Part shown: positions 1 through 64,000 of the stretch, piece after piece
How positions within the stretch are numbered: the first letter of the stretch is position 1
Layout of the letters: every line of letters starts with the position of its first letter
Position numbers and translations under genes: made by a program
DNA from: Torpedo marmorata
Taxonomy: Eukaryota
DNA length: 64,000 bases
Reading direction: 5' to 3'
Assembly: GCA_977017645.1 (NCBI GenBank)
Contig: OZ360221.1
Location: 195,796,001 to 195,860,000, forward strand
Notes under the pieces: generated by a model
Seen by the model: only the letters and a program-made list of their open reading frames with translations
Databases searched by the model: none
What the model was told of the DNA's origin: nothing

Positions 1-372
1 GATTCTCTGTCCGATGTCTGGAGGTTGCTATTTGATCCATTTTTCCTTTCCTTTTTTCTTACAAAGGTAACCTTGAATAGAGGGAGGGGTTAGATTAGAT
101 TTAGTTTTTAGGTTTTTATTTTGTTTGGATTTTTTTTCTTTTTATATAACTTTTTTTAGTTGAATAATTTGAAATATGGGCTTTAACATGAATTTACAAT
201 ATATTCATAACTTGTCTCTCACGTGAACTTAGGAACTGGTCAATGTAGTTCCATTTTTTTTTCTTTTGTATTTGTATGAATATGAGATGACTTTTTATGT
301 GTTCTCAAAATTTTTTTGTATACATGTTTATATGTTAAACTCAATAAAAATATTTTAAAAAGAAAGAAAGAA
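1..372 (+). mobile_element. 3' end of an L1-like LINE (T-rich 3' UTR, AATAAA, A-rich tail)
   Basis: T-rich UTR ending in caataaaaatattttaaaaagaaagaaagaa, the same layout as the L1 3' ends at 19590-19836 and 63140-63400. Truncated by the window edge. Confidence 0.45.
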
Positions 373-384
373 ATTTCCAGAAAG

Positions 385-498
385 ATCTCACGGTAACTGA
401 ATAATTACACGCGTAAAATAGGAAATGGTCGAAGATTTCCAAATCGCGGTAACTGAATTTTTGCATTGATTGAAGTAGCGTATAGCGGGGTTTGCCTG
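385..498. mobile_element. One end of a Tigger/pogo-like DNA element
   Basis: Ends ...cgtatagcggggtttgcctg|ta; the reverse complement TA|CAGGCAAACCCCGCTATACG resembles Tigger TIRs. The other end is not seen. Confidence 0.45.
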
Positions 499-557
499 TA
501 ATTTAGCCGATGCTGGCATTTCATGCATTAGATTTATTGGGTTAAAGTCATCGAGTT

Positions 558-795
558 TTACAGCAAAGCAACAGGCTGTTTGGCCTTCTGCTTCAATACA
601 GACCATCACTACTGTCTATACTAATTCCACTGCCTGCTTCAATTCCATATTTCCTCTCTGCCTTGATCATTCAAGTACCTGTCCCAAATGCCTCTTAAAT
701 TCCTTCCTCCACCACCTCCCCTGGCATCTCATTTCAGACACCAACTACTCTTTGTGTGATACATTTATTCCTCAGTTCCCTTTAAACCTTTCACA
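558..795 (-). mobile_element. CR1 3'-end fragment
   Basis: Degenerate match to the CR1 3' end at 33000-33250. Confidence 0.6.
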
Positions 796-799
796 AGGT

Positions 800-1555
800 C
801 AAAGTTCAAATTCATTGACTGAGTTCATACAGGACATCACATACAAACCTGAGATTCTTTTTACTGTGAGCCAGGCAGATTTCTAATTACTGGTAACTGT
901 AAACTGTACTCAAAAAGAAAGAAATGTAAGCAAAAGAAGGAAAAGTAAACAAACTGTGTAATATAGAAAAAAAATCAGCAATAAATAATGTGCAAAATAA
1001 GAGTCTTTAAATGAGTCTCTGATTGAGTTTGTTGTTTAGGCATCTAATGGTGGAGCGGTAGCAACTGTACCTAAACCTGGTGGTACGAGTCTTGTGGCAC
1101 CTATACCTCTTTCCTGATGGTGGCAGTGAGAACAGAGAATGTAAAGGTAAAGGTAAAGGTTCCATTATTGTCACGTAATACTACATTTAGAATGTAACAT
1201 ACATGAAATTCTTTAATTTTTGTCTACCGTAAGGCAGACAGAGGGTCGCTATTTTGTCCAGCGCCCCTCACAGAAACCTACAACACCTGGTGTTCCTAGG
1301 CGGTCTCCCCTCCAAGTACTGACCAGTCCTGTGCCTGCTTAGCTTCTGAGATCAGACAATCCCAGTCGTATTCAGGCTATTGGTGCTGTTGTGTACAGGG
1401 TGGTGTGGATCCTTGATGATTGCTGCTGCTCTCCGATGGCAGCGTTTCATGTAGATTTTCTCGACGGTGGGGAGAGTTTTGCCTCTGATGTACTGGGTGG
1501 TGTCCTCTACCTATTGCAGGGCTTTCCACTCAGAGGTATAGGTGTCCCCATCCCA
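800..1555 (-). mobile_element. Rex1/Babar LINE 3' fragment, interrupted by a 5S-derived SINE
   Basis: Similar to 43378-44290 (-) and 47372-47915 (+). The sequence aacagagaat...gtacagggtggtgtggatccttgatg is continuous across the insertion. Confidence 0.8.
1141..1393 (-). mobile_element. 5S rRNA-derived SINE (SINE3-type): ~120-nt 5S head, ~110-nt LINE-like 3' module, (CCTTTA)n tail
   Basis: The reverse complement of 1274-1393 reads ...gtctgatctcagaagctaagcaggcacaggactggtcagtacttggaggggagaccgcctaggaacaccaggtgttgtaggttt, colinear with vertebrate 5S rRNA including the internal control region. A non-5S tail follows. Confidence 0.9.
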
Positions 1556-2220
1556 GGCCCCAGACTATCTAATTTGTGCTATAATTTTATAATTCCATGG
1601 GTTACTGATTAGAGTCTGTAAATGTCAGATTCAACTAATCATTGCAAAATTATTTCACTGAATATTCTTGAGAAAAATTTAGTCTTGCAAAATACTATTT
1701 TAAATTTTAAGAGCAGCTTGAAAGGCAGAGGTAAATGCTGAAACAGAAATTGCAATGAATGAAAGATTTAACAATGGCTTGATAGGTAGAAGTAAAACAC
1801 GAAAATCTGTAGACACTGTGATTGAAGTAAAAAACACAAATGCTGGAGAAACTCAGCAGGTCAAACAGTGTATTTTATGTAGCAAAGGTAGAAATACATA
1901 ACCGACGTTTCGGGCTTGAACCCTTCATTAAAGTATGAGAAAATGCCGGCAGGTGTCCGAACAAAAGAGTGAGGGGGGAAGGGGGGTGGCAAAGGCAGGA
2001 GATGATAGGCGGAGAAAGGAGGGAGGGGACAGCAGCAAAGAGGGGGAGGAAAACAGGAAGGACAAGTGAGGGGGGAGGGGAAGGGAGCGACAAGCAGGTT
2101 TAGTGGAAAGCAGAAAAGTCAATGTTAATGCCATCTGGCTGGAGAGTGCCGAGACGGAAAATGAGATGTTGTTCCTCCAATTTGCGGGTAGTCTAGGTGG
2201 GATAGTACATAAGTACATAA

Positions 2221-3494
2221 GTCCCGACCAGTCACCCTCTACCACCACCCTCCTCCGCCTGGCAGAACTTGTCCTCACTCTCAATAACTTCTCCTTCAAC
2301 TCATCCCACTTCCTCCAAATCAAAGGAGTAGCCATGGGTACCCGCATGGGTCCCAGCTACGCCTGCCTGTTTGTGGGCTTTGTGGAGCAATCCATGCTAC
2401 AAGCCTACACAGGCAAGACCCCTCATCTCTTCCTCTGTTATATCGACGACTACATCGGGGCTGCCTCATGCACCCGCGATGAGCTTGTCAATTTCATCCA
2501 CTTCGCATCCAACTTCCACCACGATCTCAAACTCACCTGGTCCATCTCCGATAACACTCTCCCCTTCCTGGATCTCTCTGTCTCCATCTCAGGAGACAAG
2601 CTTTCCACCGACATTTACTACAAACCCTCCAACTCCCGCAACTATCTGGACTACACTTCGTCACACCCTGTCCCCTGAAAGGATTCCATCCCCTTCTCTC
2701 AATTTCTCTGCCTCCGCCACATCTGTTCCCAAGATGAGGTGTTCCGGTCCAGATCTTCTGAAATGTCTGCCTTTTTCCACAAAAGTGGCTTCCCCTCCAC
2801 CACCATCAACTCAGCCCTCACCTGCATCTCCTCCATTTCCCGCTCATCTGCCCTGGCCCCCTCTGCCCCCAGATGCAACAAACATAGAATCCCCCTCATC
2901 CTCACCTACCACCCCACCAGCCTCCGCATTCAACACATTATCCGCCGGAATTTCTGGCACTTACTACAGGATCCCACCACCAGACACATTTTTCCTTCTC
3001 CTCCCCTCTCGGCCTTCCGTAGGGACCGCTCCCTCCGCGATTCACTCGTGCACTCATCCCTCCCCACCTATCGCACCCCCAGCACCTTCCCCTGTGCCCG
3101 CAGAAGGTGCAACAACTGCGCCCACACCTCCCCCCTCACCACGGTCCAGGGCCCCAAACAGGCCTTCCAAGTGAAACTACACTTCACTTGTACATCCAGA
3201 GAACTTATTTACTGCATCCGGTGCTCCCTTTGTGGCTTTCTCTACATCGGAGAGACCGGTCGTAGATTGGGAGACCGCTTTGCTGAGCACCTCCTCTCCG
3301 TCCGCAACAACAGCGACCTCCCAGTAGCCAACCATTTCAATTCCGGGTCACACTCCCACACTCACATGTCTGTCCATGGCCTTATGTACTATCCCATCCA
3401 GACTACCCGCAAATTGGAGGAACAACGTCTCATTTTCCGTCTCGGCACTCTCCAGCCAGATGGCATTAACATTGACTTTTCTGCTTTCCACTAA
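2221..3494 (+). pseudogene. Penelope-like RT + GIY-YIG endonuclease ORF, broken by an in-frame TGA at 2676-2678
   Basis: ORFs 2103..2678 and 2739..3494 are in the same frame, separated by one stop (HPVP*KDSIP). Confidence 0.9.
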
Positions 3495-3654
3495 ACCTGC
3501 TTGTCGCTCCCTTCCCCTCCCCCCTCACCTGTCCTTCCTGTTTTCCTCCCCCTCTTTGCTGCTGTCCCCTCCCTCCTTTCTCCACCTATCATCTCCTGCC
3601 TTTGCCACCCCCCTTCCCCCCTCACTCTTTTGTTCGGACGCCTGCCGGCATTTT

Positions 3655-3697
3655 CTCATACTTTGATGAAGGGCTCAAGCTTGAAACATCGGTTATG
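3655..3697 (+). ncRNA. Minimal type I hammerhead ribozyme motif in the Penelope pseudo-LTR (degenerate)
   Basis: catac-TTTGATGA-A-GGGCT-CA-AGCTT-GAAA-CA-TC-ggttatg, with helix I CAUAC/GUUAUG. Sister copies at 1897-1939 (-) and ~7158-7199 (+). Confidence 0.7.
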
Positions 3698-3859
3698 TAT
3701 TTCTACCTTTGCTACATAAAAGACACTGTTTGACCTGCTGAGTTTCTCCAGCATTTGTGTTTTTTGTTTGATAGGTAGAACTGGTTTCTGAGCTGGACTA
3801 TTGTGGAGTTAAGATTCAATGAGGCATTGAATGTCTAACGATAGGAAGGATGCTAAACT

Positions 3860-6800
3860 AAGACCTTGGAGACTGCAGATGCCGGAATTTAGATAAAAAA
3901 ACAAATAGTTGCTGGGGGAACATAGTGTATCTGTGGAGACAAAGAGATGGTCAACCTTTCAGGTTGAGACTCTGCATCAAGATTGAGAGCATAAAGGAGA
4001 GATAGCCATGGTAAAGGGGGGGGGGAGGGGGATGAGGTAGAAGCTGTCAAATGATAAATGGATCCAGATGAAGAGGTTCTGATGGGCAGATGGAGACAGG
4101 TGGGGAAGGGAAATGTGGAGATAGTGACAGAGGCTGGGTAGTGCTAAGTGGAGACCGCAAATGGCTCCAGATTATGGAGCAAACAAAAAACAAACTGCTG
4201 GATGAACTCATCTTATCAGGAAGTAACTGGAGGGACAAAGAGAGCTGACATTTTGGGTCGAGACCCTGCATCAGGACTGGAGATTATGGAATCTGCTAAG
4301 AAAGAAAGGAGATAAATAGAAGCAGATAAGGGAGGGATGGTGGGCAGGTGGGAACAGCAGAGGGAGGGGATGGGAGAACCAGTGGGTTGAGTGTGTGGGT
4401 GATAGGCAGATGGAACTAGATGGAGGAGAGGAAAGACCAGGTAGCAATAGGCTTGTGGGGAGGGTGGGTGGAAAGAAGTGTGTGGAGTAAGAGGAACTGG
4501 GTGGATCAGAAGGAAAGTGAAAGGAACTGAGAAGGGTGCAGGTTAGCTGAAATTGGAGAATTCAATGTTCTTGCCATTGTAATGTAGACTACCCAGGCGA
4601 AATATAAGGTGTTGTTCCTCGAGTTTGCATCTGCCTCACCCTAGCTGTGGGGGAGGCCGAGGACAGACAGCTCGGTGTGGGAATAGTGAGAAGAGTTAAA
4701 TAGTTTGCAACCAGGAACTCAAAATGACAATTGCAGAAAGGTAATTGGCAAAGCTGTCCTAGTCTGTGGTTAGTCTTGTTGATGTAGAAGAGGCCACATC
4801 AAGAGCACCGAGTGCCATCAGCAAGGTTGGAGGAGATGCAAGTGATCCTCTGCCTCACCTGGAATGACTGTTTAGGTCCCTGGATGGTGGTGAGGGAGGA
4901 TGTGCAGGGATCAAATACTTCACAACCAGGGCTAACCAGAAACCATGGTTGGATGCAGAAGTCCAGGCCCTTCTTAAGCTCATGATGCTTCCTTCAGGAT
5001 AGGGGATAGGATGGCACTAAGATCAGCCACTGCTGAACTCTTCCGTGCAACCCAGAAGGCAAAGCGGGGGTACGCACAGAAGATCCACAGACAGCTGTGT
5101 GACACCGGCGACATGAGGCACATGTGGCAAGGCAACAAGAATATAACGGATCACAAGTCAACCTTGCGAGTTAAGGACAATGACGCCTCCCTTCCGGACA
5201 GATGCAACATCTTCTTTGCATGGTTTGATGAGAAGAACAGGATGACGCCGAAGAAAGCTCCATGTCCCCCGATGAAAGGGCCCCCTGCATAGCCGTGGCC
5301 GAAGTGAGGAGAAACCTATCCAAGATGAGCCCACACAAGGCGGCGGGACCAGACAACATACCTGGTCGGGTACTGAAGGACTGTGCAGACCAATTGATGG
5401 AGATCTACACAGGCATCTTCAACACCTCACTGCAGCAGTCCATCATTCCCACTGGATTCAAGACAGCTACCATCATCCTGGTACCCAAGAGGGCAAAATA
5501 ATATGACTCAATGACAACCGCCTAATCCAGCTCCAACAGTGTCATCAAGTTTGCAGATGACACAACAGTAGTTGGACTCATCAGCAACACTACAGAGAAG
5601 AGGTGGAAAATCTCGTGAAATGGTGCAAGAGTAACAACCTAAGTCTCAACATGGACAAGACAAAGGAGATGATCGTGGACTTCAGGAGGACCAGGAACGA
5701 CAACCCTCCACTACACATCAACAATTCTGTAGTAGAGAGAGTGGAGAGCACCAAGTTCCTTGGAGTTCACTTAACTAGTGACCTATCGTGGACACTCAAC
5801 ATCTCCTCACTTGTCAGGAAGGCGCAACAGCGACATCACTTCCTGAGAAGACTGAAGCGGGCAAGGCTACCGGCCACCATTATATCAACCTTCTATAGGA
5901 GCTCTATCGAGAGCATCCTGGCCGGCTGCATCACAGTATGGTACGGTTGCTGCAGAGAAATGGATTGGAGGTCAATCTACAGGACCATAAGGGTGGTAGA
6001 GAGAATCAGTGGAGTCTCCCTCTCCTTCATCGACGTGATCTACCGCGATCATTGTCTGAAGAGGGCAGGCAAAATCATTGAGGACCCCTTCCACCCTGCA
6101 CACAGCATCTTTCAGCTGCTCCCATCAGGAAAGAGATACAGGAGTATCAGAGGCAACACCACCAGGCTGAGGAACGGCTTCTTCCCACGGGCAGTGAGAA
6201 TGCTGATCGACCAAAGGAACTGCTCACATTAACCATCGAGACTCTCATATGCATGAAACAATATTTATTTATTTATTTGTATGGATGAATACTTGTCCTG
6301 CATATGTATTGTTTGTCTGTATGTGTGTTATGTCTGGTTGTATGTCTGTGTGTTTTGCACTGAGGACCGGAGAACACTGATTTGTCAGGTTGTACTTGTA
6401 CAATCAGATGACAATAAACTTGACTTGATTTGACTTGAAGTTTTGCACCTTTTACAGTTGCAGGGGATAGTACCTGTGGACAGGGAGGAATGGTTGGGAT
6501 GGAATGGGTAAACCATAGAGTTATTGAGAGATTAGCTCCTGGGGAGGGAGAGGAAAATGTGACTGGTATGGGATTATATTGTCTCTGGCGGAAATGATGT
6601 TCTGGATATGGAGGCTTGTTCAGCGAAAGGTAAGAACCAAGGCAATTATGACTCAGTTCTGTCTGGAGGGAGGTTGTGTCAGAGCAGGTGTGCGAAATGG
6701 AGAGCTCCATCCACCACCATAGAAGGGAAGCTGTGTTTCCTGAGAAAGGACATTTCAGATGTGCTGGAGATGTGCTGGAGTGGAAAGCCTCATCTTGAGA

Positions 6801-7010
6801 ATAGATTCCAAAGGGTCACTATTCTCCTGGGGATGATACTGTATTCTTTCCTCACAGCCACACTGAATGGCCGACCCTTCACTTTGATTCTGTGATTTCT
6901 GGTTCCAGGCATCCCTGCGTGGGGAATCATCAACTTCAAACCTCCCCTGTCAGGCCCCATTTTAATGAAATCTTTTATTCTTTGAACTCTGGAAACAGAC
7001 CAACATGATA
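3860..7010 (-). mobile_element. Older degenerate Penelope-like element(s), split by a Rex1 insertion
   Basis: pLTR/HHR-like tails at 3865-3985 and 4180-4280, GIY-YIG remnant at 4550-4910, continuing after 6440 (gatgtgcaggga|...|aagttttgcacc). Confidence 0.7.
4911..6438 (+). mobile_element. Rex1/Babar LINE, 5'-truncated with an internal deletion near 5520
   Basis: KAAGPDNIPGRVLKDCADQL, KFADDT, KTKEMIVDFRR, FLGVHLTSDLSW, LLPSGKRYRS. Tail gacaataaa(cttga)n. Confidence 0.92.
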
Positions 7011-7144
7011 GCAATGGTGCACCCTGCTGTGCTAATGAAGGAGAAATTTAAAATTGGAACGAAGTAGGCAGCATAACGAACTGAAAAGGACAGTGAAAGA
7101 GTTCTTAAAAGGGATGAGCAACTTCAGAAAGTAGTAAAACATGA

Positions 7145-7290
7145 AAGTTTCATTTTCTCATACCTTGATGAAGGGCTAAAGCCTGAAACATTGGTTATGT
7201 ATCTTTATCTTTGCTATATAAAGTACACTGTTTGATCTGCTGAGTTTCTCCAGCATTGTGTTTTTACAACTCCAGCAATGCAGACCTTCT
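7145..7290 (+). mobile_element. Solo Penelope pseudo-LTR tail with hammerhead motif
   Basis: High similarity to 3650-3765 (cataccttgatgaagggctaaagcctgaaacattggttatg). Confidence 0.8.
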
Positions 7291-7759
7291 GCTTGCATCA
7301 AATTTGGCTTTTGCTTTAAGTGCAGTTGGAAGAAAATAACAAAGGTTGGATGCTAATTTGAAGAGGTTACACTCACTGTAAAGCTTTGACTTCTGATTGA
7401 ATATGGTACTGGACGGATATGTATCCTTTTCTCCTGAAACAATATCACTTTATGCTCTCAACTTGACACATTTCTTGGCTGTAGGAAATTTGAAATTGCT
7501 GTTGCTGAACTTTGAACAATATGAATTGGTTGAGAATGTAATGCTGTTTATACAATAAATCTATTGGAAAAAAACCCTTGTTGGCAGGAAATTCAAGTTC
7601 CTATTTAGTTTTGGAAACAAAAAAATGGAAATATTTGAGATAGCCCCAGCTGAAAAGTCACCATTACACGAGCTAAAACTAGTGATGTTAAGACTAGAAT
7701 ATTGCATTAACTTTACGAAAATGCAAGAAATAGCAAAGGCAAAAATAAGTTAGTTCTGA

Positions 7760-8910
7760 TAAGACCATATGATGTTTGGGGCAGAATTAGGCCATTTGGC
7801 CCATCGTGTCTGCTCTGCCATTCAAATCACGACATGTATTTTTTCCTCAACCCCATTATCCAGCCTTCTCCCCATAACACTTGACATACTTATTAATCAA
7901 GAAACAACCTTACTGATCCTCACTCTTACAGAAAATGAGTAATATTATTGGTAATATTCTAACAATTTGATATGATAAAGCACCTATGATGGAATGCTGA
8001 AATTATTTTCCAAAGTAATGGAAACAACCCAGAAGTCATTTCCAGTTCTTTCAGGTGAAAAGGGAAGGGCTGTCAAAAAGAATTCTTCAGAAGATGATCC
8101 AATCAGCATTCCATCATAACTACATTCCCAAATCAAATTATTGATAATATTCCACAACCCTGATAGGAATGTGCTCAGAATCTGAAAATTGCTATGAATA
8201 ACTCATGTTTAAAGCCATTCTATGGTGGTGTTTACAAGAAAATAAGCATCAGTGGGAATTTATAGAATCATAGTGCTATACAGCATAGAAACAGGCCCTT
8301 CAGCCCAGTGTGTCTATGCCAACCATCATGCCTATCTGTACTTGCATTAATTCCATATCCTTCTGTGCTTTGGTAATTCGAATACCTGTCCAGATGCCTC
8401 TTAAATGCTACTACTGTCCCTGGCTCCACCACCTCCTTTGGTAGTTCATTCCAGATAACAACTACCCTGTGTATAAAATGTACCCCTCAGATTCCCTCTA
8501 AACCTTCTTTCGCTCACCTTAAACTACTTAATTTGTGCTCCCACTTTTTCATTCTATGGTGTACTGATGACATTCTGTGAATTTCATATTTGGCTAAGTG
8601 TTGTAAAAATAAGATACTGAGAGCAATTTGCTTTTCTGAAATACCATATTAAATTTTGAGAGAACAAGTTCAGGCAAATGTTTAATCAGAAATATGTGAT
8701 GAATTAAGGTTTATATCAATGGCTCTCACATCTAATGAAGGGATAGTCCTCATCTCCTCCCTCTCAACTTAAACCTCTGTCCTCTACCATGGAAACAGAC
8801 TCTGGCTATCTTCCCTATATACGCCATTCATAATTTTACGTCACCTCTCCGCCTCTTTTACTCTAGGGAAAATTGACACAGCCTATCTAATCTCTCCTTT
8901 AAACCCAAGC
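7760..8910 (-). mobile_element. Cluster of short CR1 3' fragments (7760-7910, 8262-8525, 8760-8910)
   Basis: acaggcccttcagccc and ggccatttggccc tail motifs plus RT C-terminal remnants. Confidence 0.6.
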
Positions 8911-9598
8911 CGCATGAATTAATTTTAATCCACCTGCCTTGCAGTTTCAGATCTTTTTGTCTACCTGTTTTATGCTCTATCTGATTTTACTGTCAATTAA
9001 ACTCAAATGGAAAATAAAAGTGTGTAGTGTGTAAAGCACAAACCTGACCCAATCATGGCTGTTTCCAGTCCGAAGGTTAGGTTTCAATTATTCCCGCCAT
9101 TCCCAACCCCCACCACTCCACTCCATCTCAGAATTGTTATTCAGATTGTTAATGTGTTCATGACTTTTTTTGTACTTGATACCCCAGAGAATATATATTC
9201 ATAAAAGCAAATTTTTGTGAACCATCTGTTTGTCTTAAACAAATAACAGCAATGGAAACATTTCTAATGGTGTGGTAATACCAATCTAATATTTATTTAA
9301 CAGATTGTAAACTGTTAAGCTGTGTAGAGTAACTTCATGCACAAGATGAGTGGCCTTTGATTAATCTAATCTTTAAAGGAGTGCTCGAGTTTCATTGAAT
9401 TTGCTGCATGCTTCAGGTTTCAGCTGCTCTCACTGTTTCCCTCCAGCAAAACCATTTTATGCATATTATAAGGCGCTATTAATTTTTCACAAAATTAGGT
9501 TAGGATTTCACTTCAAGTGGTCAGAGATAATAGATAACAGACATCTGCAATAAAGTGAAAGGCAAGCACCCTGACTGTGAGAAACAAGGGAATAACAA

Positions 9599-9832
9599 GG
9601 CAGCATAGCATAGTGGTTCGTGCAACCTTATTACAGCGCCAGTAACTCGGGTTTGAATCTGGCGCTGTCTGTAAGGAGTTTGAACATTCTCACTGTGACC
9701 TGTGTGGGCTTTCCCCGGGTGCTCCGGTTTCTTCCCACCCTCCAAAACATACAGGTTTGTAGGTAATTGGTCAGCATGGGTTTCAATGGCCGGAATCAGC
9801 TTCTACTGTGTTGTAAAAAAAACAACTTTTAA
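9599..9832 (+). mobile_element. tRNA-derived SINE (HE1/V-SINE-like)
   Basis: A box tagtgg, B box ggtttgaatc, core gggctttccccgggtgctccggtttcttcccac, CR1-like tail. Confidence 0.85.
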
Positions 9833-11834
9833 ATCTGTGATACGACAAGGACCAAGAGAGACTGATCGACATAAAAGGTTGTGAGATTGTGTTGCAGGCT
9901 TGTTAATTTGATTTATTTCCAAAGAGAGAGCAAAAGGGGTTTGAAACATATGCTGGAACTGTGAAATTCAGTTCCTTGAAATCTGCATCAACAGTGTCCA
10001 TTGGGAACAGGAGTAAACACTGACCTAGCTGGGCATTTCCTGCATTCTCCTTTTTACTACAAGAGTTCCAACAATTGCATTGTTGTATATCTCACACCTC
10101 TGCCATGTATGTTTTCCCCTCTTTTCCTCTCCTTTTCTATCTCCATTCACCTCCCTCTATTTGTACCTCGGACACATCAGCTGCATTAAACAAGCGTTCA
10201 TCATTCTTTCACAGCTTGCACCGTGAACGTTGGTGTCATTCAGTCACTCTCAGTCCCTGTTCCTATTTTTCTTCCATTCCATCTTTACGGCATCTTAAAA
10301 TATTATCAATTTATAACTTTTCTTGTTTTTATTTCCAATAAAAGTAGAAGCTGTTATTCACGCAAACATACTTTCCATTACATTAGATGTTAATTCTTGC
10401 TTACTCAAATTTCATATGAAATGCATTTGAAGGCATTACCATTATTGTTTATAGTTTGAAATTTGCTGATGTATGTATGGTGATGAACATGTTGCAGCTT
10501 CTGGATTGAGGAAACCAAAGCTTTGCATACAACAGCTTATTTTTCATAGTAATTATTTTGTGAAATATGATGATGATGATGCTTTCATATCCTAAAGAGC
10601 TTAACAGTTGGTCTGTCATGTTCAAACACGTTTGCTCAGTCAAGTCAATCCTATAGTCCACGGGGACTACTACAAGGAATTAGATATGTCAAAAGAATTT
10701 GATCACTTGACCCTAAAGATTGAAAGCTTTAACAAGAACAACATTTGTTTTATTGGAATGTCACCTTTGAAGAAGTCTCAAGCAACTTCATGACCTCCTT
10801 TACACTACCAGGCAGTTTGTGATAATAAGGTCACAAGTGAAGCGAATAATGCAGTCTGTAATATCCCACCTTTAGAGCTAATGTTTTTTCATTGCATGGC
10901 CTGAAAAGTATTCCTCAGAGCTAAGCTAAGGAGCTCTTTGTAACATCACTTGGGACAGATTCTGCCGTTCTGGATTGACCTCCCAAAACGCACATACAGC
11001 TCTGTTCTGTACTTGCATTCATGTACAGAGCAGCTTTTGTCTCTTCCTAATTAGCACGTCTACTATCTTGAAAGTAACTTTGCATACATGGAATTGCAAC
11101 ATTTTTTTTAAAATTATAAGCTTTATTTGGCACAAAGGCAAACTATTTATTGCACAAATTGAGCAATATACCGGTATATAGGGTTTTGTATGAATAAGCA
11201 GAACGTTTTTTACTTATAAAAATACTTGAAAGGCTGCATTTATAGATTGTGTTTTAGCAGTGCAAATATCTTAACAAGTTTGAACAAAGCAACTGTTCAT
11301 CATTCAAAATGTTCAGATTCTTCCATTTATTGGTCAGTATATAAAAATAGCATTTGAATATTCTGTTATGGCAACAAACCAACAGTTGTCTAACAGTAAA
11401 CCCAATTTTCCTCGATTGAACAAATTATTGTTTCACACATTAAATCTAATCAGGTTATGCACATAGAATGCACAAGTGCCAAACAAGTGAATTGTTACAT
11501 GTTAATATTGCCATGTAAAATATGCTTCCCTTGCATCTGAGGGTAAATGATTTATTTCTAAAATTATTTGTTGTATTTTTAGCAATAAAGAATAATCTGA
11601 ATTTGAAAAGGATGCTGATCAACAGTCTATTATTTTGATAGAAGAGAAGAAAGAATCAGACACTTACAGACAGGATGTCTCTCGACGAGCGTAAATGTAT
11701 TCACATTTACCATGCATGCAAACATGTTCTGAACAAGGCTGGTAATTTCCAGTGTAAATATCTTCTCTTTGATCACTGGCATCTTAAAGTAAATAAACAA
11801 CTTTCAGTATTATCTGCACACATCTCTTTTAATA

Positions 11835-12070
11835 ACGTAGAACATAAAACATTACAGCACTGTACAGGCCCTTCAGCCCACAACGACCTGTGTAAACCTA
11901 ATACAAGCTAATGTTTCCCTACCTGACACCGATAACCTATTTTTCTTACATCCATGTGCCTATCTAACAGTCTTTTGAATGTCCTTATTGTACCAGCCTC
12001 CTCCACCACCACCACTGGCAATGCATTCGAAGCACCCACCACTCTCTGAGTAAAGACCTTACTTTTGGCA
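11835..12070 (-). mobile_element. CR1 3' fragment
   Basis: acagcactgtacaggcccttcagccc tail; minus-strand LREWWVLRMHCQ remnant. Confidence 0.7.
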
Positions 12071-12249
12071 CATTTCCTTCATGGCAGAAAGGATTTTCAA
12101 AAATTATTTGGAGTAATTTAAATAAATAATTCCTTTCTCCGATTAGTTTTAGTAACTGCATGTATTTCATTTAATTATGCACATATTTTTACATGCATTT
12201 TAGTAAATTGTAACCATGCATCCCTCCAATCACCAAGACAATTCATCTT

Positions 12250-13190
12250 TTTAAAAAAATTTAAAAAATATTTTATTTAAAATTTTAAATCACAAAGTAC
12301 ATAAAATAAAATATAAAATTATCAAAATACATGTGATACATTTTTACCCCCCCCTCCCTCCCTCCCCTCCCTAACCTCCCACCCCCCTGACTCACACCGG
12401 CTCACCGACGAGGTGCAGTCGTGTCGCACAGTACACTGTACGGCCCAGCCGACAACCACGCCGAAAGCACGGGGAGCCCATACTAATCTACTAAAATAAA
12501 AAAGAGAAAGAAAGAAAAAGATAGAGTAAGGAGAATGTCAATCTAAAAAGAACATCTATAAACTGATTTTATTATGGAGGATAGGTTCGCCAGTCAGATC
12601 CGATGTCCAGAGATCTTCAAATCCTTAATCCAACAGCCTTCATATATGGGCTTCATATTTTCAAAAAGAAATGATATTTATTATGTAAATTATAAGTAAT
12701 TTTTTCAAGTGGTATACATGAACGAAGTTCTGCATGCCATCTTTCTAACCCTAAATCTACATCAGATTTCCATGTAATAGCGATGCATTTCTTAGAAACA
12801 GCTAAAGCAATTCGCAAAAATTCTATTTGATACATATTTAATTTCATCTTAATAAAGTATTGAGTATTACACTTCCATTGGACCCTATGATATTTTTGTT
12901 TGGAGATATTAAAAGAATTAGTTCTTTTAATATCTCCAAACAAAAATATCATAGTGTCCAATGGAAGTGTAATACTCAATACTTTATCTAAAAGGTTTTT
13001 AACTTTCAACCAAAAATCATATATCTTTGGACAAAACCATGTAGAATGTACAAAAGAACCTTCCTCTCTATTACATCTAAAACATAAACCTGATAATGTC
13101 GAATTAAATTTCTTTAATTTTTTAGGCGTTAAATATAATTGATGAAAAAAATTATATTGAACTAATCTATATCTAACGTTAATAATCTTT
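12250..13190 (-). mobile_element. L1-clade LINE 3' fragment with an internal fold-back duplication and a 93-bp insert
   Basis: ORF2 C-terminus (KKCIAITWK...WHAELRSCIPLEKITY) nearly identical to 19073-19588 and 62625-63140. Confidence 0.92.
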
Positions 13191-13559
13191 GAGAAAGTTC
13201 ACTGTTCCTCAGATTTGCCATCTATCCAAGGCTCTGCTCTGTGCTATATAAATACTTTTAACATGTTTCAGTCCAAGGACTTTGAGGTGTACATATAAAA
13301 TCAACTTTGTTTGCTACTCTGACGGTTAAAAGATGAGGTCCATTTCCCTGCTCCTGCAGGGTGATAAGAGATATTTTCTTTGGACTGCTACTCTTCCCCT
13401 TTGCACTTGAGTGCCAAATAGTCAGAATATAATTTATGCACCACTGTATCTGTTGTGAAACTATTTGTATTTCTGGGTTCAAGAAGTTAATTTCAAGCTG
13501 GCATTATCCCATTGTGGTCCAACTTCTCACTGGGCCTTGTGCCTGGAACTGGATTGGTA

Positions 13560-13716
13560 TTAATGGCTGTTGGTTTCAAGGCCTTCTGGCTGCAATAATT
13601 TTGGATGGCCATCAGTAATAACAACTATCTTGTCAGACAGACCTCGAGAAGGAATATCTTCTGTCATCTCAGTGGCCTCATGTTTGCACTCAACAGCTCC
13701 TCTGAGTCTGGGAGGA
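13560..13716 (-). CDS. Terminal coding exon of an unidentified minus-strand gene (PPRLRGAVECK...GLETNSH*)
   Basis: Strong acceptor ttccttttgtcattctttccacacag. Phase-2 entry matches the upstream exon; the other two frames close earlier. Unique sequence. Confidence 0.7.
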
Positions 13717-13758
13717 CTGTGTGGAAAGAATGACAAAAGGAAGCTAAGGAAAACTAAG

Positions 13759-14015
13759 GGCGACATGGTTTGCGTAGTGGTTAGCGCAACACTGTTAAAG
13801 CACCAGCGACCCAAGTTCAAATCCGGTGGTGTCTGTAAGGAGTTTGTACGTTCTCCCCATGTCTGCATGGGTTTCCTCCGGGCGCTCTGGTTTCCTCCCA
13901 CCGTTCAAATCGTACCGGGGGTTGTAGGTCAATTGGTTGTATTTGGGCAGCACGGGCTCGTTGGCCGGAAGGGCCTGTTACCATGCTGTATGTCTAAGCT
14001 TAAAATTTAAATTTA
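13759..14015 (+). mobile_element. tRNA-derived SINE (HE1/V-SINE-like)
   Basis: Same family as 9599-9832 and 43618-43862; (ttaaat)n tail. Confidence 0.9.
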
Positions 14016-14404
14016 AAACAAAATAGCTGTTCAGTATTTGTGAAGCAGTGAAAAAATTCTTCATTACTTCATTTCCCCATTCCTTTTTGAATGTTTTATG
14101 AGTCTATATATTTATAGTTAATTAAAAATATTAATGGGGCATGCATTTATCATGAACAAACTTTGATTCACACTGTTGCAGTTCTTAATCACACTTCTAA
14201 ATGTTAATGCAGGTTGGTTCGGTAGTAAAGAAGGCAAATGCAATGTCAGCATTCATTTCGAGAGGACTACAATATAAAAGCAAGATGTAATGCTTAGGCT
14301 TTGTAAGGCTTTGGTCAGACCACCTTTGGAGTATAGAGAGCAGTTTTGGGTCCAAAGAAAGAATGTGGTGGGTTTGGAGAGGGTTCAGAGGAGGTTTACA
14401 AGAA

Positions 14405-16839
14405 AGGGCTGGATGGGTTGGAGTTTGTGAAATGTGTGCAGGATAGTTTTTTACAACAATATGTAGAGGTACCGACCAGAGAAGGAGCAGTGTTAGATCT
14501 ACTGTTGGCAAATGAGATAGGTCAAGTGACGGAGGTTTGTGTTGGCGAGCACTTCGGGTCCAGTGATCATAATGCCATCAGCTTCAATGTCATTATGGAA
14601 AGAGATAAGTCAGGGCCAAGGGTTGAGGTTTTTGATTGGGGAAAAGCTAGATTTGAGGAGATGCGAAGGGACTTACAGGGTGTGCATTGGGACAATTTGT
14701 TTTATGGGCAGGATGTAGTAGAGAGATGGAAGTCTTTTAAAGATCAGATTTTGAGAGTGCAAAAGCTTTATGTTCCTGTTAGGTTAAAAGGAGGGGCAAA
14801 AGGTTTGAAAGAGCCGTGGTTTTCGAGGAATATTGGAAACTTGGTTCGAAAAAAAAGGGAGGCGTACATTAAGTATAAAAAGCATGGAAAGGAGATGTTT
14901 GAAAAATACATTGACTGTAAAAAGAATCTTAAGAGAGGAATTAGGAAAGCTAAAAGAAGGTATGAAGAGACTATAGCAATCAGGGTGAGAATTAATCCAA
15001 AAGGTTTTTACAAATACGTTAATGGTAAAAGGAAAGCGAGGGACAAAATTTGTCCCTTAGAGAATCAGAGCGGAAAACTGTGTGTGGAGCCTAGAGAAAT
15101 GGGGGAGATATTGAACAGTTTCTTTTCTTCGGTATTCACCAAGGAGAAGGTTATTGAGATATGCGAGATAAAAAAAGCAAATTGGGTAAATATGGAGAAT
15201 ATAGGGATTACAAAAGATGTAGTGTTAGGGCTTTTGAGGCATATAAAGGTAGATAAGTCTCCGGGACCCGACAGGATCTTCCCCAGGACCTTGAGAGAAG
15301 TAAGCAAAGGAATAGCAGAGGCTCTGACGGTGATTTTCCAAATGTCATTAGAGATGGGGATAGTGCCGGAGGATTGGCGTATTGCTCATGTGGTTCCGTT
15401 ATTTAAAAAGGGTTCAAGGAGGAAGCCTGGCAATTATCGGCCTGTAAGTTTGACGTCTGTGGTAGGTAAATTAATGGAGAAAGTTTTCAGAGATAGTACT
15501 TATAAATATCTGGATAGACAGGGTCTGATCAGGAACTCTCAACATGTATTTGTGAGCGGAAGGTCCTGTTTGACCAATCTGATTGAATTTTTTGAAGAGG
15601 TGACTAGGAATGTGGATGAGGGTAGCGCGGTGGATGTTGTCTATATGGACTTCAGTAAGGCCTTCGATAAGGTTCCGCATGGAAGGTTAGTTAGGAAGGT
15701 GCAGTCTTTAGGTATAAATTCTGAGATAGTCAAATGGATTGAACATTGGCTGGAAGGGAGAGGCCAGAGAGTGGTAGTGGATAATTGTCTGTCAGGTTGG
15801 AGGCCGGTGACCAGCGGTGTGCCTCAGGGATCTGTATTGGGCCCATTGTTGTTCGTTATATATATCAATGATCTAGATGATGGGGTGGTAAACTGGATTA
15901 GTAAATATGCAGATGATACTAAGATAGGTGGAATAGTGGATAATGAAGAAGGTTTTCAAGGATTGCAGAGGGATTTGGGCTGCTTAGAAAAGTGGGCTGA
16001 AAAATGGCAGATGGAGTTTAATGCTGATAAGTGTGAGGTGCTTCATTTTGGTAGGAAGAATCAGAACAGGACATATGTAGTAAATGGGAGAGCATTGATG
16101 AATAGAGAAGAGCAGAAAGATTTAGGAATAACGGTGCATCGTTCCCTGAAGGTGGAAGCTCATGTGAATAGGGTGGTGAAGAAGGCTTTTAGTATGCTGG
16201 CCTTTATCAATCATTGCATAGAATATAGGAGTTGGGAAGTGATGTTGAGATTATATAAGGCTTTGGTGCGGCCTAATTTAGAGTTCTGTGTGCAGTTCTG
16301 GTCGCCAAATTATAGGAAGGATATCAACAAGGTGGAGAGAGTGCAGAGAAGGTTTACCAGAATGTTACCTGGGTTTAAGAATCCAGAGTACAAGGAGAGA
16401 TTGAGCATATTAGGTCTTTATTCTTTGGAGCGTAGAAGGTTGAGAGGGGATTTGATAGAGGTATTTAAAATTATGAAAGGGACAGTCAGAGTGGATGTGG
16501 ATAGACTATTTCCATTAAGAATAGGAGAGATTGAAACAAGAGGGCATGAGCTAAGTGTTAAGGGGCAGAGGTTTAGAGGTAACATGAGGGGGAAATTCTT
16601 TACTCAGAGAGTGGTAGCGGTGTGGAATGAGCTTCCGGGAGAAGTAGTGGCGGCAGAGTCAATTTTATTATTTAAGAAAAAGTTGGACAAGTATATGGAT
16701 GAGAAGGAAGTGGAGGGTTATGGGCAGGGTGCAGGTAGGTGGGACTAGATAGGAATGTTTGGTTCGGTGCGGACTGGAAGGGCCTAATGGCCTGTTTCCG
16801 TGCTGTAATAGTTATATGGTTATATGTTATATGGTTATA
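14405..16839 (+). mobile_element. Young CR1 LINE, 5'-truncated, with ~780 open codons of ORF2 (APE C-terminus + RT)
   Basis: ORF 14346..16748 has SDHNAI, KSPGPD, YRPVSLTS, DFSKAFD, SGVPQGSVLGP, YADD. Tail (tatggtta)n. Confidence 0.96.
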
Positions 16840-17253
16840 TGATTTCGGGGATGAGAGAGTTAACGCATAAGGAGCGTTTGATGGCTTTGGGTTTGTACTC
16901 ACTGGAGTTTAGAAGTATGAGGAGGGATAACCACGTATAAGACCGAATTTGAACCTTAAAAACGTCACCCCAAAACCAGGGGCAGTCTTATATGCCAAGA
17001 ATAAAATCTGAACCTTAATATCTTCTGGTTTAGGGTATCCCCCATGGCGATGTAGCATCATCATGATGATGTTTATATCATCAAACACTCGCATAACTCC
17101 TACGGTCCTACCAATAAATATTTTTCCACTGAAACTTACGTTTGGGAAGCTGAATTAATAGTAATGTTATATTAAAACAATAAAAATATATTATAAACCT
17201 GTCTAACATACCTTAAAATAACAGCACAGCAAATGAAGCTATACTCGACACCA

Positions 17254-17390
17254 TGTCAAGTCAAGTCAAGTTTATTGTCATCTGATTGTACAAGTACAAC
17301 TCGATGAAACAGCATTCTCCGGTCCTCAGTGCAAAAACACACAGACACACAACCAGACATAACACACATACAGAGAAATAATACATATGT
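17254..17390 (-). mobile_element. Rex1 3' tail fragment
   Basis: Reverse complement of 6300-6438, with (tcaag)n tail. Confidence 0.85.
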
Positions 17391-17595
17391 TTGTTCCTGT
17401 AAAAGAACTGATGCCTAAGTGATGTCACTAGTGTTTACATTACACCAGCTGGGAACGTTTGATGCATATTATGGTAGGTAATTGACAGTACTTTGCCATT
17501 ACTTGAAATGAATTGACTAAGATTGTGTTGTTTAGTAGTGTGCTTAACAGCATCACTCCACTGGTCAGTGGGATGGTTGGTAAAGAACTATTGGG

Positions 17596-19836
17596 ATGCT
17601 GAAAAGGCTTTTGATAGACTAGAGTGGAATTATTTATTTAAAGTATTGGAAAAATTTGGTTTTGGAACTACATTTATTAATTGGATTAAAACTATAAAAA
17701 AGAACCTTCCGCCAGATTGGTGACAAATGGACAAATTTCTTCAAAATTTTTGTTGACTAGGTCAACTAGACAAGGATGTCCTTTGTCGCCAGCATTGTTT
17801 ATTTTAGCAATAGAACCTTTGGCAGAATTAATTAGACAAGATATCAAGATTGTAGGTATTAAAGTCGGAAGAGAAGAGCATAAAATTAGTTTATTTGCAG
17901 ATGATGTATTGATATATATGACAAAACCTATTACTTTTTTAATACAATTGAATGTTTTATTGAAAGAATACGGGGAGATATCTGGCTATAAGATTAATTC
18001 TGATAAAAGTGAAATTATGGCATTGACACAAGGGGATTATAGTAAATGTAAAGAAATTACACAATTTAAATGGTTAAAGGAAGGAATTAAATATTTGGGA
18101 ATAAAGACTGATACAAAATTAGTTAATTTATATAAATTAAATTATATACCATTATTTATGAAAATTAAAAAAGATTTGGAAAGTTGGAAGGATTTACCTA
18201 TAACTTTAATAGGAAGGGTAAATTGTAATAAAATAAATGTATTTCCAAGAATTCAATATCTTTTTCAATCAATTCCTTATGAAATTTCTCAGAAATTCTT
18301 TAAAGATTTAAATTTAATTATTAAGAAGTTTTTGTGGAAAGGAAAGTTGGCTAGAGTAGGTATGCAGAAATTAACTTGGAATTATGAATTGGGTGGTTTA
18401 CAACTTCCTAATTTTCAAAATTATTATAAAGCAGCTCAATTAAAATTTATTAATGAAATGATTGATTCAGGAAAATCTTCTGGTTGGATTAGAATATAAT
18501 TAAATAATATAGGAGAAGATTTGAAAGAAGAAGTTATTTATAAATGGAATTCTAAATTAGTACTAACAAGAGGGAAAAATTCTCCTATTTTTAAACATTT
18601 GTTAGAAATATGGAATAGAGAGGATAGGGAGATAGGAGGGAAAGGGTTAATTTCTCGAAGAATGCCTTTATATCAAAATAAACTTATTCCATTTACTGTT
18701 GATAATCAATTTTTTAAAATTTGGTTTCAAAAGGGAATTAAGAAAATAAATGATTGTTTTGAAGCTAGTAAATTTATTACTTTTCAGAGAATGAAAGAAA
18801 AGTTTAATGTATTAAATAATACACTTTTTGCTTATTATCAAATCAGAGCATTTTTAGTTGAAAGGTTGGGTTATAGTTTGACTTTACCAAGTCAAAGTGA
18901 ACTGGAATTATTAGTTATTAATGGAGGTGTAAATAAATTTATTTCTCAAATGTATAGATTATTACAGAGAAAAATGCCTAAAGTAGGAATTCACAAATCA
19001 AGATTATAATGGGAATCAGATTCGAATGTAACAATAGATGAAGAACATTGGAAAGAATTATGTAAATTAAATATGACAAAGATTATTAATGTCAGATATA
19101 CACTAGTGCAATATAATTTTTTTCATCAATTATATTTAACACCTAAAAAATTAAAGAAATTTAATCCGACATTATCTGGTTTATGTTTTAGATGTAATAA
19201 AGAGGAAGGTTCTTTTGTACATTCTACATGGCTTTGTCCAAAGATATATGATTTTTGGTTGAAAGTTAAAAAGTTTTTAGATAAAGTATTAAGAATTACA
19301 CTCCCAATGGATCCTATGATATTTTTATTTGGAGATATTAAAAGAATTAGTACCAAGATGAAATTAAATATGTATCAAATAGAATTTTTGCGAATTGCTT
19401 TAGCTGTTTCTAAGAAATGTATTGCTATTACATGGAAATCTGATGTAGATTTAGGGTTAGATAGATGGCATGCAGAACTTCGTTCAGCTATACCACTTGA
19501 AAAAATTACTTATAATTTACGTAATAAATATCATTTCTTTTTGAAAATATGGAGCCCATATATAAAAACTGTTGGTTTAAGGATTTGAAGATCTCTGGAT
19601 ATCAGATCTGACTGGTGAACCTATTCTCCACAATAAAATTAGTTTATAGTTGTTCTTTTTTTAGATTGACATTCTCTTTATTTTATCTTTTTCTTTCTTT
19701 CTTTTCTATTTTATTAGATTAGTAGGGGTGGGAGGGTTAGGGAGGGGAGAAAATGTATCACATGTATTTTGATAATTTTGCATTTTATACAGTGTATTGT
19801 GTGATTTAAAAATTTTAAATAAAATATAAAAAAAAA
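17596..19836 (+). mobile_element. L1-clade LINE, 5'-truncated, with 17-bp TSD
   Basis: DAEKAFD, TRQGCPLSP, FADD, CFRC...H..W.C. Poly(A) tail. TSD ggtaaagaactattggg at 17579-17595 and 19837-19853. Several stops and frameshifts. Confidence 0.95.
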
Positions 19837-20601
19837 GGTAAAGAACTATTGGGGCAGTAAGCTCTCAGCAGTAAGTGCTAGACTTGGAGTAGTCTTATAC
19901 AGCGAGTATAGCTCAAAAACTACATTTTAAGTGGAAATTCTGGGGGTCGTCTTATACACCTAGTTGCCTTATACGCCGACATATATGGTACCTAATTTCG
20001 AAAGGGCTGGGTAGAATGGACGTGGAGTGACATTTTCAGTAGTGGGAGTGTCTGGAGCAGAGGGCACAGCATCAGAAGAAAAGGATGTCACTTTAGAACA
20101 GAGATGAGAAGAAATTTCTTCAGCCCACGGCAGTGAATCTGTGGAACTCGTTGTGGAGGCTAAATCATTGGGTAGATTTAAAACGGAGATTGATAGATTA
20201 TTGATGAGTAAGGACATCAAAGGCTATGCGGAGAAGGCAGGAGGATGGGGTTGAGAAGAAAAATACATCAGCCCTAATTCAAATAGTGACCCTCCTATGT
20301 CTTATGTCCTTATGGTGTTCTATGTTAATAATTTGAATCGCAGACACCTATGTTAAATTTTTACAAAAAAAACTGACCTTGTGTAATTTAAGGTTCCAAC
20401 CACTGAAAGTAATGAGTTTCTGCACAAACTCTTCAATCAATTATTGTCAGTAACTTGCTTCGGTACATTTTCACATAACTGCCGTATGCATTTTTCAATC
20501 TTTCAATGTTTTATTTAACGGTTTAAAAAAATTAATATTTCAGGATGAGCAACTTCATGCCTTGTTCATTCACAATTCACCTAATTTTTATTGATTCATA
20601 C

Positions 20602-20690
20602 ACTGTAAAAGCCCTTTCCTGTGTCTGGACTCTTCCCACTGTTAAAAGTGTTGTCTTCCCTTCAGCTTCAGTGCACAGACCTGATTCTGG
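20602..20690 (-). CDS. Internal exon (89 nt) of the unidentified gene (PESGLCTEAEGKTTLLTVGRVQTQERAFTV)
   Basis: Acceptor ttttttttccag, donor gtatga. Phase 0 in and phase 2 out, joining the terminal exon in frame. Confidence 0.7.
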
Positions 20691-20753
20691 CTGGAAAAAA
20701 AACACCCTGTTCCTCATCTATGCTGTGAAACTGTGCTGTGAGAAAGGCAACTG

Positions 20754-20978
20754 TGTGGTGGAACGCGGTACTGCGGGCATGTCCGGGCATGTCCTCACTG
20801 GCTCACTGGGCTAACCTGTAGCCCCTCCCCATTACATCCCCTAATAAAGGCTGAGAGCCCTAGTCTCCCCCCCTTATACCTGCCTTGGACGTGAGCCAGC
20901 AGCATGCTCGAACTTTCTGATCAATAAAGCCTTTGATCACTTTCTTCGTGTCTGCGAGTGGTCATTGATCGCGCTACA
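20754..20978 (+). repeat. Gypsy 5' LTR
   Basis: tgtggtggaac...gatcgcgctaca, with AATAAA at 20923-20928. Confidence 0.95.
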
Positions 20979-21411
20979 ATTTATTGATCAGAATTTTAAA
21001 GTGCCATGGAGAAGGCAATTAGACTGGAGAAGCTGGAGATCGATCCAAAGGAACCAGAGGCCTCCGTAAAGTTCTATATGTGGCTACACTGTTTGAAGGC
21101 CTACCTGAGGCGCCACAATATCACAACCAACCCGGATAAGTACGATCTGCTCTTCGCAGCGGTGGGCCACAGAGCGTACTAAATTATCCGAGACTGCACC
21201 GAATATGAAGAGGCAATGGCTCTACTTCGACAACAATACGGAGCCCCAGTGAACGCCATGTACGCACGCTTCCAGCTGGGCTCACGACGCCAGGGTCCCG
21301 GTGAGTCGGTCGACGAGTTCGTGAGGGCCATGCGGGAGCTGGGACGAGCCTGCGGGTGCCGGGACGTGAGTGCGGCGCTCTACCAGGAGGAGCTCATCCG
21401 CGATGGGCTAG

Positions 21412-24400
21412 TCAGAATCAGAATCAGAATTTATTGTCATGAACAAGTCATGAAATTCGGTGTTTTGCGGCAGCATCATAGTGCAATTAACATTCATATT
21501 AACCATCTTACGACATTACTATAAAAAATTATAAACAATAGTGCATGAAAAGTAAGGCAGTGTCTTTGGTTCATTGATTATTCAGGAATCTGATGGCAGC
21601 GGGGAAGAAGCAGTCCTTGTGCCGTTGAGTGCTCGTCTTTAGGCTCCTGTACCTTTTTCCCGATGGAAGCAGAGTGAAGAGGGCATGGCCTGGATGGTGG
21701 GGGTCTTTGAGGATAGAGGCTGCTTTTTTAAGACACCGCCTCATGTAGATGTCCTCAATGGAGTGAAGCTTTGTGCCTGTGATGTCACAGGCCAAGTTAA
21801 CAACCCTCTGGAGTTTACTCTTGTCCTGGGAGTTGGCGTCTCCATACCAGGCAGTGATGCAACCAGCCAGAATGCTCTCCACGGTACACCTGTAGAAGTT
21901 TACGAGAGTCTTTGGTGACATACCAAATCTCCGCAGACACCTCACAAAGTATAGCCGCTGACGAGCCTTCTTTGTGATTGCATCAACGTGGATGCTCCAG
22001 GACAGATCCTTGGAGATGTTGACACCCAGGAATTTGAAGTTCTTGACCCTCTCCACTACTGAGCCCTCGATGAGGACTGGGTCGTGTTCCCCTGACTTCC
22101 TCCTGAAGTCCACAATCATCTCCTTGGTTTTGCTGACGTTGAGCTCAAGGTTGTTGCCATTACACCATTCAACGAGCTGATCTATCTCCCTCCTGCACGC
22201 TTCCTCATTGCCGATTGTGATTCTGCCGACAACTGTGGTGTCATCGGCAAACTTATAGATGGCATTGGAATTGTGCCTGGCCACACAGTCATGGGTGTAT
22301 AACGAGTAGAGCAGTGGACTAAGCACGCATCCTTGGGGTGCGCCTGTGTTGATAATCAGTGAGGAGGAGACGTTGTTTCCAATTTATACTGACTGTGGTC
22401 TTCCGATGAGAAAGTCAAGGATCCAGTTGCAGAGTGGGGTACAGAGGCCTAGAGTTTGTAGCTTCTTGACCAGCACTGAGGGAATAATGGTATTGAAGGC
22501 CGAGCTGTAGTCGATGAAGAGCAGCCGTATGTATGAATTGCTGTTTTCGAGGTGATCCAGAGCTGAGTGGAGAGCCAGCGATATTGCATCTGCTCTGGAG
22601 CGATTGTGACGATAGGCGAATTGCAGTGGGTCCAGATCTTTGCTTAGGTATGTGTTAATTCTGGCCATGACCAGCCTCTCAAAGTATTTCATCACAGTAG
22701 AAGTTAGTGCTACTGGGCAGTAGTCGTTGAGGCGTCCCACACTACTCTTCTTGGGTACCGGGATGTTTGATGCCCTTTTGAAGCAGGTGGGAACCTCTGA
22801 CTGCCGTAATGAGAGGTTGAAAATATCCGTGAACACTCCGGCTAGCTGGTTGGCGCAGATTTTCAGTACCCTGCCAGTTACGCCGTCAGGGCCTGACGCC
22901 TTGCGAGGGTTCACCCTCTTGTTTTTTTTTGTTTTTTTTTTGTTTTTTTAAATTATTTTATTTAAACTTTTAAATCACAAAATACATAAGATAAAATATA
23001 AAATTATCAAAATACATGTGATATATTTTCACACCCCCACCCCCCCACCCTCCCTCCCCTCCCCAACCCCCCCATCCCCACTAATCTAATAAAAAATAAA
23101 AATAAAAATTAATGTATAATAGAAAAAAGAAAGAAAAGAATAGAAAGAAAAGAATAGAATGAGGGGAATACCTTCTAAACTAATTCTATTATGGAGGTCA
23201 AGTGTGCCAGCAGATCTGATATCTAGAGATCTTCAAATCCTTAAACCCACAGCTCTCATATATGGACTCCAAATTTTCAAGAAAAAATGATATTTATTAC
23301 GTAAATTATAAGTAATTTTTTCCAGTGGTATACACGAACGGAGTTCTGCATGCCATCTTTCTAATCCTAAATCTAAGTCAGATTTCCAAGTAATAGCAAT
23401 GCATTTTTTTGAAACAGCTAAAGCAATTCGCAAAAATTCTACTTGAAACATATTTAATTTCTTTTTAATACTAAATTTTTTAATATCTCCAAATAAAAAT
23501 AACATAGGATCCATTGGAAATGCAATATTAAATACTTTATCTAAAAAATTTTTAACTTTCAACCAAAAATCTTGAATCTTTAGACAAAACCATGTAGAAT
23601 GAACAAAAGAACCTTCCTCTCTATTGCATCTAAAACATAAGCCTGATAATGTCGGATTAAATTTCTTAAATTTTTTAGGTGTTAAATATAATTGATAAAA
23701 AAAATTATATCGTACTAGTCTATATCTAACATTGATAATCTTCGTCATACTTAACTTACATAAATCTTTCCAATGATTTTCATCTATATTTACATTTAAA
23801 TCTAATTCCCATTTTAATCTTGATTTATGCAATCCTATTTTAGGCATTTTCTTCTGAAACAATTTATACATTTGAGAAATAAATTTAATAATATCTCCAT
23901 TAGTAACTAATAATTCTAATTCATTTTGTCTTGGTAAAATCAAAGCATAACCTAATTTCTCAGTCAAAAAAGCTTTAACTTGATAATAAGCTAAAAATGT
24001 ATTATCTGGTATATTAAATTTATCTTTCATTCTTTGAAACATAATAAATTTTCCAGCTTCAAAAAAATCATTAATCTTCTTAATACCTTTTTGAAACCAA
24101 ATTTTAAGTAACTGATTATTAACAGTAAATGATATAAGTCCATTTTGATATAATGGCATATTTGAAGAAATTAATCCTCTTCCACCTATCTCTTTATCCG
24201 TCTTACCCCATAGTTTTATTTGAATCAAAAAATTCATTAACAAATTTTAATTGAGCTTCTTTATAATAATTTTGAAAATTAGGAAGTTGCAATCCACCCA
24301 TCTCATAATTCCAGGTTAACATTTCCATACTTACTCTTGCTAACTTTCCTTTCCATAAAAATTTCCTAATAATTAAATTTAAATCTTTAAAAATTTTTTG

Positions 24401-27003
24401 AGGAATTCCAAAAGGAATTGATTGGAAAAGATACTGAACTCTTGGAAAAATATTCATTTTAATACAATTTACCCTTCCCATTAAAGTTATGGGTAAATCT
24501 TTCCAATTCTCTAAATCTTTCTTTATTTTCACAAATAATGGTAGATAATTTAATTTATATAAATTTTCCAATTTTGTATCAACCTTAACCCCCAAATATT
24601 TAATTCCTTCTTTAGCCCATTTAAATTGTGTAATTTCTTTACATCTAGTATAATCACCTTGAGATAAAGCCATTATTTCACTTTTATCAGAATTAATTTT
24701 ATATCCAGATATCTCACCATATTCTCTTAATATAATAGATAGTTGTTGAAGTGATATAATAGATTTTGTCATATATATCAATACATCATCTGCAAACAAA
24801 CTAATCTTATGTTCTTCCATACCAACTTTAATACCCACTATTTTAGGATCTTTTCTAACTAATTCAGCCAAGGGTTCTATCGCCAAAACAAATAAAGCTG
24901 GTGACAGGGGACATCCCTGTCTCGTAGAACGTGTCAAAGAAAATTTTGGCGATATTTGTCCATTTGTAATTACTTTAGCTGATGGTTCTTTATATATAGT
25001 TTTAATCCAATTTATAAATGTATTTCCAAAACCAAATTTTTCTAATACCTTAAGTAAAAAAATCCATTCTAATCTATCAAAAGCCTTTTCAGCGTCTAAT
25101 GTTACAACTAATGGTAAATCTTGTTTCTTTTTATGCAAACTAATTAAACTAATTAATCTAGCTATATTATCCTTTGAATATCTATTTTTAATAAAACCAG
25201 CTTGGTCTATATGTATCAAATCTGGCAAATATTTAGCCATTCTGTTTGCTAAAATTTTTGCCATTATTTTATAATCTACATTTAATAATGAAATAGGTCT
25301 ATATGATTCAGTTTTTAATACATCTCTATCCTTCTTTGGTATAACTGTAATTATAGCATTTAAGAATGTTTTCGGTAATGAATGAGTTTCCGTAATTTGA
25401 TCTAGTACTTCCATATATGGAGGTATCAATAAATCTTTAAATTCTTTATAAAATTCTGATGAAAACCCGTCATCACCCGGAGATTTACCACTCTTCAGCG
25501 AAGAAAAAACTTCACTAACTTCCCTCATTGTGAAAGGCAAATCTAAAGAGTCTCTACTCCGAATATTCAATTTAGGTAATATGATTTTAGATAGGAATCT
25601 ATTAATTTTAGAATCATCTTGGTCAATCTGCGATTTATATAAATTCTGATAATAATCTTTAAAAGATTCATTTATCTCTTGAGGTTTATGTTATTTCTCC
25701 AGTATTTTTCTTCCTTATAGCATTTATAGTTTTAGAAACTTGTTCTTTTTTCAATTGCCATGCCAAAACCTTATGTGCTCTTTCTCCTAATTCATAATAT
25801 CTTTGTTTAGTTTTCTCAATTAATTTTTCCATTCTATATGTTTGTAACAAATTATAATGTAATTTCTTCCCTATTAAACGATTTCTTTTTTGAATTGATC
25901 TATTTCTCTGTAAGTCCTTCTCCATAAGTTCAATTTCCTTCTCAAGTTTTTCTCATTCCTTAAGATAATCTTTCTTAATTTTAACTGAATAGCTTATTAT
26001 TAGACCCCTTAAATAAGCTTTTAAAGCTTCCCACACTATAAATTTATCATTAATAGAATTAACATTTATTCGTAAAAATTCCTGAATTTCTCTTCTTATA
26101 TATTCACAAAAATCTTTCCTTTTTAATAACGACGAATCAAATCTCCAATTATATATAGTTTTTTCTTTTAGGGTTCACCCTCTTGAATGATGTTCTGACG
26201 TCGCCCTCAGAGACAGATATCACAGGGTCCTCAGCCTTTTCAGGGATTCTAGTATGCACTGTTTTGTTCTTCTTCTCAAAGCGGGCATAGAAGGTGTTCA
26301 GCTCATCGGGTAGTGAAGCATCACAGCCGTCTATAGTGTTCGCCCTCGCTTTGTAGGCTGTAATGGCCTGCACTCCCTGCCATAGCTGGCGTGTATCTGT
26401 CTCTGTCTCTAGCTTCCTCCGGAATTGCCATTTTGCTTCAGAGATGGCCTTCCGCAGGTCGTGCCTGGACTTCTTGTAAAGATCCCTGTCCCTGGCCTTA
26501 AACGCCCTTGTTCTCGTCCTCAGCAGGTTGCAAATTCTCTGATTCATCCAGAGCTTCTGGTTGGGGAACACCCGGTATTTGCGCGTGGGCACACACTCAT
26601 CCATGCAGGTCTTGATGAAGTCGGTGACACCTGTTGCATCTTCATTTAGGTCTATGGCTGAGTGCTTGAATATGTTCCAGTCCACCAATTCAAAGCAGTC
26701 CTGCAGACGATCCTCCGCCCCCCTCGACCATACTTTCGCCGTCCTCACCACTGGTGCTGTGGTCTTCAGTCTCTGCTTGTACGCCGGGAGTAGAAGTACA
26801 GCCAGGTGATCAGACTTGCCGAAGTGCGGTCGTAGTATGGCTCGGTATGCGTTCTTCACGGTGGTGTAGCAGTGGTTGAGTGTGTTCCCCTGGTCTCGCA
26901 TGTGACGTGTTGGTGGTAGTTTGTCAGTGACTTCTTCAGATTGACCTGATTGAAGTCTCCCACAATGATCGGGAAGACATCAGGATGTGCTGTCTCATGG
27001 CTG
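21412..27003 (-). mobile_element. Rex1/Babar LINE inserted in Gypsy gag, split by an L1
   Basis: APE (GDFN, SDH) in 26149-27003 and RT in 21571-22914 ([12 protein letters not shown]). (TTCTGA)n tail at 21412-21429. gag reads ELIRD|...|FVAG across the insertion. Confidence 0.95.
22922..26169 (-). mobile_element. L1-clade LINE inserted in Rex1, with 16-bp TSD
   Basis: ORF2 fragments 25686-25925, 24203-25570 and 23233-24243. Poly(A) tail. TSD agggttcaccctcttg at 22906-22921 and 26170-26185. Confidence 0.96.
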
Positions 27004-30000
27004 TTTGTTGCGGGCTTCCGCTCCCAGCACATAAGGGAGCAACTCCTGGAGGAAGGAGATCGGTCCCTCCAGGTAGTGGTGCAGATGGCCCGAGCGATGG
27101 AGACGACCCAAAAGAACGCAGAGGCCTACTCAGCGGGCCACGTGGCCACCAGGTGGGGAGAACGGGCGGCGCCATCTTGGGACTCGGGGCCCCTGACTGC
27201 AGCGGCCACCGCTGACCACGCGAGGTGCAACTACTGCGGCCAAAGTAAACACCCGCGGAAGTATTGTCCGGCCCGTAGCGCGACCTGCTCAAACTGCCAG
27301 AGGAAAGGACACTACACCAGGGTATGTCGCTCCAAGCCCCACTCCAGCAGTGCTGCGTATGGACCGCGACTCTCCTCGCCATCTTGGACCCACCTACTTC
27401 CGCCATCATTTCCGGTTGCCGAAAAACGAGCTTCCGGAACAGGGGCGCAACAAAGAGGTCTGACGTCACTTCCGGCTTCTTCTCCGGACTCGACCGCATG
27501 CGATCCATGGGGGCGGCCATCTTCACGATCTCCCGGGCGGCCATCTTGGCGGCAGCCACTCCGAAATAGCAGCAGCGACTCGGTCAGTGAGCTGACGCTG
27601 GCGTCCATCGTGCTGGACCAAGGGAGACCACACCAGCTGGGGCGATCGATGATGGACGTTGAGGTAAACGGTCACTCCACTGGCTGCCTGTTCGACATGG
27701 GAATCACTGAGAGCTTCATACACCCGGGCACTGCCGAGCGTTATTCCCTGACCGTGTCCCCAGCCAAAGGAAAGGTAGCACTAGCCTCCAAATCCCTCTC
27801 TGCGGAAATCCGTGGAAGCTGCACTGTGACCCTAACCGTGGGGGGCACCAATTATAAGAATTTTAAACTGCTGGTAATGCCCCACCTATGCGCACCCGTC
27901 ATATTGGGGCTAGATTTCCAGTGCCAGTTTAAAGGGGTGCAGATGCAGTTTGACGGCCCCCACCCCCCACTCACCGTCATTAATAATCCTGACCTGCGGA
28001 CTAACCACCCTCTGGGTCCCTCCGCCCCTGCTGTTCCAAAACCTCACCCCGGGCTGTAAACCAATTGTCACTAAGAGCAGGCGATACAGCCCCGGGGACA
28101 GAAAATTCATTAAAACGGAAGTGGAGCAGCTGCAGGAGGAGGGCATTATAGAGCCAAGCAATAGTCCCTGTAGTGGTGGTGAAGAGTGGGGAGAAACATC
28201 GGATGGTCATTAATTACAGTCAGACCATCACCTTACTGGACACCTACCCTTTGCCCTGCATATCGGATAATGTAAATGAGATCGCCAAGTACAGGGTCTT
28301 CTCGACCATAGACCTAAAAGCGGCGTACCACCAAATCCCGATTCGCCAAAAAGACCGGCTGTACACGGCATTTGAGGCCAACGGCCGTCTCTACCATTTC
28401 CTGCGGGTCCCATTCGGCCTCACGAATGGGGTGTCAGTGTTCCAAAGGGAAATGGACCGCATGGTGGATGACAATAAGCTGAAGGCGACGTTTCCATACC
28501 TGGACAATCTCACTATCTGCGGCCATGACCAAAAGGAACATGACGAGAACCTGCAGAGGTTCCTGGCCACCGCAAAGGCACTCAATCTCACGTATAATGA
28601 GAAAAAGTGTGTCTTTAGCACCAAAAGGCTGGCAATCCTGGGGTACGTGGTGGAGCATGGGGCTATCGCCCCTGACCCTGAGCGTATGCGCCCCCTACTG
28701 GAATTACCCTTGCCACAGAACCCCAAGGCTTTAAAAAGGTGCCTGGGGCTCTTCTCCTATTATGTCCAGTGGATCCCTAACTATGCGGGCAAGGACCAAC
28801 CTCTAGTGAGAACCACTACTTTTCCCCCGTCGGCGGAGGCCCTTAAGGTTTTCGAGGGCATCAGAGGCGAGATTGCCAAGGTGGGAATGCACGCCATTGA
28901 TGAATCCGTCTCCTTCCAAGTGGAAAGTGATGCCTCTGACTTTGACCTGGCAGCCACGCTGAACCAAGCAGGCAGGCCAGTTGCATTTTTTTCCCGTACT
29001 CTCCAAGGCCCTGAACGCAGGCAGCGCATCACTGGAGGCACTACTTGGCCGGCAGACCATTCACCCTGCTGACAGACCAGAGAGCCATCATGTTCATGTT
29101 TAACAATAAACAGCGGGGTAAGATCAAAAATGACAAAATCATGAGGTGGAGAATTGAGCTGTCCACCTACAATTAATGAATATGGTACCGGCCGGGTAAG
29201 CTCAATGAGCCACCCGATGCCCTGTCCAGGGGAACCTGCGCCAGGGTGCAAGTTGATTGCCTCCAGGTCCTCCACGATAGCCTCTGCCATCCCGGGGTCA
29301 CTAGGCTCTACCATTTTGTGAGGGCCCGTAACCTCCCCTTCTCAGTAGGGGAGCTGACTCGCAATTGCCAGGTCTGTGCCGAATGCAAGCCTCAATTATA
29401 TAGACCGGATAGAGCCCAACTTATCAAAGCCACTTGCCCCTTCGAACGTCTCAGCATGGACTTCAAGGGGCCCCTCCCGTCCACGAATCGTTACTCCTAC
29501 TTCCTGAACATCATGGACGAGTACTCACGTTTCCCATTCGCCATCCCCTGTCTGGATATGACCACATCCACGGTCATTAAAGAACTCCGCTCAGTATTCA
29601 CTCTGTTCGGATACCCTAGTTTCGTTCATAGTGATCGGGGATCTGCCTTCATGAGTGAGGAGTTGCGGCAATACTTCCTTTCAAGGGGCATAGCTACGAG
29701 CAGAACCACCAGCTACAACCCCCGCGGGAATGGGCAGGTGGAAAGGGAGAATGGTACGATCTGGAGGGCAGTCCTTTTGGCCCTCAAGTCGAAAGGGATG
29801 CCCGTATCCCAATGGCAAGAGGTCCTCCCAGATGCGCTGCTTGCCACCACGTCCCTACTCTGCATGGCCACCAATGCTACACCCCATGAAAAATTGTTCT
29901 CCTTCCCTAGGAGATCGGCGTCAGGAACCACGCTGCCAGTCTGGCTGACGACCCCAGGGCCGGTGCTTCTTCAGAAGCACGTTAGGACTCATAAGGTGGA

Positions 30001-30478
30001 CCCACTGGTCGAGGAAGTGCATCTCTTGCATGCCAGTATGCGCTGGTAAGGTACCCGGACGGACGAGACATATACAGTGTCCATCTGGCGCGAGCGGGGG
30101 CCCCGGCACGAGAGGTGCACCCGATATCCCCAGTCAGTGACCAGTCGGCCCCAGGGATCACCCTGACAAATGAAATAGGGATCCCACCCCCAAGACGGCC
30201 CCCCGAGTGTCCCCCTTCACTTGTGTGTTCCCCCCCCCACTCTTACCAACAAATTCACCGCCCCCTACGGACCCGGGACACACAGAAACAGTTCAGCCCT
30301 CCGACAGCCAGCAGGTCGAACACGACACCACTCAGCTAGATCCGAAGATACAGCCAGTACTTCGGAGATCCCAGCGCCAAAGAAAACCGCCAGAGCGGCT
30401 GAACCTATGAGACTATAAACTGTATGGACATTGTCTCGCTTCACCCCGCCGGACTTCATTAAAAAAAGGAGGGGTGAA

Positions 30479-30702
30479 TGTGGTGGAACACGGTACTGCG
30501 GGTATGTCCGGGCATGTCACTGGGCTAACCTGTAGCCCCTCCCCATTACATCCCCTAATAAAGGCTGAGAGCCCGAGTCTCCTCCCCTTATACCTGCTTT
30601 GGACGTGAGCCAGCACCATGTTAGAGGCATGCTCGAACATTCTGATCAATAAAGCCTTTGATCACTTTCTTCGTGTCTGCGAGTGGTCATTGATCACGCT
30701 AC
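30479..30702 (+). repeat. Gypsy 3' LTR
   Basis: Direct repeat of 20754-20978 with two short indels and some substitutions, preceded by the PPT. Confidence 0.95.
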
Positions 30703-30939
30703 TCTGTGCTGAGTTATGGTGCTTGAGCATTATTGAAGTAGGCTGAGGCATCTCACAACCCAAGCAATCGTTTACACAGTGCCTTTTCAGCTGCAGCAAG
30801 TGAGAATTTCAGTGCAAATGCACATTGTATAATGTATATGACAATAAACTCAATATCATTATTTATGTCATGATCATTGCTATACCTTAATACCTTCACC
30901 TTTGATGGGATAGCTTTACTGAGTTTTCATTGTAGGCTA

Positions 30940-31790
30940 TAATTCAAGATCAAAATTCAATTTATTGTCATGTAATAAAAATAGTGCCATATTACACAAA
31001 ATAGCCTTTTGTCTGCTGTAAGGCAGACAGATTCGCCATTGGCAGAAATTGACTGAAGTGCCTCTTGCCCAGAGAAAGAGAAGGAAAAGTGAGTTCCCCC
31101 CAGTGTCCATGCATTTGCCTCCAGCACTCCCGCAGCCTCCGCAGCCACACAGAGTCCAGTCCAAACCATCGGCAACCTGGGTTTCAGATCCGAACCTCCG
31201 ATATGATTACAAACCCTTCAGCGCCCTCGGCACCCTCTGGCATCCTGGTTCCGATACCTGGTTCCCCTTCAGCCAGTTTCGAGCCAGTCTCCAGCAGTCC
31301 GCAGCCTGGTGCGAGTCCCTTGACCGCAGTCTCCAGCAGCCCACAACCTGCGTGCGTTCCTTGTCTCGAGTCAACAACAGCCCGTCGCCTGTGTGGGTCC
31401 TTCAGCTGCAGAACCCCCTCACTGGTGCGCTGCCGCGGTCACCGTCCCGTGGGTCGTCTCCTCTGCTTCTCCTTCTCAAATGGGTGTTGGTCTCCCAGTT
31501 TTCTGGTGTCCTGCGCCAGTCCTCCGCTTCCATGGAGTCTGCAACTCCTCGTGGCTACTGCTGATCATAGGTGCCGCCATCTTGGGCGCAGACCCCGCAG
31601 TCATGGGATTTTAAATAAAACTACTGTCGGCTCCTTTAACAGGCTGTTCAAAGCCTGTACGGAGCTGACGGCAGTCGGACTGGGTGGTTGGACCCCGCGG
31701 GAGCGCAGTGTCTCCACTCCCTGCTCTCCGTGGGCCCGCACTAGCGGCAGCGCTGCCATTACAGTAGCTCCGGCAGCGCCGCCATTTTCC
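30940..31790 (-). mobile_element. GC-rich ~850-bp non-autonomous retroposon, copy 1
   Basis: Colinear with 45064-45895, 50350-51177 and 55895-56735. The minus strand starts AAAATGGCGGC and ends gacaataaa(ttgaat)n. Confidence 0.85.
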
Positions 31791-31908
31791 TCGTGATTTT
31801 TTTAATGTATATGGAAAGAGTTTGGAATGGAAAGATGCAGAATATTTGACAGATGGATTGCTGATGAAGCTGGTCATACATTAGCAGGACACACATTAAC
31901 ACTGAAAC

Positions 31909-32145
31909 CTGTCGATGAATCACAGCTTTAAATTCAGAAGTAAAATCCTGAAGCATATCCTTCTTGCCTGTCACTGACTGATGCACAGTGGAGTGTATTA
32001 TGCTTCCATGCCTGTCTTCAGTACCTCCATTTTGGGAAGTGCAACAGAAGATTGAGGTGGGCAGCTCTCTCAGTGTGTTATTGACATTCAATGCAGGACA
32101 TTCAGAACTGCCAATAGTTGTCATTTGGACATGCATGCTCTCGAC
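31909..32145 (-). CDS. Internal exon (237 nt) of the unidentified gene (VESMHVQMTTIGSSEC...KAVIHRQ)
   Basis: 79 open codons in unique sequence. Acceptor ctgcctccatttatcagtgacag, donor gtttca (weak). Phase 0/0. Confidence 0.65.
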
Positions 32146-32989
32146 CTGTCACTGATAAATGGAGGCAGAAGTTGAGGCAAGTGGTAACCTTGATGACACT
32201 TGTGATTGTGCTTTTCAATAAAGCAGGCTTGAACAGCTCATGGGAGAAATCAACCACTATCAAATATGTTTATGGCAGAGATAGATTATTGAAAAGCAAG
32301 GGGTTGAAAGGTTACTGCAGGTTGACTGAAATTCAGAATTGTGATTAAATCAGATCAATCGTGATTTTATTAGATATTACTGAGGGGCCAAGTGGTCAAC
32401 TCTTGCTCTTAAATTCCATGTTCACAATTTATCACCGTATCCATAATAAACTCCTTCCTTTGATTTTAACCTCACATCTTGATTTAATCAACATTTAAGA
32501 TGGTTTGCTCCTCCTCGAGCTCTTCTGAGATTTCTAAATGTCTTGTTCTGCTAAAGAATTGGCAGATTGTGCTGAGATTGCACTTTTGCTGTGATTTATG
32601 AAGAATTTATGAAATGTCTTTAATCTATTTTTCCAGCCCACTTGAGGCAACTCTGTCCTCACTCCACTCTAATTGCCTTCATTTAATATACCAGTTTTAG
32701 TCCTGAATTTTTCATCCTCAAACTGAGCTTGAAATTCTGATCACTCTTTCTTAGGTAATCCTTTACAAAAAGATCATTCAGTAACCATGCTCATTCTACA
32801 TCACCAGATCCAGAACCGCCTGCTGCCTGGCTGGTTCTCCTGAGTGATCAACGATGATCCCTAGAAGACTATGGACCAATTTTCTAGGTAACTTTCCAGA
32901 TTGAGTGATTGCATTTGATGCAAGTCTGATGCCGAAATTGCGTCAGCTGCTCAAACATGACTCAAAAAGGGCCTGGCTGAATTTCCAAA

Positions 32990-35900
32990 AACAATATAAC
33001 ATTTACAGCACAGAAACAGGCCAGTTCGGCCCTTCGAGTCCATGCCGAACACATTCTCCCACCTAGTCCCACTGACCCGCACCCGCCCATAACCCTCCAC
33101 ACCTCTCTCGTCCATATACCTATCCAACTTTTCCTTAAACATTAAAATTGAACCTGCATCTACCACTTCGGCCGGAAGCTCGTTCCACCCTCCTACCACC
33201 CTCTGAGTGAAGAAATTCCCCCTCATGTTTCCTCTAAACTTTTCCCCTTCAATCTCAATCCATGCCCTCTTGTTTGAATCTTCCCCTCTCTCAATGGAAA
33301 AAGCTTGTCCACATTGACTCTATCTTTCCCCTTCATAATTTTAAATACCTCTATCAAATCACCCCTCAACCTTCTACGCTCCAGGCAATAAAGTCCCAGC
33401 CTGTTCAACCTTTCCCTATAACTCAAACCCAGAAACCCAGGCAACATTCTTGTAAATCTCCTCTGCACTCTCTCTATTCTGTTTATATCCTTCCTGTAAT
33501 TCGGCGACCAAAACTGCACACAATATTCCAAATTTGGCCTCACCAATGCCTTATACAACTTCAACATGACATCCCAACTCCTATATTCAATACTCTGATT
33601 TATGAAGGCCAACATACCAAATGCCTTCTTCACCACCCTATCTACGTATGACTCAACTTTCAGGGAATTATGTACCAGAATTCCTAAATCCCTCTGTTCT
33701 ACTGCACTTCTCAATTGTCTTCCATTTAACATGTATGACCTTTGCTGATTAATCCTACCAAAATGTAGCACCTCACATTTATCAGTATTAAATTCCATCT
33801 GCCATGTTTCCGCCCACTCTTCTAACTGTCCAATATCCCCCTGCAAGCTTTGATATCCTTCTTCACTGTCCACAACACCACCAATCTTCGTATCATCTGC
33901 ATACTTACTAATCCAATTTACCACCCTATCATCTAGATCATTAATATATATGACAAAAAACAATGGACCCAGTACCGATCCCTGAGGCACTCCACTAGTC
34001 ACCGGCCTCCAATTTGACAAACAATTTTCCACCACTACTCTCTGGCATCTCCTATCCAACCATTGTTGAATCCATTTCACTACTTCATCGTTAATACCTA
34101 ATGCTTGAACCTTCCTAACGAGCCTCTTATGCGGAACCTTGTCAAATGCCTTACTAAAGTCCAAATAGACAACATCCACAGCCTTCCCCTCGTCAACCCT
34201 CTTAGTAACCTCATCGAGAAACTCGATGAGATTTGTCAAACATGATCTACCACGAACAAAACCGTGTTGACTACTCCTAATCAATGCTTGTCTTTCCAAA
34301 TAACTGTATACACCATCTCTAAGAACACTCTCCTTTAATTTACCCACCACCGATGTCAGACTCACAGGCCTATAATTTCCAGGTTTACTTTTGGAGCCCT
34401 TCTTAAACAGCGGGACAACATGAGCTACCCTCCAATCCTCCGGCACCTCCCCCGTGGCCAGTGACATTTTAAATATTTCTGTCAAAGCCCCCACTATTTG
34501 TACACTAACCTCCCTCAGGGTCCTCGGGAATATCCTGTCAGGACCTGGAGATTTATCCATCTTTATACTCTTTAAAATAGCCAATACTACCTCCTCATTA
34601 ATCTTTATGTTATCCATGACCTCCCTGCCAGATTGCCTTACTTCACCTGGCTCAATATTCCTTTCCTTTGTAAATACTGAAGAAAAAAATTCATTTAAAA
34701 TCTCCCCCATCTCCTCTGACTTCTCACATAGCCTACCCGTCTGATCCTCAATGGGCCCAATTTTATCCCTCACTATTCTTTTGCTTTTAATATACCTGTA
34801 GAAACCCTTTGGATTTATTTTTACCTTGCCTGCCAAAGCAGCCTCATATCTCCTTTTAGCCTTTCTGATTTCTTTCTTAAGATTTTTTTTACACTCCTTA
34901 TATTCCTCAAGGACCTCATCTATTCCCTGCTGTCTATACCTTTTGTACACATCCCTCTTCCTCCGAACCAAATTCCCAATATCCTTTGAAAACCAAGGCT
35001 CCCTATATTTTCTAACTCTTCCTTTAATCCTCACAGGGACGAACCGACTCTGTCCTCTCAAAATTTCTCCTTTGAATATCCTTCATTTATCTGTGACATC
35101 CTTTCCTAAAAATAAATTATCCCAATCCACACCCTCTAAATCCTTCCTCATCTCCTCAAAATTTGCCTTATTCCAATCAAGAATCTCAACCTTAGGCCCA
35201 GCCCTATCCTTCTCCATTATCAACCTAAAACTAATAGTATTATGATCACTAGACCCAAAGTGTTCCCCAACACAAACCTCTGTCACCTGACCTATCTCGT
35301 TCCCAAATAGGAGATCCAATACTGCCCCCTCTCGTCGGTTCTTCTATGTATTGATTGAGAAAACTTTCCTGAACACATTTGACAAACTCCAACCTATCCT
35401 GCCCTATTACAGTATGGGCGTCCCAGTCAATATGTGGAAAGTTAAAATCACCTATAATCACCACCTTATGCTTATTACACATACATTCTATCTCCTTACA
35501 AATTTCCTCCTCTAATTCCCTCTGCCCATTCGATGGTCTATAATACACTCCCATTAGTGTTTTCATGCCTTTCCCATTCCTCAATTCCACCCAAATAGCC
35601 TCACTGGACGAGCCCTCCAATCTATCCTGCCATAGCACCGCTGTAATGCTTTCTCTAACAAGCACTGCGACCCCTCCACCTTTTATCCCCCCTGTTCTAT
35701 CACGCCTAAAACAACGGAATCCAGGAATATTTAGCTGCCAATCATGCCCCTCCTGCAACCAAGTTTCACTGATGGCTACAATATCATATTTCCATGTATC
35801 AATCCATACTCTAAGCTCATCCACCTTTCTTACAATGCTTCTTGCATTGAAATATATACACTTGAGAGAATGTCCCCCACATACACTCCTTTGATTACCC

Positions 35901-37320
35901 TCTCCTTCATTAACTTTAACATTCTGGTTCCTCTCTTCCTTCAAATCTAGGTGTTCTTCTACCCTACTCTCCACATTTACATTCTGATTCCCACCCCCCT
36001 GCCAAACTAGTTTAAACCCTCCCCAACAGCTCTAGCAAACCTGCCTGCCAGGATATTGGTCCCCCTCCAGTTCAAGTGCAGCCCGTCCCTTTTGTACAGG
36101 TCAGACCTTCCCCAGAAGAGATCCCAATGATCCACAAATGTGAACCCCTGCCCCCAGCACCAACTCTTTAGCCACGCATTCATCCTCCACATCTTCCTAT
36201 TCCTACCCTCTCTAGCGCGTGGCACAGGCAGCAATCCTGAGATTACCACCCTCGAGGTCCTGCTTTTTAACTTCCTTCCTAACTCCTTATATTCCTTCTT
36301 AAGGACCTCATCCCCATTTCTTTCTATGTCATTGGTCCCCACGTGTACCACGACACCTGGCTGCTTGCCCTCCCCCTCCAGAATGCTGAGTACTCGATCA
36401 GACATCCCTGACCCTAGCACCTGGAAGGCAACATACTAACCGGGAGCTCCGATCTCGACCAGCAAACCTTCTATCTGTTCCTCTAACCAGCGAGTCCCCA
36501 ATTACAAAAGCTCTCCTCTTTTCCCCCCTTCCCTTCTGAGCGGAGGGGCCATCCCTCATGCCAGAGACCTGACCCCCGTGACTTGTCCCTGGTAGGTCGT
36601 CCCCCCAACAGTATCCAAAACAGTATACTTATTATTGAGGGGAATGGCCACAGGGGTTCCCTGCACTGTCTGTCTCCCCCCCTTCCCTTTCCTCACAGTC
36701 ACCCAGTTAGCTGACTCCTGTCTATTTGGGGTGACTGTCTCCCTATCTATGACTACCTCTGCCTCCCTCATGATCCGAAGTTCATCCAGCTGCAACTCCA
36801 CTTCCCTAACATGGTCTTGCAGGAGTTGCATCTGGATGCACCTTTTGCAGGTCTGGTCATCAGGAACATTTATGATGTCCCTGACCTCCCACATCCTGCA
36901 TTCGGAACACATGACTAACCCAACTGCCTCCATAACCCCTCTTAACTACAACTAGAATAAATAGGAATAAACTTAACCTTACCAGTAGTACTTCCTCAGC
37001 CTCTTCTCTCCGAAGCCTCTTGAGCAAAAGCCTCAGTGTTCCACTCCTTCCCTGTGCCACTCACTCACTGGCCGCTCCCTCTACTTCCCTTCCTTTTATA
37101 GGTCACTGCTAATTAACTCTAATACCAAATTTCTTACTACTACTTATCACCACTTAACCTAGCCCTTGGCCCGAAAAAGCTCCCTTTTTAAACAATTTTA
37201 CAACTCCAAAAAATACTTACTCACCAAGCACTAGTCACCAGTCGCTCCTCCCACTCCAACACTCCAATGCAACTGAAAAGACCTAGGCCCGAAAAAGCTC
37301 CCTTTTTAAACAATTTAAAA
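32990..37320 (-). mobile_element. Near full-length CR1 LINE (5' UTR, ORF1 zinc finger + SGNH esterase, ORF2 APE-RT), frameshifted
   Basis: ORF1 CSECRMWE..CKRC (36556-36933) and VHVGTND...DGLHLN (36007-36420). ORF2 YFNARS, ETWL, GDFN (35249-35974), SDH, and RT 33223-35061 with YADD. Confidence 0.96.
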
Positions 37321-37429
37321 TGACACAGAATGGCTCACTAATTGCATTTCACTATGTCCAAACCATCTTCAATTGTGCATCTCTAAAATAAACAGAGCTG
37401 CACAAGGTAATTTCTTGGCCATCTTAATA

Positions 37430-37560
37430 TAGAACATAGAACATTACAGCACAGTACAGACCGTTCAGCCTATTATGTTGCGCTGACCAATGTAAACCTA
37501 CTCCACAACCATCTAATTCTTCCCTACCTCAAACTCATAACTCTCTATTTTCTTACATTA
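37430..37560 (-). mobile_element. CR1 3' tail fragment
   Basis: atagaacatagaacattacagcacagtacagaccgttcagcc. Confidence 0.65.
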
Positions 37561-37634
37561 ATTTAAATTACATAAAACCATCTTAAGCTATCCTCTTCCA
37601 ACTGGAGAAAAACGTTCTGCTAAGCTTAGATGAA

Positions 37635-40600
37635 CAAGGACTCTGCAGATACTGGGGAACTGGAACAATACACAAAAGTGCTGAAGGAACTCAGCAGGTC
37701 ACGCAGCATCCACGGAAAGCAATGGGCTGTCATTGTTTTGGACCTCTGTCCTTCATCAGAAAAGCCAAAAAATGAGCAAACACCCAAGTAAGAAGGTGGG
37801 GGTGGGGAGGGGAAAGGGTGGAGCACAGTTTTGCAGGGGATAGGTAGGTACAGGTGCGATAGGAAGGAAAGGAGTCAGACTTATGAGGGAAAGCGGGGGA
37901 GGGGGGGTGAAGAAAAAAAGAGAATGGGGGGAGCAGGTTGCCAAAAATTGGAGGTTTCTATTAATGCCACCTTCTCCTAAGTTTGACTAGAATAGTTCCT
38001 GTGGGAACACCTTAACCGAGTTTAAAATGGGGCAAATTTACAGTGCACAGAGAGGCAGACTTTCCCAACTCTGGCTTATTAAATAAACCATCGAATCATA
38101 GAATATTGATTTCATGACATTACATTCAGACCATCATGTCTCAGTCAAGGTAAACACCAAATTCACCGGAACGCTGAGAATGTTTCAGTCACAGACAGGG
38201 TTCCTGCCACTTACCTTTAATTTCGGTTCCCAGGTGAAATCCATTGTCCTTCCCAATAGAGCCACTGTCATCTAAAAAGAAGGAACAAAACATAAAAAGG
38301 CTATTATGTTATGATTCACGGGCAACTAAAGCAGAAAATGCTGGCCAAGCAGCATCTATAGAGAAAAATAAACAGAATTAATTCTTCGGTTTGACAGTTT
38401 GTCATCACAGTAGGAGTTGTTAATGTTTTGACCAAGACCCTGATCAGTTCTGAGAGTGGAGAGAGGAGAGCCAGTATGAAGGGCAGAGGGTGAGGTGTGA
38501 GGCATGGGCTTGTAGGTGATGGGTGGACTGAGGTGGGCGTGGGAGAGGGATGGAATTGGGAAACAGAGACAGATGGTGATGGGTAGAAGCAGACAAGGAA
38601 CAAAAATGCAATAGAGCCAGGTTTGGGGGGTGGGGGGGAGGTATGGCTGGGGTGGGGGAAGGAAGGGTGAAGTGTAGACAGAAGCTGGAGGGTCATAACT
38701 GGGGACACAAGGCCTACAAGTGCTGGAATGTGTTAAGCATGGAGGCGATAAGGGGAACTATTAAGATGAGAGGTGAAGGCCAGATGGAACGAAATGGGGA
38801 AGGGGATCCAATAGTTGACGTGAGCGGGTAGAAGGTGAATGGAATCAGGAAGGGGAGGGGGTGGGAAAATGGGTAATGGTGTCTGGAAGAGAACAAAATT
38901 GGGAAGACTGGAGGTGCATCCAAAGGAGATAGAGGAACACAGGAGGTAAGGGTTAACTGAAAATGAAACATTCAATGTTCATACCACTGGACTGCAGCCA
39001 CCCAGGCAGAGGACAGACAAGGCGGTGTGGGAAGGGGAAGGGGAATTGAAAATTAGGGACAAAAATATCTTAAAATACAAAATAAATGGGGAGACGAGGA
39101 AATGGAAGGCCTGTTCTAGGGTGGAAAGCAGCACAGATTAAACAACAAAAGGGATAATAAGGTGAGGTGAAATAAGGTGACAACTGGAAAATATAAACAA
39201 TATTTTTCAGAAGGTAGGGTCAACGAAATGTTATGCCAAATTATCATAAGGAGCGATTACTTAAAATTCAAAATGATTGATCTCCACGTTGAGTCTAGAA
39301 AGCTCTTATACACCTTGTTTTAAGCTTAGCTGGCACGCCTTGAGTGTATGTAAAAGTTTGTTCTGACAGGGTAGGTAGCTGAAGGTACAGAGGTCAACAC
39401 TGTGAGAGAGAGAGTTAAAGTAGAAGGCAATTGGCTCAGTCACTTCTGAGACTGGGCAGTAAGTATACGAAGTTGAAAAAAGGGCAGAATAAATCATTGC
39501 TTCAGCTGGAATATGTTTGTTCGCTGGGAGATGAGAAAAACAACAAAATGCTGGTAGAACTGCGGGTCATATAACATCTATGAGGGAAAAGGAATTGTGG
39601 GTGTTTCAGGACAAGAGCTTGCTTTGGACTGAGAGTGGAGAGGGAAGAGAGCTGGTACATAAAGAGCGACAATTGACAATATCAGAGGAAATCTGTTTAA
39701 GGTTCGTGGATGAAGGTTTAGGGGAGAAGTCAGAGGAAGGCTTTTTTTACAGAGAATGGTGGGTGCCTGGAATGCATTGCTGGAGCACTTAAATGACTCT
39801 TAGAAAGGCATATGGATGTAAGAAAAATGGAGGGTTATGGGCTGTGAGGGAGGGAAGGGTTTGACTGATGTGGAGCAGATTTACATCGGTCGGCACAACA
39901 TTGTGGGTCGAAGGGCCAGTACTGTCCTCCCCCTCTCCTTATATGTTCTATAAGGAGGAAAGGGAGGGTGAGACAGGAGCCAATACATGATAGGTGAACA
40001 GAAGAGGAGTGAAAGATGGTTGGCAGATGGTGCCAAATGGGAGAGGGTGCAGGGTGGAGTTGGGAGATTGAGGCAGGTAGGTTATAGATAGAAGCAGGCA
40101 AGGAATAAAAAGGCAGATGGAGCCAGGTGGAGAGAGGAGAGTGTGATGGAGACAGCTGCTGGACGATGATAATCAGGGACACAAAAGTGCAGGAGTCTGG
40201 GAAGTAAGGAAGGTGATAATGGGAAGCATTAAGCGAGAGGCGAAGGACGGATGGAACCAAATAGTGAGGGTATCTGGTGGGTGAAGTGTGTGGGTAGTAA
40301 GGGGAGCAGGATGAAATGGAGGATGGGGAGCTAAAAGGAGAGGTATGGGAAAGGGGACAAAAATGGGAGAATTGCAGGGAGATCATAAAATGTGAGAGAG
40401 AGGGGAACACAAGAGGTAAGGGTTCAAAGTTGAAACTATTGCATTGTGGACCACGCAAGGGGAATACAGGGTTTTGTTCTTCCTGTTTATGTTGGGCCTC
40501 ACCCTGCCAGTGGAGAAGAATGAGGACAGACATAAGGCTTAGGGAATGGGAAGGGGAATTACAATGGAATGCAACCGGAGGCTCAGAATGATCACTGTAG

Positions 40601-41745
40601 TCAGAGCGCAAGTGCTCTGCAAACTGGTCACTGGTCTGTGCTTGGTCTCACCGGCGTAGAGAAGGCCACATCGGGAGCACAGAATGCAGCAGACAAGGTT
40701 GCAGGTGTACGTGAATCTTTGTCTCACCTGGAAGCAACTTTAAGTTCCCTAGATGGTGGTGAGGGCTGCGGTGTGGGAAGAAATGTTGGCTCATCATGCT
40801 TTTCTCTTTCCTTCACCCTCCTGGTTCCATCCACCTACTATCACAGGATCTCCTCCCCCATCTTGTTCATCTGCCCTTCATTTCTCCCTCAGTAGTTCCC
40901 ATCATCATGCCCTTTACTTATCCCATTCCAGCACTGGTAGCTGCGAATTTCAGCTAATCACCCTCTGCAGCTGTCTCCACCTTGTCCCCTCCCTGCTCTT
41001 GACTCCATCTGCTTGCTTTATCCTTGACTGCTTCCACCTATCACCCAATTCCCTGTGTCTCCCAACTCTACCCCTTCTCTCCATCATCTGTCTCCATCTG
41101 CCCATCATTCTTCACCTCCTCCGTCCCACTATCATCTATTGGCCCATGACTCACCCCTCCCCCTCTCCTCTTTATACTGGCCATCTTCCCTCTCCACTCT
41201 CAGTCCTTGGCCCGAAACATCAGCAATTCCTTTCCCCCCAACAGGGTCAATTAATTTAAAGATTGATCTCAATTAATTTAAAGATTGTTCTCAATGGAAC
41301 TGAGTTCCTCCAGTAGTTTGTCTTTTGCTCCAGACTCCAGTGTCTGCAGTCTCTTGTGTCTCTACCTCAAAGAAATATGCTGCATTTCCTGCTGTTGCAC
41401 AGGACGGTGCCAAAGGAAGTGGAGTGAGTGGGTCATGGTGGAGAGCAAAATAAAGTGTTCTGTACTGAATATTCCCTTTGAAGTTCTGAAACTGGAGGAG
41501 AGCGGGAGATGTGACTCACAGTGGTGTTGGAAACTGAGAAGGATGATCTGTTGAATCTGGTTGGTGTGGTGAGAAGCAAAGTGAGGGGGTGGGGGGAAAT
41601 CCTATCCTGGTTCGATGGGAGAAAACAGTGAGGGAAGAAATAGAACAAACACTGCTGAGGGGACTGCAGTGGGAGGGAAAGCACAGTTAAGGAAGAAAGC
41701 ATATTGTAAGCAATAGTGTGGAAGCGATTGTCTTAAAAATGATGG
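37635..41745 (-). mobile_element. Cluster of degenerate Penelope-like fragments, mostly minus strand (plus-strand pLTR at ~40790-41365; CR1 piece at ~39680-39925)
   Basis: GIY-YIG remnant (CSRCGLLYAGETKHR, 40539-40727), purine-rich pLTRs, and HHR-like motifs at ~37730-37765, 38420-38450 and 41200-41225. The span also contains the host exon 38215-38271. Confidence 0.75.
38215..38271 (-). CDS. 57-nt exon of the unidentified gene (MTVALLGRTMDFTWEPKLK in phase 0)
   Basis: Near-consensus acceptor ttttgttccttctttttag and donor AAG|gtaagt; length is a multiple of 3. Confidence 0.8.
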
Positions 41746-42647
41746 AGAGAGCCTGTTGTGTTTGCCATTCATTGATCCCATGTTGTTGCTGATTGTTATC
41801 AGTGTCTGGCGAGTGATGCCATTTCTTTAAATCAAAGTGGGATCATCTCTGGACAATGAAATCAAATGATGAACCGCTGATACAGTTGTAATGATATCTT
41901 CCACCTCATTGCCTTCTTGGTCTCAGACACGGCTCTTGGGGGCAATCATTTCCAAGAATGAGCAGGTTAAGCATCTGCTCATGGTTTTGGGGAATGATGA
42001 TTGTAACTTTCACAGCTTCCTGTCTGGTAGCTGTATGCTTTAATTAAACAAAATGGTCAAAACACTTAGCACACTATGGACTTGATGAGATGCAACTTAG
42101 CCCATAATGTCTGTTTCTGCAATAAACCTTGTTAATTTTGTCCCACCATGGATTTCAATTATCTGTAGTTTATCTCATCTGAAGAAATTAACAGAGGCTG
42201 GTGCTCAGGTTGGTATCTGTGGTATGTTTTCAGAAAATCAGAAAAGAAGAATATACAAATAATTATAGTTCTATTTAAAATGACAAAAAAAAAGAAAAAT
42301 CCCTTGTGTCACACTGGGTCAGACAGCTTGATTTGTCACAGAGTCATAGAGCATGGAAACAGGCCAAGCCTATTTCTTCTAGCCAACGAGAAGAACATGT
42401 AAATACTCAATTTAAAGACACACTTCAACATCCCTCTTAATCTTGGTATTGAGGAGCAAGTCCTGTGGATGTTTCTGAGTATCTTGTATCACAATAATGA
42501 TTTCTTCCCACCAAAATATTTTATGCATGAAATGTCTTCATTGATCCAATTATTTATCTTCATCCTGATTTGTTGTTTTACTGTCAAGCTCTCTCTAACT
42601 AGATTAATAATCAATTTTAGTAGAATCTGCATGACAATAGTGCTTAC

Positions 42648-42748
42648 TTGCTGTCTAGCCTTGGTCACCTCTCCAATTACTGCTTTCAAGGATATCCTTC
42701 CATTGAGATCAATCTTTAAATTAATTCTGCCAATGGAAGAGTTCAGGC
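42648..42748 (-). CDS. Exon of the unidentified gene (GLNSSIGRINLKIDLNGRISLKAVIGEVTKARQQ); 5' boundary uncertain
   Basis: Donor CAA|gtaagc, phase 0. The acceptor aaaccag (phase 1) is weak; an alternative acceptor at 42832 would make this exon non-coding. Confidence 0.55.
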
Positions 42749-42964
42749 CTGGTTTTATCCAAATTCCCAACACGCACTAATGTCCAGAAATTTTTCTCTA
42801 ATCCATGACATCCAATTGCAATTTTATGGTACCTTTGACATAACAAAAATGTCCCAAAGCACTTCAGAAAATTTAGCCCCAATCAAAAAGCAAATGAGAA
42901 GTCAGTTGCTTAAAGGGGTAAGTAAAATGGAAAACACTTGTAATACCCAGCACACCATTCAGCA

Positions 42965-43143
42965 TTTTTTTAAAAATTAGACATAGAGCAGAGTAACAGG
43001 CCCTTTCAGCCCATGTCCAATTATACCCAATTGACCTACAATCCCGCTACGTTTTGAAGGTTGGGAAGAAACCGGAGCATCCAAAGGAAACTCATGCAGA
43101 CACGTGGAGAAACTACAAACTCCTTACAGACAGCGCCAGATTT
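42965..43143 (-). mobile_element. tRNA-derived SINE (HE1-like), 5'-truncated
   Basis: Reverse complement of the family core and tail. Confidence 0.85.
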
Positions 43144-43617
43144 GTGGAGAGAGAAACAATTCTCATTTCAGTTAACACATTAAGTCAGAAATAAATTGAA
43201 ATAACGCAAGCAATAGATTCATGGAAATAAGGGAGAGGAGGAAAGACAAAAGAAAGTCTTATTACTGAGGCGGGATAAGAAAGATTAAGGTGCAAATGGA
43301 ATAATGGTGCAAAATGGTAATAAAAGAATGAGTGCAAGAAAAAAAAAGACATAAATGAGAATAACAGAATCATTACATCAAGTTCAAGTTCAGATTTATC
43401 ATCAGAGTACATACATGACATCACATTAAACCCTGACACTCTTTTTCCTGCGGGCCAGGCAGAATTTCTACTTATTGGTACTGTAAACTGTACTCAAAAA
43501 ATATACATATAAAAAAGAGAGAAATGCAAACAAAGAAAGAAATGTAAACAGACTGACTGTGTAAATACAAAAAAAAACTATTCAGTAATAAATAATGTGC
43601 AAAGTAAGAGTCATTAG

Positions 43618-43862
43618 ATGGCACAGTTAGCGTAGCAGTTAGCGCGACGCTATTACAGCGCCGGCAACCCGGGTTCGAATCTGGCGCTGTCTGTAAAGAG
43701 TTTGCACGTTCTCCCCGTGTCTGCGTGGGTTTCCTCCGGGTGCTCCAGTTTACTCCCACCTTTCAAAATGTACAGGGGTTGCAGGTTCATTTGGGTATAA
43801 GGGTGGCACGAGCTCGACGGTTGGAAAGGCTTGTTACTGTGCTGTATCTTGAAATTAAATTC
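43618..43862 (+). mobile_element. tRNA-derived SINE (HE1/V-SINE-like)
   Basis: B box ggttcgaatc, plus family core and tail. Confidence 0.9.
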
Positions 43863-44292
43863 ATATTAAATGAGTCTCTGATTGAGTATGTTGTTTGGGA
43901 GCCTGATGGTGGTGGGGGGGGGGGTAGGAACTCATTCCATAACCTGGTGGGGGTACGAGTCCTGTGGCACATATACCTCTTTCCTTTTGGCAGCATTGAG
44001 AACAGAGCATGTCCAGGATAGTGTAGTTCCTTGATGATTGCTGCTGCTCTCTGACAGCAGCGTTCCACATAGATTTTCTCGATGGTGGGGAGAGTTTTGC
44101 CTGTGATGTACTAGTTTGTGTCCAAAACCTTTTGCAGGGGTTTCCGCTCCGAGGTAATGGTCCCCCCCCCCCCCATACCAGAGTGATGCAGCCGGTCAGC
44201 ACAATTTCCACTATAAACCTGTGGAAGTTTGCCAAGGTTTCAGATGTAATACTGAACCTCCGCAAACTCCTGAGGAAGTAGAGGTGCCTACA

Positions 44293-45895
44293 TGATTTCA
44301 AATTCATGATTCCTTTATTGTCATGTAATACAGGTACATAATCTTTTATCCGAAACCCTTGGGACCAGACACTTTTCAGAATTCAGAATTTTTCGGATAA
44401 TAGAATAATAGTAACGGCGGTACGTTAAGTAATTGCGCTGATTTCAGATTCGCGCAAAACAAAGACACACTCCAACTAGAAGGGTCTTTGGATGGGGGGG
44501 CGCTGGACGGTGAGGGGGGGGGTGGCAACGGCGCTGGACGTGGGTGGGGGGTGGTAAATGAAGTGAGATAAAGATAGACCATAAAATTACTAGCATACTT
44601 TTTATTTTTAAGTAAAACATACAGTAAAACTTCAAACATTAACATCACTGTCACTGTAAAACTTCAACAACTTTTTCTGCTTTTTAAGTCATATATGGTG
44701 GTCGTTCCCATACCATAATCTTCAGTAAGACGCTGCACAGATACACCACAATCAAGCTTCTGCAATAACTCTACTTTCTGCGCTATCGATAATGACAGAC
44801 GCTTCCTTTTCTGCTTCTCTCTGTTACCCATAGAGGACTCTGCAGCTCTTTTTGACATTTTCACAGTCTTCAAAGTCTGTGAACAGCAGAGGCATGTCTG
44901 ACTGGTAGGAGCACTGAGACACGGCGCTGGACGGGGGTGGGTTGTGTCGGGTCATGTTTGGCGCCAAACGTGAGCTTTGGTGTGCAGACGACATCTTTGG
45001 AAAAAATGTTCGGTTTTCGGAGGTTTCGGTTTTCAGAATTTTGGATAAAACATTATGTACCTGTAGTCCCGAACGTAATATTTCACGAAATGGCCATCTG
45101 CCTGCCAAAAGCCAGACAAAGAGTCGCCATTAGTGTTGCCTGGTGCCCCTTACAGTACAAGAGAAAGAGGAGCAAAAGAGAGTCCATTCAGTCACCAAGT
45201 GTCCATGGATTCTCCTCCAGCGCTCCCGCAGCCTCGGCAGCTGCACAAACTCCCGTTCGATTCATCGGCAACCCGAGCTCCAGATCCAAACCTCTGACAC
45301 AATCAGGAAGCCTTCAGCACCCAAGGCCTTTTGGGAGCCCTTCTTTCCCTCAGCACCCTCTCGAATCACGGATCCAATATCTGGTTCCCATGAACCAGTC
45401 TCCAGCAGCCCGAAGCCCATGTGAGTCCCCCGACCACAAGTCACACGCAGCCTGTGTCACTCCTTTAATTGCTGAGTCCCTCGCTGTTCTGCTACCATGA
45501 TCACCATCCGGTAGGGTCCTTCAGTCGCTGAGACCTCGCTGATCTGCCGCCATAGTCACTGTCCTGGAGGGTCGTCTCCTTTGCTTTTCCTTCTCAACGA
45601 GGGGTGTTCTCCGTTTCTAGTGCCCTGCGCCTGTCCGCTGCTCCATGGAGTCTACAATTCCTCGTGGCTGCTGCCCAGCACAGGCGCTGCCATCTTGGGC
45701 ACAGACACGTGGTTGCAGGATTTTAGTTAAAAACAACGTCAGCTCCTTTAACAGGCCGTTTACCGTCTGTACGGATCCGCTGGCATTAGGACAATGCGTT
45801 TTGAACCCTATGGAGCATCGCTGTGTCTCCTCTCTCCCGGGTCCACACCAGAGACAACACGGTTATTACAGCAGCTACGATAGTGCCGCCATTTT
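44293..45895 (-). mobile_element. GC-rich retroposon, copy 2, split by a Tigger element
   Basis: Tail at 44293-44330, body at 45064-45895. Confidence 0.85.
44331..45063 (-). mobile_element. Tigger/pogo-family internally deleted DNA transposon
   Basis: TIRs caggtacataatcttttatccgaaa / tttggataaaacattatgtacctg with TA on both sides. CENP-B/Jerky-like HTH KRKRLSLSIAQKVELLQKLDCGVSVQRLTEDYGMGTTTIYDLK at 44664-44873. Confidence 0.92.
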
Positions 45896-47371
45896 TTTTC
45901 TTCACAATGACATTACTGTGTTGGGTCCAGAAAAGATCCTCCGAGATAATGACTCCCAGGAATTTAAATTTGCTTAACTTCTCCACCTCTGCTCCCCCAA
46001 TGATCACTGGATCATACACCTCTGGTTTACCCTTTCTAAAGACCACAATCAGCTCCTTGGCTTTGAAGTCATTGAGTGCGAGGTTGTTGTTAGTACACCA
46101 TTCAGCCAAGTTTTCAATTTCTCTCCTGTAGGCTGACTCATCACCCCTTTTTATACAACCCACTACCATGGTATCATAAGCAAATTTGCAGATGGTGTTA
46201 TTGTTGAACCGAGCCACAGAGTCATAGGTGTAAAGCGAGTAGAGCAGGGGGCTAAGAATGCAGCCATCTGGTGCTTCGGTACTGATGGAGATTGTGGAGA
46301 TGTTCTTACCAATCCTCACTGAATGTGGTCTATAGGTGAGGAAATCCAGGATCCAATTACACAATGGGGTATTAAGTCCCAGGTCTTGGAGTTTGCTGAT
46401 CAGTTTTGAGGGGATGATGGTGTTGAATGCTGAATTGTAGTCGATAAAGCGCATCCTGATGTATGCATCTTTGCTGTCCAAGTGTTCCAGGGTTTTGTGT
46501 AGAGCCAGTGAGATGGCATCTGCTGTAGACCTGTTGCTGCAGTAGGCAAATTGGAATGGAACAATGTCGCTGCTCAAACAGGAGCTAATATGCTTCATCG
46601 TCAGCCTCTCAAAATACCTCATCACTGTGGATGTGAGTGTCACTGGTCAGTAGTCATTTTGGCAGGTTACCACACTCTTCTTGGGTACAGGTACAATTGA
46701 AGCCTGTTTGGAACAGGTGGGTCCCACGCCCTGTCAGAGTGAATTGTTGAAGATATCCATGAAAACATTGGCCAGTTAGTCAGCCCAGGTTTTCAGTTCT
46801 CAGCCGGGTACTCTGTACGGACCGGATGCTTTCCTTGGATTCACTCTCCTGAAGGCAGCCTGCACGTTATCCTCAGATACTGACAGTGGAGGATCATGAA
46901 GGAACGTGGTGATGTGCAGTGGTTCTTCCTTGATCTTATGGTCAAATCGGGCATAGAAGACATTGAGCTCATCTGGGAATGGAGCTTTGGTGTTTCCTAA
47001 AGCACCGGATTTGGTTTTGTCGCAGGTTATGTCATTTAGGCCCTGCCACAGCTGTCCTTCATTGTTTCCATTCTTGTCTGGAATCTCCACTTCACACGGG
47101 TGATGGCTTTTGTAGGTCATACCTGCTCCTTGTGTCGTATTCTGGTTCTCTGGACTTAAATGCCTGTGATTTGGCTCTCACCAGGTTCTGGGTTTCATTC
47201 TTCATCCAGGGATTCTGTTTGGGGAAAACCCTGAACGATATCTACAATTATTTGACTTGGTGAAGTCAGGATGGCTGTAATGTACTCAACTGTAATGTAC
47301 TCAACTGAAAGGTGAAGTGATGTGAAAGTGAGCTTCAATGGGATGATGTAGGAGATCAAGGACAGAGAGTA

Positions 47372-47915
47372 TAGGAGTGTGCTGACCGGCTGCATCACGG
47401 TCTGGTATGGGGACACCAATACCCCTGAGCGTAAAGCCCTCCAAAAGGTAGTGGACACAGCCCAGAACATCACAGGCAAAACCTTCACCACTATCAAGAA
47501 CATCTACAGGGAACGCTGCCATTGGAGAGCAGCAGCAATCATCAAGGATCCACACCACCCAGAGCACGCTCAGTTCTCGCTGCTGCCATAAAGAGGTATA
47601 GGTGCCACAAGACTCGCACCACCAGGTTCAGGAACAGCTGCTACCCCTCTACCATCAGACTCCTCAACAACAAACTCAATCAGGGATTCATTTAAGGACT
47701 CTTACTTTTGCACTTTATTGATTTTTTTAATTCTCTCTGTATTGCACAGTTTGTTTACATTCGTTATCTGTTTACAGTTCTTTATTTGTTTACATGTATA
47801 CACTGCGTACAGTTTTTTTTGCACTACCAGTAAGTGGTAATTCTGCCTCGCCCACAGAAAAAAGAATCTCAGGGTTGTATGTGATGTATGTACTCTGACA
47901 ATAAATCTGAAATCT
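47372..47915 (+). mobile_element. Rex1 3' fragment
   Basis: LTGCITVWYG...IIKDPHHP; tail gacaataaatctgaaatctga. Confidence 0.9.
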
Positions 47916-47929
47916 GAGGAGTGGGAAGG

Positions 47930-48900
47930 AGAATTAGATGAGGAGTGATCTGCAGCTAGGTCTTTTATAAAGCAGTCACCCGATTTCGAATTGTTCTCCG
48001 CAAAGTTTAGGTGGCTGCATTTTGAATGGTGAAAGACATATAAATAAATCACTATTTCACCTTAGGTGTATTTACATCCCTGGGCATTTGAAAGGAAGAT
48101 GAAACATGGATGTTGCATCAACTGTGATTGCATAGGAAGATATCATGGGAAAGCAATGGTTGTTCATGGTGGCGATGGAGTGAATTTGGTGTTGTGGAGG
48201 GAACGGTAAAAAGAGAGGAAGGCAGAAGATTTGTTCCATGTTGACAATGAATGACAAATCATTTGTTTGGAGGCTGGTGAAGAAACTGAAATAACAAAGA
48301 AAACAGCATATTCGGCTGTGATGGGGAGAATCTCTGGTTGAGGAAAAAGAAAGACTCATCTGAAGCTTTTTACAATAAAAGGTGGCCCTGTCAGAATATA
48401 TGCAATGCACGCAGAGAAGCTCGGAGAATACAATGGACCTCCATGTGAAAGGCAGTGTAGTTAAGATTACATTGGTAGTCAGAGGCTTTAAAGTGAATCA
48501 CAGCTGCTGACCTAGCCCCAGAAATACTGAAGACGAAGTCATGGATGTTAAGAGAGGGATCTACACGATATGAAACTGACAAAATAATGGCAATAATGGT
48601 GATGTTGATGATATTTTCCAGGAGAAATGGTGGTGATTTAGTCCTCGGAAAGTGATAATGTAGAACTGGGGCAAAGAATGTTTTGCACATCCCACAAAAA
48701 GGGAGGCATAGCTGGGACCCAAACTCTTTTACATGGCAAGACCACTTATTTTGAGGAGGTGAGCAAAGAAATTGTTCAACGTGAAAACAATTTCAGCCAC
48801 AGGTGAAGGGGGAAAGTAGAGGAGGGGGGATCATTTTGTCTTCTGTTCAAGGAAGAAGTAAAGAGTTCTGAAACAGTCTTGCTTTATGATCCATTTGAAA
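47930..48900 (-). mobile_element. Old Penelope-like RT remnant
   Basis: Minus strand gggtcccagctatgcctccctttttgtggga (GPSYA.LFVG) near 48690-48720. Confidence 0.55.
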
Positions 48901-48994
48901 GGCTCTATCAGTAAATATTTGGACATTCATTGTGCAATCTGTTCCTGCCTCCAGCTGCATACCTAGCCCCAAATCTGGCTGCCTTCTGGCCTCC

Positions 48995-49400
48995 TTCCAG
49001 CCAATACCTTGTCCCATTCCTGGCAACATTCCAGCCAATACCTTGTCCCATTCCTGGCAACATTCCAGCCAATACCTTGTCCCATTCCTGGCAACATTCC
49101 AGCCAATACCTTGTCCCATTCCTGGCAACATTCCAGCCAATACCTTGTCCCATTCCTGGCAACATTCCAGCCAATACCTTGTCCCATTCCTGGCAACATT
49201 CCAGCCAATACCTTGTCCCATTCCTGGCAACATTCCAGCCAATACCTTGTCCCATTCCTGGCAACATTCCAGCCAATACCTGGTCCGATTCCTAGCCACA
49301 TTCCGGACAATTCCTGGCCCCATCCCTGGCTAATACCTGGTCCCATCGCTGCCCACAATCTGGGCCATGCACCTGGCCCCATCCCTGGCCACATTCTGGT
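48995..49400. repeat. Minisatellite, 34-bp unit ttccagccaataccttgtcccattcctggcaaca; 8 identical copies then degenerate
   Basis: Unit starts recur every 34 bp from 48995 to 49267. Confidence 0.97.
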
Positions 49401-49754
49401 CATAAAGCTGATCCAATTCCTACCTCATGAGAAAAATGAGAGCATAAAAGCAATAGTAGGCCACTCAGCCCCTCAAGACTGTGCCATTATTCTTTAGGAT
49501 TATGGCTCATCTGCTTCAGGCCTTTTCCTCTTCTGTGCCAGTTTCCCATAACCCTTAATTCCCTGATCTTTTAAAAATATACTTATTTCCTCTTTAAACC
49601 CTAACCCTAATCCCCACTGATCTATGCTTCATAACACTCTGGGATAGAGAATTTTGGTTCAATTACTACCCTCTGCATGAAGTTCCAACATACTTCCATT
49701 TTAAATGATTGTTGCCTAATCTTGCCATTATCTTCTCAACATCTACGTTGTCAT

Positions 49755-50345
49755 CAGGGGTACAGTGCTAATTTTTTAGGTGCCGGAGCTCACCAAAAAC
49801 AGCGACAAGGAAGTCTCGCGAGACCCGGCCTTGGTGGCCGCCATGTTGTATTTGGCGTTCTATAATTGAGAGTGTTGTATAATATGACAAAGTATTGCAC
49901 GGTTGCACTCACTAATTATCATAAAATATAATTATCAATCAGTAAAGATCACCTTCATTATCACTTTCACATTTCAAAGAAACTATGAGGGCGGTCTTAA
50001 TGCTCAGGCTTGTTGATTCATCAATGAGAACAGAAATTTTGCCATTTATCTGCTTGATATGCTGGCAAATTTTCTTTTTCATATTAATGGCTATGTGATT
50101 AATTATCTCTGTTAGTGCGGGTATGCAGTCCAACTCCAATGTCAATACCATTTTTGTTTTGAAGTTCCAGTAAGCCAAAGTGATCAGAGTATGGTCTGTC
50201 ATTCTGAGCTAAAAAATATGCAGAACGAAAAATTGAACTCCCTGCTCTCTCTCTCTCTCTCTCTCTCTCCCTCTCCCACATCCTGCTCCTCTCTCCTCCC
50301 CCCCTGCTCTCTCCTCACTCCCCTGAATATTTTCTACTTCACTCA
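49755..50345 (-). mobile_element. hAT-family transposon end with transposase remnant (ZNF862/KIAA1586-like)
   Basis: AYFLAQNDRPYSDH..LLELQ.KNG and KISVLIDESTS in ORFs 50099-50281 and 49939-50202. Terminal caggggtacagtgctaattttttaggtgccggagctcacc. Confidence 0.75.
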
Positions 50346-50349
50346 TTTA

Positions 50350-51177
50350 AGATTCAAGATTCAAGATTCAATTTATTGTCATAGTAATAAAACACTGAAA
50401 TATTATATGACAATATTACAAGGCAGACAGATTCGCCATCGGCAGAAATTGCCTAAGCGCCTCTAACATTCCTTACAGTCAGAGAAAGAGAAGCAAATGA
50501 GAGTCCCCCGAGAGTCACCGAGTGTCCGTAGATTCGCCTCCAGCGCTTCTGCAGCCTCTGCAGCCACACTGAGTCCAGTCCAAACGATCGGCAACCCGAA
50601 CTCCAGATCCGAACCTCCGACACGGTCAGGAACCCTTCGGCGCCCTCGGCACCCCCTCGCATCCCGGTTCCGATACCTGGTACTTCTCCAGCCAGTTTGA
50701 GCCGGTCTCCAGTAGTCCGCAGTCCGGCGCGAGTCTCCTGACGGCAGTCTCCAGCAGCCCACAGCCTCCGCGGGTTACTCGCCAGCAGCCCGCCGCATGC
50801 ACTCGTCCTTCAGCCTCAGAGCCCCTCACTGGTACGCCGCCGTGGTCACCGTCCCGTGGTTCGTCTCCTCTGCTTCTCCTTCTCAGGCGGGATGGGGAGG
50901 GGGTGATCTTTCCGTCCTCTGGTGCCCTGCTCCAGTCCTCCGCTTCCCCGGAGTCTGCAGCCCCTCGTGGCTGCTGCCGATTAATAGGCGCTGCCATCTT
51001 GGGCGCAGACCTGCGGCCGCGGGATCTCAAATAAAACCACCGTCGGCTCCCTCAACTGGCCGTTCAAAGCCCGTGCGTTGCCGACGGCAGTCAACTGGAC
51101 CCCGCGGGAGCGCTGCATCTCCGCTCCCTTGCTCCCCGCGGGTCCGCAGCAGCGGCAGCGCTTTAACCACCTTCCTG
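50350..51177 (-). mobile_element. GC-rich retroposon, copy 3 (most CpG-intact)
   Basis: Colinear with the other copies; (aagattc)n tail on the plus strand. Confidence 0.88.
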
Positions 51178-51296
51178 TAGAAGCTGCTTCACGCTACTTT
51201 TGGAGTGACCCAAATATCAACCCAGCAAATGATTTTTTCCTGAAGAACCACCGCTCTCCCATCTCTCCTTTGACCGCCCTCAACATCTCCTGTTCC

Positions 51297-51905
51297 TCCC
51301 CTGGACCTGGCCAGTGCAGCCCTGGACCCTGGACCCGGCAAGTGCAGACCTGGACCCTGGACCCGGCCGGTGCAGCCCTGGACCCTGGACCCGTCCGGTG
51401 CAGCCATGGACCCTGGACCCGGCCAGTGCAGTCCTGGACCCTGGACCCAGCCAGTGCAGCCCTGGACCCGGCCAGTGCAGCCCTGGACCCAGCAGTGCAG
51501 CCCTGGACACTGGACCCGGCTGGTGCAGCCTTGGACCCTGGACCCAGCCAGTGCAGCCCTGGACCCTGGACCCGTCCGGTGCAGCCCTGGACCCTGAACC
51601 CGGCCAGTGCAGTCCTGGACCCTGGACCCGGCTGGTGCAGCCCTGGACCCTGGACCCATCCGGTGCAGCCCTGGACCCTGGACCCGGCTGGTGCAGCCCT
51701 GGACCCTGGACCCATCCGGTGCAGTCCTGGACCCTGGACCCGGCTGGTGCAGCCCTGGACCCTGGACCCATCCGGTGCAGCCCTGGACCTGGCCAGTGCA
51801 GCCTTGGACCCTGGACCCAGCCAGAGCGGCCCTGGACCCTGGACCCGGCTGGTGCAGCACTGGACCCTGGACCCGTCTGGTGCAGCCCTGGACCCAGCCA
51901 GTGTA
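51297..51905. repeat. GC-rich minisatellite, ~28-bp unit ccctggaccctggacccggccagtgcag built from 7-mers
   Basis: About 22 variant units, directly visible. Confidence 0.97.
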
Positions 51906-51939
51906 CCCCTCACCCTCCGCATGCCCCCCTAGTTTTGAC

Positions 51940-52320
51940 CAGAACCGGTGGTCCCTGCTGTTCGGACACTGCGGACTGATGCTCGGACCCCCCACGTGTG
52001 CAGGACGGGGCAAGGAGCTTGGCGCATCCTGCCCACCTCCTTCCCTCCTGGGGCTGACCTGCTGAGGACAGGAGGGCGTCATGGTTCATCACGGGAGGGC
52101 TGAGGATCCCTCTCCGCGCCCGCACACAGCGGCGAAGTTCAGCCCCATGGCAATGCGCCGGCGACAACAGAGCCGGCCCCGCCCCGGCTTCCCCTTCCCC
52201 TCGCTGCCCGTGTCCACCTTCCCCGCCCGGGCTGCTGCTCCGCCCGGGGCTCTCCGTGGGTCAGGCTGCTCCCCGTTCTGACGGAGACCCCCTCGTCCTG
52301 CACCCTGACCCGCTGAGTGC
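51940..52320 (-). promoter_or_regulatory. CpG-rich island with GC boxes, candidate promoter
   Basis: High GC and CpG content in non-tandem sequence; ccccgcccc (~52177), ccccgccc (~52221), ctccgccc (~52238). Confidence 0.55.
52059..52089 (-). CDS. Candidate first coding exon (MNHDALLSSA-G) of the unidentified gene
   Basis: ATG at 52089 inside a CpG-rich island; donor CAG|gtcagc, phase 1, compatible with the 42748 acceptor. An upstream gccATGG opens a short ORF that stops just before this ATG. Confidence 0.4.
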
Positions 52321-52619
52321 TTACCCTAAAGCAGACAAAGGGGATACCCCTTGAATGAGACACGGACGGACGGGGGTTGCAGCTGTTCAACCCATCGCGT
52401 CCATGCTTGACAAGGAATTCCCTCGCCTTATCCCACCTCCTCCACTGGTTCTAGTGCCCTGCTGGTCACAGTTCTTGGCAAACACATCCAAGTAAACATT
52501 TCTCCTCTAATCCATCGACTAAACGTTTTCAATGTCTCCCTCTTTGCTGAAAGACAGAAATCCTAGTGATTACAGAGGTGCCGGAGCGGCTCTCCGGTGA
52601 GCTCCGGCAGCACTGCACC

Positions 52620-52784
52620 TGGCCAACCTTTTAATTTTTAATTTAGACATACAGCACGGTAACAGGCCATTTCGGCCCACGAGTCCGTGCCGTCCAATTA
52701 ACCTACACCCCCGGTACGTACTCGTGGGCCGAAATGGCCTGTTACTGTGCTGTCTGTCTAAATTAAAAATTAAAATGTTGGCCA
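52620..52784. repeat. 65-bp inverted repeat made from a SINE 3' end
   Basis: Arms 52620-52684 and 52720-52784, 3 mismatches, 35-nt loop. Confidence 0.93.
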
Positions 52785-52899
52785 CCCCTGCTCTAAAGGA
52801 TTTTATATGTTTTAATAAGATCATCTTTCAGTCATCTAAACTCCAAAGATTACAGATATAATTTTTTTTAGCTGCTTGTGAGAGAACACTGAGGTTGGG

Positions 52900-55790
52900 T
52901 GAGACAAAAAACTTTCCACTGGATCTAAAGGGCATGGGTTGATGGTGAAAGGTGAAATTTTTAAGGGGAACATTAGGAGGAACTTCTTTGCCTGAGGGTG
53001 GTGAGGTTGTGGAACATTTTTCCAGCAGAAATGGTGCATGCAGATTCGATTTCGTCATTTAAGAGAAGATTGGATAGGTCGATGGATGGGAGGGGTATGG
53101 AGGGATATGGTCCGGGTGCAGGTTGATGGGACTAGGCAGAATAAATAGTTTGGCATGGACTAGATGGGCCAAAGGACCTGTTTCGGCGCTGTAGTGTTCT
53201 AACATTCTAAAACTTTCATTCCAGGAATTAGCTTAGTCTTAGTGGCTCTCTTTTGGAGTGCCTCTAATACCAGTATATCTTTTCTTAAATAAGAAAAACA
53301 AAACTGCAGCGAGCTGTCCTCACTCCTGGCCTTTCTCCAGATGCACATTTAACCCAGTTCTGACCACACTCCAGTTGCACATTTGGCTCGATTCCCACCA
53401 CACTCCACCTGCAACCATCTAAAAAAGATGTGTTTCTCAAGGAGGGAGTAAGAAAGTCCTTCCTCTTCAAAAAATGCTTGAAGCATGGTTATGCAGAAGC
53501 TTATGCTATCTAATCCATTCTTGAATATTAATGACCTGACCTCCACTGTCTTCTGTGGAATAGAATTCCACAGGTTCGCCGCCTTCCCGTGAAGAAATTT
53601 CTCCAGATCTTGATTCTAAATGCCATACCCTATCTCCTGAGACAATCATCCCTGGTTCTGGACTCTCCAGTCATTGGGAACATCCTCCCTGCATCCAGTC
53701 TGTCTAGTCCTGTCAAAATTCCATAGGTTTCTATAAGACCTTCTCATTTTTCCATGTTCCAGTGATTATAGGTCTAACCTTTCTCTGTGTGTATCAGTCC
53801 TGCCAGCTCAGGGAATAGTAGACTGAACATCCCTTAGACAAAACTGCACCCTCAATTCAGATGTGCTCTCACTATGGCCTTATCCAGCTGCAGTAAGACT
53901 TCCTTGCTCTTGCAGTAAAAATTCTCTTGCAATGAAAGCCAACAAACAATTTGCCTTTCTAACTACTTGCTGCAGTTGAACACTTGATTTCAGTGACTGG
54001 TGATACAGGGAGAGCTAAATAGAAACTGTTTATCATATTTATCCATGTTAAACTGCATCTGTCATGCATTTGTCACTCACCCAACTTGTCTGAATCACAT
54101 TGAGCCTTCTTGCATCCTTACTTTCAAACTCAGAGATGTTAATTTAATTTCCTCACCCAAATCATTGAAATATATTGCGAACAGCAGACCTTAAAATTTG
54201 ATCTTTGTGGCATCCTATAGTCACTGCCTGCCATCTAGAATATGACCCGTTTATTACTACTCTTTGCTTCCACACAACCAATCCTCAGTCCATGCCACCA
54301 TATTAATCCTGATCCTCTGCCCTTCATTTTTCAACACTGACGTCTTGAGTGAGATCTTATCAAAAGCTTTCTGCAAATCTAAATACAGAAAAAGTCACGG
54401 TATCCGGCACCTATGGGGATTGGTAGATGCCGGATAAGTGAATTTGCTTGAGATTGCGTGTTGCGTGATTGGTAAACTGGCCACTAGGGGTGCCATTTTT
54501 AAACTTTTGTATATTTTTACCTATTTATGTTCCGCGACTTTTTTGCTGGTAGTTTGAGGCTGCCGGTTGCTTGAATTCCGGATAATGGAGATTTTACTGT
54601 ACACCACATCCACTGATTCTCCTTTAATTATTCTACTAGTTATGTACTCAGAAATCTCCAGTAGATATACTAAGTATTTTAAGATGTATCAAGGTATATG
54701 CCCTGAACTTGGAATATGAAATTCTGGCTCATTGATCCATTACTACATCATGTGTTTAGCATACAAAAGGACAGGCACTGACCATAAAATTTGTTTTATC
54801 CTTAATATTTTCCTGTTTGATAAGAGCTGATGATTGAAACATTAACTTTGTTTCTCCATTCCTAGATGATGTCTACCATGCTAAATATTATCAACCTCTA
54901 TTTCTTATTTTCAGCATCTGGGGTATTTTTCTTTTGTATTGTTGGTCAAAGTATATTTTTAAAAATGTCATAAGGGAGTAACAATATGAGATAGGAAAGA
55001 TGTAGTAATGGACTTCCTGAGTTTAGATATTTGGAGCTATAATCAAGTACCCAGTGCTATTGGATTCTTGATTCTGACATCAAAATGCCTAGACCGAGAT
55101 ATATGTGATGTCCATGTTTGGGTAGTGGTCTGCCTGTACAGTGGTGTCTAGGACCACCTTCGACATCACTGCATTAGAGGTGGCATGACAAATATGAGGT
55201 CACTGTGACAATCACAGCTAATCTCAGATTAGTAGCTTTGGAGGATAATGGAGAGAGGCTAAATTGGATCACGTCTGCAGGAGTCAGGGTGTTTAGATTG
55301 TGTGCATGCAGAGTCCGAATACCTATGTTTGTATGTGTGCCTAAAATAGCTTCATGCCTGGGAGGACACAGTGGGATAGAAGGGTTGGGTGATCAGGATT
55401 TGGAGAAGAGGTTTATATAGATTCATAGAGGTCTACAAGATTCTGAGAAGCATAGACAGGGTGGTCAGCCAACGCCTTTTTCCCAGGGCAGCAATAGCAA
55501 ACACCAGTGGACATATGTACAAAGTGAAGGGGGGAAAGTTTAGGGGAGACATCAGGGGTAAATTTTTACACAGAGTTGCAGGTGCCTGAAATGCCTTGCC
55601 AGGGATGGTGGTGGAGGCTGAAACATTAGGGGCATTTAAGAGACTCTTAGACAGGCACATGGATGGAAGAAAAATAGAGGTTTACGAGGTAGGAAGGGTT
55701 AAGTACTTTTTTTTGGAAGGAATATATGGGTCGGCACAACATCAAGGGCTGAAGGGTCTGTACTGTGCTGTAATGTTCTATGTTCTATTT
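52900..55790. mobile_element. Assorted old CR1 fragments (52900-53210 +, ~53500-54700 -, ~55400-55790 +)
   Basis: RT C-terminal remnants (IEVYKIL, GHMYKVKGGKFRGD) and CR1 tails. Confidence 0.7.
54386..54599. mobile_element. Tigger-like MITE
   Basis: TA|cagaaaaaagtcacggtatccgg ... ccggataatggagattttactg|TA, imperfect TIRs. Confidence 0.75.
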
Positions 55791-55894
55791 TCTAAGAGAT
55801 TGGGGATATAGGGGATCAGGGTTTTCAAACAGTGAAGCGGGCTGCATTAACCATGTTGGTAGAAAAGGCTGGAGATCTGTGGATTCAGGAAATT

Positions 55895-56735
55895 AAGATT
55901 CAAGATTTATTTATTGTCATGTAATAAAAATAGTGCAATATTACAAGCAATTTGCTTTAGTCTGCCGTAAGGCAGACAGATTCGCTATCAGCAGAAATTG
56001 CCTGAAGCGCCTTACAGTCAGAGAAAGAGAAGCAAAAGGGAGTCCCCTCAGAGTCACCGAGTGTCCGTGGATTAGCCTCTTGCAGTCCCCGCAGCCACAC
56101 AGAGTCCAATCCAAACATCAGCAGCCCGAGCTCCAGATCTGAATCTCTGACATGATCAGGAAACCTTCAGCACCCTTGGCACCCTCTTGCATCCCGATTC
56201 CAATGCCTGGTACCACTTCAGCCAGTCTCCAGCCAGTCTCCAGCAGTCCGCAGCCCGGTGTGAATCCTTTTACCGCAGTCGCCAGCAGCCCGCAGCCTGC
56301 GCGGGTTCCTCGCCTCGAGCCTGCTGCCTGTGTGTTCTTCAGCCGCAGAACCCCTCACTGGTCCCCCGTGGTCACCCTCCTGGGTCTTGTCTCCTTTGCT
56401 TCTCCTTCTCAAATGGGGGGGGGGGGCGTGGTGTTCTCCCCGTTTTCTGTTGCCCTGAGCCAGTCCTCCGTTTTCCCAGAGTCTGCAACCACTCGTGGCT
56501 GCTGCTGATCATAGACGCCACTATCTTGGGCGCAGACAGCACAGTTACAGAATCTTAAAATAAAACCACCGTTGTCTCCATTAACAGGCTGCTTAAAGCC
56601 TATGCAGAGCTGATAGCAGTTGGACTGAGTGGTTGGACCCCGCAGGAGCACTTTGTCTCTGCTCCATGCTCTCCGCGGATCCGCACCATCGACAGTGCTG
56701 TCCTTACCGCAGATCTGGCAGCGCCGCCATTTTTT
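55895..56735 (-). mobile_element. GC-rich retroposon, copy 4
   Basis: Colinear with the other copies; 5' end AAAATGGCGGCG. Confidence 0.88.
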
Positions 56736-59699
56736 TTAGGAGAGAAAGCAAGATGGGTGTAAACTGGGGGCTGAACTGGGTACTCAAGTTGCTTTAGGGC
56801 CAACAGTCATGTAGAGGAGAATATTTACAGACATTTAGGGCCAGATGTCTGCTTCAAGTGTAAAACAATTGATGTTTGTCTTTGCTTTGTGTGCTGGCTG
56901 GTCATTTCTGGTGTGAAACAAGGATGTTTCTAGCCTACCATTGGGGACATTTGGTGTCCACACTGCAACTGTTTAGTAAATCTGTTTGAAACAAAGTTGG
57001 CGTATCTGCCATTTGCAGCAAAATAATAAACTGTTATTGGTCTATTATTAACGTGACAAAAATGACAGCTAAATTATATATCTTTGAATGACTTTCTTCG
57101 TTTTGAATATTGTCAATTTCAAAATAGCTTTCAATTTTTTAAGAAAGCTAAAAGATGGGCATCTCAATAATTGGCATTATACATCTTAATTGAACCTTAG
57201 GCAAATACGGCTTTGTTTCTAAACTAATCCTATTGCCACGATTCTATTCCCCAGCATCCAACCTTTCACCTCTTAGTTTCCCCATTGCAATATTCTTTTG
57301 TTTGCAGTTAAGCGCAATGCATTATAGGATGATTCACTCGATTGCTGTTGAGAACAAACAAGCTGACAAATTCTATTAAAGGGGAGGCATATTTTCATTT
57401 AGAACTGCATAATTATTGATGGAAACACTGCAATTTGGAATTGTGCAATAACTTGAAAAGAGAGAAATGCAAAATTGTACAGAACTAAAAAATCCAAGGC
57501 ATGCTACATGAGGTGAATGGAATTGAAAAAGACTGCATGAAATGCCAATAATTATATTATGGATGAGCTAAATGATGCATCAATTATGTCTTTTAATGTT
57601 ATTAATTAAAAAATTTTGCACATGGATGAATTGATGTTTTGCACAATTTTGACACCTGAAATAGATGTCAGTGTGTTAGAACTCAGTGGATTTGGAATCA
57701 ATGCATAATTTCTGAAAAGGTTATCATTTACCTTGGCATTTACCAAGACGTTTTACTTCAATCCACTCCTGTCTCTGGCAGGATGCTTCTTTGACAAGGC
57801 AAGGACTATCATATGACTTTCCATTAGATGCACACACTGGATTGTAGTTGAATCTGCTGCAGTCTATATTACACACACACCTAATAAAATCAAAACATTC
57901 GCATTGTACAGAGTTGTCAAGTACTTAAGTAAATTACATAATCAGGAAACCTATAACATTATTGCCACATATGCCACTGCTGTGACCCATTGAAAGCAAA
58001 AAATGTTGTAGTTATCCAAAATTAAAAATACATACTGCAAAGCATTTAATTTTAAACATGATCAATTATTGCTGATGTTTAATGTGTGAAGGATTGAGTC
58101 AATAGAAACATCACACAGTCTTCAATGATTTATTTAAAATCATACTTGAGATTCTCCTATGAGCAACATAGCCTCCACAGGGACAATATGTATTGCCTAT
58201 GCATCGGATTTTCTTTCACAAGCTTGCCCCTTTGAAAGCCCTTTTAAAGTGGTTTTGGGTACAGGTTTATATGACTTGGCAGCCACTATTTTACAGACTC
58301 CCTTTAATTTTAAGCCTCAGTTGCACTACATAAAGACTCGTGTTTATTCAGCTTTGCCAATTTTACTGCCTTCTACACCATTGCATATTAGACACTAATG
58401 ATCCAATTGAATATAACTGATGCAGTTATCCTCCAGCTGCACAGAAGTCTTTTTGCATAATATACAAGTGTCTACAGTTTGCTTTCATTGAACTTTTCAC
58501 TATTCAAGTTAATTCTGGTAAACATCAGTATCAGAAACAGATGAATGATGCAAACAAATTCGCTCAGAGTTTAATATGTGATTTATTCTTTGCAGAATGC
58601 ACAATAAATTTTGTTTGTACAAAACAATAAATATTCTGTTTTTTTCTGGTAAAGGGGATAGCTAACTGATATTTCCAACTTGCATTAGTAAAAGGGCAAG
58701 TCTAAAATTCTACTTTTGTAATCAAATTCTTTATAAGAATAAATAAAGTGGAAAAACATTTTTATATTGGAGGATTATCTCAAGTTTGAAGTTTGAATTA
58801 AGTTTGAAGGAGCTCAGCTTGAACATTTATTAATGGTCCATCCTCATAACTAGCTCTATCCATTTGTTAATGTTTACATTTTTGGAGGCAATTCTCATTT
58901 TATGAAGGCCTTGAATTTCCACAGTTTTGTCGAAGATGGGAGTGAGTGGGGACCTGTGTGCCTTCTCAATTCATCCACTGGTCTGTCTGACTACAGCTTT
59001 CTCAACAACTGATGAGCCCACTCAGTCCTCTCGGATCTTTCTCCCAGTTGCCTCTTTTCATGCTCCAAGTTTGGTTTCTCGTTCCTTCGTAGCAGGAGTA
59101 ACACCATTCACATTATTGCATCATTGTTTTGTACATGTGAAATAACTAGCATTAATAGCACTGTGTTCCACATCTACTGAATGGTGAATCTCAATGTAGA
59201 CATTGATCGGACAACTCCCTCTGTAGATAGGAGGAGAAGTGGGAAATGATTATCCATCCTGACCTCTCTGGTTAAAATCAGGTCCACTCAGGTCTTTCCG
59301 AGGATGTTACTTATGTGTGGAAAAATGGCATTCTGTTTTGTACCACTGCCCTGACTTCACTGCATGGGTGTTGTTTACCTTTATGCATTTGTAAATTCCA
59401 TGTTCCTCCTTTCTATTTTTCATTGATTATCTCCCTTCATTTTCATTGTGTCACAAATTTTTTACTTTTTTCTCCAAATTTTTCAGAGAACTTTCATTGA
59501 TTTTGGTGGAAATTAAACCAGTTAAAAATGCGAGTCAGGTGTTAAAGACGACGGTTGTCTTTCATTTGGTAAACATTGGAAGAGTCCACAATGATGTTGT
59601 TCCATGTATTACTTAGTGCAATGGCTAGTGCACACATATTTCTGTAAACTGCTGGCTAATTTCTCCTGCTTGCTTGTTCACTTGGTGTACCTATTAATA

Positions 59700-62290
59700 G
59701 ATACATAGAGTCATACAGAGAAAGAGGCCCTTCAGCCCACCAGGTCAACGAGGAAGTACCTATCTATTTGGTCCATAGCCTATTGTGCCTTGACGATTCA
59801 AATGTTTGTCCACTTGCTTCTTAAATATTGTGGACGTACCTGACCCCATTACCTTCGCAGGCAGTGTGTTCCAGATTCCATTCACTCTCTGGGAAAAACA
59901 ATTCTTCTTCAGATTCGCTCTAAACCTTTTATGCTCATTTTAAACCTCTGCCTTCACATCTGAGTCACCTCCGACATGGGTAACGTTTGAATGCCTTTCT
60001 TAATTTTGTAAACCTCCGTCAGGTCCCTCCTCAAGGTCTGCTCTGAGGAAAAGACTCAGTTGTCCAGTGTGGTCTCATCAACATCTTGTACCATCCTAAC
60101 AGTACGTCCCTGATCCTGATGAAGGCAAACAAGCCAAATGCCTTCTTCACCATCCTGTCTACCTGTGTCACCACTTTCATGGAACTATGTACCTGTATCC
60201 CCGGATCTCTCTCTTCTTCAACACTCGCTGGGGCTCTACCAATCACTGTGTAAGTCCTGTCCTGGTTTTCTCTACCAAACTGCAACAGCTCACACTTATC
60301 CAAGTTAAGTTCCATCTGCCATCCCTTGGCCCACTTTTCCAGTTTATGTGGATCTTCTTGTAATCTTGGTTAACCTTCTTCACTGTCCACCACACCACCA
60401 ATTTTGGTGTTATCCACAAACTTACTAACCATGCTAAGTCCATTGTCATCTAAGTTGTTAGTTTTGATGACAACCAACAGCCGACCCAACACGAATTGCT
60501 GTAACACATCACTGATCATGGGCCTCAACCTGATTGACTAACCTCCACATCAAGCCAAATCTGTACCTTGTTCACCTTGGATTTCATGCGATCTGACCTT
60601 CCAGACCAGCCTACCATGCAGGACCTTGTCAAAGGACTTGCTACAGTCCATGTTAACAATGTCTACCACCTACCCTCATCAATCTTCTTTGTCACCTCTT
60701 CAATAAATTCTGATTTATGAAACACAATTTACCATGCACAAAGCCATGCTGACTATCTTTAATCAGTGCTTGCTTTTCCAAATGCATGCAGATTCCATCT
60801 TTCAGAATCCTCTCCAGTAACTTACCCACAACTGACGTTAGGCTCACTAGCCTGTAGTTCGCTAACTTGTCCTTGCAGCCCTTCTTAAGTAAAGCCACCC
60901 TCCAGTCTTGCGGTACCTCAGCTATGTTTAATGATGATGCAAATATCTCTGCCAGGTCTCCTGCAATTTCTTCCCAAGTTTCCCATAATGTCCCCGGATA
61001 CACTTGGTCAGGCCTTGGGAATTTATCTATCTTTCTGCATTTTAAGCCCTCCATCACTCCATCTCCTGTAATGTGGACTCTTTTCAAGGCATCACTATTT
61101 AATTCCCCGTTCCCTTGCCTCCATGTCTTTGTCCCTGGTAAATACAGATAAGAAATACTTGTTTAGGATCTGGCCCATCTCCTGTGACTCCACACATAGA
61201 TGACCTTGCTGATCTTGAAGGGGCCTATTATTTTCCAAGCTACTCTATTACCTTTAATATACTTGTAGAATCTTTTGGTATACTCCTTAACCTTATCTGC
61301 CAGAGCCTTCACATACCCAATCCTTTCCCTCTTAAATAAACCCCTACATCCTTTATCCTCCTCAAAGGATTCATTTGATGTCTAACTGACATATGTCTTT
61401 CTTTTTCTTGACCAGAACCGATATCTCTTGTCATCCACAATCCCTAATCATGCCAGGCTTGCCATTTACTCCGACATAAACATGATTTCCCCAAATGTTC
61501 CCTGTCTCTCTTTTAAAGCCTCCCACTTGCCAGATACCCTTTTAAATGCAAACAACCTCTCCCAATCCATCTTTGCACGTTCCTGCCAATGCCATCAAAA
61601 TCAGCCTTGCCTCAATTTATGACTTTAACCTGTGCACCAGTCCTATCTTTTTCATAACTGTTTAAAACTAATGAAGTTCTGGTCACTGGTCCCAAAGTGT
61701 TCTCCTATTGACACCTTAGTCACTTGCCATGCCACATTTCCCATGAGAAGGTTCAGTGTTACACCTTCTCTAGTCTGGCCACCTACATATTGTTTCAGAA
61801 AACGTTCTTGGACACATTTCGTAAATTTTGCCCATCCAAGTCCTATGTACTGAGAGAGTCCCAGACAATATGAGGAAGTTGAAATCACCTACTATTACAG
61901 CCCTATTATTCTAACAGCTGCCTGCTGACTCTCTGTACATTTGCTCCTCTGATGCCTCCAGCCAATAATACAACCCAATCAAAGTGATCATCCACTTCTT
62001 ATTTCTATGCTCCACCTGTATAGCCTCACTGGATGATCCTCCAAAACATCCTAAGTACTGGCGTGATATTCTCCCCAATCAAAAATACCCCTTCCCCTTT
62101 TTACTTCCACCTCTATTTGTCTGTAGCATTTGTACCCTGGAACACTGAGCTATCAATCCTGCCCTTCTCTTAGCCATGTTTCTGTTATGGCTACAATATC
62201 CCAATCCAATGTATCTACTCATGCATCGAGATCATCCCCCTTGCCAGTCAGGCATTTTGCATTAAAATAAATGCAGTTAAGTCTGTCAGA
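59700..62290 (-). mobile_element. Old CR1 LINE (APE + RT), highly degenerate
   Basis: NYRLVSLTSVVGKLLE, QHGF, SDQN, ELNLDKCELLQFG in the minus-strand ORFs. Confidence 0.9.
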
Positions 62291-62357
62291 CGTCCCACGC
62301 TCTTTGACTTGTCCCTGCCTGAACTGAACGGCAAACTTGCTCACTTTATTATGTATG

Positions 62358-62610
62358 TGGCAGCACAGTTAGCAGAGTGGTTAGCGCAACTCTATTTCAG
62401 CGCTGGCAACTCCAAATCCAGCGCTGTCTGTAAGGAGTTTGTATGTTCTGCCCATGACCTGCGTGGGTTTCCTCTGGGTGCTCCGGTTTCCTCCCACCTT
62501 TCAAAAAGTACGGGGGTTGTAGGTTAATTGGGGTATTTGAGCAGGACAGAGTCATGGCCAAAAGGGCCTGCATGTCTCAATTTTAAAAATATTTAAAAAT
62601 TAAATTTAAT
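62358..62610 (+). mobile_element. tRNA-derived SINE (HE1-like)
   Basis: Family core and (ttaaat)n tail. Confidence 0.85.
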
Positions 62611-63398
62611 TATGTAAACTAAGCATGACTAAGATTATTAATATCAGATATAGATTAGTGCAATATAATTTTTTCCATCAATTATATTTAACACCTAAAA
62701 AATTAAAGAAATTTAATCCGACATTATCAGGTTTATGTTTTAGATGTAATAGAGAAGAAGGTTCTTTTGTACATTCTACATGGTTCTGTCCAAAGATATA
62801 TGATTTTTGGTTGAAAGTTAAAAAGTTTTTAGACAAAGTATTAAGAATTACACTCCCAATGGATCCTATGATATTTTTATTTGGAAATATTAAAAGAATT
62901 AGTACTAAGATGAAATTAAATATGTATCAAATAGAATTTTTGCGAATTGCTTTAGCTGTTTCTAAGAAATGTATTGCTATTACATGGAAATCTGATGTAG
63001 ACTTAGGGTTAGAAAGGTGGCATGCAGAGCTTCGTTCATGTATACCACTTGAAAAAATTACTTACAATTTACGTAATAAATATCATTTCTTTTTGAATAC
63101 ATGGAGCCCATATATAAAAACGGTTGGTTTAAGGATTTGATGATCTCTGGATATCAGATCTGACTGGTGACCCTATTTTCCACAATAAAATTAGTTTATA
63201 GTTGTTCTTTTTTTCAGATTGACATTCTCCTTATATCTTTTTCTTTTCTATTTTATAGATTAGTAGGGGTGGGAGGGTTAGGGTGGGGAGGGAGGTTGGG
63301 GGGGGAGAAAATATATCACATGTATTTTGATAATTTTGCATTTTATACAGTGTATTGTGTGATTTAAAATTTTAAATAAAATATTTTTTAAAAAAAAA
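62611..63398 (+). mobile_element. L1 3' fragment inserted in the SINE tail
   Basis: ORF 62625-63140 nearly identical to 19073-19588. Poly(A) tail, with ttaaatttaa on both sides. Confidence 0.93.
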
Positions 63399-63499
63399 TT
63401 AAATTTAAATTTAAGTGAACCTCAGCTTGCTCATCTACTATACTGATGTTTTGATCCAAATAATTCTGAAATTTGAAAACTGCATGATGGAGAAGAACT

Positions 63500-64000
63500 A
63501 GTGAGACCTCACTTGGAGTATTGTGAGCAATTTTAGGCTCCTCATTTAAGAAAAGATGTGCTGACATTGGAAAGTGTTCAGAGGAGGTTCACAAGGATGA
63601 TTCCGAGAATGAAAGGGTTATCATATGAGGAACATTTAACAGCTCTTGGCCTGTATTTTTTGGAATTTAGGAGAATAAGGGGGGATCTCACTGAAACATT
63701 TCAAATGTTGAAAGGCGTGGATAGAGTAGATGTAGAAAGGTTGTTTCCCATGGTGGGAGAGTTTAGGACAAGAGGGCACAAGTTCAGGAATGAAGGGCAT
63801 CCGTTTAGAACAGAGATGCGTCGGAATTTCTTCAGCCAGAGGTGGTAAATCTGTGGAATTTGTTGCCACAGGCGGTTGTGAAGGGCAGGTCATTGGGGTT
63901 GATTGATAGATTGTTGATTAGCCAGGGCATCAAAGGTTATGGGGAGAAGGCCGGGCAGTGGGGCTGAGTGGGGAAATGGATCAGCTCATGATTAAATGGC
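63500..64000 (+). mobile_element. CR1 3' fragment
   Basis: LESVQRRFTRMIP...RGDLTETF...TRGH. Confidence 0.9.

Follow-up and report, generated by a model that had tools for sequence, protein, structure and literature searches.

A 5S rRNA-derived insert with a Rex1-like 3' ending in a Rex1-type LINE: a putative SINE3-type element

Introduction

Near the start of the window (the whole stretch of 64,000 nucleotides analysed here) a 5S rRNA-like sequence is joined to the 3' end of a retroposon, which raises the question of whether this unit is a copy of a SINE family or a single chance fusion, and which type of LINE moved it. A sequence-only reading of the locus had proposed a 5S-headed SINE mobilised by a Rex1-type LINE. 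On the evidence presented below the insert is likely a dead copy of a Pol III-transcribed SINE3-type SINE mobilised by a Rex1-clade LINE; it would then have been transcribed by Pol III and amplified, with a partner of the Rex1 clade.

Structure of the Insert and Its Insertion Site

The insert is 248 bp long (1391-1144, minus strand) and consists of a remodelled 5S head fused to a 113-nt tail. The features of the locus are listed with the evidence for each in brackets:

1274..1391, minus strand: 5S rRNA-derived head, 5S positions 3-120 (Rfam, by-eye 5S comparison, fold)
1161..1273, minus strand: 3' module, hairpin-rich (nhmmer, shuffle z, fold z)
1141..1160, minus strand: terminal microsatellite (CCTTTA)x3.3, overlapping the duplication in its final bases (repeat scan)
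1392..1395, minus strand: TACA, likely 4-bp target-site duplication, copy on the 5' side (empty-site comparison)
1140..1143, minus strand: TACA, likely target-site duplication, copy on the 3' side (empty-site comparison)
1392..1559, minus strand: host Rex1-type LINE fragment, end of the ORF, upstream of the insertion (83-86% DNA identity to paralogs)
794..1143, minus strand: host Rex1-type LINE, remaining ORF, 3' UTR and own 3' end (alignments)

On the minus strand the 5S head is followed by the 113-nt module ending in GACAATAA (1172-1165), by TGGAA and by the microsatellite, a perfect repeat (100%) of period 6 with 3.3 copies at 1141-1160; motif and tandem repeat had been described correctly from the letters alone. 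The flanks (1559-1392 and 1143-794) form one LINE fragment, with which the paralogs at 47399-47917 and 44167-43866 can be aligned, and the upstream part (1392..1559) matches the RT protein of the LINE at 21.6 kb by tblastn (E 8e-12). When TACA was counted once, the empty site was gap-free against both paralogs tested (identity 85% and 83%, vs 81% between the two paralogs). The earlier statement that this copy landed inside a Rex1-type LINE thus held. The same counting delimits the insert as 1391-1144 and leaves its head without 5S positions 1-2, the bases matching these positions belonging to the host LINE; the proposed fusion of a full-length 5S head to about 110 nt was borne out as a fusion (Rfam E 1.1e-6) and corrected as to the length of the head. 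The likely 4-bp duplication is short, which is a point against the SINE reading. Rex1-type DNA makes up about 11% of the window (approximate borders), so that the nested position requires no special cause, and a target preference for Rex1 was ruled out as its explanation.

The insert is short (<1 kb) and interspersed rather than tandem, with no 5S unit nearby in the window according to Rfam. BLASTN with a word size of 7 found no second head or junction in the 64-kb window, and a permissive Rfam scan (E<=5) no second 5S match. Head and junction are thus represented by 1 copy in 64 kb, vs 4 copies of the non-coding family of about 850 bp described below and 5 of a V-SINE-like element. The latter lie at 9599-9770, 13768-14005, 42969-43144, 43621-43847 and 62359-62570, one of them in a Rex1 3' UTR, and presumably resemble the shark and ray V-SINE HE1. 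ARAGORN detected no tRNA in the window. Prokaryotic genomes, scanned for stray host DNA, gave 0 matches to the tail-end pattern, and a protein search with the junction reading frame returned 7 weak unnamed hits.

Several other elements were recorded in the window. A Penelope-like element (1829-3765) has an RT-like frame and a weak GIY-YIG match, and its flanking 385-bp inverted repeats are 97% identical. A Gypsy-like LTR element (20754-30702, repeat pair 88% identical) is broken up by a Rex1-type LINE, into which in turn an L1/Tx1-like LINE is inserted. Long CR1-like elements lie at 14337-16841 (+) and 32951-36945 (-), one with an open frame of 803 aa, and GC-rich minisatellites at 48995-49330 and 51299-51895 (periods 34-bp and 28/7-bp). 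Hairpins at 52654-52750 and 12882-12957 have sub-threshold miRNA-family scores and are probably transposon-derived inverted repeats.

The 5S rRNA-derived Head

The Rfam model RF00001 (5S_rRNA) matched 1393-1275 on the minus strand over model positions 1-120 with 47.1 bits (cut-off 38; E 1.1e-6), the sole Rfam match at gathering level in the window. The head was also compared by eye with 5S sequences of other species, namely two elasmobranch primers and positions 44-120 of a stingray class II 5S (supplement 1), for which PMC3123226 served as the source of reference sequences. Mismatches are distributed unevenly: 16/39 (41%) at positions 3-21 and 24-43 vs 10/77 at positions 44-120 (Fisher p 0.0017), and still 11/39 vs 8/77 after exclusion of CpG sites (p 0.019).

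SINEBase defines SINEs by at least 60% identity to 5S, tRNA or 7SL over at least 60 nt, by a body or tail in addition to what an RNA pseudogene would have, and by a genomic copy number of 100 or more (PMC3531059). Positions 44-120 of the head are identical to stingray 5S at 67/77 sites by eye (87% over 77 positions), and the additional part is the 113-nt module, which is homologous to a retroposon 3' end.

The region of the head that would contain the promoter is:

1297..1344, minus strand: predicted Pol III type-1 promoter region (by-eye match to stingray class II 5S)

We take box A to lie at about 1344-1330, the intermediate element at about 1327-1322 and box C at about 1314-1297. Within these limits the mismatches to stingray class II 5S are 1/15, 1/6 and 2/18, respectively, and the predicted boxes together are identical at 35/39 positions by eye, an indication that the internal Pol III promoter may be nearly intact. 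The head ends in TTT at its 3' end, not in a longer T run. With an internal promoter and no run of four or more T, Pol III would be expected to read through the tail. The lack of a T4 run from the insert was dropped as a mark of Pol III adaptation, as shuffled sequences were equally free of T4 in 39% (whole insert) to 82% (tail) of cases and the difference was not significant.

A functional 5S rRNA gene was ruled out: the sequence is solitary, without positions 1-2, has only TTT at its end and shows seven broken pairs in the Rfam alignment, in which the 5' partner always falls in positions 1-34 (two are host bases). The head nevertheless folds like 5S with three helices (z -2.9). Six of the 11 non-CpG changes in the 5' part create Watson-Crick pairs (positions 10-12 with 109-107 and 33-35 with 44-42; one of the six changes substitutes for a G-U wobble), the pair probabilities are 0.73-1.00, and loops A and C are closed as a result. 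This pattern was spotted post hoc, and palindrome-perfecting mutation could yield the same. The G17-C61 pair of helix II was ruled out as a SINE-specific compensatory change, being present in the elasmobranch 5S references as well; this shared pair makes a shark or ray a likely host. Loops A and C of 5S rRNA serve the binding of TFIIIA and L5; on this ground it is proposed, as a hypothesis, that zipping the loops would allow escape from the 5S particle.

The excess of changes in the 5' part has to be seen against the age of the host LINE. Judged from pairwise values, the host LINE may be about 8-10% from its subfamily ancestor. Since the insert is younger than the host copy, which is 83-85% identical to its paralogs, decay after insertion should amount to about 10% or less; set against 41% in the 5' part of the head, this suggests that the excess predates the insertion. 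That the head has changed more than the host copy's age would explain speaks for an evolved SINE master and against a one-off chimera, and an excess confined to the 5' part is what would be expected of a master that requires only its internal promoter. The reading of the insert as a member of a SINE lineage fits this divergence (16/39 vs 10/77 mismatches).

The Tail and Its Non-coding Relative

Along its full length the tail is homologous to the 3' end of a GC-rich non-coding retroposon family of about 850 bp, which is present in the window as four copies 71-81% alike, each identified by alignment and profile:

30941..31788, minus strand: non-coding retroposon of about 850 bp, copy 1
50352..51171, minus strand: copy 2, 5' end slightly short
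55891..56733, minus strand: copy 3, nearest to the tail (68% over 100 columns)
44290..45895, minus strand: copy 4 (45064-45895 plus the end at 44290-44329)

A profile of the four copies matched 1273-1150 at E 6.8e-9 (nhmmer), and as the match begins at 1273 the homology of the tail starts right at the 5S end. Shuffle z values for the tail against the four copies were 10.2, 4.0, 13.2 and 11.3. This family, overlooked in the sequence-only reading, is the actual relative of a tail that had been sought among the Rex1 LINEs. The identity of the tail to the four copies is 56-68%, its microsatellite differs, and it has indels of 8, 2 and 8 nt relative to two copies that show no indels between them. 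By these alignments the tail is a lineage separate from the four copies.

All four copies end in GACAATAAA plus a microsatellite, and three of the four have the same start motif, in which we presume a resemblance to a YY1 site. The copies contained no Rex1 coding remnant (tblastn) and no Pol III head (Rfam, ARAGORN), and have 2-5 T4 runs each. None of 2385 candidates was a protein homolog of the family (0/2385), and its hairpin pattern had 0 matches in prokaryotic genomes. We regard it as a candidate non-autonomous Rex1 derivative. A MITE (44331-45063) interrupts copy 4 close to the 3' end, and the copy in turn lies within a Rex1-type ORF. The MITE has inverted ends as well as a TA duplication, completes a triple nesting and is, we assume, Tigger-like.

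The tail folds with a z of -4.46 (0/200 shuffles were equally stable), the predicted hairpins at 1269-1241, 1240-1221 and 1206-1171 being followed by GACAATAA. Of two tails folded from the 850-bp family one was stable (z -4.55) and the other not (z -1.07), and covariation in an alignment of five tails was unsupported (term +1.08; 1/18 pairs). Given the mixed fold scores and the lack of covariation support, a conserved terminal stem in the tail is at most suggested by the folding model.

The Rex1-type LINEs of the Window

Three further LINE copies bear on the identity of the partner:

21412..22947, minus strand: coding Rex1-type LINE (RT + PF09004), ending in GACAATAAA + microsatellite, used as reference in assigning the clade (Pfam, homologs, primer-peptide spacing)
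5561..6438, plus strand: second coding Rex1-type LINE, sharing with the tail only the terminal motif (z 0.1) (Pfam)
47376..47917, plus strand: Rex1-type paralog of the host, weakly similar to the tail (z 3.1) (alignment)

Among the nine ORFs scanned with Pfam, those at 5561 and 21574 combine RT with PF09004 (E 1e-17 and 9e-13), and the CR1-like and L1-like ORFs are without PF09004. The 120 best homologs of the window LINE are mostly RT + PF09004 proteins, none of them named Rex1; those named come largely from bony fish, plus a frog, a ray and a shark. We take PF09004 to be linked to Rex1; the literature search found no paper that makes this link. The peptides encoded by Rex1 primer sites were also found in the window LINE (6/7 residues for the forward primer, the RL..R pattern for the reverse primer) at a spacing of 570 nt, and the CR1-like and L1-like ORFs have different residues at the forward-primer motif. 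Published Rex1 primers (PMC3728117) give amplicons of 573-575 bp. At the DNA level no primer site with up to 7 mismatches was listed for the expected Rex1-type RT regions, and for the reverse primer no site was listed anywhere. The window LINEs are here taken as Rex1-clade.

The sequence-only reading had held that the Rex1 LINEs end in the same way as the insert, and this proved accurate for the last motif only. GACAATAA occurs 12 times on both strands of the window vs 2.5 expected (maximum 5 in 20 shuffles), and together with a microsatellite it is present at 6410 and 47897 as claimed. The signature A[AT]T[TC]TC[AG]..TGACAATAA + microsatellite occurs four times in the window, in the insert, two coding Rex1 ends and one orphan end. 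The orphan, a Rex1-type 3' end with the full signature at 30805-30860 (+), stands tail-to-tail with the 850-bp copy at 31 kb. Similarity across the module of about 110 nt did not exceed z 0-3.2. With the terminal motif removed, comparison of the tail with four coding Rex1 ends gave z 0.1, 0.6, 0.0 and 3.1, and with three controls -0.6, 0.3 and 3.3, the 3.3 belonging to the orphan end; with the motif kept the tail scored 3.2 against the host end and 1.0 against the end at 43 kb. A profile of six coding Rex1 ends picked up all six sequences from which it was built, but at E<=10 it missed the tail. The 3' module may come from an autonomous Rex1; direct homology with the coding Rex1 ends of the window was rejected except for the terminal motif. 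An autonomous partner LINE of the insert is absent from the window.

Eight CR1-, L1- and V-SINE-like ends gave no match to the tail either (best z 2.5), including the three CR1-like ends of the window (z -0.5, 0.6 and 2.5), which agrees with the earlier description of the ending as Rex1-type and not CR1-type. GACAATAAA + microsatellite occurs in the window as an ending of RT + PF09004 LINEs, whereas the CR1-like and L1-like ends that were inspected lack it. Three coding Rex1 ends folded no better than shuffles (z 1.3, 0.0 and 0.7), a stem ahead of the motif also formed at 1/2 control sites, and a covariance model of the Rex1 ends contained no base pairs.

Origin of the Insert and Alternative Explanations

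A simpler account of the fusion would be a one-off chimeric retrocopy, in which a Rex1-type enzyme working on RNA of the 850-bp family or of a LINE switched once to 5S rRNA or a divergent variant of it, and the product never amplified as a unit. Only a single copy lies in the window, headless relatives of the tail are present there, and chimeras of small RNAs and LINEs are a described class (PMC4494074). We nevertheless consider this unlikely, since the 5' third of the head is 41% diverged, non-uniformly and beyond what the age of the host allows, and the tail is just 56-68% identical to its four relatives and has indels of its own; head and tail would both require donors that had already diverged. 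Far less credible is a pair of adjacent insertions, a 5S pseudogene beside the 3' end of an 850-bp copy that had lost its 5' part. Nested insertions are frequent in the window, as in the triple nest at 44-46 kb, but the two parts share a strand and stand head-to-tail with no spacer or poly-A between them, the tail homology begins exactly at the 5S end (profile from 1273), and a single duplication flanks the entire unit.

The insert might also be a genuine 5S-headed SINE with a partner other than Rex1, the SINE and the 850-bp family both using another LINE with a similar end motif. Apart from the terminal motif the tail cannot be aligned to coding Rex1 ends, and no Rex1 coding remnant was detected in the 850-bp family by tblastn, both of which speak for such a partner; that the shared ending sits on RT + PF09004 LINEs in the window and not on the inspected CR1-like or L1-like ends speaks against it, and we hold this account to be improbable.

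A SINE mobilised by a Rex1-clade LINE, the reading preferred here, could have arisen as follows. While copying an RNA that came from the 850-bp lineage or from that lineage's autonomous parent, a reverse transcriptase would have switched to 5S rRNA at a point some 115 nt in from the 3' end, giving a fusion with its own internal promoter, from which Pol III would read through the tail. In the master copy, changes would then have built up in the 5' third of the head, where no promoter lies. The terminal stem-loop, GACAATAA and the microsatellite would be the features recognised by a Rex1-clade protein, and copies would insert via target-primed reverse transcription. A more far-reaching version is possible, though we would regard it as doubtful: a high-copy elasmobranch SINE3 derived from a 5S-capped non-autonomous Rex1 derivative, which would be the first 5S-Rex1 pair and would mean that Rex1 spawns non-coding derivatives, with a head selected to zip loops A and C so that the DNA promoter is kept while the transcript avoids the TFIIIA/L5 route.

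If true, the Rex1 partner would be a new head-partner combination for 5S SINEs and would imply an independent SINE3 origin in a group in which the SINEs described so far have tRNA heads, and the 850-bp family would add Rex1 to the LINE clades with non-coding derivatives. Insert and family together would illustrate in compact form how a non-autonomous LINE may give rise to a SINE, a route already proposed, and their common terminal stem-loop and motif would be a testable candidate for the RNA recognition signal of Rex1. Dispersed copies could confound 5S rDNA mapping. The gain falls within transposon biology and involves no new mechanism.

Comparison with Known Elements

SINE3 elements have CR1-clade partners in vertebrates and I or RTE partners in insects (PMC7245038), and 5S-derived SINEs made up 2.3% of the first SINEBase release (PMC10946416). 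The 5S-element table of the latter, in the part available, lists no element from cartilaginous fish. RTE, Ingi, Vingi and R2 are the clades with non-coding derivatives given in the available text of PMC5786205, where Rex1 is unmentioned. The accessible portions of PMC5499810, PMC2746220, PMC4824008, PMC11481361, PMC5753468 and PMC4698564 contain no 5S-Rex1 element, and a search of the open literature, to the extent of its accessible text, found no description of a 5S-derived SINE paired with Rex1.

Zebrafish SINE3 and AmnSINE1 resemble the insert in having a 5S head with an internal Pol III promoter and a LINE-type 3' end, but as DeuSINEs they are paired with CR1-4_DR-type LINEs (PMC3747384, Table 1). 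In the insert the head is joined directly to a 113-nt tail with a Rex1-like ending, and since no unexplained segment lies between them there would be no room for a Deu central domain. On the features testable here, the CR1-like ends compared being those of the window, the insert would not be a member of the zebrafish SINE3/DeuSINE group. The LINE RSg-1 is probably L2-like. OS-SINE1 of salmonids shares with the insert a 5S head, a fish host and a LINE-derived tail, but is a DeuSINE paired with RSg-1 (PMC3747384).

Closer in construction are Ped-1 of the springhare and HaSE3 of a moth, in which the 5S head is joined to the 3' portion of either a LINE or a non-autonomous derivative of one, a birth route proposed in PMC5786205; their partners, however, belong to the RTE clade, Ped-1 pairing with BovB (PMC3747384). 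Among the 58 pairs tabulated in PMC3747384 a single SINE has a Rex1 partner, namely SINE2-5_NV with Rex1-24_NV of a sea anemone; this SINE has a tRNA head and a cnidarian host. HE1, SacSINE1 and SINE2-1_CM come from chondrichthyans, likely the same host group as that of the insert, but are all tRNA-headed with CR1 or L2 tails. Template-switch chimeras of the U6-L1 type likewise carry a small RNA 5' of a retroposon 3' end; they are independent one-off copies, whereas the head of the insert has a lineage-like divergence. We guess that the element might, with rather low probability, already have been deposited in a repeat database. The insert probably works like the known tail-sharing SINEs and, unless it is already in Repbase or Dfam, would add a new pairing of head and partner to them.

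Follow-up and report, generated by a model that had tools for sequence, protein, structure and literature searches.

A clade of animal Gypsy retrotransposons whose primer-binding site complements its own LTR is a candidate for Tf1-style self-priming

In retrotransposons of the Ty3/Gypsy type, a tRNA primer normally binds next to the 5' LTR. Here, we describe a Gypsy element in the electric ray Torpedo marmorata in which this position is taken by the exact complement of a segment of the element's own LTR, and this segment ends on the poly(A) signal. The element lies in a stretch of 64,000 nucleotides that was analysed as a whole and is hereafter referred to as the window. The same arrangement, written in different letters, is found in four other families of an animal clade that lacks a chromodomain. 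Sequence comparison makes it very likely that these elements are self-primed in some form, by a 5' arm or by a 3' or trans arm. The reading that we favour, with a probability of about 0.6, is self-priming in the manner of Tf1, by folding back of the 5' end of the transcript. The features of the element in the window are as follows.

20754 to 20978, forward strand: 5' LTR of 225 bp, TG...CA, recognised by direct repetition with 30479 to 30703 and by loose contig ends
20843 to 20848, forward strand: upstream AATAAA in the LTR, outside the duplex
20915 to 20928, forward strand: LTR arm and predicted self-primer, with the poly(A) signal AATAAA (20923 to 20928) as its 3' end
20934 to 20964, forward strand: inner stem-loop from folding, 20934 to 20942 with 20956 to 20964, which would juxtapose the arm and the primer site
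20980 to 20993, forward strand: primer-binding site position, TTTATTGATCAGAA, without TGG and exactly complementary to the LTR arm
21006 to 21413, forward strand: 5' part of gag with one in-frame stop, by similarity to the relatives L037 to L042
21414 to 27009, reverse strand: nest of non-LTR retrotransposon insertions that interrupts gag and is foreign to the Gypsy element (Pfam RVT_1 and ALKBH8_N on minus-strand ORFs)
27010 to 28056, forward strand: 3' part of gag, with two CCHC knuckles (27226 to 27327), and aspartic protease (27655 to 27918)
28152 to 29069, forward strand: reverse transcriptase (RT) and the start of RNase H, with YLDN at 28497 to 28508, frameshifted relative to its neighbours
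29180 to 30410, forward strand: integrase, with its core at 29180 to 30046 and a broken C-terminal part that ends LRRSQRQRKPPERLNL, without a chromodomain
30360 to 30401, forward strand: integrase tail LRRSQRQRKPPERL
30461 to 30478, forward strand: polypurine tract
30479 to 30703, forward strand: 3' LTR, which ends CT and carries the second copy of the arm at 30640 to 30653

The element has the LTRs, the polypurine tract, the PR-RT-RH-IN gene order and the Gypsy-type RT by which Ty3/Gypsy elements are defined, and its best solved relative is the RT of Ty3. Without the 5.6-kb LINE nest in gag, it measures about 4.35 kb. The two LTRs align with 206 matches, 8 mismatches and two 11-nt indels. Stops and frameshifts are found in the window copy, which is a dead, broken Gypsy copy. 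The family to which it belongs is abundant. In the public run X1, the LTR limits at 20754 and 20978 are backed by about 100-120 contigs that run into unrelated flanks, with about 100 distinct LTR flanks, and because of this abundance the family must have been primed by some means. A Troyka-type identity was considered on account of the 3-bp CTG target duplication in the window, a length that we take to be a Troyka-type trait, and was ruled out by the 5-bp duplications of L039 and L078.

The insertions in gag and the surroundings of the element have a composition of their own. In the LINE nest, an L1/Tx1-like element (about 22930 to 26150) interrupts a minus-strand element that encodes an ALKBH8_N-type domain and has short repeats as its 3' tail. 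A relative of the L1/Tx1-like insert sits inverted at 18000 to 19845. A GC-rich repeat of 850 bp is present in four diverged copies, 65-78% alike, at 30941 to 31788, 45078 to 45899, 50352 to 51162 and 55891 to 56737, one of which is located directly 3' of the Gypsy element. Tandem-repeat arrays occupy 48986 to 49422 and 51299 to 51910, and in the latter each strand contains long, repetitive open frames.

In the window, one spacer base (20979) separates the CA end of the 5' LTR from the 14-nt site, and segment 20980 to 20993 is the exact reverse complement of segment 20915 to 20928. This self-complement had been reported in the original prediction, made from the letters of the window, and we find it to be exact and at the same coordinates. 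The prediction also described a pairing of 15 out of 15 with the 3' LTR. Next to the arm copy at 30640 to 30653, a 15th pair is indeed present at 30639, which looks incidental because this base is not the same in the two LTRs and varies from one related family to the next. With up to one mismatch allowed, the 14-mer occurs in the 64-kb window only as the two arm copies and the primer site (0.06 expected). The longest complement between the LTR and the post-LTR sequence is 14 nt, while the best among 20,000 mononucleotide shuffles of the LTR is 11 and none of the 20,000 reaches 14. When sliding windows were moved over the actual sequence of 64 kb, a complement of at least 14 nt was reached at 15 out of about 12,750 positions. 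The region folds as a 14-bp outer duplex around an inner stem with a z value of -2.75, and 2 of 200 shuffles were equally good. The inner stem, which was also part of the prediction, was found at the positions given above and, unlike the outer duplex, includes G-U pairs. Rfam and ARAGORN gave no match on the window, and no tRNA was detected in it.

Variation in public runs was also recorded along the duplex. Within the primer site, position 20986, whose partner in the arm is 20922, has a G-to-A variant that makes up 17-38% of the depth in four runs. Contigs of organism E, which belongs to the window's own group, have 18 listed differences, all located between the arms, and the similarity stops just upstream of 20915. 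The table of these differences evidently hides positions near its ends, as the 20986 variant is missing from it, and it is no proof that the arms are invariant. In the inner stem, pairing is kept by the changes at 20936, 20937 and 20957 that are common in organism E, and is disrupted by the minor changes at 20958 and 20960.

Six relatives, L037 to L042, were obtained by scanning prokaryote assemblies, where they evidently lie in animal DNA mixed into the bacterial sequence, and eight further candidates were taken from the same contig sets. The bacterial-titled assemblies G001 and G002, whose loci are L039 to L041 and L073 to L112, are rich in animal DNA, with 133 and 146 Gypsy RT matches, respectively. 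L037 and L038 are whole circular retrotransposon contigs with a single LTR inside bacterial bins, and their LTR limits were deduced from the polypurine tract and the terminal CA. The 5' junction is readable in 7 of the 14 loci of the clade, the unreadable ones being L041, L073, L074, L076, L077, L079 and L080. The TGG site is absent from the window element and from all seven readable relatives. The geometry of the window is repeated with different letters in five of these seven, which correspond to four families, since L039 and L040 form one family. The RT segments of the four families are 52-70% identical. In the five relatives, CA is followed by one base and then by 13, 14, 14, 10 and 14 bases, respectively, that are exactly complementary to an LTR arm. 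Each arm ends on a poly(A) hexamer, 23-50 nt before the end of the LTR. In L038 the hexamer is ATTAAA, and it is matched by a site that starts with TTTAAT.

When the window element and the five relatives are aligned, 81 of 84 positions are Watson-Crick pairs, none is G-U and 3 are mismatches, two of them in the decayed L040; the 84 aligned positions represent five independent families and not 84 independent events. The check by covariation that had been proposed with the original prediction came out in its favour, as complementarity is kept across families with more than one type of pair in 9 of the 14 columns. Shifted registers give only 2-7 pairs out of 14. Between families, the primer sites share 6-13 of 14 bases, and the site of the window matches the LTRs of other families over 6-8 nt only. 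The two marks of self-primed elements, the lack of TGG and a covarying LTR complement of at least 10 nt, are thus both present, with 14 nt in the window. The inner stems lack conservation from family to family, and those of L039 and L042 are weak. Two decayed relatives fall short of 10 nt under the offset rule, L078 with 9 nt and L075 with 5 nt; the LTRs of these two loci are 74% and 85% alike, and a degenerate match in the hexamer region can be seen by eye in both. L075 (G002:C56) is a basal sister of the clade, 38% identical, and has no TGG but a degenerate 9-nt match between the post-LTR sequence and the AATAAA region. Judged by this locus, the trait may date from deeper than the clade.

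The closest named proteins are from catshark, with 72% identity, and the hosts of other named relatives include rays, a tunicate, a sea cucumber, a mussel, corals, anemones, nematodes, a spider and a tapeworm. An exact-pattern scan of metagenomes returned 36 loci, at none of which were Gypsy genes present, and a search of viral contigs, with the single RT or with the alignment, returned no relatives.

As a control, 32 other Gypsy loci were taken from the same contig sets. Twenty of them, belonging to about 13 families, have a credible LTR pair, and the other 12 were dropped. In 17 of the 20, TGG is found 1-2 nt past the LTR, and two more have a degenerate form of the same site. The self-complement is at most 6 nt in 19 of the 20; control L104 has a 10-nt self-match, located within a stretch that is missing from its 3' LTR. 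An unrooted RT-RNase H tree of 55 rows was computed with LG+G4 and included 20 of the first 120 homologues. Partial loci (L041, L042, L074 and L076 to L080) and near-duplicates or tandem copies (L097, L104, L108 and L109) were left out of it. The five self-complementary rows and the 13 TGG rows are on opposite sides of a branch with 100/100 support, and the clade sits on a long branch of its own. Among the other loci, L085 (the + element) and L081, from a contig set that is apparently of invertebrate origin, are Gypsy elements of Gmr1 order in which the integrase precedes the RT and Gag has a SCAN domain.

The active-site motif of the RT is YLDN, with Asn in place of the second Asp, in L037 to L040 as in the window. 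The fourth position of the motif is N in 92 and D in 22 of the 120 listed homologues of RT length, and N in 85 and D in 33 of the 120 listed full-length homologues. Wherever the motif can be read in control elements, this position is D. The acidic residues of RNase H are present in the intact relatives L037 and L038. In Ty1, the same D-to-N change keeps the polymerase activity in vitro, but transposition is blocked in the absence of suppressors in RNase H (PMC2148107).

The original prediction stated that the element has no chromodomain, and this holds. No Chromo match was found in the window or in L037 and L038, whose integrases stop soon after the core; PF00385 is on record for none of the 120 full-length relatives listed; and a Chromo search of five contig sets, run without a positive control, gave none. 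By the chromodomain test, the clade is not a chromovirus. The two CCHC knuckles and the integrase tail that had been pointed out are likewise present in the window, and two knuckles are also found in L037, in L038 and in 66 of the 77 listed relatives longer than 1100 amino acids. Two CCHC knuckles and a short basic integrase tail are traits of the Mag lineage. The element shares these traits, and the clade further resembles the Mag lineage (A, B and C clades, SURL) and Cigr-1 in its animal hosts and its lack of a chromodomain. As a grouping, Mag-like is not established: an unnamed two-CCHC group primed through TGG (L098, L099 and L111) falls outside the present clade, and a sister relation between the two depends on the root in this tree of unnamed sequences. 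Cigr-1, an element of Ciona, is placed under Mag in a supplement of PMC6238403, and the present clade does have a relative in a tunicate. Motif searches in the supplements of PMC6238403 and PMC8556966, and in one file of PMC13524379, met with no sequences in these files.

Tf1-style self-priming would account for these observations in the following way. Transcription would start at the arm or just upstream of it. The 5' end would fold back with the help of the inner stem, and the arm would pair with the primer site. The RNA would then be cut just past AAUAAA, probably by the RT/RNase H of the element as in Tf1, and the 3'-OH freed in this manner would abut the end of the LTR with the polarity that is right for a primer. 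In the established retroviral mechanism, the LTR end is where minus-strand synthesis starts. A strong-stop DNA of 24-51 nt would jump to the 3' end via the stretch that separates AAUAAA from the poly(A) site. During plus-strand synthesis the primer would be copied into a new primer site, which would hold both strictly Watson-Crick; we infer that the absence of G-U pairs fits a primer copied into its site better than it fits selection on a helix. As a by-product, the duplex would mask the 5' poly(A) signal and leave the 3' one open. The fixed duplex length of about 14 bp would agree with the distance between the polymerase and RNase H sites in the RT of Ty1, which is given as 14-15 bases in PMC2148107. 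Against this reading stand the lack of a TATA-like box about 30 nt before the arm in all six LTRs, the variant at 20986, the two decayed relatives below 10 nt, the inner stems that differ among families, the different fold of L039 with a longer leader, the self-match of control L104 and the small number of relatives. By every sequence test at hand, the clade would work like Tf1. The self-priming in a non-chromoviral Gypsy lineage that was originally predicted is well supported at the level of sequence comparison, by the covariation in four other families, the tRNA-type controls and the lack of a chromodomain.

Self-priming could also proceed from the 3' copy of the arm, either in an RNA closed end to end or with the second RNA of a dimer. 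The cut past the 3' AAUAAA would then remove the tail, and the long RNA would be the primer. Covariation fits the 5' and the 3' arm equally. The arm is located upstream of the poly(A) site, so that it is at the 3' end of every full transcript whatever its start, and there is no promoter signature that places the start at the arm; the 5' arm, however, lies at a distance of only 24-51 nt, and the prediction is that it is the first to pair with the primer site. The sharp end of the 14-bp outer duplex and the point just upstream of 20915 at which conservation ends in organism E are as expected from a start at this point, and strand transfer from a 3' primer would be more complicated. We regard priming from the 3' arm as a serious possibility, but an unlikely one.

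The duplex may also affect the poly(A) signal. In HIV-1, a poly(A) hairpin within R-U5 masks AAUAAA at the 5' LTR by base-pairing, and priming is by tRNA-Lys3. The present elements resemble HIV-1 in the predicted masking of AAUAAA at the 5' LTR, and differ in that the hexamer would pair with the primer site itself. In 11 of 12 folds, the unpaired probability of the hexamer is 0.01-0.10 with the primer site, and it is 0.48-0.93 without the primer site; the value for accessibility in the 3' LTR of L042 was left out of this comparison. When 40 nt of upstream sequence are included, L039 adopts a different fold, in which the hexamer is unpaired with a probability of 0.56. It is plausible from these folds that hiding the 5' poly(A) signal is a second use of the duplex. 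A second poly(A)-type hexamer lies outside the duplex in the window (20843 to 20848), in L039 (3524), in L040 (3539) and in L038 (243), where it could act in the manner of a promoter or as another signal for the 3' end.

If masking in the manner of HIV-1 were the only function of the duplex, priming would be left to something else. The arm does end on the hexamer in 6 of 6 elements and masking is predicted by folding in the 5' context only, but the duplex occupies the very slot where the controls carry TGG, with no room for another primer. A structural helix should moreover allow G-U pairs and a variable length and offset, and G-U pairs are found at 0 of 84 positions. Occlusion alone leaves the geometry unaccounted for, and we consider it improbable as the whole explanation.

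It is still less probable that priming is done by a host RNA, such as a tRNA half, a tRNA fragment or another small RNA, and that the match to the LTR is secondary. Some Copia lineages are primed by tRNA halves (PMC6317226); in the present clade, the site differs from family to family and always tracks its own LTR, which would require a new matching host RNA each time. A chance inverted repeat, or a fold-back artefact in one decayed copy, would be helped by the palindromic TGATCA in the arm and by the fact that real genomic DNA yields more hairpins than shuffles, but it can practically be dismissed, as the geometry recurs in four other families with other letters and the junction is found in contigs of several public runs.

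Tf1-style self-priming, the reading retained here, has precedents. In Tf1, the transcript's first 11 bases pair with the primer-binding site, and RNase H makes its cut behind base 11 (PMC7175516). The available literature presents self-priming as shown for Tf1 and as inferred for Tf2, Tj1, fungal and vertebrate Tf1/sushi elements, plant Tcn1 and the Copia TAR lineage (PMC7175516, PMC4600332, PMC6317226, PMC6934838, PMC3601003, PMC5443660, PMC5006619). The present clade is similar to Tf1 and Tf2 of S. pombe, Tj1 of S. japonicus, the Tf1/sushi chromoviruses and the plant Tcn1 clade, as these are characterised in PMC7175516, PMC4600332 and PMC6317226, in being Ty3/Gypsy, in having no tRNA site, and in having a primer site complementary to the LTR with a stem-loop between the two. 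Unlike the Tf1/sushi group, it has neither a chromodomain nor a match of the Tf2-type SH3, and it has two CCHC knuckles, a size of about 4.1-4.4 kb and LTRs of 120-225 bp. Compared with Tf1, the duplex is 13-14 bp instead of 11, the poly(A) signal is part of the arm and YXDN is common; this comparison sets a clade known from its sequences, in a tree that holds no chromovirus RT, beside an element in which self-priming has been shown.

For the plant Ty1/copia elements TAR, Houba and Osr-1, self-priming is predicted from the same property, an LTR complement of at least 10 nt right past the 5' LTR (PMC6317226). These elements belong to another superfamily and another kingdom, which suggests that self-priming arose more than once. 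Our literature search found no published account of self-priming in a non-chromoviral animal Gypsy clade or of a primer site that overlaps a poly(A) signal; the original Tf1 papers, Simmen and Bird 2000, Repbase and GyDB might hold one.

A broader scenario can be offered tentatively. The tRNA primer may have been replaced, independently, by the element's own poly(A) signal in an old, animal-wide clade. The duplex would block 5' polyadenylation and would then be cut past AAUAAA, possibly with the 3' copy or a partner RNA, unlike in Tf1. Primer and site would evolve in concert, and the RT, with Asn in place of a catalytic Asp that is normally invariant, would perhaps be tuned to starting on an RNA duplex. 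We hold this combination of steps to be doubtful as a whole.

If self-priming of the clade is true, it would be another independent escape from the host tRNA, and hence from control by tRNA supply or by tRNA fragments, in a clade that ranges over sharks and rays, tunicates, echinoderms, molluscs, cnidarians, nematodes, spiders and flatworms. Priming would be coupled to the poly(A) signal, and the families would provide natural covarying substrates for the cutting of an RNA duplex by RT. The clade also supplies natural YXDN enzymes, though the same change blocks transposition of Ty1 (PMC2148107). Annotation pipelines that require a tRNA site will miss or mislabel such abundant elements.
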